Assembly (NCBI GenBank): GCA_964573295.1
Contig: CAZNJE010000021.1
Span: 3,570 to 67,569, forward strand
DNA: 64,000 bases
DNA from: an uncultured bacterium
GTDB lineage: Bacteria; Eisenbacteria; RBG-16-71-46; CAIMUX01; WJJG01
Direction: 5' to 3'
Shown: piece by piece, positions 1 through 64,000 of the stretch
How the letters are laid out: each line of letters begins with the position of its first letter
Numbering within the stretch: the first letter of the stretch is position 1
Translations under genes and position numbers: made by a program
The notes under the pieces: model-generated
Told to the model about the DNA's origin: nothing
Databases searched by the model: none
What the model saw: the letters and a program-made list of their open reading frames with translations, nothing else

Positions 1-2
1 CG

Positions 3-2156
3 GTGACACAGGCCGATACGCTGCTGGTACGGCTTTTCGGCAACGAGGGACACGTCGACATCGCCGGTGCCGGCTACCGGGACACGAGCGGGGATGGTCG
101 CATCGAACGCCGCCTCGTCCCCCTGGGCATTCTGGAGAACGAGACCCATCCCCCCCTCCTGCTGATTGCCTGGAACGCGGGCGCCGACGCGGGTCGCCGC
201 GGCATCCAGGCCATCGATCTGGACCGTTTGGAACCGGCCTGGTTCTATCCCACCGGTCCGAATCCCTACCAGTGGTCGTTCCGATTCGAGGACCTCGACC
301 ACGATGGCGAGCACGAGATTCTCTTCTGTCTACCCACGTCGATGCAGGGCCGCAGTGCCGGATCCACCGATGATCGCCACTCCTGGGTCGTCGCGCTCGA
401 ACCGGATGGCCAGGAGCTGTGGGCCCACCGCCTGAGCGGTGCCTACGGATCGCCGGCCTGGGCGGAGGCCGTGACACCGGCACCCGAAACCAGCTACGTG
501 GCGGCGGTCGCGAAACGCTTTCATTCCGGGGACACAGATCAGATCCTTGCGGCCGACACCTTGTTCGTCGTCGCTGCCGACAAGGGTAGCCCGACTGCCT
601 ACCGGCCGCTCGACCGCCAGCCCTGTGGTCTGGCGCGCTTCTCGAACACTCATCTGCTGCTGACCCACTACGACGGCACCTTTGAAACGTATGCGGTCGG
701 AGCCGACGGACAGCTTGCACGTACCGCTGCCGACTCCTTCGTGGTGGGCGCCGAACGGCTCAGTGCCTCTGATCTCGACGGCGACGGCCGGTGTGAGATC
801 GCCGCCCTGGGGCGCGGCCCCGATGGCGTGGAACTGCTCCTGGTCGATCAAGAGCTTCGCCTGCGGGGACGCAAGCAGCTCGAGACGATGAGCTACGGCG
901 GCGCGCGACTCTCGTTCCTGCAAGCGCGCCACGAGACGCCGCCGCTGCTGCTGGTGGGGGCCGGCCCCTATACGATCACCTTCGCCCCGCGAGTCGTCCG
1001 CGGGCAGACCTACCGGCTCGCCAGTGCGTTCCTGGCACTGCCGGGCATCTGGTGGCCAGGGGGCGCCTTGCTGGCGGGTGCTGGGATGGCGGCGCTTTCG
1101 GCCGCGCGGCGTCTGCGCGTCAAATGGCGGCAGCTGCTGGAGACGTGGTCACGGCGGCAGCAAACGAGTCCGACGCCCGTCCGCACCCGCGTGCTGCGGG
1201 TCGAGTTCGAGCGTCACATGCACAAGATGCACCATGGGTCCTCCTGTGCGATCACCATCCTCAAGATGGCCTGGGGCAATCTGGAGAACGCGGCGGAGGA
1301 TGAACGCCCTCAGGCCCTCTATCGCAGCCACCTCCTGGCAAACTGGGAACAGCTCGACTGGGTGGGTTGGATGCAGATTGACGAAGCGCTTTCGTTGGCC
1401 CGAGCGCTCGGGGTCGCTCCCGACCGGTGCGCGCGCATCGAAGAGAGCGCCGAGGTGATCGCCCGCGAATGGCCCGCGCTGCTCGAACGAACCTGGGATG
1501 CCGGCACCGTAGCGGCCGCCCGCAAGGTGCTCAGCCCGGCCCTCGAGACCCTGGCCGCCGATCTCGAGTCGTTCCGCCTCTGGACCCAGCACGACTTGCA
1601 CCAGCGCGCAACGCACGAGCTGCGCGCGACGCTGCGCGCGCTCGAGCAGAACGTGGCTACCGGTGACCAGCCCTTGGTCGTCGAGATTGCCCCCGAAGCC
1701 GACCGGCTGTGGATCCGGGCCGTGCCGGGCGACGTGCACTTCATGGTTGAGAACCTGGTGGCCAACGCCTACCGTGCGCTCGAGAACGGGCCCGGGCGCG
1801 TCACCGTGCGGGCCTTTCCGCTGAACGCCTTCCTGGTCGTCGAGGTGGAAGATGACGGTTGCGGTATTGCGCCCGAGGCTCACGAACAGATCTTCGCGCA
1901 CAAACGCCCCCGCGGCGACGGCCACGGTACGGGACTGGTCGCCTCCCGCCGTATGGTCCGGGATCTGCACGGCAACCTCGAGCTCCTCGGCAGCGAGGTG
2001 GGCGAGGGTACCACGTTCGCGCTGTTCCTGCCCCTGGTGTCGGCGCCGCCCGACCCGTTCGAGCCGTCCGCGGAGGAGACCCGCACGGATCGTGTGAACG
2101 GCTCCATGGGACACCCAGGACGGTACCACTCCGGTGAGGTGGAGGAGATGCCATGA
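3..2156 (+). CDS. Sensor histidine kinase, 5'-partial. N-terminal FG-GAP/VCBS-like repeats, C-terminal HisKA plus HATPase_c.
   Basis: C-terminal region carries an H-box (THELRATLRAL) and an HATPase_c G-box region (VEVEDDGCGIA...GDGHGTGLVASRRMV...GEGTTFALFLPL). Upstream DxDxDG-type motifs (DLDHDGEHEILF, DLDGDGRCEIAAL) suggest an FG-GAP/beta-propeller sensor domain. The ORF runs off the 5' edge of the window. Its stop overlaps the next gene's start (ATGA), consistent with an operon. Confidence 0.8.
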   Translation: MTQADTLLVRLFGNEGHVDIAGAGYRDTSGDGRIERRLVPLGILENETHPPLLLIAWNAGADAGRRGIQAIDLDRLEPAWFYPTGPNPYQWSFRFEDLDHDGEHEILFCLPTSMQGRSAGSTDDRHSWVVALEPDGQELWAHRLSGAYGSPAWAEAVTPAPETSYVAAVAKRFHSGDTDQILAADTLFVVAADKGSPTAYRPLDRQPCGLARFSNTHLLLTHYDGTFETYAVGADGQLARTAADSFVVGAERLSASDLDGDGRCEIAALGRGPDGVELLLVDQELRLRGRKQLETMSYGGARLSFLQARHETPPLLLVGAGPYTITFAPRVVRGQTYRLASAFLALPGIWWPGGALLAGAGMAALSAARRLRVKWRQLLETWSRRQQTSPTPVRTRVLRVEFERHMHKMHHGSSCAITILKMAWGNLENAAEDERPQALYRSHLLANWEQLDWVGWMQIDEALSLARALGVAPDRCARIEESAEVIAREWPALLERTWDAGTVAAARKVLSPALETLAADLESFRLWTQHDLHQRATHELRATLRALEQNVATGDQPLVVEIAPEADRLWIRAVPGDVHFMVENLVANAYRALENGPGRVTVRAFPLNAFLVVEVEDDGCGIAPEAHEQIFAHKRPRGDGHGTGLVASRRMVRDLHGNLELLGSEVGEGTTFALFLPLVSAPPDPFEPSAEETRTDRVNGSMGHPGRYHSGEVEEMP

Positions 2157-3586
2157 GAACCCTCAGACCCGCCGGTGGGGATTCGGCGTCTCCGACCCGC
2201 GAGCCCAAACCGCGACTGCTGATCGTCGACGACGATGAGCAGTTCTGCCAGATGATGCGCCTCGAGGTGGATGCCGATCATCATCTCGACGAGGCCCACT
2301 CGGCTGCGGAGGGCTGGCAGAGAGTCCTGCAGATCAATCCCGATGTCGTTCTCCTCGACGTCGGGATGGAGACCAAGGACGCCGGCCTCGGCTTGCTCCG
2401 GAAGATTCGGACACTGCCCACGCCACCGGCGGTGGTCATGATCACCGAGCACGACGACGTGAGCACGATCGTCAGCTCCATGCAGGGCGGCGCGGTCGAG
2501 TACGTGACCAAGCCGCCTCGCCGGAAGACGCTGCGCCAGGCCATCGAACGCGGGATCGAGAACCGACGCCTGCGGATGGAACTGGCGCTGCAGTCCGAGC
2601 GGCTTCCCGCCCTGGCGCGGCAAGCCATCATCGCCCGCGCTCCCCGCATGCAAGAGGTTCTGAAACGTGTCGAGAAGGCCGCGCGAACCGATGTCCCGGT
2701 CATCCTCACCGGAGAGACCGGGACGGGTAAGGACCTGATGGCGTATCAGATCCACGCGCGAAGCCGCCGCAAGGCCGGCGAGTTCGTTCCCTTCAGCTGC
2801 AATCGCCAGAACGAGAGCCTGGCCCTCAGTGAGCTGTTCGGCTACGAACAAGGTTCATTCACGGGGGCCGTCCAGCGACGGCAGGGCGCCCTCGAGAAGG
2901 CAAACGCCGGTACGCTGTTTCTGAACGAACTAGGCGAGTGCCCTCCCCGGCTACAGGAGATGCTCCTGAGCGCCAACCCGGACAGTCCGCACGGTTACGA
3001 ACGCGTCGGGGGCACGCGATTCGAGTCCGACTTTCGCCTGGTCGCGGCCACCAGCCGCAATGTCACGCGCATGCGGCAACAAGGCCTGCTGCGGGATGAT
3101 CTGTACAACCGCGTGGCTGGGTTCTGGATTCATATCCCGCCCTTGCGCAATCGTCCGGATGACATCCTCCCCCTCGCCCGGTCCTTTCTGGAGACCGCGT
3201 GTATGAAGGCCGATCTGGACCCGAAGACGTTCGCTCCAGCCACCGCCGAGGCGCTGTTGCAGCACGAGTGGCCGGGCAATGTGCGCGAACTCGGCAATGT
3301 CGTCGAGGCGGCGGTGACCGAGTGCGTCACGGGCACCACGATCGAACCCTGGCATCTGACCGGACTCTACCCGCCGGCTGGCGAACCGGTGCTGCCGTAC
3401 GAGGAGATGAAACAGCGAACCGTCCGATCGCTCCAGCGCCGGTATCTTCACGAACTCCTCGCCGAAGCCCGCGGGAACGTGCAAGAGGCCGGCCGCATCA
3501 GCGGGGTCGCCATCGGAACGCTGTACCGCTGGGCCAAGGAGTACGGGATCGACCCGGACGCCTACCGAGACGGAACCGGGGTGTGA
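2153..3586 (+). CDS. Sigma-54-dependent response regulator (NtrC/Fis family): REC + AAA+ sigma-54 activation + C-terminal HTH
   Basis: Receiver domain (LLIVDDDEQF...VLLDVGM). Walker A (ILTGETGTGKDLMA). The sigma-54 interaction region is degenerate, with ELFGYEQGSFTGA where the GAFTGA motif should be. C-terminal Fis-type HTH (GNVQEAGRISGVAIGTLYRWAKEYGI). Translationally coupled to the upstream kinase. Confidence 0.85.
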   Translation: MRTLRPAGGDSASPTREPKPRLLIVDDDEQFCQMMRLEVDADHHLDEAHSAAEGWQRVLQINPDVVLLDVGMETKDAGLGLLRKIRTLPTPPAVVMITEHDDVSTIVSSMQGGAVEYVTKPPRRKTLRQAIERGIENRRLRMELALQSERLPALARQAIIARAPRMQEVLKRVEKAARTDVPVILTGETGTGKDLMAYQIHARSRRKAGEFVPFSCNRQNESLALSELFGYEQGSFTGAVQRRQGALEKANAGTLFLNELGECPPRLQEMLLSANPDSPHGYERVGGTRFESDFRLVAATSRNVTRMRQQGLLRDDLYNRVAGFWIHIPPLRNRPDDILPLARSFLETACMKADLDPKTFAPATAEALLQHEWPGNVRELGNVVEAAVTECVTGTTIEPWHLTGLYPPAGEPVLPYEEMKQRTVRSLQRRYLHELLAEARGNVQEAGRISGVAIGTLYRWAKEYGIDPDAYRDGTGV

Positions 3587-3626
3587 GGGGAGTGAGGGGA
3601 GTGAGGGGATCACAGTCGATCGAACG

Positions 3627-3648
3627 GCACGCGATTGCACGGTAGCCT
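3627..3648 (+). promoter_or_regulatory. Candidate sigma-54 (-24/-12)-like element (cGGCACgcgaTTGCAc); spacing is one nt shorter than consensus
   Basis: GGCAC...TTGCA resembles TGGCAC-N5-TTGCW, but the GG-to-GC spacer is 9 rather than 10 nt. It lies 40 nt after the stop of the sigma-54-dependent regulator and about 450 nt upstream of the FeS gene. Weak call. Confidence 0.2.
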
Positions 3649-3949
3649 GCGTTCACCCAGCACCATCAGCTGATTCGGGTGCCGGGGTGACGCACGTCCC
3701 CCCCTAGGCTGCTAAAGAGCAGAAACCGTGCCGGTGGCATATTTCGGGGCTCCATTTGATCGAAGTCTGTAAGCTGCATTCGGAGAAACAATTGCTGGGA
3801 CTGCTATTCCGGTCCCGTCCTTCCGCGGCGGCCCAGGATTCTCCTGAATGTGAGGACTGGGCGGGCCTTCTTTGTAATTGTCTGTTCTGAATGGCGTTAC
3901 GGTCGAACACGTATGTGAGACCGGAACCGTTGCCGACGCCATGTCGCCC

Positions 3950-4075
3950 TCCGGCGACCGGCAACCGGCTGTCCGCAACGGGCGCCCGGCAACCGGCGCC
4001 CGGCAACCGGCGTCCGGCATGCGGCGTCCGGCATGCGGCGTCCGGCGTCCGGCTCGCGGAGCCGGCCGGTCAGAA
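3950..4075. repeat. GC-rich tandem repeat array (ccggcaaccggcgyccgg / ccggcatgcggcgtccgg units) in the 5' leader of the FeS gene
   Basis: Direct repeats visible: ccggcaaccggcgcccggcaaccggcgtccggcatgcggcgtccggcatgcggcgtccggcgtccgg. Confidence 0.7.
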
Positions 4076-4099
4076 AGTCGTAGATAGAAGGAGGATTTC

Positions 4100-5176
4100 A
4101 TGGCTGCCGAGGAGAGAGCCATGTCCACATCCCGGCGGGCATTCCTGAGAACCCTGGGGCTGGCGGGCGCCGCGGGCGCCGTCGCCTCGATGCCCGAAGC
4201 GAAGGCGTCTTCGTCCGAGAATGAGCTCGTCACCGTACTCGACATCGGTACGTGCATCGGGTGCGGTGCCTGCGTCGAGGCCTGCCACGAGGCTAACGCG
4301 GGCAAGTATCCCGACCCGCGGAAGCCCTACCCCAAGATGTACCCGAGCCGGGTCAAGGTGGCCGAGTGGTCGGACAAACGCGACATCATCGACCGGCTGA
4401 CACCCTACAACTGGCTCTTCCTCCAGCATGCCGAGGTAGAGTATCAGGACAAGACCTACGAACTCTCAATCCCGCGACGCTGCCTGCACTGCACCAACCC
4501 GCCCTGCGCCAATCTCTGCCCCTGGGGTGCCGCGCGCAAGCAACGCAATGGCATCGTCCGCATCGACGAGGAGATCTGCCTCGGCGGCGCCAAGTGCGCG
4601 GACGTGTGCCCCTGGGACATCCCCAAACGACAGACCGGGGTGGGCCTCTACCTCGACCTGCTGCCCTCCTTCGCCGGCAACGGCGTCATGTACAAGTGCG
4701 ACCGCTGTTACGATCGCGTCGAGCGCGGCGTCGTCCCCGCCTGCATCGAGGCCTGCCCGGTAGGCGCGCAGCGTATTGGCCCGCGCCGCGAGATGGTCGC
4801 CTACGCACACGAACTCTGCGCGCAGACGAACGGCTTCCTCTATGGCGAGATTGAGAACGGCGGCACGAATACCCTCTACGTCTCTCCGGTCCCGTTCGAC
4901 CTGATCAACGAGGCGATCGAGAAGGGACCCGGCAAGCCGCACATGGCCCCGGTCGAAAACCAAATGGGAACAGCGGAAAATCTCTCGTGGGTATTGCTGG
5001 TGGCCCCGCTGGCCGGCGCCGCCGCCGGGCTACTGAAGACCGGCACGCGCCTGCTGAAGGCCTCGGAGAGCCCAGGCGGCGAGCAGGCGGGCACGACCGC
5101 CGAGCAGGAGACAGGCACGACCGCCGAGCAGGAAACAGGCACGACCGCCGAGCAGGAGGCCCGCGATGATCGCTAG
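4100..5176 (+). CDS. Tat-exported 4Fe-4S ferredoxin-type subunit (FdnH/HybA/DmsB-like) with a C-terminal TM anchor and a TAEQETGT repeat tail
   Basis: RBS AGGAGG 7 nt upstream. Twin-arginine signal (SRRAFLRTLGLAGAAGAVAS). Four Cys clusters of CxxCxxCxxxCP type (CIGCGACVEAC, CLHCTNPPCANLCP, CLGGAKCADVCP, CDRCYDRVERGVVPACIEACP). Hydrophobic C-terminal helix (WVLLVAPLAGAAAGLL), then a 3x in-frame 24-nt repeat (GTTAEQET). Confidence 0.75.
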   Translation: MAAEERAMSTSRRAFLRTLGLAGAAGAVASMPEAKASSSENELVTVLDIGTCIGCGACVEACHEANAGKYPDPRKPYPKMYPSRVKVAEWSDKRDIIDRLTPYNWLFLQHAEVEYQDKTYELSIPRRCLHCTNPPCANLCPWGAARKQRNGIVRIDEEICLGGAKCADVCPWDIPKRQTGVGLYLDLLPSFAGNGVMYKCDRCYDRVERGVVPACIEACPVGAQRIGPRREMVAYAHELCAQTNGFLYGEIENGGTNTLYVSPVPFDLINEAIEKGPGKPHMAPVENQMGTAENLSWVLLVAPLAGAAAGLLKTGTRLLKASESPGGEQAGTTAEQETGTTAEQETGTTAEQEARDDR

Positions 5177-5624
5177 ACTCTTCCCCCGCTGGCTGACTGT
5201 TGCGATGGGCCTCGTGGTCGGCGCGCTGGCGCTCAGCGGGTTCGGCCAGATGCCGATCTTCAAGCGCTACTACGTGGCCGACATCCCGGGAATGGCATGG
5301 TTGGCCGCCTACTATGTTACGCATACGATCCACTATGTCGGGGCAATCATCTTTCTCGGGCTGCTGGCCTACATGGTCGTCGTCTACTTGCGCAGCCGTA
5401 CAGTGGGCGTCAGGATCACGCAATCGGGGGCCCTGCGCGCCGGCGCGGTGACTATTATCGCGGTCACCGGAATCCTCCGCGTGCTCAAGAGCCGGCCCGA
5501 CGTCTACCTGGGAGCGAACATCGTGTTCGCGATCGATCTGGCACACCTGGGCGGCGTCATGCTGTGGGGACTCCTGGCGTTGGCCGCGGCGATCGCCCGA
5601 CGCCGGCCCTATGTCCGTGTGTAG
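5166..5624 (+). CDS. Small polytopic membrane protein, possible b-type cytochrome membrane anchor (FdnI-like)
   Basis: Overlaps the FeS gene by 11 nt (coupled). About 4 predicted TM helices with conserved His in helices (THTIHY, LAHLGG). The cytochrome b assignment is inferred from context only. Confidence 0.45.
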   Translation: MIARLFPRWLTVAMGLVVGALALSGFGQMPIFKRYYVADIPGMAWLAAYYVTHTIHYVGAIIFLGLLAYMVVVYLRSRTVGVRITQSGALRAGAVTIIAVTGILRVLKSRPDVYLGANIVFAIDLAHLGGVMLWGLLALAAAIARRRPYVRV

Positions 5625-5701
5625 AACGGGCGGCTGTCACGTAGAAGGATACGGCGCGACAGCAAGAGGCCGGCTGTGGGAACATCGGAAAGGAGCGAAT
5701 C

Positions 5702-6463
5702 ATGCACATCCACATCCGTGCCAGATCACTGGCGCGTGGGCGGGCCATGTGTGTCGTCGCAGCGATCGTGCTGCTGACCGCAGCCGCCGCGCTGGCGCCT
5801 ATTGCCGCGGCGACGCCCACTGCCGCGCTGACGCCCACTGCCGCGGCGCAGACCGAAGAGGAGGTCTCGAGCTCGACCATCGAAACCCTACCCGGCCCCG
5901 AGCGTGTCGGCGGGGAGGGCCTCTTCGGCCTCCTCCAATCGCGCCGCTCGCTTCGTAGCTTCACCGACGAACGCCTCACGCCCGGCGAGATCGGGCAGCT
6001 GCTGTGGGCCGGGCACGGCACGACCGGCACCGACCGGTTCACCCATCATACGATCCCTTCGGCGGGAGCCCTCTACCCGATCGAGCTGTTTCTCCTCGAC
6101 AGCCGCGGGGTAGCTCGCTACCACCAGGCCGACCATGCTTTGGTCTGGCAAACGCGGGACGATCAGCGCAGCAACCTGGCTCGCGCCTGCCTCCAGCAGA
6201 TGTGGGCCGCCGATGCCCCCGCCATCATCGTCGTGGCGGGTGTACCCGAGCGGACCACCACCAAGTACGGGGACCGGGGAGAACACTACGTGCGGATCGA
6301 AGCCGGTTGCGTGCTACAGAACCTGTTGCTGACCGCGACCGAGCTGGAACTGGGAGGCACTCCGATCGGGGCCTTTCGGGACGAGGAAGTTTCCGGTTTG
6401 TTGCAGCTACCTCCGGGCTGGGAGCCGCTGCTGGTCGTGCCGGTGGGTCACGCCGCGCCCTAG
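5702..6463 (+). CDS. SagB-type dehydrogenase / nitroreductase-family flavoprotein with N-terminal signal/TM segment
   Basis: RRSLRSF motif, PSAGALYPIE motif (hallmark of SagB/ThcOx-type dehydrogenase domains) and a C-terminal ExG...PIGAF nitroreductase fold signature. Hydrophobic N-terminus (CVVAAIVLLTAAAALAPIAAA). Confidence 0.7.
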   Translation: MHIHIRARSLARGRAMCVVAAIVLLTAAAALAPIAAATPTAALTPTAAAQTEEEVSSSTIETLPGPERVGGEGLFGLLQSRRSLRSFTDERLTPGEIGQLLWAGHGTTGTDRFTHHTIPSAGALYPIELFLLDSRGVARYHQADHALVWQTRDDQRSNLARACLQQMWAADAPAIIVVAGVPERTTTKYGDRGEHYVRIEAGCVLQNLLLTATELELGGTPIGAFRDEEVSGLLQLPPGWEPLLVVPVGHAAP

Positions 6464-6632
6464 CGTGAACCGGGACCACCCCCGCCGCCAGGTCGCTCGA
6501 GCCGCGGCCTGGTGGTCGAGTCGCCGGTGGTCGAATCGTCACCGGGTGACTGGCCTCTGGCGGTCGAAGACAGGCTGGAGTAGAGTGGCGGGCAGAGGAT
6601 CGATTCACCCTCAACGCAAGGGAGGCACCACG

Positions 6633-6980
6633 ATGTTCTACAAACAGTTCACGGACGTGCCCTCCAAGCCAGTGGCCATGGAAGGAGCCGCTGACGTCAC
6701 CATCCGTGAGGTCTTCACCGAACGAGACGGCACCCCCACCTTCCAGCTGCGCATCTTCGATGTGGCGCCCGGTGGCCACACCCCCCTGCACCAGCACGAC
6801 TACGAGCACGAGATCTTCGTGCTGGCCGGCCAGGGAGAGGTCACGCTCGGCGAGCAGGTCCATGACATCGAACCGGGGAGCACCGCACTCGTCCAACCCA
6901 ATCTTCTCCACCAGTTCCGCAACCCTGGCGAGGCGCCCTTGCTCTTCATCTGTCTGATTCCAAATCGTGAGTCGCATTGA
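6633..6980 (+). CDS. Cupin-domain protein (115 aa)
   Basis: Internal ATG at 6633 with RBS AAGGGAGG upstream. Cupin motifs G(X)5HxH(X)3,4E(X)6G (GGHTPLHQHDYEHEIFVLAGQG) and PxGxxHxxxN-like (PGSTALVQPNLLHQFRNPG). The 168-nt upstream part of the ORF-track entry looks non-coding. Confidence 0.7.
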   Translation: MFYKQFTDVPSKPVAMEGAADVTIREVFTERDGTPTFQLRIFDVAPGGHTPLHQHDYEHEIFVLAGQGEVTLGEQVHDIEPGSTALVQPNLLHQFRNPGEAPLLFICLIPNRESH

Positions 6981-7885
6981 TGGTCGAAGGTCGCGATCAC
7001 CAAGCCGGTCCCCCGCCTTCGCCTTCGTCGTGGCCACCACCTCCCTCCCCCGCCACACGGCCGGGGCTGGGCGAAGCCGTGTTGCTGCTGCTCTTGATGG
7101 GCATCACAACCATGATCGCGGTCACGGCCCTCTTCCTGGGCGACGAGCAACGGGATCTCGACATGCTGCTCATGGGCATTCTCGAGGTCTTGGCCATCAC
7201 TCTCGTGCTGCTGGTTGGTGTGCGCCGCGTCGGGTTGCCGACCACACGGGTTCTGGGATTGCGGGCCGTCCCGCTCTGGCTGTGCCTTATCGCGGTACCG
7301 CTGGCAATGGCCGTGGGCACCGTCAACTCGGCCCTGGAGGCACCGGTACGCAACGTGATGCCGATCCCCGAGGAACTCCTGCTCGAGCTGGTCACCCTGC
7401 TCTATCCCGAGACGACGCTCGACTGGGTGCTGATCCTCCTCCCGACGGCCTTGCTGGTGCCGGTAGGGGAAGAGCTGCTCTTCCGCGGGCTGCTCTTGCG
7501 CGGCTTCCTGCTGCGATACGGAGCCACGCCAGCGCTGGCGCTGACCTCGCTGCTATTCGCGCTCGTTCACCTGAATCCTTGGGCTTTCGCCGGCTACTTC
7601 ATCGTCGGGTGGGTGCTGGGGTGGCTCGTGCTGCGGTCCGGCAGCGTGTGGCCAGCGATCATCCTGCACGCATCTTACAATGCTCTGGCGGTCATCCAGA
7701 CCAAGACGCTCATCGATGGGCCGCCCACACTCGAATCGATCCGTGCCGCATCCGAGAGCTGGTGGGACGCACCGGTGACCATCGTCATCTCAGCGCTTGC
7801 GTTGGTCCTCATGGTTCTGCTAATCGAGTCTCGAAGCCGCCAGGATCACCCCTGGGTCATCGACGAGATCTCCTTCGGCCGATAG
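6977..7885 (+). CDS. CPBP family intramembrane glutamic metalloprotease (CAAX protease / Abi family)
   Basis: Motifs EELLFRG, FALVH and HASYN in successive TM helices. 4-nt overlap with the cupin gene. Confidence 0.75.
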   Translation: MMVEGRDHQAGPPPSPSSWPPPPSPATRPGLGEAVLLLLLMGITTMIAVTALFLGDEQRDLDMLLMGILEVLAITLVLLVGVRRVGLPTTRVLGLRAVPLWLCLIAVPLAMAVGTVNSALEAPVRNVMPIPEELLLELVTLLYPETTLDWVLILLPTALLVPVGEELLFRGLLLRGFLLRYGATPALALTSLLFALVHLNPWAFAGYFIVGWVLGWLVLRSGSVWPAIILHASYNALAVIQTKTLIDGPPTLESIRAASESWWDAPVTIVISALALVLMVLLIESRSRQDHPWVIDEISFGR

Positions 7886-8030
7886 GCGCCGGGCCGAAGG
7901 ACGCCGGGCCGACGGGCGCCGGGTCGAGGGGTGTCCGGCCGAAGGGCGCCGGGCCGACGGGCGCTTGCCGACGGCCGTCCGGCCGATCAAGCCGGGTCAA
8001 CAAGGGAGCTCATTTCTTAGGAGGTGTCTC

Positions 8031-8432
8031 ATGGAATCATCCCCCAGTGCGCAATACAACGATAGCTCTCCGGTACTCTCCCTCACCGTCGAGGAGTTCA
8101 AGGACCTGGTCGCCCGCGTCGTGCGAGACGACGAAGAGATCGACGTCGAACTCGCCGGGCGTTTCGACGGTGGCGAACTCATCGTTCGGCCCAACCGCCC
8201 GGACCTCCAGGAGAAGGTCATCCCCATCGATAGCTTCTTTCACAAGATCGTGATGCTCCGCGATCGGTTGCGGGTTCTGGAGCAGAAGATCAACAGCAAC
8301 AGCAAGCTCAGCGACAGTGACAAGGTGGAACTGCAGCAGTTCATCACTCGCATCTACGGGTCGCTCACGACATTCAACATCCTCTTCCAGTACCGGGACG
8401 ATCAGTTCCGGGGGCAGAGCGGGCGGGGGTAG
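8031..8432 (+). CDS. Hypothetical protein (133 aa), predicted coiled-coil
   Basis: ATG at 8031 with AGGAGG RBS. No recognisable family. Moderate codon bias for this genome. Confidence 0.4.
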   Translation: MESSPSAQYNDSSPVLSLTVEEFKDLVARVVRDDEEIDVELAGRFDGGELIVRPNRPDLQEKVIPIDSFFHKIVMLRDRLRVLEQKINSNSKLSDSDKVELQQFITRIYGSLTTFNILFQYRDDQFRGQSGRG

Positions 8433-8503
8433 CCGATTCCCGGCGACCTTCACATTCCGCTAGACAGAATCTCCTGGGAGCCCAAAAATGGGGCCCGGAG
8501 TAA

Positions 8504-8598
8504 CCGGGATGATGACCGGGATGATGACCGGGGCGATGACCGGGATGATGACCGGGGCGATGACCGGGGCGATGACCGGGGCGATGACCGGGATGATG
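8504..8598. repeat. 12-nt tandem repeat array (ccggg[g]atgatga / ccggggcgatga), about 8 copies, intergenic
   Basis: Direct inspection: ccgggatgatga ccgggatgatga ccggggcgatga ccgggatgatga ccggggcgatga x3 ccgggatgatg. Confidence 0.85.
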
Positions 8599-8633
8599 TG
8601 TCTTGGTCGTGGACATCTACGAAGGAGGTTTCA

Positions 8634-9152
8634 ATGAGAGGCTCCCAGGGGGTGGTGATCTGTCTGTTGGCCGCAGCCATGCTGCTCATTGCTGGCTCGG
8701 CTGAAGCACAAAGCAAGTCGCGGTTCGGCGTGGGCTATGCGGTCACGCACTATGACCCCACCTTCGACATCACATTCCACATGCCCAAGTTCGTGTTTCA
8801 GTCCGACGTGTTTACCGCCGGGGGCGGATTCCAGCTGCACTCGGGGGAGGATCTCACGAACTTCATCCTGGAATTCGATTTCGCGGCCAAGGCGATCAAG
8901 CACCGGTCGGGGAGCATCAACTTCGGCGGCCAGATGCACCTCATGACCGACGGCATCGTCAGCCAGAATGCCCAGGGCAAGATCGAGAAGGACGCCATCT
9001 TCGGCTTCGGAGGCTTCGCGGAAGGCATGGTCGAGGTGGCCCCGAATATGAGCGTGAGCGCGCGAATCTACCCATTCCAGATCGCGAGCGGAGGCGACGC
9101 CACCCGCTTCGCCCTGCTGAGCGCCGGCGCCACGATCTCCTACCTCTTCTAG
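8634..9152 (+). CDS. Small outer-membrane beta-barrel protein (OmpW/OmpX-like, 8-strand type)
   Basis: RBS GGAGG. Sec signal peptide (LLAAAMLLIAGSAEA-QS). Alternating amphipathic beta-strand pattern. C-terminal aromatic residue (…ISYLF) typical of OMP C-termini. Confidence 0.55.
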   Translation: MRGSQGVVICLLAAAMLLIAGSAEAQSKSRFGVGYAVTHYDPTFDITFHMPKFVFQSDVFTAGGGFQLHSGEDLTNFILEFDFAAKAIKHRSGSINFGGQMHLMTDGIVSQNAQGKIEKDAIFGFGGFAEGMVEVAPNMSVSARIYPFQIASGGDATRFALLSAGATISYLF

Positions 9153-9380
9153 GTCACCCTCTCCTGGGAGGGTCGCGGGGAGACCGGACGCCGGTCTCCC
9201 CCGCCATCGCAGCTTCTTGTGCGCACGCCGCCGTTGCCAGATCCACCGCTGCGTGGCGGCAAGGGTTGCCTTTCGAACTGACTCTCCCCCAACCACTTGG
9301 ACGTTTCGACTACCGAGAGGGCTCGCGGCGGGCGCGCTACCCAGAGGCTCTCGGCGAGCGCTGGAGGGGAAGGCCGAATT

Positions 9381-9428
9381 CTCGACCGAACCCTCGACCG
9401 AACCCTCGACCGGACCCTCAACCGGATC
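9381..9428. repeat. 12-nt tandem repeat (ctcgaccgaacc), about 3.5 copies, intergenic
   Basis: ctcgaccgaaccctcgaccgaaccctcgaccggaccctcaaccgg. Confidence 0.8.
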
Positions 9429-9545
9429 GTCTGCCTTGCAGGAAGCGCCCAACCCACCGTTGAAACCCACCGCCAAGAGCGCTATGATGGGACGGTTCTA
9501 TCTTGAAATCGACTTCATCCCCGTTTTTGGGGACAAGGGGGGGGC

Positions 9546-12275
9546 ATGTCAGACTGGAAAGCCCACTTGGAGGAGCTGCTGAATCCGGAAAACGCCTCGG
9601 CGTCCAGTCCGGACGCCGAGGCGCGCACAGCCGCCCAAGATATCCTCGATGAGGCCTCCGCTTCTAACGAAACGGAGGCCTTACTGCAAGAGCTCGATAC
9701 GAGGTATCCGCTCCGCAGCCAGCAGGGACATCTACAGCCCCTGCCGGCCTACCTGCGAAGTCACCTCATGATGCGGCTCGATCGCAGCGAGGAAGCATTG
9801 CTCACGTTGCTGCCGCTGTGCGAGAAGATCGAGCAGGAGGGGAAGTGGGCCGTGCTGAACGCGCTGGCCTCCGAGGCGCTGGCGTTGCAACCCCACATCG
9901 AACTAGCCCGCTACCTGGCCAAGGCGGCCGAGGAAGGCGGCGTTGGTGAGGTACCCGAGGAAACCCTCGAGCATGCGCTGGACCTGTTCCCCGACGAGCA
10001 TCGCCTCTGCTGGCTGGTGGCCGAGAAGCTCGAGGATGCGGGCGAGACCGAGAAGGCCCTGGGTCTCTTCACTGGCTGTCTCCCAGCCCTGATCGACGCC
10101 CGTGAGCGCGAGAAGGTCGAGGAGGTCTTCCTCCGTCTGGAAGATTGTGAGGACAGCGAGACCCTCCAGACGATGATGCACGCCTGCATGCGGCTCTTCG
10201 GGGTCAAGGAATACAAACTCGGCGACTCCTACCTGGAACCGCTACTTCCAAAGATCAAGTCCGTCGGTTTGGCCGGCGAGGCCTGGCGCATGCTGACCAA
10301 ACTGCTCCCGAAAGCGGCCCCGGAGAACAACCTGCGCAAGCACCTGCTCGCGGTCGCGCCCGATGCTTTCCCCGGCGTGGACGGCGTGGCCGATCTGCTC
10401 ACCCGTAGCGGCTTGCTTGATCCGTCGGTCAAAGTCGACCAGGCGCTCAAGAAGCTCAATCAGCTCTTGGAGTTCGCGCCCGGCTACTACGTGCTGCACA
10501 GCAGCTTTGGCCCCGGCCACATCCAGGTGCGCGAGGACGACGCCCTGATCATAGACTTTCCCGACAAGCCTGGGCATCGCATGTCGATGAAGATCGCGCG
10601 CAATGCTCTGCAGGTCATCCCGGCCGACGACTTGCGCGTCCTGTGGGCCAACGAACCGGAGAAGGTCAAGGCCATGGCGCGGTCGGACAAGACCGGTTTG
10701 GCCTATCTGGCCATCCGCGAGCTCGGGGGCAAGACCACCACCCAAGAGCTGCGCCGGCGCCTGACCCCCGACATCATCAGCACCTCGAGCTGGAGCACGT
10801 GGTGGAAGGACGCCCGCACGCTGATGGAGGAGGACGACCGCTTCGACTTCAGCGAGAGCTTCAAGCAAACCTACGGCATCCGCCTCCCGGGCGCCGACGA
10901 TCACGAATTCGAGCTGCCGCGGCTGGACCGGCGACGCGGCATCCGCGCCAACCTGAACCTGCTCCGCCGCTTTCTGGATCAACACCCGCAGCACACCGAG
11001 ACGGCCGTGCGCATGTACACGCCGGTCCTGATCCGTTGGATGCGCGAGGAGCGCACACATCCCGAGGCGGCTGTGGCTGTCTGCCTCACGCTGGATCGCT
11101 GGAAGCGTCTAGATGTCGCGGACCTCGACCGCAGCCTGAAGCGCCTCCTGGAATCCGGGGCGGAAGCCAGCTCCTTCGCCGACGAAGACAGTCAGCGCCT
11201 GCTGGCCACCCGCGCGATGGAACTCGAGGGCTATGAGCGCGACGCCATCTACTTCGCGATGGGATCGCGATACGGTTCCATCCGTGAGGTTGCACTGACC
11301 AAGCTTCGCGCGCAGCCCGAGGAAGGCAACCGGCTGCTGACCGAGCTGCTCGCCCGGCCCGAGGAGCGGCCGAATACGGCGCAGTCGATCATCCAGAACG
11401 TCATGGCCGACGAGTCCGAGCGCGAGCCATTCTTCCCATCGGTCTGGCGGGGGGCGCTCTCGCTCGCCCGTCTCGTCGAGCGCACCGGACGCGATTCGTT
11501 CCGCGAGCAGATCATGCGTCTGTTCAAGCCGAACAGCCAGCTCGCCGATGCGCTTCGCGATGCGCCGGTTCCCGACGACATCCCGTTCTTGCTCGAGGAT
11601 GCGCTGAAGCGCTGGCGCCAATCGGAGAACTACCTCTTCCCCATCCTCGATTTCTTCGAAAGTGCGGGGCTCGAAGAAACGGTGAGTGCCGTTCGTGACA
11701 GCCGCTCGCTGGCCACCAATCGCTTGCTCATGCAACAGCAGCATGAGGGACATGCGTTCGATGGCTATTACCTGACACGCGCCACCTACCACCGGCTGGA
11801 GGAAGAACGCAACCAGCTCGCCTTCGAGCTGAAGACCAGCGTGGCGCAGGCCATTCAGAAGGCACGCGAACACGGCGACCTCAGCGAGAACGCCGAGTAC
11901 GATGCGGCCAAGGAGAAGCAGGCAAACTACCACGCGCGGATCCATCAGATCGACGCCCAGCTGAGCCGCGCCAACCTCATCGAAACGGTCGATGTGCCCG
12001 ACGGGGTCGTCGGTCCCGGATCGTTGGTCGACCTGAAGGTCGTCTCGAGCGCCGGCCCCAACGGCATCAAGAGCCTACGCTATTGGCTCCTGGGCGAGGG
12101 CGACTCCGGCGACAGCGAAGAGGTGATCTCCTGCACGGCCCCAGCCGCAAAGAAGCTGCTGGGCCACCGTGTGGGCGATACGATCGAACTCGAGAGCGAT
12201 CAGGGGCCGTATCAGGTTGAGATCGTGGCCACTGAGAAACGCTTGCCGGAAGAGCACTCGGCGGGGAAGGCGTAG
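9546..12275 (+). CDS. Large (909 aa) protein with a C-terminal GreA/GreB transcript-cleavage-factor domain fused to a roughly 700-aa helical N-terminal region
   Basis: C-terminus has the canonical GreA N-terminal coiled-coil motif (AREHGDLSENAEYDAAKEKQANYHARIHQIDAQL) followed by the FKBP-like GreA C-domain (VVGPGSLVDLK...ISCTAPAAKKLLGHRVGDTIELES). The N-terminal 700 aa has no family I can name. A segment (YYVLHSSFGPGHIQVRED) faintly resembles CarD/TRCF RNAP-interaction motifs. Confidence 0.7.
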   Translation: MSDWKAHLEELLNPENASASSPDAEARTAAQDILDEASASNETEALLQELDTRYPLRSQQGHLQPLPAYLRSHLMMRLDRSEEALLTLLPLCEKIEQEGKWAVLNALASEALALQPHIELARYLAKAAEEGGVGEVPEETLEHALDLFPDEHRLCWLVAEKLEDAGETEKALGLFTGCLPALIDAREREKVEEVFLRLEDCEDSETLQTMMHACMRLFGVKEYKLGDSYLEPLLPKIKSVGLAGEAWRMLTKLLPKAAPENNLRKHLLAVAPDAFPGVDGVADLLTRSGLLDPSVKVDQALKKLNQLLEFAPGYYVLHSSFGPGHIQVREDDALIIDFPDKPGHRMSMKIARNALQVIPADDLRVLWANEPEKVKAMARSDKTGLAYLAIRELGGKTTTQELRRRLTPDIISTSSWSTWWKDARTLMEEDDRFDFSESFKQTYGIRLPGADDHEFELPRLDRRRGIRANLNLLRRFLDQHPQHTETAVRMYTPVLIRWMREERTHPEAAVAVCLTLDRWKRLDVADLDRSLKRLLESGAEASSFADEDSQRLLATRAMELEGYERDAIYFAMGSRYGSIREVALTKLRAQPEEGNRLLTELLARPEERPNTAQSIIQNVMADESEREPFFPSVWRGALSLARLVERTGRDSFREQIMRLFKPNSQLADALRDAPVPDDIPFLLEDALKRWRQSENYLFPILDFFESAGLEETVSAVRDSRSLATNRLLMQQQHEGHAFDGYYLTRATYHRLEEERNQLAFELKTSVAQAIQKAREHGDLSENAEYDAAKEKQANYHARIHQIDAQLSRANLIETVDVPDGVVGPGSLVDLKVVSSAGPNGIKSLRYWLLGEGDSGDSEEVISCTAPAAKKLLGHRVGDTIELESDQGPYQVEIVATEKRLPEEHSAGKA

Positions 12276-12397
12276 GACGCCCACGTAAACGCCCGCGCCC
12301 ACGCCCGCGTAAGCGCCTGCGCCTGCGCCTGCGCCCGCGCCCGCGTGAGCGCCGGCGTCCGCGCAGGCGTCCGTGCCGGTGAATCTGCAAGAAGGGA

Positions 12398-13126
12398 GTG
12401 ATGTTGGACCGTCGTCCAGGCGTACTCTTCGACTTCGACGGTACTCTGGTGGACACCTTCGGCGGTATCGTCGAGGGTGTTCAGCGTATGCGGGCCCGGT
12501 TGGAGGCCGGCCCGCTGCCGTTCGGGGAAGCCAAGCGCCACATCGGCTGGGGCATCAAGAACCTCGTCGGCCAGTGCCATCCCCGGTTGGACGCACTTCG
12601 TCCCGATGAGCTTCCCGCCGACGGCTCGCCGCTGCCGCTGGAGGAAGCACTGCTGCTGGAGACCGTCGAGCTGTTTCGTGCCGAGTACCAGCAATGCCAG
12701 ATGCACGAAACGCACGCCTATGAGGGCATCCCCGATCTGTGCGACGAGCTGGCCGGGAGCGGCGTGGCCCTGGCGGTGGTCAGCAACAAACCCGAGCGTT
12801 TCGTCCGGTACATCATGGCCGCGCTCGGCCTCGCCGACCCGTTTGCCTTGGTTCTGGGCGGCGACTCCCTCCCCACACTGAAGCCGCACCCGGCACCACT
12901 GCTCCACGTCATCGACACACTGACTATCGACCGCAAACGGTGCGCGATGGTGGGCGACAGCGATCTGGACATCCGGGCGGCGCTGGCCGCCCAGCTGCCT
13001 TCTATCGCCGTAGGCTGGGGGATCCAGCCACCCGAGCAATTGCGCCAAGTCCGCCCGACCCACCTGGTCGAGACCACCACCGCCTTGCGAGAGCGGCTAG
13101 GGAGCGTGCTGGATCCATCGAGTTAG
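12398..13126 (+). CDS. HAD-superfamily hydrolase, phosphoglycolate phosphatase-like (Gph family)
   Basis: HAD motif I (LFDFDGTLVDT), motif II (VVSNKPE), motif III/IV (K...MVGDSDLDIRAA). Confidence 0.75.
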   Translation: MMLDRRPGVLFDFDGTLVDTFGGIVEGVQRMRARLEAGPLPFGEAKRHIGWGIKNLVGQCHPRLDALRPDELPADGSPLPLEEALLLETVELFRAEYQQCQMHETHAYEGIPDLCDELAGSGVALAVVSNKPERFVRYIMAALGLADPFALVLGGDSLPTLKPHPAPLLHVIDTLTIDRKRCAMVGDSDLDIRAALAAQLPSIAVGWGIQPPEQLRQVRPTHLVETTTALRERLGSVLDPSS

Positions 13127-13256
13127 GGGCGTCCCCCGCAGCCGGACGGGACGGCTGAGCGCCCATACCTCAACTTGCTGATCTCAACTGGTCAACTGCT
13201 CGATCTCAACAGGTTGATCTCAACTTCTCGATCGCGCCTGGTTGACCTCAGTTGGT

Positions 13257-13475
13257 CTACCTCAACTGGTCGATCACCTCACCATCTTCCATGGGGAAAC
13301 GTCCCAGACTACGCTTGGAGAAAATGAGTTTCCCATCGGCGAGGACCTCAAAGACACCGCCCGAGCTGGGGATGAGTTGCGAATCGATGCCCAGTTCCTT
13401 CCGGATAGCGTCCGCCAAACTGACGGCGCGGGGTTCGTAGTTTCATTCCATGCAGTATTCGATCGAAACCTTCAT
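13257..13475 (-). CDS. SelW/Rdx-family selenoprotein (72 aa) with in-frame UGA = selenocysteine at codon 11 (CxxU redox motif)
   Basis: Minus-strand ATG at 13475 is preceded by AAGGAGGAG. Translation: MKVSIEYCME-U(TGA at 13443-13445)-NYEPRAVSLADAIRKELGIDSQLIPSSGGVFEVLADGKLIFSKRSLGRFPMEDGEVIDQLR. It matches SelW/Rdx hallmarks: YCxxU(G/N)Y at the N-terminus and GxFEVxxxGKLI(F/H)SK core. Compare mammalian SelW (VYCGAUGY...GFFEVMVAGKLIHSKK). A short hairpin lies about 17 nt after the UGA. The ORF track splits this into two unconvincing frames. Confidence 0.7.
13408..13430 (-). other. Candidate bacterial SECIS-like hairpin downstream of the selW UGA
   Basis: mRNA sequence ...GCGCCGUC AGUUU GGCGGACGC... 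forms a 5-bp stem (including one G-U pair) with apical loop AGUUU, starting about 17 nt 3' of the UGA. Folded by eye only. Confidence 0.3.
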
Positions 13476-13630
13476 CCACTCCTCCTTCGGTTCGTCTTGC
13501 TCTCTTGCTCTCTTGCTCTGACGCCGCATGATAACGCACCTGAAATCCATCTACCACTCCCGGCGCCTTTCGGGTCCGGCAATGCTCCGCTCTTCCCTTG
13601 GTCCCAGCGCCGGAGTAGGCTGGTGCCGTC

Positions 13631-14809
13631 ATGACGAACCCAATGCCACAACCTCAACAAAGTCGCGCTTTCGGACGTGTGCTCGTTCTCGGGGCAACCG
13701 GTATGATCGGAGCCCACATCGTGCGCGCCTGTCTCGAGCGCGGCTGGGCTACGCGCGCCCTCGTCCGCGCCACGAGCGACCGGCGCAACTTGGATGCTCT
13801 TCCGGTCCAGATTGCCGAGGGGGATCTGCGCGATCCCGCCTCGATCGCTCGCGCCCTGGAGAACTGCGATCTCTTGCTGCACGCTGCGGCCCCGTATCCG
13901 CGAAGGCATTTCGGCAAAGCCGCGCTGATCGCCTCGGCCCGCGAATCGATGCAGAACCTGCTCGCCACCTGGGCGGCTCATTGCCGCGTTCTGGGACGCG
14001 GGCGAATGGTCTACGTGAGTAGCGTGACGACCCTGAATCCGGTGCGCGACAGTGCGCCCTACTTCGAGCTCAAGCAGATGCTGGAAACGCTGGCGATGGA
14101 AGCCGCAGATCCAGGTAGGACCGGTGCAAGGGGCGGCACCGAGGTGGGCACCAAGGCCCGTGCCAAAGCCAGCTCCGAGGCCGGCTCGGAGGCCCGCTCC
14201 GAGGCCCGCTCCGAGGCCCGCTCCGAGCCCCGCTCCGAGGCCCGCTCCGAGCCCCGCTCCGAGGCCCGCTCGGAGGCCCGTGCCAAGGCCGGCTCCGAGG
14301 CCGGCAAAGACATCGTGGTCGTCAACCCCACATTCTGCATCGACGAGTTCGATACGAATCTGACGACCGCTCAACTCCTCCTGCCCCTCGCGCGGCGTCA
14401 GTTGCCGGCCTACCTGCCCGGCCGGCTCAACGCGGTGGCCACGCGCGACGTGGGCGTAGGCGTGGCGCTCGCCGCCGAGCACGGACATTCGGGATCACGC
14501 TATGTCTTGGGGGGCGAGAACCTCACCAGCGGTGCGCTCCTCGAGCGCTGCGCACGCGTGGCCGGGGTACCCGCACCCCGGCGAACGATGCCGATCCCGC
14601 TGGCCGAGGCTCTGAGCATGGTGACCGAGGTGGTTGCCTATGCAACGGGAACGCGGCCGCTCTTTCCCATGACCGGCATCCGCATGATCAAGCACGGGCA
14701 GGCGGTCGACATCCGCACCACACGCGAAGAGCTCGGCTACGAGCCGAGCTCCCTTGATGAGGCCATCGGCCGGGCCTACGACTGGTACCGGCGCGAGGGG
14801 TGCTTGTAG
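13631..14809 (+). CDS. NAD(P)-dependent epimerase/dehydratase (extended SDR) with an in-frame (SEAR)n low-complexity insertion
   Basis: Rossmann motif (LVLGATGMIGAHIVRA). SDR-e fold throughout. Residues about 175-225 are an approximately 50-aa insert (AKASSEAGSEARSEARSEARSEPRSEARSEPRSEARSEARAKAGSEAG) encoded by a 12-nt tandem repeat array at 14155-14305. Confidence 0.75.
   Translation: MTNPMPQPQQSRAFGRVLVLGATGMIGAHIVRACLERGWATRALVRATSDRRNLDALPVQIAEGDLRDPASIARALENCDLLLHAAAPYPRRHFGKAALIASARESMQNLLATWAAHCRVLGRGRMVYVSSVTTLNPVRDSAPYFELKQMLETLAMEAADPGRTGARGGTEVGTKARAKASSEAGSEARSEARSEARSEPRSEARSEPRSEARSEARAKAGSEAGKDIVVVNPTFCIDEFDTNLTTAQLLLPLARRQLPAYLPGRLNAVATRDVGVGVALAAEHGHSGSRYVLGGENLTSGALLERCARVAGVPAPRRTMPIPLAEALSMVTEVVAYATGTRPLFPMTGIRMIKHGQAVDIRTTREELGYEPSSLDEAIGRAYDWYRREGCL
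14155..14305. repeat. 12-nt tandem repeat (ggcccgctccga, about 10 copies) inside the epimerase CDS, in frame
   Basis: ggcccgctccgaggcccgctccgaggcccgctccgagccccgctccgaggcccgctccgagccccgctccgaggcccgctcggag. Confidence 0.85.
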
Positions 14810-14890
14810 CGCGTTCGGCGTGCACTGCCCGCCCGCCGTATGTGGCTGGTATGGCGGAGGCCGTGCCGTGAGTGCCTTCGGTCTCTGCTC

Positions 14891-15604
14891 CTAGGCAACC
14901 TCCTCACCTTCATCGCTTGCCTCTGCCGGATAGTAGTAATCCAAGCAAACCGGACACAGGCCATGACTGACCGGCGCGGGCGCCTTGGCTACCCAGGCGG
15001 GAATCCAATCCCAACGGTTCGCATCCCGAGGAACGCTGATGCGCCGGCAGTGGGCGCACTGGTGGATGAACCCGTCTTCGTCGGCGTAGCTCGGGGAATC
15101 GGGCGCATGCGAACGGCGCAGAAGGGGATCGTGCGGCGTCTCGACCACGAGCGAGTTGACGATCAGGACACCGCCCTGTTCGCCCAGCGGATAGGCCCGC
15201 TGATGGAATCGGCGAAACGTCTCCGCGCTCGAGCACTCGTACTCGTGTTCCCAGACCGAGCCGCCGCTCATGCACTGCCGCAGGGCGTCTTCATAGAACG
15301 CCCGCAAACAACCGGGAAGCACCTCCAGCCAGTTGCTTCCCAAACCCCACCGGCGCTCGATCAACCTGAGGGCGCCATTCTGCTGTGCGAAGCTCCGGTA
15401 GCCTTCGTTGTAGTAGGCCAGCGTCAGGTCCGAATCGAGCGCGTAAATCGAGCCCGAATGGGTGTCGAGCTCATCGAGATCGTACCCCGCCAGATGTGAC
15501 TCAAAGCCGTCTCGGCAATCGGCCATGCCGATCCCCTTTCGTGGAGTGCGAATGACCAGCTCGCGACAGCCAGCCGGTCCAAGCATGTCATCCCAGTTCC
15601 CCAA
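14891..15604 (-). CDS. Hypothetical protein with PAS-like core and C-terminal Cys cluster (CAHC...CPVC)
   Basis: PAS-like segment (SIYALDSDLTLAYYNEGYRSFAQQNG). C-terminal HQCAHCRR...HGLCPVCL resembles a zinc ribbon. True start may be the internal Met (MADCRDG). No confident family. Confidence 0.4.
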   Translation of the reverse strand: MGNWDDMLGPAGCRELVIRTPRKGIGMADCRDGFESHLAGYDLDELDTHSGSIYALDSDLTLAYYNEGYRSFAQQNGALRLIERRWGLGSNWLEVLPGCLRAFYEDALRQCMSGGSVWEHEYECSSAETFRRFHQRAYPLGEQGGVLIVNSLVVETPHDPLLRRSHAPDSPSYADEDGFIHQCAHCRRISVPRDANRWDWIPAWVAKAPAPVSHGLCPVCLDYYYPAEASDEGEEVA

Positions 15605-15719
15605 ATCGGCATCGCGGCAGGACGGCTTGAAATCGCCCGCAGCGGTGCGGGGAGGATGGTGGATTTCACCCAGTCCGAAGCGCTGCCGAACAGGTCAATC
15701 CAGCCGCGCAGTCCAAAGC

Positions 15720-15790
15720 TGCACAATGAGCCAACCTGGCGAGATGGGGCTGCCCAGTAGGATGGGGCTGCCCAGTAGGATGGGACTGTC
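15720..15790. repeat. 18-nt tandem repeat (gatggggctgcccagtag, about 3 copies) downstream of the C25 peptidase gene
   Basis: ggatggggctgcccagtaggatggggctgcccagtaggatgggactgtccgatgcgatgg. Confidence 0.7.
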
Positions 15791-15985
15791 CGATGCGATG
15801 GCACCATCCGGCGAAATCGCCCCAGCCTGCAAAACGGGCCAGGCGCGTGAACGCCCGGCCCGTCGGGTTGTCGATGTTGTGCGATCACAGGACCCGTCCG
15901 CTCTCGATCGGTCCTGCTCTCCTGCCCGGGTCAGCCCCGCGCAGCTACCAGCCGCCGGTCTAGCCCGTTGGTCTAGCCGACGATA

Positions 15986-18616
15986 CTACCGCAGGACCAT
16001 CACCTTGCCCGAGAGCGACTCGCTGCTGGCATCCAGACGGTAGAAGTACACACCGCCCGAGGTCGGCTGGCCGGCCTCGTCCCGTCCGTCCCAGCTCAGG
16101 GTGTGATAGCCGGCTTCCACCTGACCGGAGACCAGGGTGCGCACCAGGCGACCACTCATGTCGTAGACGCCCAGATGCGCCGCGCCCGTCTGCGGCAATC
16201 CGAAGCTGATCGTGCTCGCGCTGTGCAGCGGGTTCGGCGTCGCCGGCGCCAGTTGCAGGCGACTGGGCACACCCGTGCGGTCGTTGACATCCGAGTAGTC
16301 GGCCGTGATGAGCGTCACGGGAACCATCGCCCGGCCACCGTTCGACTGGACGGCGATGCCGGCCTCGTGCGTGCCGAAAGCGAGCCCTTCGGTATCGACG
16401 GTGACCTGAACCTCGACGCTCTCTCCATAGGGAACCTCGAGGTAGCTGGGGTCGAAGCTCATCCACGGATTGAGCATGGGGGGACTCATCGAGAGGCGGG
16501 CCTCCAACACCGAGCCCTCCATGCCCACATTCGAGATCGTCAAGAAATCGGTCTGCTGCTCACCCATCGGTACGTAGAAGGTGAACTCGCCCGGCTCGGC
16601 GAAGAGCGCCGGCACGAGCGGCTCGCCCACCGAGAGCTCGACCGCGAAGACGTTGCGGTTGAAGTGGGTCACGGTAAGGGTCACCGTCTCCTCGGGCAGG
16701 GTGCCCACCACGGGGATCTCGGCGTAGCCGGAGGCGTTGGTGACGGCCGAGCCCAGGTAGATGCCGTCCTTGCTCAGGCCGCACAGCGCGCCTTCCACGC
16801 CCGGGACGGTCAGGCCATAGGTGGTCGCGTCCGGGTCGATCGTGTCCTCGTACTCGACGGTGAGATCGATCGGCGTGGCGGTGCGCACGCGCAGAGACGG
16901 ATCGCCGAAGATCGTCCAGTTCTTGAACTCGCTGATACCGTTGTAGCCGTACTCATCGATCATCTGACAGGAGCCGCTGAAGCAGAGCGCGCCCCAGGTG
17001 TACTTCGCCTCGGCGACCAGGAGATCGGCCGTCTCGTCCTGCGCCGACATCGGCGGCGCCCATTGCATGTTGACCGTCGAGGCGTAGATGCCCACCGCCC
17101 CGGTCGGTTCGCCGGAGTGGCTCGCCTGCATCCAGGCCTCGGCGAAGCAGGTGCTGCTGTACTGGAAGGCGCCGTTGACGCAAGCCACCGACACGATCAC
17201 CGGCAACATGTTGTCGTTGGTGAGCGCGTTCACGTGGTTGTTGTTGAAGCCGGTCGTCGACCAGGAGGTCGAACTGCCGTGACCGCAGTAGTTGATGATC
17301 GAGCGGCCGGCGTTGACGGCCGCGGCCACGTCGGAAGCGTTGGCGCCATAGATCGCATAGAGGCGATCCACCTCGTCGTAGGTGAAGCCCAGCAGGTCGT
17401 CGCGGATGTTGTCGATATGTACCCAGTCGGCCTCGCCGTCATCGCCGATGCCGGCGCCCTCCGCCGAACCGATCCCAACACCTTTCTGGTACCAGCCGGC
17501 CGCCTGCGGCAGCGACTCGTACTCGACAAACTTCGTGACCTGCAGGGCCACGGCCCCCAGGTCCTGGGCGCTGATGCGGCCGATGAAGATATCCGGGTAG
17601 TTGTCGCTGCCGGCCACCAGCGCGTACATCGGATCGGCCGGAGCGCCAGCGTTCGAGAGCGACGGAATCTGCGGCAAGTCACCAACGAGCAGGACGAAGG
17701 CCAGATCGTGGGTGTCGTAGTAGTTCTGGACGTAGCTCTTGATCTGGTTGGCCGAACTTCCCACTTCCGAGAGCAGGAGGAGGGTCGTCGGTACGCCCAT
17801 CTGATTCTTCCACTCCACCAGCGGTTCCACCGCCGAGGCGTAGGAGTCATACGCGATCACGATCATCTCGCCCACTTCGTCGATCGGGGCATAGCGACCG
17901 AAGCCGCCCATGGCGTAGTTGATGAAGTGATTGGTGTAGAGCTTGTCGAACTCCGGATGGACATCGGCGGGCACGCCGCCGGCACGCTGGATCACATTGA
18001 CGGCGCCGGGACCCACCGGCACCAGTTCGATCTCCACATAGTCGTACACACGCAGGGTGTGCGCGGAGGGATCGTATTGCACCGGGTTGATCGTCACCAC
18101 CGCACCGCGGTAGTCGCGCAGGATATAGGGCTCGCCGATCTCAGCCAGCTCGGACGGGAAGAACCCGGCCTGCTCGTAGAGATCGCCGAAGGTGTAGGGC
18201 ACGCTGGCCGGATCCATATCGCGCGTCAGACTGCCCTTCGATGGCACCACGTCGATGCCGCTGAATTCTTGATAGCTCGAGCGGATCACCCGAATCTGCA
18301 TCTCCATATCGTCAGGAATGATCACACTGCGGTTGATCGTAGGCAGCTCGGGAAAGCCCGCTTCGAGAAGATTGCTCTCTTCTCCTAGCGTCACGGAATG
18401 GAAGGTCGCCCCGCCAATCGTCACTTCCTCGAGCTCGAAGCCCGCCAGACGGTAGTCCAGCGTGATCGTCTGCAGGTTCTGATTCACCACCTGGACATCA
18501 ACCGCTTCAGCCGATTCATCCGCGCCCGCGGTCAGGGAAACGAAGGTCCCCGCACCGGCGGCGCTGGTGAAGAGCACTCCCAGAATGGCGAAAAGGGCTA
18601 GAGCTCTTGATCTCAT
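15986..18616 (-). CDS. Secreted peptidase C25 (gingipain-like cysteine protease) with a T9SS/FlgD-Ig-like C-terminal sorting domain
   Basis: Signal peptide (MRSRALALFAILGVLFTSAAGAG) with RBS AGGGAG. N-terminal C25 propeptide-like region. Catalytic region with conserved His (NYCGHGSSTSW) and Cys (VSVACVNGAF). C-terminal approximately 80 aa (GVYDMSGRLVRTLVSGQVEAGYHTLSWDGRDEAGQPTSGGVYFYRLDA...KVMVLR) matches the Por/T9SS-type secretion CTD pattern. Confidence 0.75.
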   Translation of the reverse strand: MRSRALALFAILGVLFTSAAGAGTFVSLTAGADESAEAVDVQVVNQNLQTITLDYRLAGFELEEVTIGGATFHSVTLGEESNLLEAGFPELPTINRSVIIPDDMEMQIRVIRSSYQEFSGIDVVPSKGSLTRDMDPASVPYTFGDLYEQAGFFPSELAEIGEPYILRDYRGAVVTINPVQYDPSAHTLRVYDYVEIELVPVGPGAVNVIQRAGGVPADVHPEFDKLYTNHFINYAMGGFGRYAPIDEVGEMIVIAYDSYASAVEPLVEWKNQMGVPTTLLLLSEVGSSANQIKSYVQNYYDTHDLAFVLLVGDLPQIPSLSNAGAPADPMYALVAGSDNYPDIFIGRISAQDLGAVALQVTKFVEYESLPQAAGWYQKGVGIGSAEGAGIGDDGEADWVHIDNIRDDLLGFTYDEVDRLYAIYGANASDVAAAVNAGRSIINYCGHGSSTSWSTTGFNNNHVNALTNDNMLPVIVSVACVNGAFQYSSTCFAEAWMQASHSGEPTGAVGIYASTVNMQWAPPMSAQDETADLLVAEAKYTWGALCFSGSCQMIDEYGYNGISEFKNWTIFGDPSLRVRTATPIDLTVEYEDTIDPDATTYGLTVPGVEGALCGLSKDGIYLGSAVTNASGYAEIPVVGTLPEETVTLTVTHFNRNVFAVELSVGEPLVPALFAEPGEFTFYVPMGEQQTDFLTISNVGMEGSVLEARLSMSPPMLNPWMSFDPSYLEVPYGESVEVQVTVDTEGLAFGTHEAGIAVQSNGGRAMVPVTLITADYSDVNDRTGVPSRLQLAPATPNPLHSASTISFGLPQTGAAHLGVYDMSGRLVRTLVSGQVEAGYHTLSWDGRDEAGQPTSGGVYFYRLDASSESLSGKVMVLR

Positions 18617-19113
18617 GACACACTCCCTGGCGGTGCGGGCCTGAAGATCCAGACGAGACCGCCGATGTTGGTCGTCCATGTCCTATGCTGTCCGTCAGCT
18701 ACCAGCCCGGCGCGATCGCGCTGACGTAGTCGCCCTCATGCGGTCGTCCTCATGTGGTCGCCCTGACGTAATCGCGCCAGCTTGGACTCATCAATTATAG
18801 CACAGATCCACGGTGCGCCGGGCTCCCGAAAAGTCTAGTTCATTAGTGGATGGGCGTGTCGGGAATGTATACGCCTGAGGAGGACGGCACGATGTCACAT
18901 GGAGATTCGATCTCGCATCTTGCTAGATTACAAAAGGATACGGAACCATCGCCCAAGATGTTTCATTGTCGCAACACGATCAGGACGCAGCCCCGGCAAG
19001 CTTCGGCAAACACCGCGAGGATAGGTCAGCGCAGGTCTGCTGTGCCTCGACGGGTGACACAGGAAGAGCTCGTCTTCAATCCCCTCTTCACCCCCCCGTC
19101 TTCAACCCCGTCT

Positions 19114-20826
19114 TCAACCCCGCGCCCTGTCCAGACCCCGGTAGCTGATCGCCTCACTCACATGCCCTTCACGCACCGACTCGCTTCCGGCCAGGTCGGC
19201 GATGGTGCGCGCAATCCGCTGAATGCGATGAAATGCGCGCGGGCTCAGTCGCAAGCGCGTCATCGCGATGCGTAGGAGCCCGAGAGAGCGTTCCTCGAGC
19301 TTGCAGAACCGATGCAGGTCGCCCACCCGCATGTCGGCATTGCGGGTGACGGCACCCGAGGCCCATATGGTCGTAGCCGCCTCGGCTTGGAGCAATCGCT
19401 CCTCGGCTTGGGGCCATCGCTCCTCGGCCTGGGGGGATCGTGCCTCGAGTCGGGGCGATGCGGCGGCCCCGGCCGAGGCCGCGGCCGCCCCTACTCGGGC
19501 TGAGTTCGGCAACAGCGCCGTACCAGCTACGCCGAAGCGGGCCTGCTGCCGCTTCCAGGCCGCGAGCACCCGTCGGCGAACCACGTTGCTTGGCTCGGAC
19601 GGCGGTAGCTGGGCCAGCTGCCGGAAATCCACGTTGGTCATCTCCACCTGCAGATCGATGCGATCCATGAGTGGGCCCGAAACCCGGCTCAGGTAGCGCT
19701 GGACCATGGCCTCGGTGCACCGGCACCCGCCCCGCGGATCCAGCCGGTGGCCGCATGGGCAAGGATTCATGGCGGCCACGAGCTGGAAGCGGCTCGGGAA
19801 CCGGGCCTGAAAACCGCTGCGGATCACCGTCACCACCCCGTTCTCCAGGGGTTGCCGCAAGGACTCGAGGGGACGCCGCCGAAACTCGGCCAACTCATCC
19901 AGGAAGAGTACGCCGCGATGAGCCAGGCTCACCTCACCCGGCTGTGGGGGCCGGCCGCCCCCAATAAGACCCAAATCGCTAACGGTATGGTGTGGTGCCC
20001 GGAACGGCCGGTGCAAGACCAGTCCCTGCCCGCTTCCTCGCAGCCCTGCCACGCTGTGGATCTGCGTCACCTCGAGCTGCTCATTCCGCGAAAGGGGCGG
20101 CAGGATCGTGGGCAGACGCTCGGCCAGCATCGACTTGCCGGTTCCGGGCGACCCCAGGAAGAGGAGGTTGTGACCGCCGGCCGCGGCGATTTCCAGAGCG
20201 CGCCGGGCCACGATCTGCCCGCGTACATCGGCGAGATCCACGGTGGCCTCTTCGGCCGGTCCGAACGGGCCGTGATCGGGAGGAGTCACCGGACGCAGCC
20301 GATCCGGTCCCTGCTCCAGGAGGTCCCAGATCTCACGAAGCGTCGCGGCCTCTGCCACCGTCACGCCCGAAGCCTCGGCGGCCTCACCTCCGTTGCCGAC
20401 CGGCACGACGAAGGTCCGCGACCGTGCCCCTCGCCTGCGCTCACGCAGGGCCATCGACAGCGCCCCGCGAATCGGCTGCAGCCGGCCGTCGAGACCGAGC
20501 TCGCCCGCCCAGGAGAAGGTGTTCAGCGCTGCTTCGGGAGCCTGCCCGGAGGCGACCAGGATCCCAATCGCGATCGGCAGATCGAAGGACCCACCGGCCT
20601 TCGGCAAGGTCGCCGGCGCCAGGTTGACCGTGATCTTCTTGTCCGGAAACCGGAATCCCTGGTTTCGCAAGGCCGCCATGATTCGCTCGCGGCTTTCCCG
20701 CACCACCGGATCGGGCAGCCCCACCAGAACCAGCCGCGGGAACGATGTCGCGACCTGATCGACCTCTACCCGGACCGGCAGGGCCTCGATTCCAACCAGG
20801 GCATAGGTGTGGACGGTGGCCAGCAT
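19114..20826 (-). CDS. yifB: YifB/ComM-family Mg-chelatase-like AAA+ ATPase, with a low-complexity insertion near the C-terminus
   Basis: N-terminal Lon-like domain (MLATVHTYALVGIEALPVRVEVD). Walker A (LLFLGSPGTGKSMLAERL). Walker B (GVLFLDELAEF). Approximately 60-aa Ala/Glu/Gln-rich insert (…SPQAEERWPQAEERLLQAEA…) encoded by short repeats. Confidence 0.85.
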   Translation of the reverse strand: MLATVHTYALVGIEALPVRVEVDQVATSFPRLVLVGLPDPVVRESRERIMAALRNQGFRFPDKKITVNLAPATLPKAGGSFDLPIAIGILVASGQAPEAALNTFSWAGELGLDGRLQPIRGALSMALRERRRGARSRTFVVPVGNGGEAAEASGVTVAEAATLREIWDLLEQGPDRLRPVTPPDHGPFGPAEEATVDLADVRGQIVARRALEIAAAGGHNLLFLGSPGTGKSMLAERLPTILPPLSRNEQLEVTQIHSVAGLRGSGQGLVLHRPFRAPHHTVSDLGLIGGGRPPQPGEVSLAHRGVLFLDELAEFRRRPLESLRQPLENGVVTVIRSGFQARFPSRFQLVAAMNPCPCGHRLDPRGGCRCTEAMVQRYLSRVSGPLMDRIDLQVEMTNVDFRQLAQLPPSEPSNVVRRRVLAAWKRQQARFGVAGTALLPNSARVGAAAASAGAAASPRLEARSPQAEERWPQAEERLLQAEAATTIWASGAVTRNADMRVGDLHRFCKLEERSLGLLRIAMTRLRLSPRAFHRIQRIARTIADLAGSESVREGHVSEAISYRGLDRARG

Positions 20827-21013
20827 CTCCCCTCCTGCATTCCCCGACGACGAGCTGCCAGGGGAAATAGCAGGTGGGGTGCCAAGCAGAAGGGCGGAGC
20901 CTCCTCAAGAACCGATGCCCGACGCCGAACCAAACCGCGGTTGGGCAGACCTCAGAACCGATGCCCGACGCCGAACCAACGGATGCGGCGCCAGATCGGG
21001 CATCCGCGGAGTC

Positions 21014-21385
21014 TCAACGCACCAGGAGCCAGAGCCCGAACAGCATCAGCCCAGCCCCTACGTACCGCGGGGCGGTCAGACGCTCTTCAAAGAGGAAGAA
21101 GGAGACGGCCAGGATGATCAGATAGCCCAGTGAGACCATGAGTGGATAGGCCACCGAGATCGGTATCTTCTTGAGCGCCTGGCTGTAGACGAGCACGTTG
21201 AGGCCGAAACAGGCTAAACCTGCTATGAAGAAGGGGTTTAGGTAGGTCTGAACAACCCCCGGCAGTCCGGGAGGCAGGATGCCGGCGGATGCGGCCAGTT
21301 CGGCGCGGTTCGCCGAGTACTTGATGAGGAGATTGGCTGCCGCATTCAGCAGGAGCGCTATACTCAGGAAGACATAGGCGTTCAT
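21014..21385 (-). CDS. SMR/EmrE-like (DMT superfamily) small 4-TM transporter
   Basis: 123 aa from internal ATG 21385 (RBS AGGAG). Four TM helices. Conserved membrane-embedded Glu absent or shifted (first helix is SIALLLNAAANLLIKYS), so an ArnE/F-like flippase subunit is also possible. Confidence 0.6.
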   Translation of the reverse strand: MNAYVFLSIALLLNAAANLLIKYSANRAELAASAGILPPGLPGVVQTYLNPFFIAGLACFGLNVLVYSQALKKIPISVAYPLMVSLGYLIILAVSFFLFEERLTAPRYVGAGLMLFGLWLLVR

Positions 21386-21399
21386 GACAGACTCCTCTA

Positions 21400-21760
21400 A
21401 GATCGGGCCTTCGCCGTCTGGCCGGGCTCCTCCGAGATCGGGGCCCCCTCGGTCCGGTCGGGCTCCTCCGAGATCGGGGACCCCCTCGGTCTGGTCGGAC
21501 TGGCGCGTCGGTGCGTCCCTTGGCCGTATACGGCTCCTGAGCATCCGCGGCAAGCGCAACCTGAAGGGCTGAGGTCATGGGAAGGCTGGGAAGGTTGGCC
21601 GGGTTGGCAGGGCTCGCCGGGTTGGCAGGTTCGAGAGGTCTCCAGAGGCTCGCGAGGCACGCGAGGTACCAAGAGGTTCGAAAGGTCTCAACGGGGCTCG
21701 AGGCGACCCAACCGGGTTCGAGGGGTCTTGAGGGGACTTGAACATGGACGCGGTTTGGGG
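21400..21760. repeat. Complex direct-repeat region (39-nt duplications; repeated aggttcga[ag]aggtctc and gccgggttggcagg units) upstream of the SMR gene
   Basis: gggccccctcggtccggtcgggctcctccgagatcgggg duplicated. ggctgggaaggttggccgggttggcagggctcgccgggttggcaggttcgagaggtctc...aggttcgaaaggtctc...ggttcgaggggtcttgagggg. Confidence 0.6.
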
Positions 21761-21852
21761 TTAGGCTCTACATTCTTGGATTTCGGAGGCTGGTGTGCCC
21801 TGCAACCGCAAGCGGGGCTGGTACCAAGGGATCCGGTTGGGGAGGCGTTACG

Positions 21853-22374
21853 ATGTCACGCACTTTTGCCGCCGCTGAGCTGAGGGGGTACGGCGGCCGC
21901 AAGTCGGCGAAGGGCCTGTTGCTGGCCACCTGTGGGCTGGCCCTCTTTGCGACCGCGATACTCACGGCCGGTTGCTACGAGCACGAGCGCGGTGACCCCG
22001 TCGACCGGTATCACTACGACCACTTCATCTCGGTTGCTCCCGACCGGGCCCATTTGTCGATCCAGACCTACATTGGCCGCACGCAGTGGGAGGTCGGCTT
22101 CCGTCGTGAAGACCTCTACGACGGCAACCGCGACGGGGAGCTGGCCACCCCCGGACTGGACCGCGTCATCATCACCGACTATGTCGACATCGAAGACCCA
22201 CCCGAGGAGGCCGTGAGGCGAAACGGCGAGATCCGCGACTACGACGAACTGTTCCAGGACATCCTCAAGGCCCTCGATCGCGACAAGGAGGAGTTCGAGA
22301 TGGATGGCCGCATCTACGAATTCCGAGTTCTGTCGGAGAATCTGATCGCCGAGTCGGGACAAGCCCTGGGCTAG
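21853..22374 (+). CDS. Hypothetical lipoprotein (173 aa)
   Basis: RBS GGAGG. Lipobox LLATCGLALFATAILTAGC. Acidic C-terminal half. Confidence 0.5.
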   Translation: MSRTFAAAELRGYGGRKSAKGLLLATCGLALFATAILTAGCYEHERGDPVDRYHYDHFISVAPDRAHLSIQTYIGRTQWEVGFRREDLYDGNRDGELATPGLDRVIITDYVDIEDPPEEAVRRNGEIRDYDELFQDILKALDRDKEEFEMDGRIYEFRVLSENLIAESGQALG

Positions 22375-22499
22375 CTAGCTAGCGAGCTAGCGAGCGTGCG
22401 TGCGTGCCTGCGTGCCTGCGTGCGTGTGAGAGCGCAAGAGAGAGAGAGAGCAGCACGACAGGAATGCGCGGCAGGACTGCGTGACGAAGGGATGCGTGG

Positions 22500-24095
22500 A
22501 TGAAGGTCATTCTGGCCGGGCAGAATCTCGACCAATCCATCGTCGCGCGCTTTCGCGCTTACCTCGAGCAGCGGGCTGTGTCGCCTTCGCCGGGTTCGGC
22601 TTCTGCGGACTCCCCAGCCCCCCAGGCTTCCACCGGCCACGCCGGCGGCGGCGTCTCGTCGTCAGAACACCGATCCTTGCGCGGCCTGGATCCGCAGAGC
22701 CTCTCGCCCGAGACCCTATCGGCTGCCTATGCGCGCATCAGTCGTGATCCACATCCGATTCCCGATCTGCGCGCGCAAGCCATCGCCGACGTGACCGCCG
22801 CCAGGAAGTCGAACCAACGTATCATCTTCGGCTTCGGCCACGCGAGTGTGGCCGAACACGCCGTGTTCAACCTCGATATTCTGGACATCTCGCGTATTGC
22901 GATGGAAGCGCTCGAGAGTTCTCGTCTGGCGTCCTACACTGAGAAATCGCAGCGCTACATCACGCTGGATCGTGACTACGTAGTTCCAGAGGAAGTCGCC
23001 GCCGCCGGCTTGGAGCGCCAGTTTCGCGAGCTGATCCGCAAGCAACAGGACCACTATCAAACGGCGCACGAGCGGCTCCTGGCACTCTACCAGCAGAAGC
23101 ACCCCGACCAGTGGGAGAAGCGCAGCGGGCGGCGCGCCCTCGAAGGCGCCGCCAAAGAAGACGCCCGCTATTTCCTTTCTCTGGCGACCACCGCGCAGGT
23201 GGGGGTGACGATGAATGCCCGAACCTTGGAAGCGACGGTGCGCCGTCTGGCAGCCGATCCCCTCCAGGAGTGCCGCCACCTGGCCGAGGCCATTCACGCC
23301 GCCGTCATCGAGGCGGCCCCATCCCTGGTCCGCTACGTCGAAGCCACCGAATACCGGCGGGAAACACCTCCGGCCATCGAACACTGGGTGTGCCACCGAT
23401 GGCCCGCCGATGGCCCCTCCGGGAAAGAATCGAATTCCGAAAGCCCGCCGGCCGCGCGTTTGGTCTTCTCAACACCGAACGGTGACGACATGCTCCTGAC
23501 GGCCCTGGTGGCCGGAAGCTGTGGACGCAGTTGGGCCGACGCCGAAGGCTGGGTTGCCTCACTCGACCAGGACGGCCGGCGTGAACTCGTGCTCGAGAGC
23601 CTGCGCCGTCTGGATGAGCATGCCACGATCCTGCGCCAGTTCGAGATTCCCGAGTTCATCTTCGAACTCATCGCGAGCGCCTCTTGCTTCGCTCAACTCA
23701 AACGTCACCGGCTGGCAACGCTTCTCCCCCAGCCCTACGAGCCGGCGCTGGGCGTGACGATCCCGCCCGCGTTCCGAGAGGCCAGCTTGCTCGGTGAGTA
23801 CCGCGATGTCTGCGCGCACGCCGAAAGCCTGGCCGAGCAGATCCGCTCCCGCCATCGCGATGCGGCCGCCTACATTCTGACCAACGGCCACCGCCGGCGC
23901 GTGATCTTCAAGGCCAATGCCCGCGAGCTCTATCATCTTGCGCGGCTTCGTCTGGACGCCCATGCTCAATGGGACATCCGTCATCTGTCCGAGGAGATGA
24001 TCGGCCTCGCGCGCAAGGCACTCCCTCTGACCATGCTCATGGCCTGCGGCAGGGACCAGTTCCCCGAGCACCGCCGCCGCGTGCTCAGTTCCTGA
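22500..24095 (+). CDS. thyX: Tandem-domain flavin-dependent thymidylate synthase ThyX-like protein (531 aa)
   Basis: Two ThyX-like halves. First: GHASVAEHAVFNLDILDISRIAMEALESSRLASYTEKSQRY (the conserved RHR appears degenerate as SRL). Second: QLKRHRLATLL...ANARELYHLARLRLDAHAQWDIR. The size matches the duplicated-domain ThyX seen in some lineages. Confidence 0.55.
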   Translation: MKVILAGQNLDQSIVARFRAYLEQRAVSPSPGSASADSPAPQASTGHAGGGVSSSEHRSLRGLDPQSLSPETLSAAYARISRDPHPIPDLRAQAIADVTAARKSNQRIIFGFGHASVAEHAVFNLDILDISRIAMEALESSRLASYTEKSQRYITLDRDYVVPEEVAAAGLERQFRELIRKQQDHYQTAHERLLALYQQKHPDQWEKRSGRRALEGAAKEDARYFLSLATTAQVGVTMNARTLEATVRRLAADPLQECRHLAEAIHAAVIEAAPSLVRYVEATEYRRETPPAIEHWVCHRWPADGPSGKESNSESPPAARLVFSTPNGDDMLLTALVAGSCGRSWADAEGWVASLDQDGRRELVLESLRRLDEHATILRQFEIPEFIFELIASASCFAQLKRHRLATLLPQPYEPALGVTIPPAFREASLLGEYRDVCAHAESLAEQIRSRHRDAAAYILTNGHRRRVIFKANARELYHLARLRLDAHAQWDIRHLSEEMIGLARKALPLTMLMACGRDQFPEHRRRVLSS

Positions 24096-27000
24096 CCGCA
24101 GTTCCCGCGCCGCGGGCCGCCGCCGGTGCGACCTCCCACGGCAATGGCCCGCTGCCGCGGCCCCAGGTGATCGTCTGACGGATGAAAACGATGGCGCGTT
24201 CAGCGAGAACATAGAATGTGGGCAGCACGATCAAGGTCAAGACCGTGCTGGTGGCCAGGCCGCCCATGATGGCCCTGGCCAGCGGGTAGTAGTAGCCCCC
24301 AGCCATGTCTGCGCGACCGAGGGCCAGCGGAGTCAGGCCCAGAATCGTCGTGGAGGCCGCCATCAGGATCGGACGGAAACGGTCGCGGCAGCCCTCGAGA
24401 ATGGCATCCTCGCGGCTGCGCCCCTTGCGACGCAGGTTGTTGATGTGGTCGACCAGAACGATCCCATTGTTCACCACGAGACCGACCAGAATCACGATCC
24501 CGATCATCGCCATGATGTTGAACGGCGTGTTCGACACCATGAGCGTCCAGATCACACCCAGCGCCGCGAATGGGATGCACAACATGATCACCAACGGATG
24601 CAGCAGGGATTCGAACAGCGCCGCCATCAGCAGATACACACAGCAGAGAGCCAGGAGAATGTTGATGAGCATCTCGTTCTGCTCGGCGGCCTCCTCCTGC
24701 AGCTGTCGGCTGAAAGACCAGCTGTAGCCCGAGGGCAGATCCAGCGTATTCATCACACGCTCCACACGGTCCTGGAGCCCACTGTAGTTGTCGCCTTCGT
24801 AAGCTCCCCGAACGGTGATGGCCGTCTTCTGCTGCTCCCGGTGGATGCGCTGCGCCCCCTTGCCCATCTCAAACCGGGCAATCTGGCCCAGGAGAATCGG
24901 ACGGCCGTCGCGATAGCTGATCGGCAGACGCGCGAGATTGTCGATATTGCGCCGGTCGGAGGGCTCGAGCACGATGTCCATGTCGACCTCGCGGGTCTCT
25001 CCTTGAAACTCCCGTAACGGGATCCCGCGGAATGTCAGGCCCAGGATGCTCGCCAGGGTACGCGAATCGACACCGAAACGGCCGCCTTGTTCCCGATCGA
25101 GAACCACCCGCACCTCGTCGGCGCCCTCCTGGATGTCGGTCCGCACATCCTCTAGATCATCGATCGAGCTCAAGCGCCGGTGCGCTTCCTCGGAGATCTC
25201 GGTCAGTAGTTCGGTGTCTTCGCCGAACAGGGTCACCGCCATGGTCTTGGCTCCCTGACCCGACTCCTCCTCGGTCCCAAAACGGTAGGTCACCCCAGCG
25301 ATCTCGGGCAGGCTCTCGCGAAGGAACTCCCGCATCTGCTTGACCTGGTCTACCGACAGCGGGTCTTCCTTCGGATAGATGAGCGAGAAAGACGCATTGT
25401 TGTCGTAGTACCAGCAATAGACCGACTCGACCCCGTGGCTATCCCGCAGAGGCAGCAGAAACTCCTCGAGCTCGAGAACACGATCGTGAACGGCGTAGAG
25501 GTTCGTGTTGTCGCTGAACTCGAGCCAGAACTCGACTTCACTGCGCTTGACGCCTCGGTCACCCATGACCTCGGGTTCGAAACCGGTCACCTGCATGGCC
25601 ACGATGGTGACCACGATGAACAAGGGGATGAATACGAGCCCGGTCCGCATGGGGTGCGCGATCGCCGTCCAGCGGAGCATGCGCAAGTATCCACTCCGAA
25701 GAGCGGTCAACCAGCGACCTTCATTCGGGGCGGCAGCCGCAGCCGGGGCCGCAGTCGGGGCCACTGCCGGGGCCGCAGCCGGCGACGCGTTCTTCTTGGC
25801 CCGGATACCCGCCGTGCCTTGACTGCCCTGCCCCTCGAGCGGGGTGCGGGCCGCCAGCATGGGCACCAGCGTCAAGCAGATCAGCAGCGAGAAGACCAGG
25901 GTGACCGAGATCGTGATGCCGACCTCGCTCATCCAGACCATGATCTCGTTCGTGTTCGAGAGCACGATCGGCGCGAAGACGATGATCGAGGTCAGGGTCG
26001 AGGCGGTCACCGCCATGCCCACCTCGCGGGCGCCCAGCCTGGCGGCCTCCGGTGCGGAGAGACCCTGCTCCTGCTTGCGGAAAATCGACTCCAGGACAAC
26101 GATGGCGTTATCGACCAGCATTCCGACCGCGAGCATGAGCCCCATCATGGTGAGCACGTTGAGCGAGCGATCCGTCAGATACAGGAACACACAGGCCGAG
26201 ATCACGCAGAAGGGCATCGCCACCGAGGCGATCAGCGTGTTCCTCATGCGCCGCAGAAACAGGTAGATCACCACCACCGCCAGCAGCGATCCGATCAGCC
26301 CGGCCTGAAACACGCTTCGTAATGAATTGCGAATCTGCTCGGCTTGATCGAAGAAGAAGATCACGTTGATGCCTTCGAGCACCGGATCGCGGCGGATCTC
26401 CTCGAGCACCTCGTGGATGCCTTCCGAGACCTCCACGATGTTGGCGCCCGAGGCCTTCTGAACCTCGATCGCGATCGCCGATTCCCCATTGAGGCGGCGC
26501 AGATAGCCGTAGGAGGGCTCACTGTAATCGACCGTAGCGATGTCACGCAGCCGCAGCCCGCTGGGAGAGACCTGCAGATCCTCGAGCTCATCGAGTGACC
26601 GAAACTGCCCGAGCGTGCGCACCGTCACGCGCTGGTCGCCGTCGACCACCCGGCCCACCGACATGTCGATGTTGTTCGCGTTCAGGAGTTCGAAGAGGCG
26701 TTCGATGTCGATGCCGTGGGCGATGATGCTGTCCAGATGCAGGTAGATGCGAATGCTCTTCGGGTTGATTCCGCCGACCTCGACGCGGCCGACGCCCTCG
26801 ACCCTGCGCATCGGGTTGATCACGCGCCGCTCGAGCAGGTCGTAGGAATTGGCCAGGTCACGGCCCGGGGCGCTGATGCGGCCCACCATGATCGGGATGT
26901 CATTCGAGTTGAAACTGAAGATGTAGGTGTCGTCCACGTCGTCGGGCAAGAGGGGCCGGACCTGTTCGAGCTTCTCCTTCACCTCCATGCGCAAGACGTC

Positions 27001-27303
27001 GACGCTGCGGCCGAAGTCGAAGAAAACGCCCACGAACACGTCGTCCTCGTCGGTGTTCGAGAAGATGTGATTGACGTCCCCCAGCGTGGCCATGATCTCT
27101 TCAATCGGCCGCGCAATCTCCTTCTCGGCCTGGGCCGGGACGGCGTTCGGATAGGGCACGTAGACCCCGATGAAGGGGAAGTCCACCATCGGCAGGAAAT
27201 CCATCTTGAGGCGCGTCAGACTCACCGCGCCCAGGACCAGCACGGCCAGGGTGATGACCAGCACGGTCACGGGCTTTTGCAGCGCGTGATCGGACAGGCT
27301 CAT
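24085..27303 (-). CDS. RND (HAE1/AcrB-type) efflux permease, second RND gene of the operon (MdtC-like)
   Basis: Start revised to MSLSDHALQKPVTVLV (RBS GGGAGG). 12-TM AcrB architecture. Approximately 40-aa Ala/Pro-rich insert (GSQGTAGIRAKKNASPAAAPAVAPTAAPAAAAAPNEG) in a periplasmic loop. Confidence 0.85.
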   Translation of the reverse strand: MSLSDHALQKPVTVLVITLAVLVLGAVSLTRLKMDFLPMVDFPFIGVYVPYPNAVPAQAEKEIARPIEEIMATLGDVNHIFSNTDEDDVFVGVFFDFGRSVDVLRMEVKEKLEQVRPLLPDDVDDTYIFSFNSNDIPIMVGRISAPGRDLANSYDLLERRVINPMRRVEGVGRVEVGGINPKSIRIYLHLDSIIAHGIDIERLFELLNANNIDMSVGRVVDGDQRVTVRTLGQFRSLDELEDLQVSPSGLRLRDIATVDYSEPSYGYLRRLNGESAIAIEVQKASGANIVEVSEGIHEVLEEIRRDPVLEGINVIFFFDQAEQIRNSLRSVFQAGLIGSLLAVVVIYLFLRRMRNTLIASVAMPFCVISACVFLYLTDRSLNVLTMMGLMLAVGMLVDNAIVVLESIFRKQEQGLSAPEAARLGAREVGMAVTASTLTSIIVFAPIVLSNTNEIMVWMSEVGITISVTLVFSLLICLTLVPMLAARTPLEGQGSQGTAGIRAKKNASPAAAPAVAPTAAPAAAAAPNEGRWLTALRSGYLRMLRWTAIAHPMRTGLVFIPLFIVVTIVAMQVTGFEPEVMGDRGVKRSEVEFWLEFSDNTNLYAVHDRVLELEEFLLPLRDSHGVESVYCWYYDNNASFSLIYPKEDPLSVDQVKQMREFLRESLPEIAGVTYRFGTEEESGQGAKTMAVTLFGEDTELLTEISEEAHRRLSSIDDLEDVRTDIQEGADEVRVVLDREQGGRFGVDSRTLASILGLTFRGIPLREFQGETREVDMDIVLEPSDRRNIDNLARLPISYRDGRPILLGQIARFEMGKGAQRIHREQQKTAITVRGAYEGDNYSGLQDRVERVMNTLDLPSGYSWSFSRQLQEEAAEQNEMLINILLALCCVYLLMAALFESLLHPLVIMLCIPFAALGVIWTLMVSNTPFNIMAMIGIVILVGLVVNNGIVLVDHINNLRRKGRSREDAILEGCRDRFRPILMAASTTILGLTPLALGRADMAGGYYYPLARAIMGGLATSTVLTLIVLPTFYVLAERAIVFIRQTITWGRGSGPLPWEVAPAAARGAGTAVRN

Positions 27304-27412
27304 CGTTGCCTCCCTGGGTCTCGGCCCGTCGCCTGCTCGAGGCACATCCCCTGACACCGTCTCACGATCCGCCCCCGTCGTCTGCTCACCCGGTCCCATC
27401 CCCCGCGCCGCC

Positions 27413-30400
27413 TCACACCTTCCGATCCATCGTGGCGTAGAGCACCGGGATCACGAAGAGCGTCAGCAGCGTGCCCAGCGCCAGCCCACCGATCACCGCG
27501 ATGGCCATGGGGGCTCGCAGCTCCGCCCCCTGGCCCAGCCCCAGCGCCATGGGTAGCAGGGCGAGGATCGTGGTCAGGGTCGTCATCAGGATCGGGCGGA
27601 GACGCGCTCGGGCGGCATCGATGATCGCCTCCAGCTTGGCCAGGCCGGCCCGGCGGCGCTGGTTGATGAAGTCGATCAATACGATCGCGTTGTTGACCAC
27701 GATACCGGTCAGCATCACCACACCGATCAGAACCACCACGCTGACGGCCGTGCCGGTGACCGCGAGCGCCAGCACGACCCCGATGCCGCCCAAGGGCACC
27801 GAGAAGAGGATGACCAGCGGGTGCAGGAACGACTCGAACTGGCTCGCCATCACCAGGTAGACCATGAAGAGCGCCAGGAAGGCGGCCAGTGCGAGGCTGC
27901 GGAAGGAGGTCGAGACCTCCTCGTTCTGTCCGCCGAGTTCGGCGTGCAGGGTGACCGGCGGCGGCTGGGTGAACAGAAGCCGGCGCAGGTCGCGGGTGGC
28001 GCTGCCCAGGTCGCGGCCCACCAAATTGGCGCGTACCACGGCGGCTCGTTGTTGGCCGATGTGGGTGATCTGCGAGGGCCCGCGGCCGTATTCGATCTCG
28101 GCCACGGTCGAGAGCGGAATCGGCACCCCTTCCACCTGGCTGACGACCAGGTTCTCGACCTGCCCCACCTCGATCTGTCGTGCCCGCGCCGTGCGTACCA
28201 GGATGTCGATCTGGCGGTCTTGCTCCTTGAACCGCGTCGCCACCTCGCCACGGATCTTGTTGCGCAGCGTGCTGGAAACTCCTTCCAGATCCAGATCGAG
28301 TGCTGCCATCCGGTCCCGGCGGAACTTGACCTGTACCTCGGGACTCCCGGCTTCGAGATCACTGCGCACGTCCCGCAATCCAGGGATCTCGGTCATCGCC
28401 CGGGCCAGCTCCGTAGCGTATCCTCCGAGCACGGTCAGATCGTTGCCGTAGACATGGACCTCGATCGGCGTGCGGAAGCTGAAGTAGGTGGGCCGCTTGA
28501 AGGTGTAGCGGACCGTCTCCTCCCGTTCGAGCCGCTCGCGGACGAGCTCGATCACCGCCTCCTCTTGTTGACGGTTGCCCGGATCGGCGATGGCGATGTT
28601 GATCTGCGCCACGTTCTCACGACGCTCGATGGCCGCGCCCCCCAGCTCCGGACTCTCGCCCACGCTCGCAAAGAGGCGCCCGATCCGCGAGTCGCCGACC
28701 AGGTCAGCTTCAATGCGCCCGACGGCCCGTTCACAGTTCGCCAGCGATGTGCCCGGGGGCAACTCGAGCCGGAAGGCAAACTCGCCCTGGGAGAAGGGCG
28801 GCACCAGTTCCACACCCAGCGTGGGCACCAGCAATGCGGCCAGCGCCGCACTGCCTACGGCGAGTCCGACGGTGCGGCCGCGGTGGTCCAGGGCATTCTG
28901 CAGCAGCCTCGGATAGGCGCCATCTGCGACCCGCCAGAGACGGTCGAATCCGCGGTGGACCGGCTCCACCACCACACCCAGGCCCCGCCCGATCCAGCGC
29001 AACAGGAAGCTCACGCCACGGATCGCCAGGCCGGGTAGCAGGACAGCGAGGGTCCGCAGCACCCAGCGCAGCACGAAGAGAACCGATCGCCTCACCGCCA
29101 GCACCACGGCCGCGACAGCGCGCCAGACGGCACGCAGAGCTCGCACAACGGTGTTCGGGCGGCGCGCGGGGTCGGGTTCGCCGGCTTCGGCGGGAGCACC
29201 TGCGGACGCGCCTTCGCGCGGCGCCACGGGAACGTCCCCCTCGGCAACCTCTTCCTCGGGAACCTCCCCCTGGTGGCCGCCCACACCAAACGCATCCTGG
29301 GCCGAGCCTGAGGCAGAGGCGGAGGCGGGAGACTCTGTTGACGGAGAGGGGGATCGTGGGGATCCAGACGTCGCGAGACGGTCACCCGTTCTCCTCTGCC
29401 CCAGGCTCGCCAGCACAGGAATCAGTGTGAGTGCGGCCAGAAGGGATACCATTAGGGACGATGTCACCGTGAGGGCCTGATCCCGGAAGATCTGTCCGGC
29501 CATGCCCTCGACGAAGATGATCGGCAGGAAGACCGCGACCGTGGTCAGTGTCGAGGCGATGACCGCCCGCGAGACTTCAGAGGCGCCGTCGCGAACCGCC
29601 TCCCACAGGGCTTTGTCTTGATCCCGGTGGCGGCCGATCGCCTCCAGAACGACGATGGCGTTGTCGACCAGCATGCCGACGCCCAGCGCCAGACCTCCAA
29701 GGGACATGATGTTGAGGGAAACGCCCATCTGCTGCATGACGAAGAAGGTCGCCATGATCGAGACGGGAATCACCAGCCCGATGATCGCGGTGCTGCGACG
29801 CTCGCGCAGGAACAGGTAGATCATGAAGACGGCCAGGAGACCACCGATCAGCGCGTTGGAACGTACCTCCCCCAGCGATTGCTCGATGAAGGTAGACTGA
29901 TCGAAGAGGACCTCCGTGCGCGTGCCAACAGGCAACTCGCGCTCGAGCTGCTCGAGCCGGTCCTTGATCGTGCGGGCCACCTGCACCGTGTTGGCACTGC
30001 CCTCTTTGTAGAGAGCCAGCTCCACAGCCGCCTTGGCCGCCACGTGCGCGACCATCTCCCGATCCTTGTAGCCGCGGGTGATCGTGGCCACGTCGCGCAG
30101 GCGCACCTGCCGTCCGTCCTCCTCGAAGAGGATCGCTTCACCGACCTCGCCCAGCCCCGCGAATTCGTTGACGGTGCGTACCAGATACTCGGCACTGCGG
30201 TCGCGTAGGCGGCCGCCGGCGGCGTTGACGTTCTGGCCGTCCAGGAAACGAGACACCGCGTCGATCGGGATACCCAGCGCCGCCAGCTTGCCCTCGTCGA
30301 CCTCGACGTGAATCTCCTCTTCCAGTCCGCCCCTCACACGCACCGAGGCCACGCCTTCCAGCGACTCGAGATCCTTCTTCAGAACCCGGTCGGCCAGGTA

Positions 30401-30853
30401 GCGAAGCGAGACCAGATTGTCCTGGCCGAACACGCCGACGCGCAGAATCGGGTCGAGCGAGGGATCGTAGCGAAGCAGGATCGGCATGCCGGCATCGTCG
30501 GGCAGGTTGACCAGGTCGATCTTCTCCCGCACATCCAGCGCGGCGTAGTCCATGTCGGTCTTCCAGGTGAACTCGAGAGTGATCTCCGAGACACCCGGCC
30601 GGGAGTCCGAACGCAGGCTGCGCAGACCTGGAACGACCGATATCGCTTCCTCCATGGGTTCGGTGATCAGCTTCTCGACCTCGGCCGGGGCGGCATCCTC
30701 GTACTCGGTCCGCAAGGTCAGGGTGGGATAGGAGATCTCGGGCAAAAGGTTCAGTGGCAGACGCGACAGCGACACCAACCCAAAGAGCACGGCCGCCACG
30801 GTGATCATCATCACCGTCACCGGCCGTCGCATCGATCCTTCCACGAGTTTCAT
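27413..30853 (-). CDS. RND (HAE1/AcrB-type) efflux permease, first RND gene (MdtB-like), with an approximately 130-aa low-complexity insertion
   Basis: N-terminus MKLVEGSMRRPVTVMMITVAAVLFGLVSL is typical of AcrB. Large Ser/Pro/Ala/Glu-rich insert (SGSPRSPSPSTESPASASASGS...EAGEPDPARR) plus an additional hydrophobic stretch. Confidence 0.85.
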   Translation of the reverse strand: MKLVEGSMRRPVTVMMITVAAVLFGLVSLSRLPLNLLPEISYPTLTLRTEYEDAAPAEVEKLITEPMEEAISVVPGLRSLRSDSRPGVSEITLEFTWKTDMDYAALDVREKIDLVNLPDDAGMPILLRYDPSLDPILRVGVFGQDNLVSLRYLADRVLKKDLESLEGVASVRVRGGLEEEIHVEVDEGKLAALGIPIDAVSRFLDGQNVNAAGGRLRDRSAEYLVRTVNEFAGLGEVGEAILFEEDGRQVRLRDVATITRGYKDREMVAHVAAKAAVELALYKEGSANTVQVARTIKDRLEQLERELPVGTRTEVLFDQSTFIEQSLGEVRSNALIGGLLAVFMIYLFLRERRSTAIIGLVIPVSIMATFFVMQQMGVSLNIMSLGGLALGVGMLVDNAIVVLEAIGRHRDQDKALWEAVRDGASEVSRAVIASTLTTVAVFLPIIFVEGMAGQIFRDQALTVTSSLMVSLLAALTLIPVLASLGQRRTGDRLATSGSPRSPSPSTESPASASASGSAQDAFGVGGHQGEVPEEEVAEGDVPVAPREGASAGAPAEAGEPDPARRPNTVVRALRAVWRAVAAVVLAVRRSVLFVLRWVLRTLAVLLPGLAIRGVSFLLRWIGRGLGVVVEPVHRGFDRLWRVADGAYPRLLQNALDHRGRTVGLAVGSAALAALLVPTLGVELVPPFSQGEFAFRLELPPGTSLANCERAVGRIEADLVGDSRIGRLFASVGESPELGGAAIERRENVAQINIAIADPGNRQQEEAVIELVRERLEREETVRYTFKRPTYFSFRTPIEVHVYGNDLTVLGGYATELARAMTEIPGLRDVRSDLEAGSPEVQVKFRRDRMAALDLDLEGVSSTLRNKIRGEVATRFKEQDRQIDILVRTARARQIEVGQVENLVVSQVEGVPIPLSTVAEIEYGRGPSQITHIGQQRAAVVRANLVGRDLGSATRDLRRLLFTQPPPVTLHAELGGQNEEVSTSFRSLALAAFLALFMVYLVMASQFESFLHPLVILFSVPLGGIGVVLALAVTGTAVSVVVLIGVVMLTGIVVNNAIVLIDFINQRRRAGLAKLEAIIDAARARLRPILMTTLTTILALLPMALGLGQGAELRAPMAIAVIGGLALGTLLTLFVIPVLYATMDRKV

Positions 30854-30873
30854 GGGTGTCTGTGCCCTCGCCG

Positions 30874-32394
30874 TTAGTAGCCCGGTGCGGAGTCCGCCAC
30901 CGCGGCGGGCGGCTCGACGACCTCACGGATGCGCGCGCCGGTCTTCAGGACCCCGTGGCCCACCGTGACGACGCGGTCGCCGGCTTCCAGTCCGGCGGTG
31001 ACCTGAATGTGCGTGTGGTTGGTCAGGCCGGTGGTCACCGGGACCTGGCTCACCGTGTCGGCCACGGCCCGGAAGACGAACGTCTCGGCGCCTTCGGACA
31101 CGAGGGCGCGTTTGGGAATGACCATGACCCCTTCGCGCAGATCGGTTTGCACGTTGACGCGCACGAAGGATCCGGGGCGAAGGCGGTAGTCATTGGCATC
31201 GACCTCGCAGGTCACTTTGACCGTACCGGTCCGGGCATCCACAATCGGCGCGATGCGCACGACCTGGCCGGGCACTTGCGCGTCGGGATCCGTGTCGGGA
31301 CTGATCACCACCGTCTGTCCCGGGGCGATCCGCTGCGCCTGTCGCTCGGGCAGGTGGATGCGCACAAGCAGGGGCGCTTGATCCACGATGCTGAAGAGCT
31401 CGGTGCCCACGGCAACCGTCTGGCCGGGGTCGACGAATCGTTCCGCGATGACCCCGGCAAACGGGGCCCTGATCTCGGTGTACTCGACCTGCAGTTCGGC
31501 GGCCTGCTTCTGTGCCTCGGCTTCTTCGAAGGCGTAGCGCGCATCGTGCAGACCTTTCTCGCTGGCCAGGTCCTGGTCGAACAGCTTGCGGATCCGCTCG
31601 AGATCGAGCTCGATCGCCCGGCAGCGGGCCTTCGTCTCCTGGAGACTGACCCGCTGAGCCCTGCCGTCGAGGCGTGCGAGAACCTGATCCTGCGCCACCC
31701 AGTCGCCTTCCTCGACGAGGATGGCCTGAACCTCGCCGCTGATCTTGGTCAACACCTCGGCGGCCTTCTCGGGCTCCAGTGTGGCGGTCGTGCCGAGATA
31801 GGCGGGCATGTCCTTGACAGTGACCGTGGCTATCTCGACCGGCACGACCTCCTCTTGCTCCTGGGCCTCTTCGTCGCCGCCACCTCCGAAGAGATTGGCA
31901 AGGAAGCTCTTCTTCTTCGGAGTCTGTGCCGTGCTGTCGGCCTGGGCGGAAGAGGTCTCACCGGTCTCGGTCGAGGCGGAGGCATCCGGCGACGCGGAGG
32001 CATCCGATGATCCGGAGGCATCCGACGATCCGGAGGCATCGACTGATTCGGCCTGCGCCGCGGCGGACTCGTCGGTGGAAGAGCCGCCGGCGCCGTCTCC
32101 GGCCTGACTGCAGCCGCCGAAGAGGATCGCGCTGACCAAGAAAAGTACCGCGAGCAGGGCGCCCCAACCCCACGTGGCACAGAAGACGGCGATAGGCTTG
32201 GAACCTGCGAGTCGCTGGGAGCGCGGGCTACACGCGGGCTGAGGGCTACACGCGGGCTGAGGACTACACGCGCGCTGCGGGCTACGGTCAAGGCGCGCAC
32301 CGCGCTCGGAGCACGCGCTGCGCTCGGAGCACTCACCGTGCCCGGAGCGCGCATCACGATGGGAACCTGTGGTTCTCGAGTTACCCCGAAGCAT
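30874..32394 (-). CDS. RND efflux periplasmic adaptor (membrane fusion protein, HlyD/AcrA family), lipoprotein; 5' start uncertain
   Basis: Lipobox (LFLVSAILFGGC). Biotinyl/lipoyl-like and beta-barrel MFP domains (VTVKDMPAYLGTTATLEPEKAAEVLTKISGEVQAILVEEGDWVAQDQVLARLD). The N-terminal 60 codons of the ORF overlap an array of direct repeats and are probably non-coding. Confidence 0.75.
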   Translation of the reverse strand: MLRGNSRTTGSHRDARSGHGECSERSACSERGARLDRSPQRACSPQPACSPQPACSPRSQRLAGSKPIAVFCATWGWGALLAVLFLVSAILFGGCSQAGDGAGGSSTDESAAAQAESVDASGSSDASGSSDASASPDASASTETGETSSAQADSTAQTPKKKSFLANLFGGGGDEEAQEQEEVVPVEIATVTVKDMPAYLGTTATLEPEKAAEVLTKISGEVQAILVEEGDWVAQDQVLARLDGRAQRVSLQETKARCRAIELDLERIRKLFDQDLASEKGLHDARYAFEEAEAQKQAAELQVEYTEIRAPFAGVIAERFVDPGQTVAVGTELFSIVDQAPLLVRIHLPERQAQRIAPGQTVVISPDTDPDAQVPGQVVRIAPIVDARTGTVKVTCEVDANDYRLRPGSFVRVNVQTDLREGVMVIPKRALVSEGAETFVFRAVADTVSQVPVTTGLTNHTHIQVTAGLEAGDRVVTVGHGVLKTGARIREVVEPPAAVADSAPGY

Positions 32395-32648
32395 GAATCC
32401 CCCCCCACGCTGGATGCCCGCCGGTCTGATCGAGAATCACCGGGCCGGCCTGGAACTCCCCTCTGGCGCAAACTACGGGAACGGGAAAGAGAGGGTTCCA
32501 TTGAAACGGGAATCCGGAGACTGGGGGCAGACAGGGCGCAGCGCCACAGATAGGCGCCGCAGCGGGATGACGTAAGCACCTGCAAGTACCCCCAAGCACC
32601 CGCAAGCACCCGCCGGCGTCCATGCGGCGGATCGGTGTGGGAGGGCAG

Positions 32649-33701
32649 CTACCCCAGCTCGAGCATCCGGTCGACCGCGCGGCGCGCCCGTACCCTGATC
32701 GGTTCCGGCACTTCGATGACGTGCTGATTACGCTGTAGCGATAGGAGGGTGTCCTGCAAGGTGATCTCCTTCATGTGCGGGCAGCGGACGCTGCACAAGC
32801 GCAGCAGGTCTTTCTCAGGATTCTCGGCGGCGATGTTGTCGCCCATGCTGCACTCGGTCAGAAGGAGATAGCGGGGAGCGCTCTTCTCGCGGACGTAGTC
32901 GATCATCTTCTTGGTGCTGCCGGAGAAGTCCGAAGCATTCACGACCTCCGGACTGCACTCGGGATGCGCCAGGATCACCACATCCGGATACTGCTTGCGG
33001 ACGTTTTCGATGTCCTCGACCTTGAATTGCTCGTGCACCTCGCACTTGCCGGTCCAGCCGATCATGACCTTCTCGATCTCGGTATCCGCACCGCGCGGGG
33101 GAATGGCCTTCGTGGGAAAGATGATATGCCGGCCGGTCTCCTGGGCCACGTTGCGGGCGAGGTATTCGTCGGGCAGAAAGATGACCGTATCGGAGTCCAT
33201 CGCCTCGACGATCCGGGCGGCGTTGCCCGATGTGCAGCAAACGTCGCTCTCGGCTTTCACATCGGCGTAGGTGTTGATGTAGGTCACGACCGGGACGCCC
33301 GGATACTGCTCGCGAAGCTTGCGGACGTCTTCCCCGGTGATGCTCTCGGCCAAGGAACAGCCGGCCTCCAGCGAGGGCAACAGCACCGTGCGGTCCGGGT
33401 TGATGATCTTGGCCGTCTCGGCCATGAACTTGACGCCGCAGAAGACGATCGGATCCTTGTCGGTCTCGGCCGCCCGGCGGCAGAGCTCGAACGAGTCCCC
33501 TTTGAAGTCCGGAACGGTGAGGAAGAGCGCTGGGCCCATATAATTGTGGCCCAGGACGACCGCGCCGCGCTCGTCCTTGAGCCGGTTGACCTCGGTGGCG
33601 AGCTCGGCCTTCTGGCGCAGCTCCTCATCATCAAACATCGTGCCCAGGCGCTCCTTCAAGAACGCGTAGGTCTCATCGGCTGTGCGATAGGCAATGGCCA
33701 T
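32649..33701 (-). CDS. nadA: Quinolinate synthase NadA
   Basis: MAIAYRTADETYAFLKERLG...GHNYMGPALFL...FCGVKFMAETAKIINPDRTVLLP...CCTSGNAARIVEA. Conserved Cys ligands for the [4Fe-4S] cluster. Start at internal ATG with RBS GGAG. Confidence 0.85.
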   Translation of the reverse strand: MAIAYRTADETYAFLKERLGTMFDDEELRQKAELATEVNRLKDERGAVVLGHNYMGPALFLTVPDFKGDSFELCRRAAETDKDPIVFCGVKFMAETAKIINPDRTVLLPSLEAGCSLAESITGEDVRKLREQYPGVPVVTYINTYADVKAESDVCCTSGNAARIVEAMDSDTVIFLPDEYLARNVAQETGRHIIFPTKAIPPRGADTEIEKVMIGWTGKCEVHEQFKVEDIENVRKQYPDVVILAHPECSPEVVNASDFSGSTKKMIDYVREKSAPRYLLLTECSMGDNIAAENPEKDLLRLCSVRCPHMKEITLQDTLLSLQRNQHVIEVPEPIRVRARRAVDRMLELG

Positions 33702-33812
33702 GACCTGGCTCCTCGAGTTCAAGGCAATCCCAAATGATAGCCTAACAGTCTGCACCCGCCGGGGGTGGGATTTCAAGCCAAGCCTCGAGCTGCGCGTCCA
33801 GGCGGGGATGAA

Positions 33813-34727
33813 TCAGAAGAGCGCCAAACTGGCCGGCAGGTAGCGCCGGTGGTCGGCGTAGGGCCGCTCGGACATGAATACCAGCATCTCGCTGTTGCGG
33901 AATCCCATGCTGAGCAGATAGCTGTAGAGCTCGTCGTTCTGGTGGGGGCAGGCGAGCATGATGCGGTCCGCCTTCATCTGTTCCCGATGCTCGCTGCACC
34001 ACCGCACCATCTCGCCGACGGTTGCGACCAGGTTGCGGTGAGTGGTCCCGGCCGCCGGCCCGAGCTCACCCATCTTGTTGACGAGGCCGTACCCCACTGG
34101 CCGGCCGCGGTGGCGCATGACCTGTGGTTGGAAGAGCTCGCTACTTCCCCAGTAGGTCCACTCCTTCGCCCGCGGAAAGCCCCGAACTTCCCCCTCGAAT
34201 CGGCGAATCCATGCCAGGTCTCGCTGGGTAGGCTTCTCGATCACCTCGAAACCATGGGGCGTGGGCGCATAGAGCCGATCCAGCTCCGCCGTCATCAGGG
34301 TCATGAGTGACTCGGGCACCATGCCGAAGCTGCTGTAGAGGCCTACCGCTTGCTGGTTGTAGGACATGGTGGCCAGTGAGTGCACCATCCCGGGCCGATC
34401 CACCCAGACCTTCTCGATCAACCGGCGGCCGATGCCTCGGTCCTGGAAGCGCGGATGGACGAACAACCAGGCCAGGTACCACTGCTTGCCGCGCTGCAGA
34501 GCGCCGGCAAAACCCACGATCGTCTCCCCGCGCCAGGCGCAGTAGAAAAGCTCGGGATCGGTGGCCAACAGGTGCGTGAACAACGTGGGCACGCGCGTCG
34601 CCCGGCGGCGGAACGGCGCCTTGCCGGTCTTCTCCCGCAGGTGATTCATCGACTTGAGGATCAATCTGACCGCCGGCAGCAAGTCCTTCTTGCGGCACCG
34701 GCGATAACGAATCGGCACGGACTTCAT
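33813..34727 (-). CDS. GNAT-family N-acetyltransferase (tandem GNAT-like halves)
   Basis: Acetyl-CoA binding motif (HPRFQDRGIGRRLIEKV) in the N-terminal half. Second GNAT-like fold in the C-terminal half. Confidence 0.7.
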   Translation of the reverse strand: MKSVPIRYRRCRKKDLLPAVRLILKSMNHLREKTGKAPFRRRATRVPTLFTHLLATDPELFYCAWRGETIVGFAGALQRGKQWYLAWLFVHPRFQDRGIGRRLIEKVWVDRPGMVHSLATMSYNQQAVGLYSSFGMVPESLMTLMTAELDRLYAPTPHGFEVIEKPTQRDLAWIRRFEGEVRGFPRAKEWTYWGSSELFQPQVMRHRGRPVGYGLVNKMGELGPAAGTTHRNLVATVGEMVRWCSEHREQMKADRIMLACPHQNDELYSYLLSMGFRNSEMLVFMSERPYADHRRYLPASLALF

Positions 34728-34813
34728 GACAGATCCTCATCCCCCCTGGCGGGCCACGCAGCGCCAACCGCGGGCCGCTCGCCACCGGCGGCGGCCCGCC
34801 GCTTTCACCCATC

Positions 34814-37800
34814 CTAGAGCTCGTTCCGGTACGCCTCCCGACTGCGATCCGGTGCGGGACCAAAGTCCGGCTCGGCCCGGTCGTATTTCTTGCGGAGATC
34901 CAGAACCTTCTCGATGCCCCGCTCGAGCTGGCTGTCGATACCCTTGGCCAACTCCTGCGGCAGGTTCTCGACCACGATGTCGGGCTCCACGCCCCGGCCC
35001 TCGAGGCCCCAGCCCCGCTCCTCGTCCCACCAGGCGAACTCGGGGAAGGTCATGTACCCCTTATCGATCGACGGACGGAACCCCCGGATGCCGACCACGC
35101 CGCCCCAGGACCGGGTCCCGATGACCGGCGCCAGGTCCAGCAGCTGCACCGCCGCCGGGAAGATGTCGCCGTCGGAACCGGCGCCCTCGTTGGTGAGCAC
35201 CACGAAGGGGCCGTTGAGAACCCGGCTCGGATAGGTGGTCGCAGCCCCGCTGCGCCGACGATCCCAACTGATGATCGTACGCTGCAAGCGCGAGAGGATC
35301 AGCTGGGAAACGAACCCTCCTCCGTTCCAGCGAGCATCCACGATCATCCCTTCCTTGTCGAGCTGTGGATAGTACCAGCGATCGAACTCGACCAGACCCT
35401 GGGTGCCCATGTCGGGAATGTGAACGTAGCCGATCTTGCCGTCGGTCTTCTCGAGCACCTCTTGGCGATTCTGGCGCACCCAGTCGACATAACGCAGGCG
35501 GTGATCGCTCCCCAGCGGCGTTACCACGACGTGGCGGGCCGACTCGATGTCGAGCGTATCGTTCACCGTCAGCATGACCGGCCGGCCGGCCAGATTCTCG
35601 AAATGGGCCTCGAAAGAACGGTCCAAGGAGAAGGGCTGCAGGTTGACCTCGAAGATGTAATCGCCTTCCTTAAGGTTCACCCCTGGTTCTTTGAGCGGAG
35701 ACCGCACGCGATCGGCTTCGTGGCCGCGATAGATGCGCGTGACGCGGAACGCGCCGCCCTCGCGCGCGAAGCGTCCACCCAATAGGCCCGTGGATCGGCG
35801 CGGCACATCGGTGCCGGTGTCTCCACCGCCGACGTAGGTATGGCCGGTCGAGAGTTCGCCGATCATCTCGGCAAGCAGGTCGGCCAAGTCCTGGCGGGTG
35901 GCCAGGCGCGGCAGGAGCTGGGCGTACTGGTCCCGTACCGCTTCCCAGTCGATGCCGTGCATGCCCGGGTCCCAGTAGTGATCCCGCATGTGACGCCAGG
36001 ACTCGAAGTAGATCTGGCGCCATTCCTCCTGCGGATCGAGCTCGATGATAAGATCGCTCAAGTCCAGAGCCGATTCGGACAAATCCCCGGGCGGGGCCGC
36101 CGCACCAACCACGAAGAGCTGGCCGCGGCCTTTCGACACGATGAGTTTGTCCGCCTCGGTCGACAGATCATAGCCGGCCACGCCGCTGACGAAGGTGCTG
36201 GCCTCTTCCTCTTCGAGATCGAATGCCATGAGGTCGTTCGAGGGTCCGCCCCCCTCGCCGGGACCCGGCTCGTTCATCCCCTGCATGGGCCGGGAGAGAT
36301 AGAACAGTTTGCCCGAGGTCGCCGCGAGACCGAAGTAGGTGCCGGCCTCCACCGGAAGCTCCAGATACCGGCCGGCAAGCCCCTCGAAGTCGATCTCGAC
36401 CGGAGTGAGTTCCTCCTCGTCGTCGGTGTCGTCGTCGGCATCGGAGTCGGCATCGGAGTCGGTGTCGGCGTCGCCCCCGGCGTCGGCTTCAGCATCGGCC
36501 TCGGCGTCGCCCCCGGCGTCGGCTTCAGCATCTGCCTCGGCGTCGGCGTCGGCTTCGTCGCCGTCATCAGCGTCCGCACCCTCGGCGTCGGTCTCGGCGT
36601 CCGCGTCGCCGGCCTCCGCGCCGTCCGCGTCATCGGCGTCCTCATCTTCGATGGGCGGCACGCCGGCGGTCTCGGCGAACGGGTTCTCCACGTCCTCGCG
36701 CAGCAGGTACATGTAAGGCCGGCTGGGTTTGACATTGATCGTCTCGAAATCGAAGCCGCCGATCATCGGGTTGATGGTCCGGTTGCTGACGAAGTAGAGA
36801 TACCGGCCGTCGGGATCCCAGGCCGGGTCGTAGTCATCGGTGTAGTCATCGCCAAGGCGGTGGACCTGGTCCTCTTGCGTGTCATAGATGTAGATCGAGG
36901 CGAAGTACTGCTCATTGTTCTTCGAGTAGGCCAGCCAGCGGCCGTCGGGGCTCCACGTGTAGTCGGTGATCTCCGACTGCTCGCAGTAGTCGATCTCCCG
37001 CCGCTCGCCGCCCTCGGCGGGCATCACATACAGGGTGTGGGTCTGGTCCGCGTAGGCGATCCACTTGCCGTCGGTCGAATAGCGCGGCTGGAAGCGGCGG
37101 CCCGCCACGCCTGGGCCCTCGATCACCTCGACCTTGCCCCGTCCCCAGGAGTCGGCGCTGACGAGCTCTTCCTCGCCGCTACGATCGGTGACGTAGAGCA
37201 GTCGTTCGCCTTCGGGATCGAAGATGACCCGATTCTCGCGGGCGCCGCTGCCCCGCGTGATCGGGAGGGTCACGCCCTCTTCGGTCGGAACGGAGAAGAC
37301 CTCCCCACGGGCGACAACCACGGCGCGCTCGCCGTCGGGCGAGAGGGCGAACTCGTCCACATACTGACCCGGATCCGGATAGCGCTTGCGCGTCAGGGTG
37401 CGCTCGCTCGGCAGGTCGAGTTCGATCTCGCGTTCCTCACCGGTCTTGACGTTGTAGAGGTGGACATCGCCGGCCAGGGTGAAGACGATCTGTCCGTCGG
37501 GACCCATCGCAGCCTGCCGGGCATCCCAGGTGTCGAAGGTGGTGTGGCGCTTGCGGTCGGAGCCGTCGGGTTTCATCGACCAGATGTTGCCCGTGCCGCC
37601 CTGATCGCTCAGGAAGTAGATGCGACCGCCGTGCCACATCGGATTGACATCGAGACCATCGAACTCGGTGACACGCCGGTAGTCCTCACGCGTGGGATCG
37701 CCGACCCAGACATCGGGCGCGGTGCCTCCCCGGTAGCGCTTCCAGGTCCCACCGCCCCAGTTGCGCGTGAACGCGTAGCGGCCACTGATCGGGTCGATGT

Positions 37801-38383
37801 CGAGCCAGTTCGCGCGCCCCAGAGGCACGTTGACGACGTCGCCGCCCTCGGGCGGAACGGTGAAGAGCTCGGGGCTCCAGTGAGCGTGGTGACGGAAGCT
37901 GACGAAGATGATCCGGTCACCCTCGGGCGTCCAGCCCACCGGGAAATCGGGGATCGGGTGCCAGGTCAGCCGGCGAGGCTCGCCGCCGGTCGTCGGCACG
38001 ACATAGACGTCGGTGTTGCCGTCATAGATGCCGGAGAAGGCGATCCAGCGCCCGTCGGGGGAGAAGCAGGGGCGGGATTCGTTGCCGACGTGGGAGGTCA
38101 GGCGCCGGGTGCCGGTGCCGTCGGTCTTGGTGAGCCAGAGGTCACCTTCGGCGACGAAGACCACCTGGTCCCCGTGAACGTCGGGCGCACTCAGATAGCC
38201 CGGCTTGGCATCCGCCAGCGGGGCAGCGCTCCACAGCAGAAGCAGCGCCAGGAACGAGCCCATCAGCGAGCCGGTCAATCCGCCGCGCGGGCGGCTACGC
38301 AGGCGGCTACGCGGGTGGTCGTGCAATCGCAAATCCATGTCCAATCCTCCCCCTTGAGATCCAACAATGCGGGGGCGCGCCAC
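34814..38383 (-). CDS. Tricorn-protease homolog (S41-family C-terminal peptidase with PD40/TolB beta-propellers) carrying an approximately 80-aa poly-acidic (D/A/E/G) insertion; start uncertain
   Basis: Signal peptide (MGSFLALLLLWSAAPLADA, internal start about 38263). PD40 repeats (SPDGRWIAFSG..., SPDGERAV..., STDGKWIAY..., SPDGRWLAY...). C-terminal S41 catalytic region (RWNGGGFVSQLIL, TNEGAGSDGDIF, GTRSWGGVVG). Insert DEDADDADGAEAGDADAETDAEGADADDGDEADADAEADAEADAGGDAEADAEADAGGDADTDSDADSDADDDTDDEEE at 36420-36660. Confidence 0.75.
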   Translation of the reverse strand: MARPRIVGSQGGGLDMDLRLHDHPRSRLRSRPRGGLTGSLMGSFLALLLLWSAAPLADAKPGYLSAPDVHGDQVVFVAEGDLWLTKTDGTGTRRLTSHVGNESRPCFSPDGRWIAFSGIYDGNTDVYVVPTTGGEPRRLTWHPIPDFPVGWTPEGDRIIFVSFRHHAHWSPELFTVPPEGGDVVNVPLGRANWLDIDPISGRYAFTRNWGGGTWKRYRGGTAPDVWVGDPTREDYRRVTEFDGLDVNPMWHGGRIYFLSDQGGTGNIWSMKPDGSDRKRHTTFDTWDARQAAMGPDGQIVFTLAGDVHLYNVKTGEEREIELDLPSERTLTRKRYPDPGQYVDEFALSPDGERAVVVARGEVFSVPTEEGVTLPITRGSGARENRVIFDPEGERLLYVTDRSGEEELVSADSWGRGKVEVIEGPGVAGRRFQPRYSTDGKWIAYADQTHTLYVMPAEGGERREIDYCEQSEITDYTWSPDGRWLAYSKNNEQYFASIYIYDTQEDQVHRLGDDYTDDYDPAWDPDGRYLYFVSNRTINPMIGGFDFETINVKPSRPYMYLLREDVENPFAETAGVPPIEDEDADDADGAEAGDADAETDAEGADADDGDEADADAEADAEADAGGDAEADAEADAGGDADTDSDADSDADDDTDDEEELTPVEIDFEGLAGRYLELPVEAGTYFGLAATSGKLFYLSRPMQGMNEPGPGEGGGPSNDLMAFDLEEEEASTFVSGVAGYDLSTEADKLIVSKGRGQLFVVGAAAPPGDLSESALDLSDLIIELDPQEEWRQIYFESWRHMRDHYWDPGMHGIDWEAVRDQYAQLLPRLATRQDLADLLAEMIGELSTGHTYVGGGDTGTDVPRRSTGLLGGRFAREGGAFRVTRIYRGHEADRVRSPLKEPGVNLKEGDYIFEVNLQPFSLDRSFEAHFENLAGRPVMLTVNDTLDIESARHVVVTPLGSDHRLRYVDWVRQNRQEVLEKTDGKIGYVHIPDMGTQGLVEFDRWYYPQLDKEGMIVDARWNGGGFVSQLILSRLQRTIISWDRRRSGAATTYPSRVLNGPFVVLTNEGAGSDGDIFPAAVQLLDLAPVIGTRSWGGVVGIRGFRPSIDKGYMTFPEFAWWDEERGWGLEGRGVEPDIVVENLPQELAKGIDSQLERGIEKVLDLRKKYDRAEPDFGPAPDRSREAYRNEL

Positions 38384-38445
38384 CGCCCCCGTCTAGAGTC
38401 ATCCCGCCGACCAGTACGGCAGGTATGGTCGGTTGCTTCCGAGGT

Positions 38446-39693
38446 TTACGTGACTAACTGCGCCTGGGTTGCAGCTGGGCGCGCCAGGTCGAAGTTCTTT
38501 GCCGCCATCTCCGCGACGGCCTCCCCGATGCTCATCGAGGCCGTCGCCGCCGGCGAGGGCGCGTTGAGGACGTGAATCTGGCCCGGCGCTTCCACGATGC
38601 GGAAGTCGTCCACGAGCTTGCCCGAGGGCTCGAGCGCCTGGGCGCGCACACCGGCGCCGCCCGGATGGATGTCCTCGATCTGAAGCTCGGGCAACAGGCG
38701 CCGCAAGGCCTTCACGAAGGCTGACTTGCTCAGCGAGCGCTGAACTTCTCCAATGCCGGTTTTCCAGTACTTCGCGCTCATCCGCCAGAAGCCGCCGTAG
38801 GTCACGTACTCGGCCATGTCGCCCAGTGAGACGCGCGACCAGCCGTAGCCCTCACGCTTCAAGGCCAGTACGGCATTGGGTCCCGCCTCGACGCCTCCTC
38901 CGATCATGCGTGTGAAGTGAACGCCCAGGAAAGGAAAGCGCGGGTCGGGCACCGGATAGACCAGGTGCTTGACCAGGTACTGCTTCTCGGGCACCAGTTC
39001 GTAGTACTCGCCCCGGAAGGGCACGATCTGCAGCCCGGGCTGGACACCGCACTTGAGAGCGATCCGGTCGCACTGCAGTCCAGCGCAGTTGACGAGGTGG
39101 CGGGCACGGATCTCCCCCCGGCGGGTTTCGACGACCATCCCCTGACTCTCGCGCACGATGCCCGTCACGCGGTGGCTCAGACGAATCTCGCCGCCGTGCT
39201 CCTGAACGATCCGGGCATAGGCGGCGGTCACCTCCGAGTAGTCGACGATGCCGGTCTGCGGCACGTGCAGGCCGTCGATGCCGGTGATGTGCGGTTCGTG
39301 TTCGCGGATCTCCTCGGCGGTGATCCGGCGGAGGCCGTCGAGCCCGTTGGCCCGGCCGCGGCGCTCGAGATCATCGAGCGCGGGGATCTCTTCGGGCCGG
39401 GTGGCCACGACCACCTTGCCGCAGCGATCGTGGGCGATGCCATGCTTCTCGCAGAACGCATAGAGCGCCTCGCGCCCGCGCGTGCAGTTGACCGCCTTCA
39501 GCGACCCGGGCTTGTAGTAGAGCCCCGAATGGATCACCCCGCTGTTGTGGCCCGTCTGATGAGCGGCCAGCTTGTCCTCGGCCTCCAGAATCACGACACG
39601 CGCACCGTGTTTCCTCGACAGCGCCATCGCCGTCGCGGTCCCGATGATCCCTCCGCCAATGATCGCCACATCGAATGGCCTCTGCTCGTTCAC
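38446..39693 (-). CDS. lhgO: FAD-dependent L-2-hydroxyglutarate oxidase/dehydrogenase (LhgO/YgaF family)
   Basis: GTG start with GGGAGG RBS (VNEQRPFDVAIIGGGIIGTATAMALS). FAD fold GxGxxG. Conserved HTGHNSGVIHSGLYYKPGSLKA segment characteristic of the L2HG oxidase family. Confidence 0.7.
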   Translation of the reverse strand: MNEQRPFDVAIIGGGIIGTATAMALSRKHGARVVILEAEDKLAAHQTGHNSGVIHSGLYYKPGSLKAVNCTRGREALYAFCEKHGIAHDRCGKVVVATRPEEIPALDDLERRGRANGLDGLRRITAEEIREHEPHITGIDGLHVPQTGIVDYSEVTAAYARIVQEHGGEIRLSHRVTGIVRESQGMVVETRRGEIRARHLVNCAGLQCDRIALKCGVQPGLQIVPFRGEYYELVPEKQYLVKHLVYPVPDPRFPFLGVHFTRMIGGGVEAGPNAVLALKREGYGWSRVSLGDMAEYVTYGGFWRMSAKYWKTGIGEVQRSLSKSAFVKALRRLLPELQIEDIHPGGAGVRAQALEPSGKLVDDFRIVEAPGQIHVLNAPSPAATASMSIGEAVAEMAAKNFDLARPAATQAQLVT

Positions 39694-39739
39694 CGTCTCG
39701 TCCTCCCCTGGTCGGTGCCCGGTCCGTGAATCCAGCCCG

Positions 39740-40966
39740 TTATTGATCCGCCAACGTCCGCGGCGGCGCAACACTGGCTTCCTCGGCGATCGCACGCAAG
39801 GCACCGAGCACATTCTCGGCCACGGGAATGCCGTCTTCCCCGTGCACCTGGCTCTTGATGCTCTCCTTCTCGCCGTGGATGTAGATGCGTTTCTCACCCC
39901 TGGCCTTGGGGGATTCGCGCAGCATGGCCGAGAAAGCGGTCACGCGCGCCTGGAGTGCTTCGGGCGGCATGAACCGCGCCGGATCGAGCGCCATGAAGAA
40001 GTGACCCACACGCGGAGCGGCCACCTCGCCCGGTCCCACGTCCCGCTTCAGGTTGTTGACGTCACTGCCGTAGGCCGACCCCGACAGCACACCGCAAAGC
40101 ATATCGACCATCATCGCCAGGCCGAATCCCTTGTGCCCGCTGAATTCCTCACCTCGGCCTCCCAGGGGGAGGATACCGCCGCCCGCGCGCTCCAGCAGGT
40201 TGGCAAGCACCCGGCCGGGGTTCTGGCAATCGGACCCGGTTTCATCGGCCGCCCAGCCAATGGGCATCTCGTTGCCATTGCGGTCGTAGACTTCCAGCTT
40301 GCCGCGCGGCACCACGCTGGTGGCCATGTCCAGGAGGAAGTCGTCGCCATCCGATGACGGCATGCCGAACGCGATGGGATTCGTGCCGAGAATGGCGTCG
40401 ACGCCGAAGGTGGGAATGACGAGCGGCGCGGCGTTGGTCATCGAGATGCCGATGAAGCGCTTCTCGAGCGCCTTCAAGACGTAGTACCCAGCGATGCCGT
40501 AGTGATTGCTGTTCTTGACCGTGACGATCCCGACCCCGCAACCTGCGGCCTTCTCGATCGCCAGGTCCATCGCCTGTTCGGAGACGACCTGGCCCAGACC
40601 GTTGCGCGCATCGATCGTCGCGATGGCGACACCGGCGTCCTCGACACCGAATTCGATATCGGGCACGATGTAGCCGTCACGAATGCCGTTCAGGTAGCGC
40701 CGCAAGCGCGCCACGCCGTGGCTGGCGATGCCGCGCATGTCGGCCGAGACCAGGTTGCGTGAGACGATCTCGGCTTCATGGCGGGGAACCCGGTAGGCTT
40801 CGAGCACACGGACGACGAAGCCCTCGAGTTCATCGCGCATGATCTTGTTCTCGAGGCCGCAGCCGTGGCAACTCGTGCAGGTCACTTCGTGAATCGCTCC
40901 AGCGTCACTCGTGCCGCTGGGCCCGGGATCCTTGTTGATGGGGGGGATGTACTCGGCCATGGTCAT
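39740..40966 (-). CDS. Ldh_2-family (malate/L-lactate/L-sulfolactate dehydrogenase type) oxidoreductase with an approximately 45-aa Cys-containing N-terminal extension
   Basis: Core matches Ldh_2 (GIASHGVARLRRYLNGI...VTVKNSNHYGIAGYYV...NPIAFGMPS). N-terminal MTMAEYIPPINKDPGPSGTSDAGAIHEVTCTSCHGCGLENK is not part of the usual fold. Confidence 0.7.
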   Translation of the reverse strand: MTMAEYIPPINKDPGPSGTSDAGAIHEVTCTSCHGCGLENKIMRDELEGFVVRVLEAYRVPRHEAEIVSRNLVSADMRGIASHGVARLRRYLNGIRDGYIVPDIEFGVEDAGVAIATIDARNGLGQVVSEQAMDLAIEKAAGCGVGIVTVKNSNHYGIAGYYVLKALEKRFIGISMTNAAPLVIPTFGVDAILGTNPIAFGMPSSDGDDFLLDMATSVVPRGKLEVYDRNGNEMPIGWAADETGSDCQNPGRVLANLLERAGGGILPLGGRGEEFSGHKGFGLAMMVDMLCGVLSGSAYGSDVNNLKRDVGPGEVAAPRVGHFFMALDPARFMPPEALQARVTAFSAMLRESPKARGEKRIYIHGEKESIKSQVHGEDGIPVAENVLGALRAIAEEASVAPPRTLADQ

Positions 40967-40977
40967 TCACTCCTTCT

Positions 40978-41049
40978 TATGCACCTTGTGCACCTTGTGC
41001 ACCTCGTGCAGCTCGTGCACCTCATGCAGCTCGTGCACCTCATGCACGG
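40978..41049. repeat. 12-nt tandem repeat (gtgcacctcgtg/gtgcagctcgtg, about 6 copies) immediately upstream of the Ldh_2 gene start
   Basis: tgcaccttgtgcaccttgtgcacctcgtgcagctcgtgcacctcatgcagctcgtgcacctcatgcacgg. Confidence 0.85.
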
Positions 41050-41263
41050 CACAACGCGCGCAGCCCGTAGGTGATGGTCTTGGTCGATGCAGATCCGAAG
41101 CGGGAGGACTGGAAGTTGGTCCGAATGCGGTCAAGCGCCGGGTGATCTCCCACTTCGGCTGGACTCACCCTTGCAACTGCAACCTGGTTCCCGCGTAGGA
41201 GGTTGGCAGGTCGCAGCCGAAATCGCCGATATCGTCGCCGGGAACCCAGCTGATAGAGAGCCC

Positions 41264-42022
41264 ATGATGCTCAACGCAAGCAAGCTCAGCAAGATCTACC
41301 GCCTCGGAGGCCAGGAAATCCGCGCCCTCGACAATGTGGACCTGCGAATCCACCAAGGCGAATACCTGCGCGTGGTTGGCGCGTCAGGCTCCGGAAAATC
41401 AACTTTGCTGAATCTACTGGCTGGATTGGACACACCCACGCGCGGTGAGATCGACTCGCCCTACGGCCGGCTCTCCAGCATGCGGCCGAATGAGCTGGCC
41501 GATTACCGCGCGCGTCATGTGGGGATGGTCTTCCAGTCGTTCAACTTGATCGCCTATCGCAGCGCGCTGCAGAACGTGGCCCTCGGGATGCTCTTCCTCA
41601 ACGTGAGCGCGAAGGAGCGAGATCGTCGAGCGCGGACGATCCTGGAGCGCCTGGGGCTCGGCGATCGGCTCGACCACCGTCCGGGCGACCTCTCGGGCGG
41701 CGAGCAGCAGCGGGTGGTTCTGGCCCGCGCGCTCGTCAAGGAGCCGGCGTTGCTGCTGGCCGACGAGCCCACCGGCAACCTGGACCAAGCGACCTCGCGC
41801 GAGATCGCGCAGCTGCTCACGAAGCTGAATACCGACGGGCTGACGATCGTGCTCGTCACCCACGACCTCGCCCTCGCCGAAGACGACGCTCACCGGACGC
41901 TGCGCATGAGCTACGGGGTCATCGAACAGGAAACCCGCCACCGGCCGTTTGCGCACGCCCAGGCCCCACCGTCCCCCCGGCGAGGTGGCGAGGGCGCCAC
42001 ATCGAGCGGGGGGACGTCATGA
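41264..42022 (+). CDS. ABC transporter ATP-binding protein (LolD/MacB-type)
   Basis: Walker A (VVGASGSGKSTLLNLLAG). Signature (LSGGEQQRVVLARAL). Walker B (LLLADEPTGNLD). Start at internal ATG 41264. 4-nt overlap with the downstream permease. Confidence 0.8.
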   Translation: MMLNASKLSKIYRLGGQEIRALDNVDLRIHQGEYLRVVGASGSGKSTLLNLLAGLDTPTRGEIDSPYGRLSSMRPNELADYRARHVGMVFQSFNLIAYRSALQNVALGMLFLNVSAKERDRRARTILERLGLGDRLDHRPGDLSGGEQQRVVLARALVKEPALLLADEPTGNLDQATSREIAQLLTKLNTDGLTIVLVTHDLALAEDDAHRTLRMSYGVIEQETRHRPFAHAQAPPSPRRGGEGATSSGGTS

Positions 42023-43476
42023 TCCCGCGTGAGTTCCTGAGCATCGCCGCAGGCAACCTGTGGCGGCAGAAGCTGCGGGCCGGGTTGACCACCTCGGGGG
42101 TCATCATCGGAATCGGCGCGCTGGTGGCCATGCTCTCCTTCGCCTTCGGCGTCCAGAAGACCGCCTCGGAGCAGTTCCGTGATCTGGGTCTCTTCCACAC
42201 GATCCACGTGATGCCGAAACGGGCGCCCGAGGACCACGTCAACGCCGAAGCCGATTCCACGAAGACGACCGCGGCCGCGACGGCGAAACCCGCGGCCGCT
42301 GACGGTGCTAATGGTGCTGACGCCGAGGAGACGACGCCGCCCGCTCGCGTTCTCGACATGGCCGCGATCGAAGCGATCGAGCGCATCGAAGGCGTCACCC
42401 TCGCCTATCCGCAGGACACCTTCGATGCCCACATCTTCTGGCGGGATTACGACCGGGCCCTGACCGCCCAGGCGCTGCCCGCCAGCTTCGGCGAGAAACG
42501 CGAGTTCGGCGAGATGGTGGCCGGCCGCTTCTTCGCTTCCGACGACGCCTCAGAGGCGGTGGTCAGTGAACAGGTGCTGCGCCTCTGGGACGTATCGCCC
42601 GAGTCGATCGTGGGCGATACCCTCCTGATCCGCACCGCCGGACGAGCGGCACTGATGGATGTTCTGATCGACGAGGCTCTCGTCGCCTACGACATCCCGG
42701 AGGCACTGGGCCAAACCGCTCGCACCATGGCAGGGATGTTCCTGGACCGCTTTGGCGAGAACGAGCTGCGGGTGACGGTCTCGGGCGTAGCGCGTCTCGA
42801 GGACGGCTGGGGCTTCCGCATCTACAACCTGCTGCTACCCACCGCGACCGCCGCCCGGCTCGACCGGGTGGGCTTCAGTGATCCGGTCGAACTCATCGCG
42901 CGCATGGGTGGCGAGATCGAGGAAGGCTACGGTCTGGCGGTGGTGACCCTGGACCCGGATGCCAACTACGATGCCGTCCGCGCGCAGATCGATGCGATGG
43001 GTTTGACCACGGTCGATTTCCTGGAACGTTTCACCGAGATGCGCAAGGCGTTTCTGATCTTCGATCTCATCGTTGCGGTCTTGGCCCTCATCGCGATCGT
43101 GGTGGCGGCGCTGGGAATCGTGAACACAATGATGATGTCGATCATGGAACGTACGCGCGAGATCGGCATTCTGAAATCGCTGGGCGCACAGGGTGGGCAG
43201 ATCCGCTTGCTCTTCCTGGTCGAATCCGCGCTGATCGGGCTTCTCGGCTCGTTGGGCGGACTGGTGCTGGGTTGGGTAATTTCGCGGATTGCGTCCTATG
43301 TGGCCAGGCAGATCATGGAATCCCAAGGCGGCCCCACCATGGAGATGTTCCACGTGCCGCCCGCCCTGGCGCTGGGCGCGATTGGGTTCGGCCTGGTCGT
43401 CAGCTTGCTTTCCGGTTTGTACCCCGCTGCACGTGCCGCGCGTGTCGATCCGGTCGAGGCCCTTCGGCAGGAGTAG
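42019..43476 (+). CDS. ABC transporter permease, FtsX/MacB/LolCE family, with a Thr/Ala-rich periplasmic insertion
   Basis: N-terminal TM (GLTTSGVIIGIGALVAMLSF). Large periplasmic domain. C-terminal 3-TM FtsX domain (LIFDLIVAVLALIAIVVAALGIVN...EIGILKSLGA). Insert TKTTAAATAKPAAADGANGADAEETTPPA. Confidence 0.75.
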   Translation: MIPREFLSIAAGNLWRQKLRAGLTTSGVIIGIGALVAMLSFAFGVQKTASEQFRDLGLFHTIHVMPKRAPEDHVNAEADSTKTTAAATAKPAAADGANGADAEETTPPARVLDMAAIEAIERIEGVTLAYPQDTFDAHIFWRDYDRALTAQALPASFGEKREFGEMVAGRFFASDDASEAVVSEQVLRLWDVSPESIVGDTLLIRTAGRAALMDVLIDEALVAYDIPEALGQTARTMAGMFLDRFGENELRVTVSGVARLEDGWGFRIYNLLLPTATAARLDRVGFSDPVELIARMGGEIEEGYGLAVVTLDPDANYDAVRAQIDAMGLTTVDFLERFTEMRKAFLIFDLIVAVLALIAIVVAALGIVNTMMMSIMERTREIGILKSLGAQGGQIRLLFLVESALIGLLGSLGGLVLGWVISRIASYVARQIMESQGGPTMEMFHVPPALALGAIGFGLVVSLLSGLYPAARAARVDPVEALRQE

Positions 43477-43645
43477 CGGCCTACACTTTCCCTGGTTTCG
43501 GTTTCGCGTTAGGCTAGGAGTGCGCCGAAAGAGAACGGAAGAGAACGAAGGGAAAGAAGCACCCAGCGGCGCATGATGGGTGGTCAGCCGGCCGTGCTGG
43601 GTCGCGGACCCGGTCGGTTAGGGGCGCAGGTGCAAGGAGGCCATC

Positions 43646-44644
43646 ATGAAACTCCTCGTCTTGGGCGGCACGATCTTTCTCGGTCGCCATCTCGTCGCGT
43701 CCGCGCTGGCGGCGGGACACGAGGTCACGCTCTTCAACCGCGGACGGCACAATCCCGACCTCTTCCCCGAGGTCGAGCATCTGCGCGGGGATCGCGACCA
43801 GAAGCTGTCCTTTCCCGCCAAGCGTCGCTGGGATGCCGTCATCGACACCTGCGGCTACTTCCCCCGCCAGGTCCGCGCGTCGGCGGGCGCGCTGGCCGAC
43901 CGCGCCGACCACTACACGTTCATCTCGAGCATCTCGGTCTACGGTGACATCAACCAGCTCGGCATCGACGAGTCCACCCCCGTAGCGACCACCGACGATC
44001 TCGAAGCCACGACGATCACGAACGAAAACTACGGGCCTCTAAAGGCTCTCTGCGAACAGGCCGCCGAGGAGACCATGCCCGGCCGGGTGCTCAATGTGCG
44101 ACCGGGCCTGATCGTGGGGCCCCACGACCCATCCGACCGGTTCACCTACTGGCCCGACCGGGTCGCGCGGGGCGGAGACATTCTGGCGCCGGGCAGCCCG
44201 GCTCGGGAGATCCAGTTCATCGACGTCCGGGATCTGGCCGACTGGATCCTGCGGGCAATCGAAGGCGCCCAGACGGGCGTGTTCAATGCCACCGGTCCCG
44301 AGGAGCCCCTGACCATGCTCGGATTCCTCGAGACCTGCCGCCACACGGTGGGCAGTGCCGAGGACGAACGGGACCTGGTCTGGGTAGACGACGACTTCCT
44401 GGTCGAGAAGGGCGTCGCACCCTATACCGAGATCCCACTGTGGATTCCCGGGGAGCACGACACGGTGAACTGCCGGCGCGCCATGACCGCCGGCCTGTCC
44501 TTCCGTCTAGTGGAAGAGACGATTCAGGATACGCTCCGCTGGGACATCGAACGCCGCGTGGCCAACTGCGGGATCGAACGGCGCTGCGGTCTGAGCCCCG
44601 AGCGGGAGACCGAACTCCTGCGGGCCTATGCCACCAAGGCCTAG
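43646..44644 (+). CDS. NAD-dependent epimerase/dehydratase-family protein (atypical SDR)
   Basis: MKLLVLGGTIFLGRHLVASALAAGHEVTLFNRG Rossmann motif. Confidence 0.7.
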   Translation: MKLLVLGGTIFLGRHLVASALAAGHEVTLFNRGRHNPDLFPEVEHLRGDRDQKLSFPAKRRWDAVIDTCGYFPRQVRASAGALADRADHYTFISSISVYGDINQLGIDESTPVATTDDLEATTITNENYGPLKALCEQAAEETMPGRVLNVRPGLIVGPHDPSDRFTYWPDRVARGGDILAPGSPAREIQFIDVRDLADWILRAIEGAQTGVFNATGPEEPLTMLGFLETCRHTVGSAEDERDLVWVDDDFLVEKGVAPYTEIPLWIPGEHDTVNCRRAMTAGLSFRLVEETIQDTLRWDIERRVANCGIERRCGLSPERETELLRAYATKA

Positions 44645-45399
44645 GCGAGCACGCTATAGCCCCCGTCGACGGTCACCGTCTGGCCGATCACCATCTTCGC
44701 CAGCGGACTGACCAGGAAGAGCACGACGTCGGCCACGTCGTTCGGCTCGGTGAGCCGCCCGGCGGGCGTCTTCAGCTGGGAATTGCCCATGATGTCATCC
44801 CGGTGCGGGAAGTGCGCGAGCGCATCGGTGTCGACGACGCCGGCGCTGACCGCGTTGACCCGGATCCCGTCACCCGCCAACTCCACCGCCAGGTGGCGCA
44901 CCAGGGATTCGAGCGCGGCCTTGCTCGCACCCACCGCCGCGTACATGGGAATCGCGCGCAGTGCGCCCAGGGAGCTGATCGCCACGATCGATCCGCCCTG
45001 CCGCATGAGCGGCTTCGCGCGCTGGGTCAGGGGCAGCAACGTGGCGGCATTGATGCCCATCGTCCAGTCCCAGTGACGCCAGGTCAGCTCCATCGCGGGC
45101 TTGATCACGCCCGAGGCCGCATTGCTGACCAGGATGTCCATGCGGCCTCCCCACTCTTCCGCGATCTGGGCGAACATGCGCTCGATGTGGTCGTCGCGGC
45201 CGACATTGGCCTTGATCGCCAACGCCTCACCCCCGACGGCGCGGATACGTTTGACCGTCTCCTCGGCCGCCGCGGTATTGCGAACGTAGTTGATGGCCAC
45301 GCGAGCGCCGCACTCCCCCAAGCGGATCGCCACCGCCCGCCCAATACCACGCGACCCTCCGGTAACCAGGGCCGTCTTTCCTTTGAGATCGATATTCAT
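44641..45399 (-). CDS. Short-chain dehydrogenase/reductase (FabG/FabL-like 3-oxoacyl- or enoyl-ACP reductase type)
   Basis: TGGSRGIGRAVA Rossmann motif. Catalytic S...YAAVGASKAA (YxxxK). Start at internal ATG 45399 with RBS AGGAGGG. The upstream 600 nt of the ORF-track entry is a repeat-rich non-coding region. Confidence 0.8.
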   Translation of the reverse strand: MNIDLKGKTALVTGGSRGIGRAVAIRLGECGARVAINYVRNTAAAEETVKRIRAVGGEALAIKANVGRDDHIERMFAQIAEEWGGRMDILVSNAASGVIKPAMELTWRHWDWTMGINAATLLPLTQRAKPLMRQGGSIVAISSLGALRAIPMYAAVGASKAALESLVRHLAVELAGDGIRVNAVSAGVVDTDALAHFPHRDDIMGNSQLKTPAGRLTEPNDVADVVLFLVSPLAKMVIGQTVTVDGGYSVLA

Positions 45400-45640
45400 C
45401 ACGCTCCCTCCTGGAGACATTGTTAGACGCATGACACTGGACGCACAATGCTGGACGCACAATGCTGGACGCACAATCCCGGCCGAATGCCGCACCGGCC
45501 AGAGAGCACCGGCCGAATGCCCCGCCAGCCAGAGGACACCGGGCGATTGCCCCGCCAGCCAGAGGACACCGGGCGATTGCCGCCGGCCGCGTGCCACGCG
45601 GGAACTCCCCGGGCTCACCCGACAACCTCTGGGGGGTTCC
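45400..45640. repeat. Tandem repeat region upstream of the SDR gene (caatgctggacgcacaatg units; 30-nt units ccggccgaatgccccgccagccagaggacac)
   Basis: atgacactggacgcacaatgctggacgcacaatgctggacgcacaatcc...caccggccgaatgccccgccagccagaggacaccgggcgattgccccgccagccagaggacaccgggcgattgcc. Confidence 0.75.
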
Positions 45641-45940
45641 CGGGGTACCAAGCGGGGAACATACCGTCTATGATCGTTGGCGGCCGTGGGATGACCGTCG
45701 GCTGTGAGATCACCGCCGGCCGTGGAGTCTCTGCCGGCCGTGCCCGGGGCGTGCCGGGAGAGCGACCGGCCCAGATCGGAGGCCCTGATCGGAGGCCCTG
45801 ATCGGAGGCGCAGGGTGAAGGCATCGGGCACGCTCCGCAAACAGGACCGCCTGCAAGCCGTCGACGCGACGGTGCGAAGGAACTGCGCAGGTGCGGAGGA
45901 ATCAGGTGCGGAGAACTGCGCAGGTGCGGAGGAATAGGGA

Positions 45941-46942
45941 ATGAGTGAACGCAAATCTTTGGCGAAACCGGCAGCTACGGGCGCATGCTCTTTCAGGCCC
46001 ATGCGCCCTGAAGATCGCCAGACCCTTCTGGGCTTCTCGGAAAGGATCTGGGAGGGGCATGATTATCTTCGCCACGTCTTCGACAAGTGGGTGGCCGACC
46101 CGGACGGCTACTTCGCGGCCATGGAGCTCGACGGCGAGGTCGTCGGTTGCGGACGGCTCATGCACATGGACGAACGCCGGGGATGGCTCGAGGGGCTGCG
46201 GCTCAACCCCGATCTCCACGGACGCGGGTACGGCAAGCGAATGGCGCTGCACGTCATGCAGACCGGCCGGGAGCGCGGCTACGAAGAACTGCTCTTCTCG
46301 ACCTACTTCGGCAACGCCGGCTCGATCCGGATCAACGAGATCGCGGGTTTCGAGCTGCTCGGCACCTGCACGAATCTCGAGTTCGACCTCGAGAAGGCGG
46401 CCGGTATCGCTGCCGCGGCCGGGCTCGACGGCGCGGCTCGCACCGCCGACAACGACACCACCTCAGCGGCTTCCAGTGAGGCCACCTCAGCGGAAGCTAG
46501 TGAGACCACCTCAGCGGCAGCCAGTGAGACCACCTCAGCGGCAGCCGGCGTATCCGTCACTGCCGGTCTTCCGGAAACCGGCGACATGATCTGGAACGAC
46601 TGGCTCTTCCTGCCGGCCGACGTACCCAGCCGCGAGAAGCATGTGCCCGAGCCGATCACGATCGGCCGGGGCGCCTGCCGGATGCTCTTGGCCGACAACG
46701 CCAAGTATCCGCATGTGCTCGACATGGGTTGGATGGAGCAGGTGGGGGGCGAGAACGGCCGGGCCTGCTTGGCCTTCGCCGTGGACGAAGCACGGCGGCG
46801 TGGCCGGACGCTCATCCACGCCATGGTGCCAAAACACGTGGGTCTCGAACCGTTCCTACAGATGGGCTTCATCTACTTCGAGCAACCGCAGGACGTCTAT
46901 CTCTTCCGGGGCAATGCGGCCAGCCTGAAGCTTGATTTCTAG
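45941..46942 (+). CDS. GNAT-family acetyltransferase with an in-frame Thr/Ser/Ala/Glu repeat insertion
   Basis: GNAT motif A (GRGYGKRMALHVMQTGRERG). 24-nt x4 repeat encoding TSAASSEATSAEASETTSAAASETTSAAAG at 46455-46550. Confidence 0.6.
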   Translation: MSERKSLAKPAATGACSFRPMRPEDRQTLLGFSERIWEGHDYLRHVFDKWVADPDGYFAAMELDGEVVGCGRLMHMDERRGWLEGLRLNPDLHGRGYGKRMALHVMQTGRERGYEELLFSTYFGNAGSIRINEIAGFELLGTCTNLEFDLEKAAGIAAAAGLDGAARTADNDTTSAASSEATSAEASETTSAAASETTSAAAGVSVTAGLPETGDMIWNDWLFLPADVPSREKHVPEPITIGRGACRMLLADNAKYPHVLDMGWMEQVGGENGRACLAFAVDEARRRGRTLIHAMVPKHVGLEPFLQMGFIYFEQPQDVYLFRGNAASLKLDF

Positions 46943-47025
46943 ACAGAAACTCACGCCACATGCAGGCACTGTGACCCGACCCTAGTCGCCTGTGTTGCAG
47001 CCCGCGTTGCAATATTGTCTCGCCA

Positions 47026-47047
47026 GTTTTGCCCCGGGGCAAAAAAC
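47026..47047. terminator. Bidirectional rho-independent terminator between convergent GNAT and pirin genes
   Basis: Perfect palindrome TTTTGCCCCGGGGCAAAAAA (GC hairpin flanked by a T-run on one strand and an A-run on the other), serving both convergent transcripts. Confidence 0.65.
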
Positions 47048-47225
47048 TTAACTTACTGATATCGAATGGGTTATAGGACCCGACCGTGCCAAGACCTTGC
47101 CAAGATCGGCTTCTCCCACGAGTGCTGTCCACGGAAGGAGGAAAGCTGACGATCGGCCATGGACGACGGAGGCCGACAGTCACCCGGGGACATCTGGCAT
47201 TTCGGGCCGGCTTCCTGGGCCGGGT

Positions 47226-48281
47226 TCATTCGATTCCGGCCGGCTTCTCGCGGATGAAGTTGTCGTTGCGCAGATCATGGAGGGCTTCCTCGATCTCCGC
47301 GCGCGTGTTCATGACGAAGGGGCCGTAGCGCGCGATGGGCTCGTTCAGCGGCTTGCCGGCCATCAGCAGCAGGCGCGCCCCTTCGCCGCCGGCCCGAATC
47401 CACACCTGATCGCCTTCGCCAAAAACCACGAGGTGGGGCGACCCAATCGGCGCGATGCTGTCACCTGGCAAACCACCACGTGTAGCCGGCACTGAACCTC
47501 CCCGGTCCGGTCCCGTCTCTTCGCCGCTGCCTTCTCCTCCGCCGTGTCCCGTCTCGCCTCCTCTCTGCCTCTCTCCACCGCTCCCCTTTGTCCCATCGCT
47601 CCCCTTTGTCCCATCGCTCGCCTTCGCCCCATCGCTCGCCTTCGCTCCCGGTCCGAACACGACGGTTCCGCGGAAGAGATAGGCGCAGGCGTTCTTCTCC
47701 GCCGACAACGGCAGGACCACCGAGGCCTCCGGCGCAAGCTCGAGGTCGAAGTAGGTGGGATCGGCCGCCATCTCGGTCACCGCGCCCGGGGTATCGCCGA
47801 AGGAACCTGCGATGATTCGCAAGGCAACGCCTTCTGCCGGCGAAAGCTGCGCCATCTCCTCGGCCCGGATGTCACGGTAACGGGGGGTGCTCATCTTCTC
47901 CTTGGCCGGGAGATTGACCCACAGCTGAAAGCCCACGAGCCCACCGGGGGTTTCCTGGGGCATCTCCTCGTGCATGATCCCGCTGCCGGCGGTCATCCAC
48001 TGCACCTGATCAGCGCCGATCGTGCCCTCGTTGCCGAGGCTGTCACGGTGGCGGACCTCGCCGCTCAAGACGTAGGTCACCGTCTCTATCCCGCGATGCG
48101 GGTGCCAGGGGAAACCGCGGATGTGATCGGCCGGATCCGTCGAGCTGAAGTCGTCAAACAGCAGGAAGGGATCCACCGCGTCCAACTCCCTCGTCGCGAT
48201 GCTGCGCTTCAGCTTGACGCCCGCTCCTTCGAGCACCGGCTGCGGCGTGACCAAACGGGTTACGGGTCTCGGCGTAGCCAT
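47226..48281 (-). CDS. Pirin-family (bicupin) protein with a Lys/Ser/Gly-rich internal insertion
   Basis: Start MATPRPV with RBS GGGAGG. Pirin N-domain motifs (HPHRGIETVTYVLSGEVRHRDSLGN...GADQVQWMTAGSGIMHEEMP). Insert KASDGAKASDGTKGSDGTKGSGGERQRGGETGHGGGEGSGEETG encoded by 15-nt repeats. Confidence 0.75.
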   Translation of the reverse strand: MATPRPVTRLVTPQPVLEGAGVKLKRSIATRELDAVDPFLLFDDFSSTDPADHIRGFPWHPHRGIETVTYVLSGEVRHRDSLGNEGTIGADQVQWMTAGSGIMHEEMPQETPGGLVGFQLWVNLPAKEKMSTPRYRDIRAEEMAQLSPAEGVALRIIAGSFGDTPGAVTEMAADPTYFDLELAPEASVVLPLSAEKNACAYLFRGTVVFGPGAKASDGAKASDGTKGSDGTKGSGGERQRGGETGHGGGEGSGEETGPDRGGSVPATRGGLPGDSIAPIGSPHLVVFGEGDQVWIRAGGEGARLLLMAGKPLNEPIARYGPFVMNTRAEIEEALHDLRNDNFIREKPAGIE

Positions 48282-48421
48282 GGCACCTCCCGGGCGACCT
48301 GGCATGTTTCGCGCCCGACCGCTTTCGCTGGTTTGTCGGCTCGCCGGCTTGTCGGGTCGCCGGTTTGCCGGCCCACCAGACGAAAGGGCGGGCCGGCCTA
48401 CCAAGCTCACCAGCTCGTCGC

Positions 48422-49363
48422 CTACCGGGCCTCCAGGGTCGGCCGCTTGAGCCAGCGGTAGAAGTCTCCATCGGTTGAGAGAATGAGCGTGCTCTTGTCG
48501 TCGATCGTGGTCTCATAGGCCTCCATGGTTCGCAGGAACTCGTAGAAGGCCCGCGACTCTGCGGACCGGTCGTAGGCATTCGCGTAGGTGCGCGTTGCCC
48601 GCCCATCGGCTCGCCCCTTGATTCCCTGGGCTTCCCGATAGGCCTCGGACTGAATGCGCTTGAGCTCGCGTTCCCTCTCACCGCGAATGCGAGAAGCCTG
48701 GCCCTGACCTTCCGAACGGAACCGGTCGGCAATCCGCTTCCGTTCGGCGACCATGCGTTCGTAGACTTTGCGACGCACTTCCTCGACGTAATTGATGCGC
48801 TTGAACTGAACGTCCAGGATCTCGATGCCCAGGTCCGACGTACGTTCCTGGGCCCTTTCGAGAACGATCCGGCGAATATCCTCGCGACCCATGCCGATCT
48901 CATCCAGAAGGGTCTCGTCCTCGGGCAACAGCTCGCCGAACTCGGGCGTGCGATTCGTGCTGCGAATCACCTCCACGAGCGGGTGATTCGCGATCGCGTT
49001 GCGCGTCTCGCCGTCCAGAATGTCATCGAGCCGGGTCTGTGCACCTAGCTCATTATTCAAACGCTGGAAGAACAGCAGCGGATCGGTAATCCGCCAACGG
49101 GCGTAGGTGTCCACCCAGATGAAGCGCTTGTCCTTCGTCGGCAGCTCGTTGGCATCGCCATCCCATTCCAGGAAGCGCTTGTCGAATCGGTGCACCTTCT
49201 GGACGAACGGTGTTTTGATCTTGAGCCCCGGGCTGAAGACCGGATCGCCCACCGGCTTGCCGAACTGGGTAATGATGCACTGCTCGGGCTCCTTCACGAT
49301 GTAGAAGGTGCTGTTGAGCACGATCAGTGCGATGATTGCTACGATGATCCAACCCCATTTCAT
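48422..49363 (-). CDS. hflC: HflC (SPFH/band-7 membrane protease modulator)
   Basis: N-terminal TM (MKWGWIIVAIIALIVLNSTFYIV). SPFH domain. Gene lies adjacent and downstream of the hflK-like gene. Confidence 0.8.
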   Translation of the reverse strand: MKWGWIIVAIIALIVLNSTFYIVKEPEQCIITQFGKPVGDPVFSPGLKIKTPFVQKVHRFDKRFLEWDGDANELPTKDKRFIWVDTYARWRITDPLLFFQRLNNELGAQTRLDDILDGETRNAIANHPLVEVIRSTNRTPEFGELLPEDETLLDEIGMGREDIRRIVLERAQERTSDLGIEILDVQFKRINYVEEVRRKVYERMVAERKRIADRFRSEGQGQASRIRGERERELKRIQSEAYREAQGIKGRADGRATRTYANAYDRSAESRAFYEFLRTMEAYETTIDDKSTLILSTDGDFYRWLKRPTLEAR

Positions 49364-49434
49364 ATCTCTATCTCCTCACGTGGTTCGTGGGCGTTCTCCC
49401 GTAGGTGTCTTCCGTACCGCAACGTCAACCGCGA

Positions 49435-50430
49435 TTACTTCCCGCTCGCCGCGTTGTTGAGATTGAGCAAGGGCAAGATGCCGCTCAGCTCATCATCGAC
49501 GATGTACTTGGTCTGCACCTTGGGCAGGATCTGGGTCATCGTTTCCAGATAAAGCCGCCGCCGGGTCACCTCCGGTGCCCGCCGGTAGTCATCGAAGAGG
49601 GCCACGAACCGCGCCGAATCGCCTTCGGCGCGATTGACGCGGTTGAGCGCATAGCCTTCAGCCTGCTCGATCGTCTGCAGGGCCTCGCCCTTCGCGCGCG
49701 GGATCACCTGGTTGTACTCGGCTTGAGCCTGATTGATCAGCTTCTCGCGTTCCTGTTGTGCCTCGTTGACCTCATTGAAAGAGGCTTTCACCTCGTCGGG
49801 AGGATTGACGTCCTGGAGCACCACCTGGTCCACCTGGATGCCCGTCTCATACTGGTCGCACAGCTCCTGCAAACGGCGCTCGACCTCCGCGGCCACCTCC
49901 TGGCGTCCGACTGTGAGGACCTCGTTGACCGTACGGTCACCGACGACCTTGCGCATCGTCGCCTCACTCATGGCACGGAAGGTTTCGAGGACATTGCGCA
50001 CCCGGAAGAGAAACTTGTAGGGATCGACAATCCGGAACTGCACGACCCATTCGACCACGGCGGCGTTGAGGTCACCGGTCAACATATGGGCCTCATCTTC
50101 CAACCCACGAGTGGCGTACTGCGAGCGTACCGCGGATGAAACGGTGCGAAACCCGAACTCGGCCTTTAGCTGGCGTTGCACCGGTACCTTGGTCACCGAT
50201 TCGATGCCGAAGGGCATCTTGACGTTCAGTCCCGGCTGGGCGGTTCGAACGAACTCGCCGAAGCGCAGGACGATCCCCACCTCCTCCGGATCCACGGTGT
50301 AGAAGCTCGTGAAGGCGATGATGAGCAGGAGAATGATCCCAATGATGATCCTGGGCAGCCGGCCGCCGAGATTGGGCATCTTCACCTGTGGGATGTTGAT
50401 GTCCTGACCGTCGAATTCGATTCGCGTCAT
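49435..50430 (-). CDS. hflK: HflK (SPFH/band-7 membrane protease modulator)
   Basis: TM segment (IIIGIILLLIIAFTSFYTV), SPFH domain and a C-terminal coiled coil. Upstream partner of hflC. Confidence 0.8.
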   Translation of the reverse strand: MTRIEFDGQDINIPQVKMPNLGGRLPRIIIGIILLLIIAFTSFYTVDPEEVGIVLRFGEFVRTAQPGLNVKMPFGIESVTKVPVQRQLKAEFGFRTVSSAVRSQYATRGLEDEAHMLTGDLNAAVVEWVVQFRIVDPYKFLFRVRNVLETFRAMSEATMRKVVGDRTVNEVLTVGRQEVAAEVERRLQELCDQYETGIQVDQVVLQDVNPPDEVKASFNEVNEAQQEREKLINQAQAEYNQVIPRAKGEALQTIEQAEGYALNRVNRAEGDSARFVALFDDYRRAPEVTRRRLYLETMTQILPKVQTKYIVDDELSGILPLLNLNNAASGK

Positions 50431-50770
50431 GCGCGACTCCTTTCACCGTGACCACAACCTGGCAGCCTGACTCCGCTGACGCTGCAACTGGGTTTCCTAC
50501 CAGCCGAGGAGGTCATTCGCTGGATGTGTGTCGGTGTGAGGTGGGCAAGCGAATGCGCGTCGCCGGATACACTCCTGTACCGCGACGCGCGAGCAACCTG
50601 CACTCCTCCCTGGCAGGTCGTACGCCGAGCATCATAGCCGGAAAGCAGGCAGCCGAAAAGGTCAATCCGGACCGTTCACCCGGCCTCCTGACCCGGCCCG
50701 CTCATTCGCGCTACTTGCTTACAAGTAAAAGTGTTGCAGCCAAGGGCCGTACAAAGAGCTTCACGCCAAG

Positions 50771-50905
50771 GAGTTCGATCCCAGAGTCCGATCCCACAGT
50801 TCGATCCCAGAGTCCGATCCCAGAGTCCGATTCCAGAGTCCGACCCCAGAGTCCGACCCCAGAGTCCGACCCCAGAGTCCGACCCCAGAGTCCGATTCCA
50901 AGAAG
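50771..50905. repeat. 12-nt tandem repeat array (agagtccgaccc / agagtccgatcc), about 11 copies, intergenic
   Basis: gatcccagagtccgatcccacagttcgatcccagagtccgatcccagagtccgattccagagtccgaccccagagtccgaccccagagtccgaccccagagtccgaccccagagtccgattcc. Confidence 0.9.
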
Positions 50906-50999
50906 CTTGACCGCCGCGGACCGGCCCCTCACCCTGAGGCCCTGTTATCCTCACACCCTGCCAGGGTTCAGTCGATTCACGGGCAAGGAGGGAACGGCC

Positions 51000-51521
51000 A
51001 TGAGGCTGACAATAGCGAGCACGTTGGCAAGGACAAAGGCGACTTCGCACCGAGATGGATCGAACGGCACGCTGGGCGGGCTGGCCGCAGCGTTGATGCT
51101 CGGACTGGTGCTACTCCTCACGGCCGGCTGCGGGGGGGGCGACGGTGATGGCGGGAGCGCGAACGGCGACAGGGGCGCGGCGGCCGGTGCCGGCGGGGTC
51201 GAGACCGAGGCGGCGGCGGGCGGTGCCGGCGGGGCCGAGACCGAGGCGGCGGCGGGCGGTGCCGGCGGGGCCGAGACTGAGGCGGCGGCGGGCGGCGCCG
51301 GCGGGGTCGAGACCGTCCAGCTCGCCATCGGGGGCATGTACTGCCAGGGATGCGCCGACGGTATCCAGGCGGCCCTCGCCAAGGCTCCTGGCGTCCGGAG
51401 TTGTTCGCTGAGCTTCGCCGACAGCGTCGCCGTGGTCTCGCTCGAACCGGGCAGCTTGACGGCCGAGGAGCTGATCGGAATCGTCGAAGACGTGGGCTAC
51501 AAGGCGCAGGTGAAGCCGTAG
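51000..51521 (+). CDS. Heavy-metal-associated (HMA, CopZ-like) domain lipoprotein with 3x 13-aa Gly/Ala/Glu repeat linker
   Basis: RBS GGAGGGA. Lipobox LLLTAGC. Repeats AAGGAGG(V/A)ETE x3 (39-nt DNA repeats). C-terminal HMA fold with metal-binding MxCxxC (GGMYCQGCADGIQAAL). Confidence 0.65.
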   Translation: MRLTIASTLARTKATSHRDGSNGTLGGLAAALMLGLVLLLTAGCGGGDGDGGSANGDRGAAAGAGGVETEAAAGGAGGAETEAAAGGAGGAETEAAAGGAGGVETVQLAIGGMYCQGCADGIQAALAKAPGVRSCSLSFADSVAVVSLEPGSLTAEELIGIVEDVGYKAQVKP

Positions 51522-51546
51522 CCGGTAGGTTCCCCGCCACTCGGGT

Positions 51547-52743
51547 CTATCCGAAGAACTCCTCGTGCAGGGCGTGGACGGCGTCCTCTTCCCGGGCGCC
51601 GTCGATCAGCACGCTGATGATCGTATTCGAGTCCACGCTCTGCAGAATCGCGATCCCCTTGCAGGCCAGGGTCGCGACCACCCGGTGCATGATGCCGGGG
51701 ATCCCGTGAATGCCGCCGCCGACTAGCGTGATCTTCGCGCAGTTGCGGCGCAGTTGCAGATCCAGCTCGAGCGGCGCCAGCGCCACCTCGGCATCCGCCA
51801 GCCGTTCCCCATCCAGTGTGAACGCGATGCGGTCCGGTGCGATCGAGAACATGTCGAGGCTGATTCCCGCCTCCGCGATCGAACCTAGGATGCGCTCGAG
51901 CACCGAAGGACTTAGACCCGCTTCGCGGCCGTGCACCAGAATCTGTGCGATTCCACTCATCGAGGTCACCGATGTGGTACGCGAAGCGGCCATCGGCGCC
52001 GGCTGCCAGCGTCCCTCCTCGGCCACCAGCCAGGTACCTACCGTGCTCTCGTCCAACCCTCGGATCTGCACCGGCGTATGGGCGATCCGCGCGAGGTCGG
52101 CTGCGCGCGGGTGAAGCACCTTCGCCCCGCGGCAGGCCAGCTCGGCGGCTTCGCGGTGGGTCATCGCTTCGACGGCGCGCGCGCCGGAGACCCGCCGCGG
52201 ATCAGCCGTCATGACGCCGTCGACATCGGTGATGATCTCAGCACGCTCGGCGTCCAGGGCCGCCGCCAGTGCAATGGCGGTCGTATCGCTCCCCCCACGT
52301 CCCAGCGTCGTCACCTCTCCCGTGAGCGAGACGCCCTGGAAGCCCGCCACCACGACCACCCGGCCCTCATCCAGATGCTCGCGAATGCGCACGGGCCGGA
52401 TCTCGCGAATCGCCGCCTCACCGTGACGGTCGTCGGTGATGATGCCCGCCTGGTATCCTCGTAGTGAGACGGCCGGCATCCCGCAAGCCTCGAGCTGGGC
52501 GGCAAAGACCGCCGCGCTCAGGTCCTCACCGCAGGAGAGCAGGGCATCCTGCTCCCGAGGCGTCGTCTGCGTGTACTTCCCGATGAGATCCTTGAGCGTG
52601 TCGGTGGCGTACGCATCCCCTCGCCGTCCCATCGCCGAGACGACCACCACGATCCGCTTCCCATCCAGAAACCGGCAACGGACACACTCGGCCGCACGAT
52701 CGCGCGCCTCCTCGCTGCCCAGACAGGTGCCGCCGAACTTCAT
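51547..52743 (-). CDS. lysC: Aspartate kinase
   Basis: MKFGGTCLGSEEARDRAAECV...VVVVSAMGRRGDAYATDTL...RGGSDTTAIALAAALDAERAEIITDVDGVMTADP, plus tandem C-terminal ACT domains. The proline-rich N-terminal extension in the ORF-track entry is encoded by a 2x 45-nt repeat and is probably non-coding leader. Confidence 0.85.
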   Translation of the reverse strand: MKFGGTCLGSEEARDRAAECVRCRFLDGKRIVVVVSAMGRRGDAYATDTLKDLIGKYTQTTPREQDALLSCGEDLSAAVFAAQLEACGMPAVSLRGYQAGIITDDRHGEAAIREIRPVRIREHLDEGRVVVVAGFQGVSLTGEVTTLGRGGSDTTAIALAAALDAERAEIITDVDGVMTADPRRVSGARAVEAMTHREAAELACRGAKVLHPRAADLARIAHTPVQIRGLDESTVGTWLVAEEGRWQPAPMAASRTTSVTSMSGIAQILVHGREAGLSPSVLERILGSIAEAGISLDMFSIAPDRIAFTLDGERLADAEVALAPLELDLQLRRNCAKITLVGGGIHGIPGIMHRVVATLACKGIAILQSVDSNTIISVLIDGAREEDAVHALHEEFFG

Positions 52744-52809
52744 GACGATCAGTCCCCGTGGCCCGGTCCCGGCGGGGGACGAACACAAGTCTCCGGGAGA
52801 CGGCGGCCC

Positions 52810-52900
52810 CGGCGGCGACGTGGGCGGCGGATCGGGCGGCGGTGCCCCCGGCGGTGGCGTGGGCGGCGGGTCGGGCGGCGGTGCCCCCGGCGGCGGAACG
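52810..52900. repeat. approximately 45-nt direct repeat (2 copies; gcgg-rich) in the asd-lysC intergenic leader
   Basis: gcggcgacgtgggcggcggatcgggcggcggtgcccccggcgg / tggcgtgggcggcgggtcgggcggcggtgcccccggcggcgg. Confidence 0.75.
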
Positions 52901-52916
52901 GACGGTGGCCGGTTCA

Positions 52917-53954
52917 TCACGCCCACCTCCCCTGTTCCAGTAGCACCTCACCGATCTGAATCGCGTTCAAGGCCGCGCCCTTCCAGAGCTGATCCGACAC
53001 CACCCAGAATCGCACCAGGCGGCGATCGGCGTCGTCCACGCGCACCCGTCCGACGAAGACCTCCTCGCGGCGCGCCAACGCGCGCGGGGTCGGCCGGTCG
53101 GCCAGCACGACACCGGGCGTGTCGGCCAGCAGCGCCCGCACCTCCTCGGCCGTCGTCTCGCGCCGCAGGCGGACAAAGACCGACTCGCTGTGACAGCGCT
53201 CGACCGGCACGCGCACGGTGGTCGCATAGATGCCGATCGAATCGTCCGCGAGAATCCGGCGTGTCTCGATACGCATCTTGCGCTCTTCGGTGCAATCGCC
53301 GTCCGCCGCCGGTTCCCCGATGAAGGGCAGGAGGTTCATGAAGATCGGCTCATCGTAGAAGCGGCACTCTTCGGGCTCGCCGCGGGCGAAGCTACGGGCC
53401 TGCCCCACGAGATCATCGAGCGCCGCGCGGCCCGCTCCGGAGACGGCCTGGTAGGTCGAGACAATGACCTCGCCGATTCCGAAGGTGCGATGCAGGGACG
53501 CCAGCGGAAGAAGCATGATAATGGTCGAGCAGTTGGGATTGGCGATGATGTTGCCCGCATCGCGCCCTGGACTCGCCAAAGCACCGGGGTTGATTTCCGG
53601 GACCACCAGGGGCACGTCCGGGTCTTCCCTGAAGGCGGACGAATTGTCCACCACCACGGCCCCGGCCGCGGCGAACCTCGGCGCGTGCTCACGCGCGGTG
53701 GCGCCCCCCGCCGAGAAGAAGATGAGATCGAGCCCGCCGGGATCGGCCTTCGCGAGGTTCTCGACCACCACGGGCGTCGCGGGCCCATCCGGACGAAGCC
53801 TCACGGGGATCTCCCGTCCTGCCGATCGCTCACTCGCGAACAGGCGCAGCGAGGCCATCGGAAAAGCGCGCTTCGCGAGCAGTTCGAGAAACTCCCCTCC
53901 CACCATTCCGGTGGCGCCGGCGACGCCGACATGTAAGGCCCTTCGTCCACACAT
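52917..53954 (-). CDS. asd: Aspartate-semialdehyde dehydrogenase
   Basis: NAD(P) fold (LHVGVAGATGMVGGEFLELLAKR). Catalytic Cys region (IIANPNCSTIIMLLPLASLH). Upstream of lysC on the same strand. Confidence 0.85.
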   Translation of the reverse strand: MCGRRALHVGVAGATGMVGGEFLELLAKRAFPMASLRLFASERSAGREIPVRLRPDGPATPVVVENLAKADPGGLDLIFFSAGGATAREHAPRFAAAGAVVVDNSSAFREDPDVPLVVPEINPGALASPGRDAGNIIANPNCSTIIMLLPLASLHRTFGIGEVIVSTYQAVSGAGRAALDDLVGQARSFARGEPEECRFYDEPIFMNLLPFIGEPAADGDCTEERKMRIETRRILADDSIGIYATTVRVPVERCHSESVFVRLRRETTAEEVRALLADTPGVVLADRPTPRALARREEVFVGRVRVDDADRRLVRFWVVSDQLWKGAALNAIQIGEVLLEQGRWA

Positions 53955-54007
53955 GGTAGTACCATTATATAGTCGCCTCCCAATCGCAAGAGGCCAAGTT
54001 GATGACG

Positions 54008-54075
54008 GAGAAGTCCGGGCGGAGAAGTCCGGGAGGCGAAGTCCGGGAGGCGAAGTCTAGGCGGCGAAGTCCTGG
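54008..54075. repeat. 15-nt tandem repeat (gaagtccgggaggc[g]), about 5 copies, in the asd/fetA divergent promoter region
   Basis: gagaagtccgggcggagaagtccgggaggcgaagtccgggaggcgaagtctaggcggcgaagtcctgg. Confidence 0.85.
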
Positions 54076-54151
54076 TTGCCTCTTCCGGCGCCCCGCGAGA
54101 TACTCCCCGCCGGGCTTCCGCAGGAACCTGTAACCAGAGACGGGCGATGGC

Positions 54152-54838
54152 ATGGCGGCATTGCGCTTGGATCGGCTTGGCTTCATGAACCGCGGTCCGA
54201 TCGACCTCACGATCGAACCCGGTGAGTGCGTTGCCCTGGCCGGCCCCTCCGGTTCGGGCAAGACGCTCATGTTGCGGGCCATCGCGGATCTGGATCCCCA
54301 CGAAGGCCGGGTGTACCTGGGCGAGGACGAAGCCCAGCAGCTCCCGGCACCCCTCTGGCGCCACCGGGTCGGTCTGCTGCCGGCCGAAAGCCAGTGGTGG
54401 CATGATCGGGTCGGCGATCACTTCGCCCCGGTGCCCGGTGAGACCACGACGACCGGGCAGGCCGGACAGGCGGAGCGGGCCGGACAGCCCGGGCAGGCCG
54501 GACAGGCCCTTGGTGGCCGGAACTGGCTGGAGGAGCTGGGATTCACCGATGGGGTCATGGACTGGGACACGAGCCGGCTCTCGACGGGCGAGAAACAACG
54601 TCTCGCCCTGGTGCGGCTGCTGCGCAATCGCCCGCACGCGCTGCTGCTCGATGAGCCCACCGCCAGCCTGGACCCCGAGAACGTCGACCGCGTCGAGCGA
54701 CTGATCACCGAATTGCGTCACGCCACGCGAATGCCGGTCTTGTGGGTGACCCACGACGCCGCGCAGATCGCCCGAATCGCCGATCGCGGCTATCGGATCG
54801 ACGGCCAGGGACGCCTCGCCGAACAGGTCCACCCATGA
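54152..54838 (+). CDS. ABC transporter ATP-binding protein, FetA/YbbL-like, with a Gln/Ala/Gly repeat insertion
   Basis: Walker A (LAGPSGSGKTLMLRAI). Signature (LSTGEKQRLALVRLL). Walker B (LLLDEPTASLD). Insert GETTTTGQAGQAERAGQPGQAGQALGG. ATGA overlap with the next gene. Confidence 0.7.
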   Translation: MAALRLDRLGFMNRGPIDLTIEPGECVALAGPSGSGKTLMLRAIADLDPHEGRVYLGEDEAQQLPAPLWRHRVGLLPAESQWWHDRVGDHFAPVPGETTTTGQAGQAERAGQPGQAGQALGGRNWLEELGFTDGVMDWDTSRLSTGEKQRLALVRLLRNRPHALLLDEPTASLDPENVDRVERLITELRHATRMPVLWVTHDAAQIARIADRGYRIDGQGRLAEQVHP

Positions 54839-55641
54839 ACGTGATCGCTCTCAGCCCGTGGGATCTCCTCCTGGCCGCCGGGCTCGTGCTCCTGCTGGCC
54901 GTCCTTGCCACGCGGCTTCGGCTGGGCGTTAGCCGCCAACTCGTGGTCAACGGCATTCGCATGACGATCCAGCTCTTGCTGATCGGTCTCGTGCTCGACG
55001 TCATCTTCGGACACACGAAGCTGCACTGGATCGGCTTGATGGCCCTGATCATGCTCGCCGTCGCCGGCCGGGAGGTCATGGCCCGCCAGAGACGCCGATT
55101 CGCGGGCTGGTGGGGCTATGGCATGGGCGCGCTGTCGATGTTCGTCTCATCGTTCGCCGTTGCCATCCTGTCACTGACCGTCATCGTCGCGCCCGAGCCC
55201 TGGTATCAACCCCAATACGCGATCCCGCTGCTCGGCATGCTCTTGGGCAACACGATGAACGGCATCGCCCTTTCGCTCGATCGCTTGACCCAGTCCACCT
55301 GGCAGCAGCGGGCCGCCATCGAAAGCCGCCTCATGCTCGGCCAGACCCGCCAGGAGGCGATGGGCGGCATCATGCGCGACAGCATGCGCTCGGCGCTGAC
55401 GCCGACGATCAATGCCATGGCCGCCGCCGGGATCGTAAGCCTCCCGGGCATGATGACCGGACAGATCCTGGCGGGCGCCTCGCCCATCGAGGCGGTCAAG
55501 TATCAGATTCTGATCATGTTCTTGATCGCATGCGGGGCGGGCTTCGGATCGATGGCCGCGATCTGGATCGCCGGCAAGCGCCTGTTTGATTCACGCCATC
55601 GCCTGCGCCTCGATCACCTGCAGCCGCCGCGGGGCGGATGA
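54835..55641 (+). CDS. FetB/YbbM-like (UPF0014) ABC-type permease
   Basis: Polytopic membrane protein translationally coupled to the FetA-like ATPase. The family assignment rests on architecture and context. Confidence 0.6.
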   Translation: MNVIALSPWDLLLAAGLVLLLAVLATRLRLGVSRQLVVNGIRMTIQLLLIGLVLDVIFGHTKLHWIGLMALIMLAVAGREVMARQRRRFAGWWGYGMGALSMFVSSFAVAILSLTVIVAPEPWYQPQYAIPLLGMLLGNTMNGIALSLDRLTQSTWQQRAAIESRLMLGQTRQEAMGGIMRDSMRSALTPTINAMAAAGIVSLPGMMTGQILAGASPIEAVKYQILIMFLIACGAGFGSMAAIWIAGKRLFDSRHRLRLDHLQPPRGG

Positions 55642-55985
55642 CGCCGCCGGACGGATGACGCCGCCGGGCGGATGACGCCGCGGGATGGGACGTTTCGTAG
55701 CGGGTGACACTGTGCTTCACAGGCGGTCCTACGGGGCAACATCCGCATCAGGCTCGCCACAAACTCAAGTTTGCGGCATCGGGCAGCTCGAAAGGCTTCC
55801 AATATCCCTTTTCCAGCCACTTCCCCCTCCAGGGACGGATCGAGGTCAAAGCGGGGGTTTCGGGACGCAGGTTCGTATGACCGCGACCCAGGGGCCGTCT
55901 CAAGTACACCTCGATCCTCATCACGGTCGATGGAGGCGAGATCGCTTTCCCGTTCGAAGGCGATCTGGCCTACACGGGCAGCAAT

Positions 55986-56642
55986 GTGGTGACGGTCCTG
56001 CCTGGAGATGCGATCGAACTCGTCCCGGCACAGCCGAACACCTTCTCCGTGGCACTCGATCCCTACTCGACGAGCCTGGTCGCCGATGGCATGAGCAACA
56101 CAACCCTGGTAGCGACGGTCTGGAATGAAACCCTAGGTGCGGCCGTCCAAGCTCCAACCGTCACCTTCAACGTCGAGCCCGAAGACGCGCTCACCATCAG
56201 CCCCAATCCGTGCTCGGCGCCCGAGGGGTCCTTCGAGTGCCACGTCACGGTGACAGCGGAGTTCATCGCGGGGACGGCCACCGTCACGGCCACCTATCAG
56301 GACACCGACAGCGACCCGCTCGACTACACCTTGAGCGAGCAATTCCTGGTGACGTTCGGCGAGGGCGAGTATCCTCAGATCAGCTGGCCGTCGTCGTCCA
56401 CAGCTACCGGCATTGTTGTCTACTCGGTTGGGCAGGGAAGCGACATCGTGGCCTGGTCGATCGGCTCCTTGACCTCACCCGGCATCCAGTCGCCGATCAC
56501 CTATGGCACCAAGCCGGGCGGCACATCGCAGCTGTGGCCCCTCAGTGACGGCACACCCGCGCCCCTGGCGGAAGGGCAGACGTATCGGATCAACTTCACC
56601 CTCTATGGAGGCGGCACCGAGACCTTCACGTTCACCAGGTAG
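55986..56642 (+). CDS. Bacterial Ig-like (Big_1/invasin-type) domain protein; start uncertain, possibly a fragment
   Basis: Big_1-like beta-sandwich pattern (TLVATVWNETLGAAVQAPTVTFNVEPEDALTISPNP...ATVTATYQDTD). No signal peptide from the annotated start. The frame stays open upstream to about 55880 without an ATG. Confidence 0.4.
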   Translation: MVTVLPGDAIELVPAQPNTFSVALDPYSTSLVADGMSNTTLVATVWNETLGAAVQAPTVTFNVEPEDALTISPNPCSAPEGSFECHVTVTAEFIAGTATVTATYQDTDSDPLDYTLSEQFLVTFGEGEYPQISWPSSSTATGIVVYSVGQGSDIVAWSIGSLTSPGIQSPITYGTKPGGTSQLWPLSDGTPAPLAEGQTYRINFTLYGGGTETFTFTR

Positions 56643-56659
56643 GCTCCCCCAACCGAATC

Positions 56660-56742
56660 CAGTTGGGGGTCCAGTCGGGGGTCCAGTCGGAGATCCAGTC
56701 GGGGGTCCAGTCGGAGATCCAGTCGGGGGTCCAGTCGGGGAC
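56660..56742. repeat. 12-nt tandem repeat (tccagtcggggg / tccagtcggaga), about 7 copies, intergenic
   Basis: agttgggggtccagtcgggggtccagtcggagatccagtcgggggtccagtcggagatccagtcgggggtccagtcgggg. Confidence 0.9.
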
Positions 56743-56825
56743 ACTCGTCTCGAGGGGCGGTCATCCACGCGGTGGCCGTCCCTTTTCATTGTCGGCGCCC
56801 GCTGGGCGTAAGCCCACCTACGCCG

Positions 56826-58199
56826 CTATTCGGGTGGCTCGCCCGGCGGTGGCACGGGTGAGACGTCCTCGATCACCTTGCGCTTCCATGAGCCGGTGGA
56901 GAACCAGATGGCCGCGGCGATGGCCGTGACCGTGTTCGAGATGAACATCCCCCACCAGAGCCCCGATGGGCCCAACCCCAGCGTGATCGCCAGCAGATAG
57001 GCGGCCGGAATGCGCAGTCCCCACAGCCGAATGACATTCAGCACCATGGCCGGCACCGTGTGGCCCGATCCCTGGAATGAGGCCAGCAGCACCATCACGA
57101 AGCCGAAGGCGAATACGGAATACGACGTGATGCGGAACAGGTCCCGGCCATAGCGGATCACCTCGGGATCGTCGACGAAAATCTTCGAGATCGAATCGCC
57201 GAAAAAGAACATGAGCGTCGTCACCGGCAGCAGGATGGCGCCAACCATCAGGGCGGAGGTCATCACCGACCGTGAGGCGCGCTCGGTATCGTCGGCCCCC
57301 AGGCACTGTCCGACGGCAGTGGCGTTCGCCTGCGAGAACCCCATCATCGGCACCAGTGCCATGTGAATGATCCGGTGACCGATACCGAAGGCGGCCGTCA
57401 CGGCCGAGCCGAAGGTGTTGACGATCCCGATCAAGAGCGTGAACCCGAGCGAGGTCGTGGCCTGGCCGAGGGAGAGAGGCAGCCCGATCCGCAGGATCTT
57501 GAGCGCGATGCGATTGTCCCACACGATATCACTTCGGTATAGACGGAAGCCGCGATCCCCGCGGAAGAGCCGGATCAATCCCAGTGTCGACGCCAGGGCT
57601 CGCGCAATGACGGTCGCGATGGCCGCCCCGGCCACACCCAGCGCCGGGAAAGGCCCCCAGCCGAAAATGAGCAGTGGATCGAGGACCACGTTCAGCAACA
57701 TCGAGATGCCGTTGACCTGCATTGGGCCCACCGTGTCACCCATTCCGGTGTAGATTCCCTGATACACGAAGAAGGCGAACATGAAGGGCACGCCGATCAG
57801 GATCCAACGCATGTAGAGGAGGGTTTGCTCGAAGGCGTCGGGCGGGGTCTGAAGCAAGCGTACGATCGGGGCCGAGAAGAGCAGTCCCAGGATCGCAAGC
57901 CCTACGCCGACGAAGGAAAGCAGGAGAAGCGTCTGGCCCCCAGCGCGGCGCATGTCGGCAAACCGCTTGGCGCCCCGGTACTGCGAGACGAGCGTCGTTC
58001 CCCCCATGCCCAAGCCCATCGCGATCGAGAAGCCGATGAAGAGCACGTTGATCGTGACCGTCGGGGCGACGATGGCCGTCTTCCCCAGCTTGCCCAACCA
58101 GAAGGCATCGACGAGGTTGTACAGTGTTTGAAACAGGAAAGAAAGCATGACCGGCCAAGCCACGGCGAAGAGATTCCGGGCCAGGGGTCCGGTAGTCAT
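56826..58199 (-). CDS. MATE-family multidrug/oligosaccharidyl-lipid efflux transporter
   Basis: N-terminus MTTGPLARNLFAVAWPVMLSFLFQTLYNLVDAFWLGKLG is the canonical MATE opening. 12 TM helices. Start taken at internal ATG 58199. Confidence 0.8.
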   Translation of the reverse strand: MTTGPLARNLFAVAWPVMLSFLFQTLYNLVDAFWLGKLGKTAIVAPTVTINVLFIGFSIAMGLGMGGTTLVSQYRGAKRFADMRRAGGQTLLLLSFVGVGLAILGLLFSAPIVRLLQTPPDAFEQTLLYMRWILIGVPFMFAFFVYQGIYTGMGDTVGPMQVNGISMLLNVVLDPLLIFGWGPFPALGVAGAAIATVIARALASTLGLIRLFRGDRGFRLYRSDIVWDNRIALKILRIGLPLSLGQATTSLGFTLLIGIVNTFGSAVTAAFGIGHRIIHMALVPMMGFSQANATAVGQCLGADDTERASRSVMTSALMVGAILLPVTTLMFFFGDSISKIFVDDPEVIRYGRDLFRITSYSVFAFGFVMVLLASFQGSGHTVPAMVLNVIRLWGLRIPAAYLLAITLGLGPSGLWWGMFISNTVTAIAAAIWFSTGSWKRKVIEDVSPVPPPGEPPE

Positions 58200-58785
58200 G
58201 TCACGGCCGGCGGCCGCAGTCGGCCTCACGCGTTCCTCCTTCCTCTCGACGACAAGCGCGCGAAGAGCCGACTCTAGCACAGCCGCGGCGGATGCCGCCA
58301 CGGGGTGGCATCGAAGCGCATTGGACAAAAACAGCCGGTATATCGCAGCCGGCCTGGGCAACTGTGCCAACTACCCCAGCAAAGCCTGCGTTAGCGCGGT
58401 TGCGCGGTTGCGCGGTTGCGACTGCCGTTTCGCAGTCGCGAAGGCCCAATAGCTGTGAGCAAGTCGCCTGGGCATCGTTCGCCCCTGGGGGGGCGGCTCA
58501 TTTGACCTCGTAAAGGCCGATCTCCAGTCCACGCATCATGAACTCCATGAGCGCCTTCCAGGAAGGGGCATCGAGCACGATTACCGACTCGTCGCGTAAC
58601 CCCTCGTTGATGTGATGACGGACCGGGACACTGGTGTGCCTGCTAACCGGAAACCACTGTCTTCCTATCCCAGATCTGGCAACCTGCCGACTCTCGCCTC
58701 GTCCCTGACGTCCGCAGGATTGGCGAATGCGGTCTCAACTCACCACCGAAGCACTCGTCCCACCTCGAAATCGACTTTTTGCGGA

Positions 58786-59922
58786 CTACGGGGGAGTGTG
58801 CCCCCACCCATCAGCGAGCGCGGCGTCGCAAAGAACGTCCCGGATCTTCTCCAGCATGTCGCGGCTATGCGAGAAGGGGATCTCACCACGATGCTGCAAC
58901 TGACCCACGACGATGCCAGGATGAACATCAAGCGAGGCTGCAAACGCCCGGATCTTCTTCTTCGAATAGAGCGGTCGTACGCAGGCAATGAAGTTCTGCA
59001 GTTTTGCCTCTGGCACTAGAAAGTCAGCAGTCTCTCGATCTGCGCGCTGCTCGAATTCGGGTCGATGTTGCGTGCCTGCAGAGCCCTCGCCGATCAAATC
59101 AACATCGACGAGCGGCTGGTCACTCGATGTCACATCCTTGTGGACTATGTGCATCAGGTCGTGGAGCAGCGTATGCCAAAAACCATCTACTCGATCGTAG
59201 CGTAGGGACAGAGCAATCACTGGGGACTTCGCATCAAGCCAGAAGGCAGCCCCGTCGATCTTGCTTCCCGAAAGAGCCTCAACAAGAACCAGACGAATAC
59301 CTGCCTCTGCGAGCACCCTCGGGACATGGCGAGCCTCTTCTTTGTCCTTCAGAAGACCGCGGAGGTGAGCCAGACCGTCGCGCAGCCTACGGTCGGTGTA
59401 GGGCACAGCGTGTACCGCCTTCGCGAGAGCCCGCGCACGGATGAGCCAGGCGCACTGCGCGATAGTAGTCGCCTCGTAAGACGTGGACTTACGCGCAGCA
59501 TGGGGAAAGATAGATGGTGTGTCGTCCAGGCTCTCGATCTCAAAGAATCTCTTCACCCGGTCCTCGAGAACGTCGATGTTGGGCGAGTGCTCAATCCAAC
59601 GACGCTTGATCATCTCTTTGATAGGGGCCATGCCGTACAGCTTCGCGCGACGGGCAATCATGTCGTCTCGTGGCTTCACCTGCGAAAGGCGGTACGCGCT
59701 CTCAAGATTCATCCAGACGGTCGGGCCGGTGTCGAAGGCCTCCCCAAGTGCCCGCGCCGTTGCGGGCGTGATGGTCCGTCTCCCGGTGATGATCTCATTC
59801 ACAAGGCGGAGAGAGGTGCCGAGCACCTCCGCCAGGACTTCCTGAGTCCAGCCACGCTCCTCCAGCTCCTCGCGGATGAAGTCGCCGGGCGGGAAGACCT
59901 CGACAGGCTTTCTCTGGCTCAT
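58786..59922 (-). CDS. HigA-like antitoxin fused to an ImmA/IrrE-family (COG2856) metallopeptidase domain (XRE-HTH + peptidase, 378 aa)
   Basis: N-terminal HigA/XRE HTH (GWTQEVLAEVLGTSLRLVNEIITGRRTITPATARALGEAF). C-terminal region with HExxH-like LLHDLMHIVH and conserved downstream Glu, typical of ImmA/IrrE. Immediately downstream of the higB-like toxin gene. Confidence 0.7.
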   Translation of the reverse strand: MSQRKPVEVFPPGDFIREELEERGWTQEVLAEVLGTSLRLVNEIITGRRTITPATARALGEAFDTGPTVWMNLESAYRLSQVKPRDDMIARRAKLYGMAPIKEMIKRRWIEHSPNIDVLEDRVKRFFEIESLDDTPSIFPHAARKSTSYEATTIAQCAWLIRARALAKAVHAVPYTDRRLRDGLAHLRGLLKDKEEARHVPRVLAEAGIRLVLVEALSGSKIDGAAFWLDAKSPVIALSLRYDRVDGFWHTLLHDLMHIVHKDVTSSDQPLVDVDLIGEGSAGTQHRPEFEQRADRETADFLVPEAKLQNFIACVRPLYSKKKIRAFAASLDVHPGIVVGQLQHRGEIPFSHSRDMLEKIRDVLCDAALADGWGHTPP

Positions 59923-59934
59923 GGCATTCCCTCC

Positions 59935-59987
59935 TGGCTGGTGGTAGTCCTAGTGGTAGTCTTAGTGGTAGTCTTAGTGGTAGTCCT
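59935..59987. repeat. 12-nt tandem repeat (tagtggtagtcy), about 4 copies, between the higB and higA-like genes
   Basis: ggtggtagtcctagtggtagtcttagtggtagtcttagtggtagtcctcgatgg. Confidence 0.85.
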
Positions 59988-60267
59988 CGATGGCGACGAT
60001 CCAGACGAATTTGTCAGGTCCATCTCCCTCAAATTCCAAAACCAGCCTCCACTGATCGTTTAGCTTCATAGACCATTGGTGTTTGCGGTCCCCTTTCAAC
60101 TTCTCGTAATGCAGTGACTTGAGGCCGTAAAACACGCGTTCGTCGTCAGCCGCACGGATCATCGCGACCCGCTTGCGATACGCCTTCACCACCCCTGGGG
60201 GCCATCCGGCATCCCCGGGTTTGGTCTCCAGGCTATCCAGCGAGGCATCCCGAAAGCGGATTTCCAT
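59974..60267 (-). CDS. higB: HigB-like toxin (RelE/ParE superfamily mRNA interferase, 'killer protein')
   Basis: MEIRFRDASLDSL...YRKRVAMIRAADDERVFYGLKSLHYEKLKGDRKHQWSMKLNDQWRLVLEF...KFVWIVAIEDYH reproduces the HigB/'plasmid maintenance system killer' pattern (FRD..L..L...Y.KL.G.R.GQWS.R.NDQWR..F......V.I.DYH). Confidence 0.7.
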   Translation of the reverse strand: MEIRFRDASLDSLETKPGDAGWPPGVVKAYRKRVAMIRAADDERVFYGLKSLHYEKLKGDRKHQWSMKLNDQWRLVLEFEGDGPDKFVWIVAIEDYH

Positions 60268-60985
60268 GTAGGGAAGGTAGCCCCCGGATCTCAATCTGTC
60301 AATAACCTATTTTACACTTAGCGTAATATGGTGGTTTTCGCAAATCAGGATGTCCCCATCCGTGCCGCTCGCCCCCCCTTTTTTGCATATGGAGGGTGCC
60401 GGCCCCCGAGCGGCGGGAATGCCTTGATGCAGGTGGCGTCCAGAGGTAGGACTGGCTGCGCAGACACGCACGCAACCTGCATGCTGTCAGGAGGTTACGC
60501 TTGACGCGCATCTTGACGCGCACTTCACTCGGAGGAAACCGCAGGGGCCCTGGGCGCGGCGACGCGCGAGCGCCGGGCCGCCCCGAACCGGGTCTCCTTC
60601 TACACCCGAATCTCGGCCGACGAGGATCACCCCGCCCTACGACGCAAACTCCCTAACGCCACCACACTAACGTCCCCACACTAACGTCACCACACAAGGG
60701 TGAGGCCAGAAACATGGGACAACACTGAGCAAGATTGGTGATCTTTGACCGGTTTGCCTCGCCTGGATGCTCATTGACCCCGACCGTACTCTGCTCGCCC
60801 GGATGCCATACGAAGTCAACCTCACCGTTCCCGTCAAGATCTGCGTTCAGCACGTAGCATGTGAGTACGTAGCATGTGGTCGTGTCTGAAACATCCATGT
60901 ACGCCAGCTACCCCAGCTACATCAGCACCAACCACACCAGCTACCCCAGCTACATCAGCTACACCAACCACACCAGCTACGCCTG

Positions 60986-62068
60986 CTACCCCAGGAAGAG
61001 CAGCGCCACGCCGACGACGGCGATCACGGCCCCGAGGATCGCGCGCACGCTCACGCGCTCTTTGAAGATGAGGATCGTGGGAACGATGATGAGTACCGGC
61101 ACGAGGGAGAAGATCGTCGCCGCTACTCCTGTTGGGGTGTGACGCACGGCGATGAGGGAGAGGGAGACGCCCAAGACGGGACCGAAGAAGGCGCCCACAC
61201 CGGTGCGGGCCATGGCGGTTCCGTGTCGCAGGGCGGTGAAGAACTTGGGCCACCAACCGATGACCGTGAAGATCAGGGCGAACCCCACCACGCCGGCAAT
61301 CACACGAATCTGGTTGGCGGCAAATGCGTCATAGGAACCCATGCCGTGCTTGCTCATGACGAGCCCCACACCTTGGCCGAAGCATCCTCCCAAGCCCAGG
61401 AGTATGCCCTTCACGATCGTGAGACCATCTAGCTGCGCGGGTGTCTGGCGGGACGAGCCGGGGTGATCGCCTGGGGGCGCTGGTGCGCCGGCTCGTGGTG
61501 CCGGTCGGCCGGCTGGGGTCGCCAGCGCGCCGGCCGGTGGCGGCGATCCGCCGGCTGGTGGCACCGGCGCGCTCTCCTGCAGTCCCGATCTACCGGCTTG
61601 CGCCGACAGCCCATCGACCACCGGTCGGCGGCGGGACGACCGTTCGGTGACGACCCAGGCGACGCCGGAGATCGTCATTGCCATGCCGAGCCAGTCGGTG
61701 CCCGAGAGCCTCTCCCCCAAGAACGCCCACCCGGTGAGGGCGGTGATGAGCGGGGTCAGCGAGAACACCAGCATCGCCAGGCGGGACCCGAGCACGACAA
61801 ACGCCCGGAACAGGCACAGGTCTCCAATACAGAACCCCACGAGCCCCGAAAGCGCCAGCCACAGCCACTGGTGACCATTGGCATCCGTGGGAAGGACGAA
61901 CCCCCGGGCAATCCAGCCGAAAAGGGACAGAACCACCGCGGCCATGACCAGGCGGATCAGGTTCACCGGCAGCGATCCCACCCGTCGGCCCGCCGACTCG
62001 AACGACATCGACGTGACTGTCCAGCAGCAGGCCGTGCCCAGCGCGGCCAGCTCACCCCAATAGGTCAT
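60986..62068 (-). CDS. EamA-family (DMT superfamily) transporter, two EamA domains separated by a Pro/Ala-rich linker
   Basis: 10-TM architecture. Duplicated EamA halves. Linker (GLQESAPVPPAGGSPPPAGALATPAGRPAPRAGAPAPPGDHPGSS) encoded by GC-rich repeats. Confidence 0.7.
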   Translation of the reverse strand: MTYWGELAALGTACCWTVTSMSFESAGRRVGSLPVNLIRLVMAAVVLSLFGWIARGFVLPTDANGHQWLWLALSGLVGFCIGDLCLFRAFVVLGSRLAMLVFSLTPLITALTGWAFLGERLSGTDWLGMAMTISGVAWVVTERSSRRRPVVDGLSAQAGRSGLQESAPVPPAGGSPPPAGALATPAGRPAPRAGAPAPPGDHPGSSRQTPAQLDGLTIVKGILLGLGGCFGQGVGLVMSKHGMGSYDAFAANQIRVIAGVVGFALIFTVIGWWPKFFTALRHGTAMARTGVGAFFGPVLGVSLSLIAVRHTPTGVAATIFSLVPVLIIVPTILIFKERVSVRAILGAVIAVVGVALLFLG

Positions 62069-62187
62069 CCGCCGGTCCTCATCCTCCCGCCAGTCCCATC
62101 AGGTCCGCCCGCTGGGTCGAAGCAGCACTTGCGCTGTCAGCAACAACCGATGTCAGCAGCAGTGAGTATCACCTGCAGCAGCCAATG

Positions 62188-64000
62188 TCAGCGCAACAAC
62201 AGCAAGCGAGCATGGCGGGTCTCGGAGGGTCGGTCAAGCCGGATGAAGTACACGCCTCCGGCGGCGGGATGACCGCGGTGATCAGCGCCGTCCCAGGCGA
62301 AGCGATGGACGCCGGCCGGAAGCTGGCCGTTCGAGAGCAGTCGCACGCGCCGTCCGGAGAGATCGTAGATCCCCAGACGGATCTCCTCCGCGAGGGGCAA
62401 GGCCAGTTCAATCCGCGTGGCGGTCATGAAGGGATTCGGTTCGCCGGGGCGGAAGGCGAAGGTCGCCGGGAGCGTGGGGCTTCCGGGGCTCCCGGGGGTC
62501 CCGGGGGTCCCGGGGGGCGCATCGTTGATGCCTACCGTGGATCCCACGATCGTGAACAATCCATCGGAAACATCACTGCTCGTCCAGCCGCGATCGTCGC
62601 ACGCTTCGGCCCAAACCAGGCATTGCTGCGAGGTCTCGCCCTCCACCGTCCAGCTCAGGCTGCCGTGGTTGGGCATCCGATCGGCCAGGGTTTCGGCGAA
62701 GGAGTCCCCGCCGTCGCGCGAGAGCAGCAGCGAAACCCACTCGACGAGGGTATCGTCGGTGGCGATCCACTCGATGGTGACCTCCTCGCCTTCCCACCAC
62801 ACTTCACCACCGTTCGGATGAAGGACCGCGATCTCGGGCGCCTGGTTGTCGAAGACCTCCGGCGCCAGCCAGCGAATCGTACGCAGGAGCAATTCGTCGC
62901 GCGTGGCCTCGTCGTTGATGGCCTCGAGACCGAAGGCGAAGTAGGCGAGCCGGTACTCGTCGTCGTAGCGCACGGCGCCGTACCAATCGTCGGCATAGGC
63001 CAGCATCGGCTGGGCCCCGGCGCGAGGGGCCACCGCGCTGGGGTAGTCCTGCGCGCAGGACCCGCTGCCACCGCCGAGGTCGAAGGCCAGCCCTTCGGTG
63101 ATCGGATCGCCGGGCAAGCCCTCCAGATGCCGGTATCCGGCATCGTCGACCAGGTAGGTGGCGCGCAAGATGTTCTCGTAGAAGGCCTGGTCTTGCGGAT
63201 CGGCCTCCTGATACTCGTTCATGAACCACCCGATGTCCTGTCCGGAGGCCAGCAGGCTCCCACCGCCTGTCGTGTAGTCGATCAGGGCCGATTGCTCGGC
63301 ATCGGAAATGGAACCGTCGAGTCCGGTCACCCAGAGGACGACCGGATAGCGCACCAGAACCTCCGACGGGGGCGCGCCGAAGGCGGCCGTATCCCAGACC
63401 CGGTAGCCCAGGTCGTTTGCCTCCAGCGATGCGCGGAAGAACGGATCGGCCACCGAGCCGGCATCGTCATCGACCAAGAGCACGGGCACGTCGCCGATCA
63501 CGAGCGAGAAGGAGTCGGTGACCGTCTCGGTTCCGTCGGCCGCCAGGTCCAGGTAGAACCAGATCGTCTCGCCCACTGGAGTGTCCGCATCGATCGCGAG
63601 TTCAAAGGGCGGCGTGAGCGTTGCGCCCTGATGCGGCTCCAGATCCGTGCAGACGGCCTCGCTGCCGGTGATGTCCACGAAGGGCGACGGCGAGGATAGG
63701 ACGCCCGCGATCCCGGTCTTGGCATCGGCCAGGATCCCGTTGCGTATCTGCACCGAGAGCCCGGCCGTCTCGTCCGGGTCGAGCCAGGCGTCGCCGTCGC
63801 CGGTCACATCATCCTCGACGTCGGTGGCGACCCACTCCAGATCGGTCGCCGGGTAGTAGAAGACCTGCTGGGTGTGCTGGCCGATGTTGCAGGCACCATA
63901 CTTGATGAAGCCGCGTCCGTTGATGCCCCAGCCCATCCCCCAGCTGTTCTTGATCTCCCAGGCGCCTGCGCCCTCACAGGCGGTGTCGTCCCAGCCAATG
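62188..64000 (-). CDS. Secreted papain-like (C1 family) cysteine peptidase with a long C-terminal extension and a T9SS/FlgD-Ig-like C-terminal domain; 5'-partial (runs off window)
   Basis: At the window edge the frame reads ...IGWDDTACEGAGAWEIKNSWGMGWGINGRGFIKYGACNIG. This is the conserved C-terminal end of papain-family catalytic domains (NSWG..WG..GY.....N.CGI). The approximately 80-aa C-terminus (IRLGIYDLSGRRVRLLSNGQLPAGVHRFAWDGADHRGHPAAGGVYFIRLD...RLLLLR) is homologous to the CTD of the C25 peptidase at 15986-18616. Confidence 0.6.
   Translation of the reverse strand, partial: IGWDDTACEGAGAWEIKNSWGMGWGINGRGFIKYGACNIGQHTQQVFYYPATDLEWVATDVEDDVTGDGDAWLDPDETAGLSVQIRNGILADAKTGIAGVLSSPSPFVDITGSEAVCTDLEPHQGATLTPPFELAIDADTPVGETIWFYLDLAADGTETVTDSFSLVIGDVPVLLVDDDAGSVADPFFRASLEANDLGYRVWDTAAFGAPPSEVLVRYPVVLWVTGLDGSISDAEQSALIDYTTGGGSLLASGQDIGWFMNEYQEADPQDQAFYENILRATYLVDDAGYRHLEGLPGDPITEGLAFDLGGGSGSCAQDYPSAVAPRAGAQPMLAYADDWYGAVRYDDEYRLAYFAFGLEAINDEATRDELLLRTIRWLAPEVFDNQAPEIAVLHPNGGEVWWEGEEVTIEWIATDDTLVEWVSLLLSRDGGDSFAETLADRMPNHGSLSWTVEGETSQQCLVWAEACDDRGWTSSDVSDGLFTIVGSTVGINDAPPGTPGTPGSPGSPTLPATFAFRPGEPNPFMTATRIELALPLAEEIRLGIYDLSGRRVRLLSNGQLPAGVHRFAWDGADHRGHPAAGGVYFIRLDRPSETRHARLLLLR

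What the first reader, a model, noticed from the sequence alone, without database searches (positions are those of the whole stretch)
9546..12275. 909-aa protein ending in a complete GreA/GreB transcript-cleavage domain: giant Gre-factor fusion
Canonical GreA proteins are about 160 aa. Here the full GreA signature is only the last approximately 160 residues of a 909-aa protein. That signature is the coiled-coil with HGDLSENAEYDAAKEKQ plus the FKBP-like C-domain with SCTAPAAKKLLGHRVGDTIELE. The preceding approximately 750 aa are helical/TPR-like with no obvious family. One segment (YYVLHSSFGPGHIQVRED) weakly recalls CarD/TRCF RNAP-binding motifs. Such a fusion would tether a secondary-channel factor to a large regulatory or scaffolding domain. 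The acidic tip residues needed for cleavage stimulation in GreA appear present (DLSENAEYD).
Basis: partly seen in the sequence, partly recalled or inferred. Interest (0 to 1): 0.6.

Follow-up and report, generated by a model that had tools for sequence, protein, structure and literature searches.

The report
Long GreA with RNAP-binding-type Tudor domain
The 909-residue protein is a real, intact gene, but it belongs to an already catalogued (though functionally unstudied) family of "long GreA" transcription factors; what is new here is that its conserved N-terminal core looks like the small Tudor domain that DNA-repair helicases use to grip RNA polymerase.

Summary
Window 9546-12275 (+) is one uninterrupted 909-aa ORF whose last ~160 residues are a complete GreA with an intact acidic tip (D778/E781). 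It is not a frameshift or assembly artefact: codon bias is uniform across the junction, and intact ~900-aa orthologues at 37-98% identity occur in 15 other Candidatus Eisenbacteria-type genome loci.

The fusion is not new. The N-terminal 740 aa alone finds 773 protein clusters, nearly all ending in GreA. They include proteins that pass NCBI's curated long-GreA model NF011309, and ~740-aa Planctomycetota proteins that bridge to NF004969. Pfam already models the core (PF27167, HTH_GRAD).

What I add is anatomy. A confident AlphaFold model (pLDDT 93) shows helical solenoid, five-strand Tudor domain, winged helix, second solenoid, then GreA. The Tudor domain matches the RNAP-binding C-terminal Tudor of UvrD/PcrA by sequence profile (E = 6.6e-5) and by fold (TM 0.87, rmsd 1.4 Å), and the family's most conserved residues fall on PcrA's RNAP-contact positions.

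The likeliest mechanism, which is inferred, is a Gre cleavage factor anchored to RNAP at two points. Stand-alone N-modules without GreA also exist.

The parts
9460..9488 (+). Sigma-70-like promoter candidate (TTGAAA-17-TATGAT), about 58 nt upstream of the start codon
   Evidence: 10 of 12 matches; 1 site found against 0.5 expected in shuffles. This is weak, a consensus match only.
9546..12275 (+). Complete long-GreA gene (909 aa plus stop)
9546..10475 (+). aa 1-310: N-terminal alpha-helical solenoid (17 helices, TPR/HAT-like)
   Evidence: AF2 model with pLDDT about 94-97. Foldseek gives only generic TPR/HAT hits. Homologous to the same region of spirochaete-type long GreA (hhalign 98.4%, E 8.7e-15). 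Largely absent from the ~740-aa class.
10476..10625 (+). aa 311-360: five-strand Tudor-like domain of PcrA/UvrD-CTD type; the most conserved part of the N-region (H318, F/W321, G322, G324, F338, H344, M346, A351, L355)
10626..10880 (+). aa 361-445: winged-helix-like domain with a conserved W416-x-x-W419-W420 and R/K424 on its third helix. Together with the Tudor domain it forms the region covered by Pfam PF27167 (HTH_GRAD).
   Evidence: secondary structure, pLDDT 96-98; weak cullin-WHB hits; P0040 maps PF27167 to aa 294-431.
10881..11765 (+). aa 446-740: linker with the conserved LPRLDRRRGIRANLNLLRRFLDQHP motif, then a second alpha-helical solenoid; the fastest-evolving part
   Evidence: Homology to the GRAD_C region of other classes is only transitive.
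11766..11981 (+). aa 741-812: GreA N-terminal coiled coil with acidic tip D778/E781 (nt 11877-11888)
11982..12239 (+). aa 813-898: GreA C-terminal FKBP-like globular domain (in canonical Gre factors this binds the beta' rim helices)
12398..13126 (+). Conserved downstream partner gene: HAD-IA hydrolase resembling phosphoglycolate phosphatase, probably co-transcribed
   Evidence: HAD_2, 1e-30. (NF009695, 153 bits, below its cutoff of 225). (conserved directly downstream in 13 of 15 Eisenbacteria-type loci). (no terminator-like site between the genes).

Best explanation
This is the Eisenbacteria orthologue of the 'long GreA' family: a Gre-type transcript-cleavage factor permanently fused to a ~740-residue accessory module that Pfam labels GRAD.

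Shown: the C-terminal 160 residues are a canonical GreA, with a coiled coil carrying the invariant Asp/Glu tip and an FKBP-like globular domain. The N-module is solenoid, Tudor, winged helix, solenoid. The Tudor domain is of the same type as the RNAP-binding C-terminal Tudor of UvrD/PcrA.

Inferred: the GreA part enters the RNAP secondary channel and stimulates cleavage of backtracked RNA, as ordinary GreA does. The Tudor (plus winged-helix) core gives a second, independent grip on RNAP. The most likely site is the beta subunit, either the lobe/SI1 hairpin used by UvrD/PcrA or the beta1 site used by CarD/Mfd. The second solenoid would act as a spacer between the two contact points.

Two-point anchoring would keep the cleavage factor resident on elongating RNAP, and could let it out-compete other secondary-channel or Tudor-site ligands.
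For: GreA module: Pfam domains above gathering cutoffs; E. coli GreA, Gfh1 and GreB structures hit by sequence and by fold, TM 0.73-0.79; tip D778 in 84/85 and E781 in 82/85 family members.

Family membership: NF011309 at 1.1e-52 over aa 76-446. The N-region alone retrieves 773 clusters, and 152 of 188 held proteins end in GreA. P0095 and P0134 pass the NF011309 cutoff. Profile-profile homology for the N-solenoid is 98.4% and for the core 100%; the C-solenoid is bridged through intermediates.

Tudor domain: the core profile against PDB sequences gives UvrD CTD 7egt_B at E 6.6e-5, then five more UvrD/PcrA CTDs. In Pfam, 16/32 members hit PcrA_UvrD_tudor, 11/32 DUF3553 and 5/32 CarD_TRCF_RID. 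The AF2 core has pLDDT 95.8. Foldseek gives 7egt_B at TM 0.87 and rmsd 1.4 Å, 7egs_B (UvrD CTD bound to the RNAP lobe) at TM 0.75 and rmsd 1.5 Å, plus 5dma, 9dqs, 4kbm_B and 2lqk.

Contact residues: the PcrA residues shown by mutagenesis to bind RNAP (H681, W684, K712, L714; PMC5397179) coincide with the most conserved columns of the long-GreA N-region: H318 80/85, W321 77/85, H344 78/85, M346 68/85.

Experimental hint: B. burgdorferi GreA co-purifies with RNAP (PMC7237435).
Against: There is no direct evidence that this Tudor domain touches RNAP.

The key Lys of PcrA/UvrD (K712/K708) is a near-invariant His here. This particular protein has Phe where the family and PcrA have Trp.

The window sequence on its own matches no Tudor Pfam model even at E <= 1 (part A); the signal comes from the family profile and the predicted fold.

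The PcrA Tudor also binds UvrB and other proteins through the same hairpin motif (PMC8318588), so the partner need not be RNAP.

Stand-alone N-modules without GreA exist, so the module has a function that does not require a fused GreA.

I could not inspect model coordinates or PAE, so the geometric feasibility of simultaneous binding is untested.

The GreA module scores below the NCBIfam GreA model cutoffs (for example TIGR01462, 117 against 139).
Confidence: 0.55

Rival explanations
1. The Tudor/winged-helix core recruits a partner other than RNAP, such as UvrB or another protein carrying the TGE beta-hairpin 'helicase interaction motif', or a nucleic acid. The long GreA would then couple anti-backtracking to DNA repair or to another process rather than simply anchoring itself.
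For: The PcrA CTD binds UvrB, YxaL and YwhK through the same motif it uses on RpoB (PMC8318588). The best structural match, 7egt_B, is the UvrD CTD crystallised with UvrB. The winged helix carries a conserved W-x-x-W-W...R/K helix that could contact nucleic acid. Stand-alone N-modules exist.
Against: Fusion to a secondary-channel factor in about 80% of held family members argues that the module acts at RNAP. No repair gene is a conserved neighbour. No strict TGE motif is encoded anywhere in the window.
Confidence: 0.15
2. The N-region is a regulatory or scaffolding module, either auto-inhibitory or binding signals or partners through its solenoids. It would gate when the GreA module can enter the secondary channel, with the Tudor domain serving an intramolecular structural role.
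For: About 580 of the 740 residues are helical repeats of the type commonly used for protein-protein interaction. The pTM of 0.65 with pLDDT of 93 suggests a fairly defined overall arrangement. The second solenoid evolves fast.
Against: The strongest conservation lies on the Tudor surface positions equivalent to PcrA's intermolecular contact residues, not in the solenoids. The same surface is kept in stand-alone proteins, which have no GreA to regulate.
Confidence: 0.2
3. The Gre module acts as a Gfh1-like inhibitor (an occupant of the secondary channel) and does not stimulate cleavage.
For: Gfh1 structures score almost as well as GreA. The module scores below the GreA equivalog cutoffs.
Against: The catalytic tip motif GDLSENAEY is identical in pattern to GreA (D41/E44 equivalents) and nearly invariant across 85 family members. 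In Chlamydia the long form is the only annotated Gre factor (PMC10995303), which fits a housekeeping cleavage role.
Confidence: 0.07
4. It is an anti-phage conflict protein of the 'effector + TPR + GreA/B-C + PIN' type, or an assembly or frameshift artefact.
For: Helical repeats precede a Gre domain, superficially like the system described in PMC8195603.
Against: It has no PIN domain and no variable effector, it has the full GreA including the coiled coil, and it evolves slowly with fixed length. It has no PADLOC hit. It sits in ordinary chromosomal context. Against an artefact: uniform codon bias and 15 independent loci with the same gene.
Confidence: 0.02

Closest known systems
Spirochaete-type long GreA (NCBIfam NF011309 / PRK14720, 906-position model; from my own knowledge, the Borrelia burgdorferi GreA of about 900 aa is the archetype)
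   Same: Same overall length and order: N-solenoid, Tudor, winged helix, second solenoid, GreA. The N-solenoid and core are homologous by profile-profile comparison (98.4% and 100%). True members P0095 and P0134 were retrieved with the window's N-region alone.
   Different: Only about 18-23% identity. The window protein scores 179 bits against a cutoff of 714, so it is not an equivalog member. The second solenoid is related only through intermediates. Pfam GRAD_C (PF27371) is not recorded for the window protein but is recorded for the spirochaete-like stand-alone P0139.
Chlamydial/planctomycete-type long GreA (NCBIfam NF004969 / PRK06330, 'transcript cleavage factor/unknown domain fusion protein'; C. 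trachomatis CTL0004, 715 aa, PMC10995303)
   Same: Same Tudor, winged helix, solenoid, GreA core. The ~740-aa proteins (for example Ca. Brocadia P0113 and Planctomycetota P0093 and P0118) match both curated long-GreA models and the window's aa ~180-515.
   Different: These proteins lack most of the first ~170-180 residues of the N-solenoid. The window protein hits NF004969 only through its GreA module.
Canonical GreA/GreB (about 158 aa; PDB 1grj, 2p4v)
   Same: Both domains, the acidic tip D/E and the fold. The nearest non-family GreA modules are ordinary 157-162-aa GreAs at 35-45% identity.
   Different: A 740-residue N-terminal extension, and scores below the GreA equivalog model cutoffs.
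C-terminal Tudor domain of UvrD/PcrA helicases (Pfam PF21196; PDB 7egt, 7egs, 5dma, 6yi2, 9dqs)
   Same: Five-strand Tudor fold (TM up to 0.87, rmsd 1.4 Å), 24-31% identity, and the shared H-x-x-W/F-G-x-G ... F ... (K/H)-R-(L/M) signature on the partner-binding face.
   Different: It is internal rather than C-terminal, fused to a winged helix and solenoids rather than to a helicase, and the key Lys is replaced by His. Binding to RNAP is untested.
CarD/CdnL and the Mfd RNAP-interacting domain (Pfam PF02559)
   Same: A Tudor-like RNAP beta-binding domain followed by a helical domain. The top Foldseek hit is the CarD/beta complex 4kbm_B (E 5e-3), and 5 of 32 members hit CarD_TRCF_RID weakly.
   Different: Sequence similarity is much weaker than to UvrD/PcrA. 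The whole-CarD superposition is poor (rmsd about 14 Å). These domains use a different binding mode (beta-sheet extension on beta1; PMC5397179).
TPR + GreA/B-C + PIN conflict systems (Kaur et al. 2021, PMC8195603)
   Same: Helical repeats N-terminal to a Gre C-domain.
   Different: Those proteins lack the Gre coiled coil, carry PIN and variable effector domains, and evolve rapidly. None of that applies here.

Membership tests
GreA/GreB transcript cleavage factors | N-terminal coiled-coil domain (Pfam PF03449) above the gathering score | tested here: met
   72.2 bits against 24.5, aa 742-810
GreA/GreB transcript cleavage factors | C-terminal FKBP-like domain (Pfam PF01272) above the gathering score | tested here: met
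   39.8 bits against 26.9, aa 818-896; fold TM 0.73-0.79 to GreA, GreB and Gfh1
GreA/GreB transcript cleavage factors | Acidic tip residues equivalent to E. coli GreA D41 and E44 | tested here: met
   D778 and E781 align to D41 and E44; conserved in 84/85 and 82/85 family members
GreA/GreB transcript cleavage factors | NCBIfam GreA model score cutoff (TIGR01462, NF001263 and others) | tested here: not met
   117.2 against 139, and 119.5 against 145
GreA/GreB transcript cleavage factors | Stimulates endonucleolytic cleavage of backtracked RNA in the RNAP secondary channel | not testable with these tools
   Requires biochemistry
Long GreA, spirochaete type (NF011309) | Whole-protein score of at least 714 bits | tested here: not met
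   179.3 bits, although E is 1.1e-52 with a collinear match of aa 76-446 to model positions 74-443
Long GreA, chlamydial type (NF004969) | Whole-protein score of at least 697 bits | tested here: not met
   81.9 bits, through the GreA module only
Long GreA / GRAD superfamily (Pfam PF27167 HTH_GRAD plus a GreA module) | PF27167 hit on the protein | tested here: met
   Precomputed Pfam annotation of P0001, which is 100% identical to the window protein, lists PF27167. The family is named and mapped to aa ~294-431 via P0040. The model is not in the local Pfam copy, so I could not re-score it.
Long GreA / GRAD superfamily | Collinear homology of the N-region to bona fide long GreAs | tested here: met
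   hhalign: N-solenoid 98.4%, core 100%; second solenoid bridged at 100%, 93% and 99.8%
Long GreA / GRAD superfamily | PF27371 GRAD_C hit | tested here: not met
   Not among the precomputed Pfam families of P0001, although it is present on P0139
PcrA/UvrD Tudor domain (PF21196) | Sequence match to the family | tested here: inconclusive
   The window sequence alone gives no hit at E <= 1, while 16 of 32 relatives hit weakly (best 9.4e-4). The family profile hits UvrD CTD 7egt_B at E 6.6e-5.
PcrA/UvrD Tudor domain (PF21196) | Five-strand Tudor fold superposable on solved CTDs | tested here: met
   TM 0.87 / 1.4 Å (7egt_B), 0.75 / 1.5 Å (7egs_B), 0.71 / 2.3 Å (5dma). This rests on a predicted model with pLDDT 95.8.
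PcrA/UvrD Tudor domain (PF21196) | RNAP-contact residues H681, W684, K712, L714 (G. stearothermophilus PcrA numbering, PMC5397179) | tested here: inconclusive
   H matches H318. W is Trp in 77/85 members but Phe in this protein. K is replaced by His (78/85). L is replaced by Met (68/85).
PcrA/UvrD Tudor domain (PF21196) | Binds the TGE beta-hairpin of RpoB SI1 or UvrB | not testable with these tools
TPR-GreA/B-C-PIN conflict system | C-terminal PIN domain and variable N-terminal effector | tested here: not met
   No such domains in Pfam; no PADLOC hit

The most novel reading that the evidence does not exclude
The long GreA is a built-in antagonist of helicase-driven backtracking. Its UvrD/PcrA-type Tudor domain would occupy the same beta-subunit hairpin that recruits UvrD/PcrA (or the CarD/Mfd site), while the tethered GreA module simultaneously rescues backtracked complexes. 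In that case Eisenbacteria, Planctomycetota, Chlamydiota, Spirochaetota and Armatimonadota have hard-wired the known GreA-versus-UvrD antagonism into one polypeptide, and the stand-alone GRAD proteins would be a previously unrecognised class of RNAP-associated factors.
Probability: 0.15. Interest if true: 0.7.

Novelty: new member of a known kind. Interest (0 to 1): 0.38.

Why it matters
Long GreA proteins are, by annotation, the only Gre factor in chlamydiae (PMC10995303) and, from my own knowledge, in Lyme-disease spirochaetes. The held literature only remarks that they are 'unusually large'. Recognising an RNAP-binding-type Tudor domain plus a winged helix as the invariant core of the extension gives a concrete, mutable surface (H318, W/F321, H344, M346, W416) and a testable two-point-anchoring model. 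That model could be examined in the existing B. burgdorferi in-vitro transcription system. The Eisenbacteria gene itself is simply one more orthologue. It does show that the family is broad and environmental, and is not a peculiarity of host-associated pathogens.

Tried and rejected
1. Frameshift or mis-assembly: rejected on uniform codon bias and 15 independent loci with the same gene.

2. Second Gre gene in the window: none by tblastn.

3. Short GreA elsewhere in the lineage: a search with the GreA module alone listed no Eisenbacteria-labelled short GreA among the 120 hits shown. This is only weak negative evidence, because whole genomes could not be scanned.

4. Full-length Foldseek against the PDB: uninformative for the N-region, with generic TPR/HAT hits at rmsd above 20 Å.

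The narrower A5 worked but reached essentially only Eisenbacteria.

7. Split-gene hypothesis for P0139: rejected, because no GreA sequence follows it in any frame. It is a true stand-alone protein.

8. Defence-system reading: rejected.

9. Operon link to transcription or repair genes: none found. Only a HAD phosphatase is conserved downstream.

10. PcrA-type TGE partner motif in the window: none.

11. Literature: ten searches found no paper that characterises the N-terminal extension or defines 'GRAD'.
Full report
OBSERVATION. Pfam places GreA_GreB_N at aa 742-810 and the GreA/GreB C-domain at aa 818-896, both well above their gathering scores. E. coli GreA (1grj) aligns to aa 749-897 at E 6e-16, with the catalytic-tip residues D41 and E44 matching D778 and E781. 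The window has 65% G+C. The codon-position signature (GC3 about 0.8, GC2 about 0.4) is uniform across the ORF, including the supposed junction near 11700, and no other Gre-like sequence exists in the 64 kb. A scan of species-representative genomes returned 16 loci. All named ones are Candidatus Eisenbacteria except one Planctomycetota, and L001 is 96-98% identical to the window. The 15 Eisenbacteria-type loci carry the same gene at 37-98% identity, matched over about 850-910 residues except where the contig ends early. The fusion is therefore real and fixed across a phylum, which disposes of the frameshift or mis-assembly alternative.

NOT A NEW KIND OF PROTEIN. The best NCBIfam hit is not a short GreA. 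It is NF011309 (PRK14720), a 906-position 'GreA' model whose positions 74-443 align collinearly with aa 76-446 (E 1.1e-52), although at 179 bits the protein is far below the 714-bit equivalog cutoff. All 39 close homologues are 843-943 aa long and carry a precomputed Pfam family, PF27167, that is absent from the local Pfam copy. A later context look-up names it HTH_GRAD, with a companion family PF27371, GRAD_C. An exhaustive phmmer search with aa 1-740 alone, excluding the GreA module, found 773 clusters at 50% identity (242 at E <= 1e-10), falling into two length classes of about 870-940 and about 720-800 aa. Of the 188 proteins then held, 152 end in a GreA module, and most of the rest are fragments. 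Representatives P0095 and P0134 pass the NF011309 cutoff. The ~740-aa class (Ca. Brocadia, Planctomycetota) matches NF011309 positions 180-903 and also NF004969 (PRK06330, 'transcript cleavage factor/unknown domain fusion protein') positions 5-704. Source names also include Armatimonadota. Profile-profile comparison between the Eisenbacteria-type and spirochaete-type groups gives 98.4% (E 9e-15) for the N-terminal solenoid and 100% (E 7e-39) for the core, against 0.2% for mismatched-region controls. The second helical region is linked only transitively, through intermediate groups (100%, 93%, 99.8%). So the whole architecture is one ancient family, already catalogued by NCBI and Pfam. [quoted passage not shown] Ten literature searches found no functional study of the extension and no definition of 'GRAD'.

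ANATOMY. AlphaFold2 on an 85-sequence family alignment gave a very confident model (mean pLDDT 93, pTM 0.65). It shows aa 1-310 as 17 helices in a solenoid, aa 315-358 as a five-strand beta-domain, aa 363-445 as a helix-strand module with winged-helix topology, aa 466-735 as a second solenoid, and aa 741-898 as GreA. Foldseek against the PDB recognises the GreA part (TM 0.73-0.79 to GreA, GreB and RNAP-bound Gfh1) and otherwise gives only generic TPR/HAT repeat proteins at very large rmsd. Across 85 sequences, down to about 17% identity, the near-invariant N-region residues are H318, W321, G322, G324, F338, H344, A351, L355 and W416. All lie in the beta-domain or on the third helix of the winged helix. 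P0040, the only hit carrying PF27167 alone, matches aa 294-431 only, which locates that Pfam family on this core.

THE CORE IS A UvrD/PcrA-TYPE TUDOR DOMAIN. An HMM of aa 296-452 from 32 diverse members, searched against all PDB chain sequences, hits the T. thermophilus UvrD C-terminal domain (7egt_B) at E 6.6e-5, followed by five more UvrD/PcrA C-terminal domains. Scanned individually against Pfam, 16 of 32 members hit PcrA_UvrD_tudor, 11 hit DUF3553 and 5 hit CarD_TRCF_RID, all weakly. The window's own sequence hits none. A separate model of the core (pLDDT 95.8, pTM 0.86) superposes on 7egt_B (TM 0.87, rmsd 1.4 Å, 31% identity). It also superposes on 7egs_B, the UvrD CTD bound to the E. coli RNAP lobe (TM 0.75, rmsd 1.5 Å), and on PcrA 5dma, UvrD1 9dqs, UvrD 6yi2 and CdnL 2lqk. 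The CarD/RNAP-beta complex 4kbm_B is the top hit by E-value. The individual Foldseek E-values are modest (5e-3 to 0.1), as expected for a 50-residue domain, but the list is coherent and agrees with the independent sequence result. The PcrA residues shown by mutagenesis to mediate RNAP binding (H681, W684, K712, L714; PMC5397179) map onto H318, W321, H344 and M346, the best-conserved columns of the family. Two differences matter. The key Lys is a near-invariant His in this family, and this particular protein, like 4 of the other 84 sequences, has Phe in place of the Trp.

STAND-ALONE MODULES. Four representatives (P0123, P0139, P0159, P0185; 734-740 aa) are 31-42% identical to each other over their full length. 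They align to residues 1 to ~722 of the bona fide long GreA P0134 and end where the GreA module would begin. P0139 lies in the interior of a contig of at least 70 kb. The 527 nt after its stop are full of stop codons and have no Gre similarity in any frame. These proteins retain the same Tudor and Trp-helix signature. The N-region is therefore an autonomous module that has mostly, but not always, been fused to GreA.

CONTEXT. Neighbours are unremarkable: Fe-S protein, nitroreductase and cupin upstream, and HAD hydrolase and epimerase downstream. Farther out lie a sigma54 two-component pair, a C25 peptidase, ThyX, an RND efflux system and a Tricorn-like protease. Only the HAD hydrolase, which resembles phosphoglycolate phosphatase but scores below the equivalog cutoff, is conserved. 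It sits immediately downstream in 13 of the 15 Eisenbacteria-type loci, and the other two end too early to tell. No terminator-like site was found between the two genes. I see no functional link to transcription and treat this as lineage-level synteny. There is no defence-system signal, and the 'TPR + GreA/B-C + PIN' conflict architecture of PMC8195603 does not fit.

MECHANISM. Shown: a canonical, tip-intact GreA module, and an N-module whose invariant core has the fold and the partner-face signature of RNAP-binding Tudor domains. Inferred: the GreA module works in the secondary channel as in ordinary Gre factors. The Tudor (plus winged-helix) core supplies a second contact with RNAP, probably on the beta subunit, and the second solenoid acts as a spacer. 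The result would be a resident, two-point-anchored cleavage factor. I put about 0.55 on this composite: about 0.8 on the Gre function and about 0.45 on the RNAP-anchoring role of the Tudor domain. Rivals are recruitment of a different TGE-hairpin partner such as UvrB or of a nucleic acid (0.15), a regulatory or scaffolding role without direct RNAP contact (0.2), a Gfh1-like inhibitory role (0.07), and a defence system or artefact (0.02 or less).

VERDICT. This is a new, environmental member of a known but functionally uncharacterised family. The useful addition is the identification of the conserved core as a UvrD/PcrA-type Tudor domain plus a winged helix, together with the existence of a stand-alone clade. 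Interest 0.38.

Noticed in passing
window 12398-13126 (+); loci L002-L013 and L015 directly downstream of the long-GreA gene: A HAD-IA hydrolase resembling phosphoglycolate phosphatase (NF009695, 153 bits, below its cutoff of 225) is conserved immediately downstream of the long GreA in 13 of 15 Eisenbacteria-type loci, even where GreA identity falls to 37%. Upstream genes are not conserved, and no terminator-like site separates the pair.
   Followed up: partly
window 12277-12379: The GreA-HAD intergenic region is an imperfect GC-rich tandem array. It includes 5.5 copies of GCGCCT at 96% match, nested in 12- and 18-nt periods. Its function is unknown, and I did not check whether it is conserved in the related loci.
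   Followed up: no
L017 4001-6214 (P0139); also P0123, P0159 and P0185: A conserved clade of stand-alone ~737-aa proteins (Pfam HTH_GRAD + GRAD_C) equals the whole N-region of spirochaete-type long GreA without any GreA module. In L017 the neighbours are a gyrase A gene, Fe-S proteins, an RNase_H_2-domain protein and a Peptidase_S55 gene.
   Followed up: partly
P0040 (455 aa, ENA metagenome contig of 9375 bp): This protein carries only the Tudor plus winged-helix core, 73% identical to window aa 294-431, embedded between flanks with no similarity to the window protein. It is either a metagenome assembly chimera or a case of the core being shuffled into another protein.
   Followed up: no
window 10506-10508 (codon for F321): This protein and 4 of the other 84 family members have Phe at the position that is Trp in 77 of 85 relatives and in PcrA (W684, an RNAP-contact residue). 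The closest homologue in the alignment, P0002, has Trp.
   Followed up: partly
window 22500-24095 (+): A 531-aa ThyX-like protein with two separate Thy1 (PF02511) stretches, roughly twice the usual ThyX length. It may be a tandem-domain or fused ThyX.
   Followed up: no
window 15986-18679 (-): An 897-aa gingipain-like C25 peptidase with a propeptide, a C25 Ig-like domain and a C-terminal FlgD_ig domain. The C-terminal domain could be a secretion sorting domain, which I did not test.
   Followed up: no
window 24085-32394 (-): Two consecutive AcrB-family RND transporter genes (1104 and 1146 aa) follow a HlyD-type membrane-fusion gene, an efflux operon with duplicated pump subunits.
   Followed up: no
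window 8598-9152 (+) and 6967-8253 (+): The two ORFs directly upstream of the long GreA have strong coding signal but no Pfam, NCBIfam or PADLOC match. They are conserved only in the closest relatives (L001 and L002).
   Followed up: partly

What the first reader, a model, noticed from the sequence alone, without database searches (positions are those of the whole stretch)
13257..13475. Hidden selenoprotein: SelW/Rdx-family gene with in-frame UGA (CxxU) missed by the stop-delimited ORF track
A minus-strand ORF begins with a strong Shine-Dalgarno (AAGGAGGAG-N3-ATG) and encodes MKVSIEYCME-UGA-NYEPRAVSLADAIRKELGIDSQLIPSSGGVFEVLADGKLIFSKRSLGRFPMEDGEVIDQLR. The TGA sits exactly where the selenocysteine (or Cys) of the CxxU/CxxC redox motif of selenoprotein W / Rdx proteins occurs: YC-x-x-U-x-Y, then the highly conserved GxFEVxxxGKLIxSK core. 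Conservation continues seamlessly across the TGA in one frame. That is not expected if the TGA were a real stop, and the upstream 10-codon piece alone is meaningless. A small hairpin about 17 nt downstream could act as a bacterial SECIS. No selA/selB/selD is in the window, so Sec decoding capacity must be encoded elsewhere. The gene is divergent from an SDR epimerase and is flanked by repeat-rich DNA.
Basis: partly seen in the sequence, partly recalled or inferred. Interest (0 to 1): 0.85.

Follow-up and report, generated by a model that had tools for sequence, protein, structure and literature searches.

The report
Bacterial SelW-like selenoprotein gene
This is a real small gene for a selenocysteine-containing redox protein of the well-known bacterial SelW-like (Rdx) family, invisible to stop-to-stop ORF finders because its TGA codon encodes selenocysteine, so it is correct but ordinary.

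Summary
On the minus strand, AAGGAGGAG-N3-ATG (ATG at 13475) opens 10 codons, then TGA (13445-13443), then 61 more codons to TAG (13259-13257).

- **Family match:** with TGA read as Cys, the 72-aa product scores 61.5 bits on Pfam Rdx (cutoff 22.6). It also passes NCBIfam TIGR02174 and NF041051. It aligns without gaps to solved Rdx proteins, with the TGA on the second Cys of their CxxC motif.
- **TGA conservation:** I recovered 82 related loci (80 genomes from many phyla, 2 metagenome contigs). All 82 carry TGA at codon 11, with a conserved MK[VI]SIEYC N-terminus.
- **SECIS hairpin:** a 6-bp hairpin with a G-containing 3-nt loop starts 16 nt after the TGA. It is supported by compensatory changes, including at synonymous third-codon positions.
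- **Genetic code:** TGA ends 12 of 35 domain-supported genes in the window, so the genetic code is standard.
- **Sec machinery:** no selA, selB, selD or tRNA-Sec lies in the window, so decoding capacity in this genome remains untested.

The parts
13479..13487 (-). Shine-Dalgarno sequence AAGGAGGAG, 3 nt upstream of the ATG
   Evidence: Read directly from the sequence. It is identical in the ortholog contig L001. L002 has AAGGAGAT at the same place.
13257..13475 (-). SelW-like (Rdx family) selenoprotein coding sequence: 72 codons including one Sec codon, plus the TAG stop
   Evidence: Translation. Pfam PF10262 gives 61.5 bits and E=9e-17. NF041051 gives 90.7 bits and TIGR02174 gives 53.3 bits. 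PDB relatives are 2FA8 and 2LJK. Against L001 there are 9 synonymous and 5 non-synonymous codon differences, spread on both sides of the TGA.
13452..13454 (-). Cys8 codon (TGC), first residue of the CxxU redox motif
   Evidence: Invariant in all 82 relatives. It aligns with the first Cys of CxxC in Atu0228 and MIEN1.
13443..13445 (-). In-frame TGA, read as the selenocysteine codon (residue 11)
   Evidence: TGA at this codon in 82 of 82 related loci from many phyla. It aligns with the second Cys of CxxC in Cys-form homologs.
13412..13426 (-). SECIS-like hairpin core: 6-bp stem (CCGUCA / UGGCGG) with a 3-nt apical loop GUU (13418-13420). The stem begins 16 nt after the TGA. In this sequence the helix can extend to 13408-13429.
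   Evidence: Single-sequence fold. RNAalifold consensus on 83 sequences predicts the same helix. Pair counts: 88% of cells paired, 59 cells with changes on both sides, 0 of 500 shuffles reach this, and slid controls are far lower. The loop G (column 26) is invariant.
13495..13519 (.). 8-nt tandem repeat (GAGCAAGA on the gene strand, 3.1 copies) in the 5' leader. It is a flanking feature, not part of the gene's mechanism as far as shown.
   Evidence: TRF. L001 has a single copy. The 16-nt difference puts the upstream ATG at 13550 out of frame in L001, which supports 13475 as the true start.
13170..13271 (.). Degenerate tandem array 3' of the gene. Its units resemble the gene's last codons CAGTTGAGGTA. 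It overlaps the last codons of the coding sequence and fills the gap to the convergent HAD gene.
   Evidence: TRF rows with periods 14, 22 and 28 and the sequence itself. The array is absent from the ortholog contig L001.

Best explanation
This is a monocistronic gene for a 72-residue SelW-like (Rdx family) selenoprotein. Translation starts at ATG 13475 behind a strong SD. At codon 11 the UGA is recoded to selenocysteine. The recoding signal is a short hairpin inside the coding sequence (stem from 16 nt after the UGA, small loop with an invariant G), which acts as a bacterial SECIS. In the established bacterial mechanism this element recruits SelB-GTP-Sec-tRNASec to the ribosome. The product carries a C8-x-x-U11 motif at the position of the CxxC redox centre of thioredoxin-like Rdx proteins. 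It most likely works as a small cytoplasmic thiol/selenol oxidoreductase. Shown here: family membership, conservation of the UGA, and conservation with covariation of the hairpin. Inferred: actual Sec insertion in this organism, the fold, the redox activity and its partner or substrate.
For: - **Family scores:** all are above the curated cutoffs, namely Pfam Rdx 61.5 bits (cutoff 22.6), TIGR02174 53.3 bits (34.2) and NF041051 90.7 bits (88).
- **N-terminal contribution:** the 19 residues missing from the stop-delimited ORF add 28 bits to the Pfam score.
- **Solved structures:** gap-free alignment to solved Rdx proteins places the TGA on the second Cys of CTQC (2FA8) and CEPC (2LJK).
- **TGA conservation:** 82 of 82 related loci have TGA at codon 11 with a conserved MK[VI]SIEYC N-terminus. 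The pattern that retrieved them did not include codon 11.
- **Purifying selection:** there are 9 synonymous and 5 non-synonymous codon differences against the closest ortholog, on both sides of the TGA.
- **Hairpin:** RNAalifold predicts it independently. Pair 21-33 joins two synonymous third-codon positions and shows CG 51, UA 14, GC 6, UG 6 and AU 1 among the 81 distinct sequences counted. Protein-level selection cannot explain that pattern.
- **Standard code:** TGA is an ordinary stop in 12 of 35 domain-supported genes of the window.
- **Literature:** bacterial CxxU SelW-like selenoproteins with such SECIS elements are documented (PMC1088965, PMC1794560, PMC2398784).
Against: - No selA, selB or selD was found among 40 large ORFs of the window. 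No tRNA-Sec was found. No second selenoprotein candidate appeared in the unannotated gaps. Sec-decoding capacity of this genome is therefore unproven.
- The hairpin of this sequence taken alone is not significantly more stable than shuffles (z = -1.39). Its support is comparative.
- No biochemical function is established for bacterial SelW-like proteins (PMC1088965 calls the function unclear).
- There is no conserved operon partner. The neighbours differ between the window and the Desulfobulbales-type loci.
Confidence: 0.9

Rival explanations
1. The TGA is a true stop. Either only a 10-residue peptide is made, or the downstream part is translated separately from TTG 13418 as a 53-aa fragment, as stop-delimited ORF callers report it.
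For: ORF finders and public gene calls report exactly such fragments: and P0001 (49 aa) and P0002 (40 aa). No Sec machinery is visible in the window.
Against: The fragment lacks the first strand and the redox motif, and scores 28 bits less on Pfam Rdx. The SD sits before ATG 13475, not before TTG 13418. The 10 codons before the TGA are conserved at the protein level, with synonymous changes, in 82 of 82 relatives across phyla. The start positions of the public fragment calls differ from each other, as expected for gene-calling artefacts.
Confidence: 0.03
2. It is a decaying relic: an intact-looking selenoprotein gene in a genome that recently lost the Sec machinery, or a nonsense-mutated Cys-form gene.
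For: Sec machinery was not found in the 64 kb examined. Loss of the Sec trait and of SelW-like genes in sister lineages is documented (PMC1794560).
Against: A nonsense mutation of a Cys form is excluded, because all 82 relatives have TGA and none has TGY. The closest ortholog (93% amino-acid identity) differs mostly by synonymous changes (9 against 5). It has no change in the hairpin codons and the SD is intact. That pattern indicates ongoing purifying selection on the whole read-through frame.
Confidence: 0.05
3. TGA is reassigned genome-wide (to Trp or Gly, as in genetic codes 4 or 25), so residue 11 is not selenocysteine.
For: Many database homologs are recorded with W at this position (CxxW).
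Against: In the window, 12 of 35 Pfam-supported genes end at TGA, so TGA is a normal stop here. The W entries are best explained by gene callers run with an alternative code. Trp at the second position of a CxxC redox motif makes no chemical sense. The position is Cys in genuine Cys-form homologs. A conserved hairpin directly after the codon is the signature of Sec recoding, not of reassignment.
Confidence: 0.01

Closest known systems
Bacterial SelW-like selenoproteins (CxxU), described by Zhang, Fomenko and Gladyshev 2005 (PMC1088965). NCBIfam TIGR02174 CXXU_selWTH and NF041051; Pfam PF10262 Rdx.
   Same: Same size (about 70-75 aa), same N-terminal CxxU motif, same in-frame UGA followed by a small hairpin with a G in the apical loop, and scores above all three curated cutoffs. 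Like the published family, it is almost always the Sec form: 427 Sec against 56 Cys in GOS (PMC2398784), and 82 of 82 here.
   Different: Nothing of substance. It is a further ortholog from an unidentified 65% GC bacterium. The closest named relative is a Candidatus Eisenbacteria MAG at 67% identity. Its flanks carry lineage-specific tandem repeats.
Cys-form bacterial Rdx proteins with solved structures (Atu0228, PDB 2FA8; also 3DEX, 2OJL, 2OBK, 2OKA, 2P0G)
   Same: Sequence-level homology (E=1.8e-8 to 2FA8) over residues 2-62, with the redox motif in register (CmeU against CtqC) and the GG[VL]FE[VI]xxDG core shared.
   Different: Those proteins have CxxC rather than CxxU, are about 30 residues longer, and need no recoding element.
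Animal selenoprotein W (SELENOW) and MIEN1 (C17orf37, PDB 2LJK)
   Same: Same Rdx domain and the same position of the CxxU or CxxC motif (E=5e-8 to MIEN1). SelW is reported to bind glutathione (PMC1088965).
   Different: Eukaryotic SelW uses a 3'-UTR SECIS of a different architecture and the SBP2/eEFSec machinery. Here the element lies inside the coding sequence immediately after the UGA, as in bacteria.
E. coli fdhF SECIS (the reference bacterial SECIS; from my own knowledge, not tested here)
   Same: A hairpin within the coding sequence shortly after the UGA, with a small apical loop carrying a conserved G followed by U. Here these are G26 and U27 counted from the U of UGA.
   Different: The loop lies about 3 nt further from the UGA than the fdhF G23/U24. 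The stem is shorter and no bulged U is evident. No Rfam model matched.

Membership tests
Rdx / SelW-like family (Pfam PF10262; NCBIfam TIGR02174, NF041051) | Score above the curated HMM cutoffs over most of the model | tested here: met
   PF10262 gives 61.5 bits against 22.6, covering model positions 1-65 of 74. TIGR02174 gives 53.3 against 34.2. NF041051 gives 90.7 against 88, covering positions 1-69 of 70. The query had U replaced by C.
Rdx / SelW-like family (Pfam PF10262; NCBIfam TIGR02174, NF041051) | CxxC or CxxU motif near the N-terminus, directly after the first strand | tested here: met
   C8-M-E-U11 aligns in register with CTQC of 2FA8 and CEPC of 2LJK. It is invariant in 82 relatives.
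Rdx / SelW-like family (Pfam PF10262; NCBIfam TIGR02174, NF041051) | Thioredoxin-like fold | not tested
   This is only inferred from sequence homology to solved Rdx structures.
Bacterial selenoprotein gene (Sec recoding of UGA) | In-frame UGA conserved among orthologs and aligned with Cys in homologs | tested here: met
   82 of 82 loci carry TGA. Cys forms exist, for example P0013 CAPC, P0018 CSAC and P0044 CGAC, as do the PDB Cys forms.
Bacterial selenoprotein gene (Sec recoding of UGA) | Bacterial SECIS: a stem-loop just downstream of the UGA with a small apical loop containing G | tested here: met
   The hairpin occupies columns 20-25 and 29-34, with loop G26-U27-Y28 and G26 invariant. Compensatory changes include synonymous sites, and 0 of 500 shuffles reach the observed covariation. 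bSECISearch itself was not available.
Bacterial selenoprotein gene (Sec recoding of UGA) | selA, selB, selC (tRNA-Sec) and selD present in the same genome | not testable with these tools
   None is present in the 64-kb window. None lies in the extra 1.7 kb recovered from Logan contig L083. The rest of the genome is not available.
Bacterial selenoprotein gene (Sec recoding of UGA) | Selenium actually incorporated at the UGA position | not testable with these tools
   This needs 75Se labelling or mass spectrometry.

The most novel reading that the evidence does not exclude
The most novel reading not excluded concerns the flanks. The lineage-specific short tandem repeats bracketing the gene are an 8-nt x3 array in the 5' leader and a roughly 90-nt array copied from the gene's own last codons at the 3' end. 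Both are absent from a 93%-identical ortholog, which carries a different 8-nt array upstream. They could be hypervariable contingency elements that modulate expression of this selenoprotein, as part of a genome-wide tandem-duplication process in this lineage (about 60 arrays in 64 kb). A second unexcluded reading is that the organism lacks canonical Sec machinery and reads this UGA in another way.
Probability: 0.05. Interest if true: 0.45.

Novelty: new member of a known kind. Interest (0 to 1): 0.15.

Why it matters
The practical point is annotation. Stop-delimited ORF tracks and many public gene callers truncate this gene (49-aa and 40-aa calls) or write Trp at the Sec position. The selenoproteome of uncultured lineages is therefore undercounted. 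The gene also marks its host as a probable selenocysteine user. Biologically it adds nothing new to a family that has been known for two decades and whose function is still unknown.

Tried and rejected
- **Sec machinery:** Pfam scans of 40 large ORFs covering the window found no SelA, SelB or SelD. ARAGORN found no tRNA-Sec.
- **Rfam:** the gathering scan of the window found nothing. I know of no bacterial SECIS model in Rfam, though I did not check this, so the result carries little weight.
- **Second selenoprotein:** a script listed every TGA read-through frame lying mostly outside annotated genes. Only the SelW-like gene gave a sensible protein, so there is no independent evidence of Sec use in the window.
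- **Extending the contig:** exact-protein look-up found one 10-kb Logan contig adding 1.7 kb upstream with no sel genes. It found nothing at the other end.
- **Promoter and terminator scan of 13050-13700:** no sites.
- **Word-indexed protein search with the U-to-C sequence:** only 2 truncated hits.
- **Conserved neighbours:** about 34-35 of the 83 loci, judging by the named examples Desulfobulbales-type, share HD-domain, DtxR-type repressor and RecN neighbours. The window does not, so no functional partner can be inferred.
- **Upstream ATG 13550 as start:** rejected. A 16-nt repeat-number difference puts it out of frame in L001, and all relatives start at MK[VI]SIEYC.
- **Code reassignment:** rejected on stop-codon usage.

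Full report
**Observation.** On the minus strand, AAGGAGGAG (13487-13479) is followed after 3 nt by ATG (13475-13473). Ten codons follow (MKVSIEYCME), then TGA (13445-13443), then 61 sense codons, then TAG (13259-13257). The mechanical ORF list shows only a 53-aa TTG-started fragment and a 35-aa upstream piece. The gene is divergent from an SDR/NmrA-type epimerase gene (13631-14809) and convergent with a HAD hydrolase gene (12398-13126).

**Family.** With the TGA read as Cys, the 72-aa product scores as follows:

| Model | Score (bits) | Cutoff (bits) |
|---|---|---|
| Pfam Rdx PF10262 | 61.5 (E=9e-17) | 22.6 |
| NCBIfam TIGR02174 CXXU_selWTH | 53.3 | 34.2 |
| NCBIfam NF041051 SelT/SelW/SelH family (seleno)protein | 90.7 | 88 |

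The 53-aa fragment alone scores only 33.2 bits on Pfam Rdx. Against solved structures, the product aligns without gaps around the motif to Atu0228 (2FA8, E=1.8e-8) and human MIEN1 (2LJK, E=5e-8). C8 and the TGA position fall on the two cysteines of their CxxC motifs.

**Conservation of the TGA.** The word-indexed protein database held only two relatives. Both were truncated gene calls of 49 and 40 aa. Their contigs both carry the full frame with TGA at codon 11. One comes from a close relative with the same synteny (L001, 93% identity). The other comes from a low-GC organism with different neighbours (L002).

A scan of one genome per species with the N-terminal pattern MK[VI]SIEYC does not constrain codon 11. 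It confirmed 379 relatives, and all 80 best loci have TGA at codon 11. These loci come from Desulfobulbales, Planctomycetota, KSB1, Zixiibacteriota, Eisenbacteria, Krumholzibacteriia, Hydrogenedentota, Neomarinimicrobiota, Acidobacteria, Bacteroidota and others.

The exhaustive representative search with the 61 residues after the TGA found 333 relatives. They fall into three groups:
- fragments starting just after the TGA;
- full-length entries with W at the position, best explained by gene callers run with code 4 or 25;
- a few genuine CxxC forms (P0013, P0018, P0044).

Against L001 the gene shows 9 synonymous and 5 non-synonymous codon differences. Two of the synonymous differences lie before the TGA, and none lies in the hairpin codons.

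**Recoding element.** In every sequence, a hairpin follows the TGA. RNAalifold on the ungapped 83-sequence alignment predicts six pairs (columns 20-25 with 29-34) closing a 3-nt loop G-U-Y, and the loop G is invariant.

In window coordinates the core is 13426-13412, with loop GUU at 13420-13418. The stem starts 16 nt after the TGA.

Counting pairs for a slightly different helix (columns 19-24 with 30-35) gives 88% of cells paired. There are 59 cells changed on both sides, and 0 of 500 shuffles reach the observed covariation. Slid controls are much lower.

Pair 21-33 joins the third position of an invariant Ala codon to the third position of an Ala, Gly or Glu codon. Both sites are synonymous, and the pair covaries (CG 51, UA 14, GC 6, UG 6, AU 1). 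This is RNA-level selection rather than protein-level selection. The single-sequence fold alone is not significant (z = -1.39).

**Genetic code and machinery.** Among 35 Pfam-supported ORFs in the window, stops are TAG 19, TGA 12 and TAA 4. TGA is therefore an ordinary stop and the code is standard. No SelA, SelB or SelD domain was found in 40 large ORFs. No tRNA-Sec was found, and there were no Rfam hits. No second plausible read-through gene appeared in the unannotated gaps. A Logan contig extends the window by only 1.7 kb. The presence of Sec machinery in this genome is the one open criterion.

**Mechanism.**
- *Shown:* family membership, the conserved UGA, and the conserved, covarying hairpin.
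- *Inferred from the established bacterial pathway:* SelB-GTP-Sec-tRNASec binds the hairpin and delivers Sec at UGA 11. This gives a C8-x-x-U11 redox centre on a thioredoxin-like Rdx domain.
- *Inferred function:* a small thiol/selenol oxidoreductase, possibly glutathione-linked as reported for SelW (PMC1088965). No bacterial function is established.

Neighbour analysis gives no conserved partner. About 34-35 loci, judging by the named examples Desulfobulbales-type, share HD-domain, DtxR-type repressor and RecN neighbours, but the window does not.

**Comparison with what is known.** Bacterial CxxU SelW-like selenoproteins were described in 2005. [quoted passage not shown] Sec is thought to be their original form (PMC1794560). 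NCBI has curated models for the family. This gene is therefore a new member of a known kind.

**Verdict.** Novelty and interest are low (0.15). The value lies in correct annotation.

Noticed in passing
whole window, e.g. 8503-8598, 14168-14302, 36417-36608, 50771-50900, 51177-51315, 56658-56740: The window is unusually dense in short tandem repeats. TRF gives 89 rows, roughly 60 separate arrays, in 64 kb, with periods of 6-42 nt. They lie both between genes and inside genes. One example is 12 nt x11 inside the SDR gene, encoding SEAR/SEPR peptide repeats. The close relative L001 lacks the arrays flanking the SelW-like gene but has a different 8-nt array (GCTAGATG) upstream. This suggests a fast, lineage-specific tandem-duplication process.
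   Followed up: partly
13170-13271: The array 3' of the SelW-like gene is built of degenerate copies of (A/C)AGTTGAG(G/A)T, which matches the gene's own last codons CAG TTG AGG TAG. The gene's end appears to have been tandemly duplicated about six times.
   Followed up: partly
35 Pfam-supported ORFs across the window: Stop-codon usage is TAG 19, TGA 12 and TAA 4. TAG as the commonest stop is unusual for a 65% GC genome.
   Followed up: no
37268-37351 (-): ARAGORN calls an 84-nt tRNA-Asp inside the 1189-aa tricorn-protease ORF (34814-38383). Rfam's gathering scan found no tRNA there. It is probably a false positive.
   Followed up: partly
22500-24095 (+): The ThyX (Thy1) ORF is 531 aa with two matched stretches, about twice the usual ThyX length. 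It may be a tandem-domain ThyX or an over-extended ORF.
   Followed up: no
L002 and about 34-35 other loci (e.g. L010, L019, L024, L063): In loci that, judging by the named examples, are Desulfobulbales-type, the SelW-like gene sits in a conserved neighbourhood. An HD-domain protein lies divergently upstream, a DtxR-type iron-dependent repressor lies convergently downstream, and RecN/SMC and ThiI-like genes follow. Whether this reflects function or only relatedness is open.
   Followed up: partly
P0003, P0005, P0006, P0009, P0014 and others: Many public protein entries for this family carry Trp at the Sec position (CxxW). This is apparently because metagenome gene callers used a TGA=Trp code. 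It is a systematic annotation artefact that hides selenoproteins.
   Followed up: partly
50448-51521 (+): The 357-aa ORF matches Pfam only in its last 60 residues (HMA domain). It also contains a 13-nt x10 repeat (50771-50900) whose period is not a multiple of 3, and a 36-nt x3.9 repeat. The real gene is probably much shorter than the ORF.
   Followed up: no
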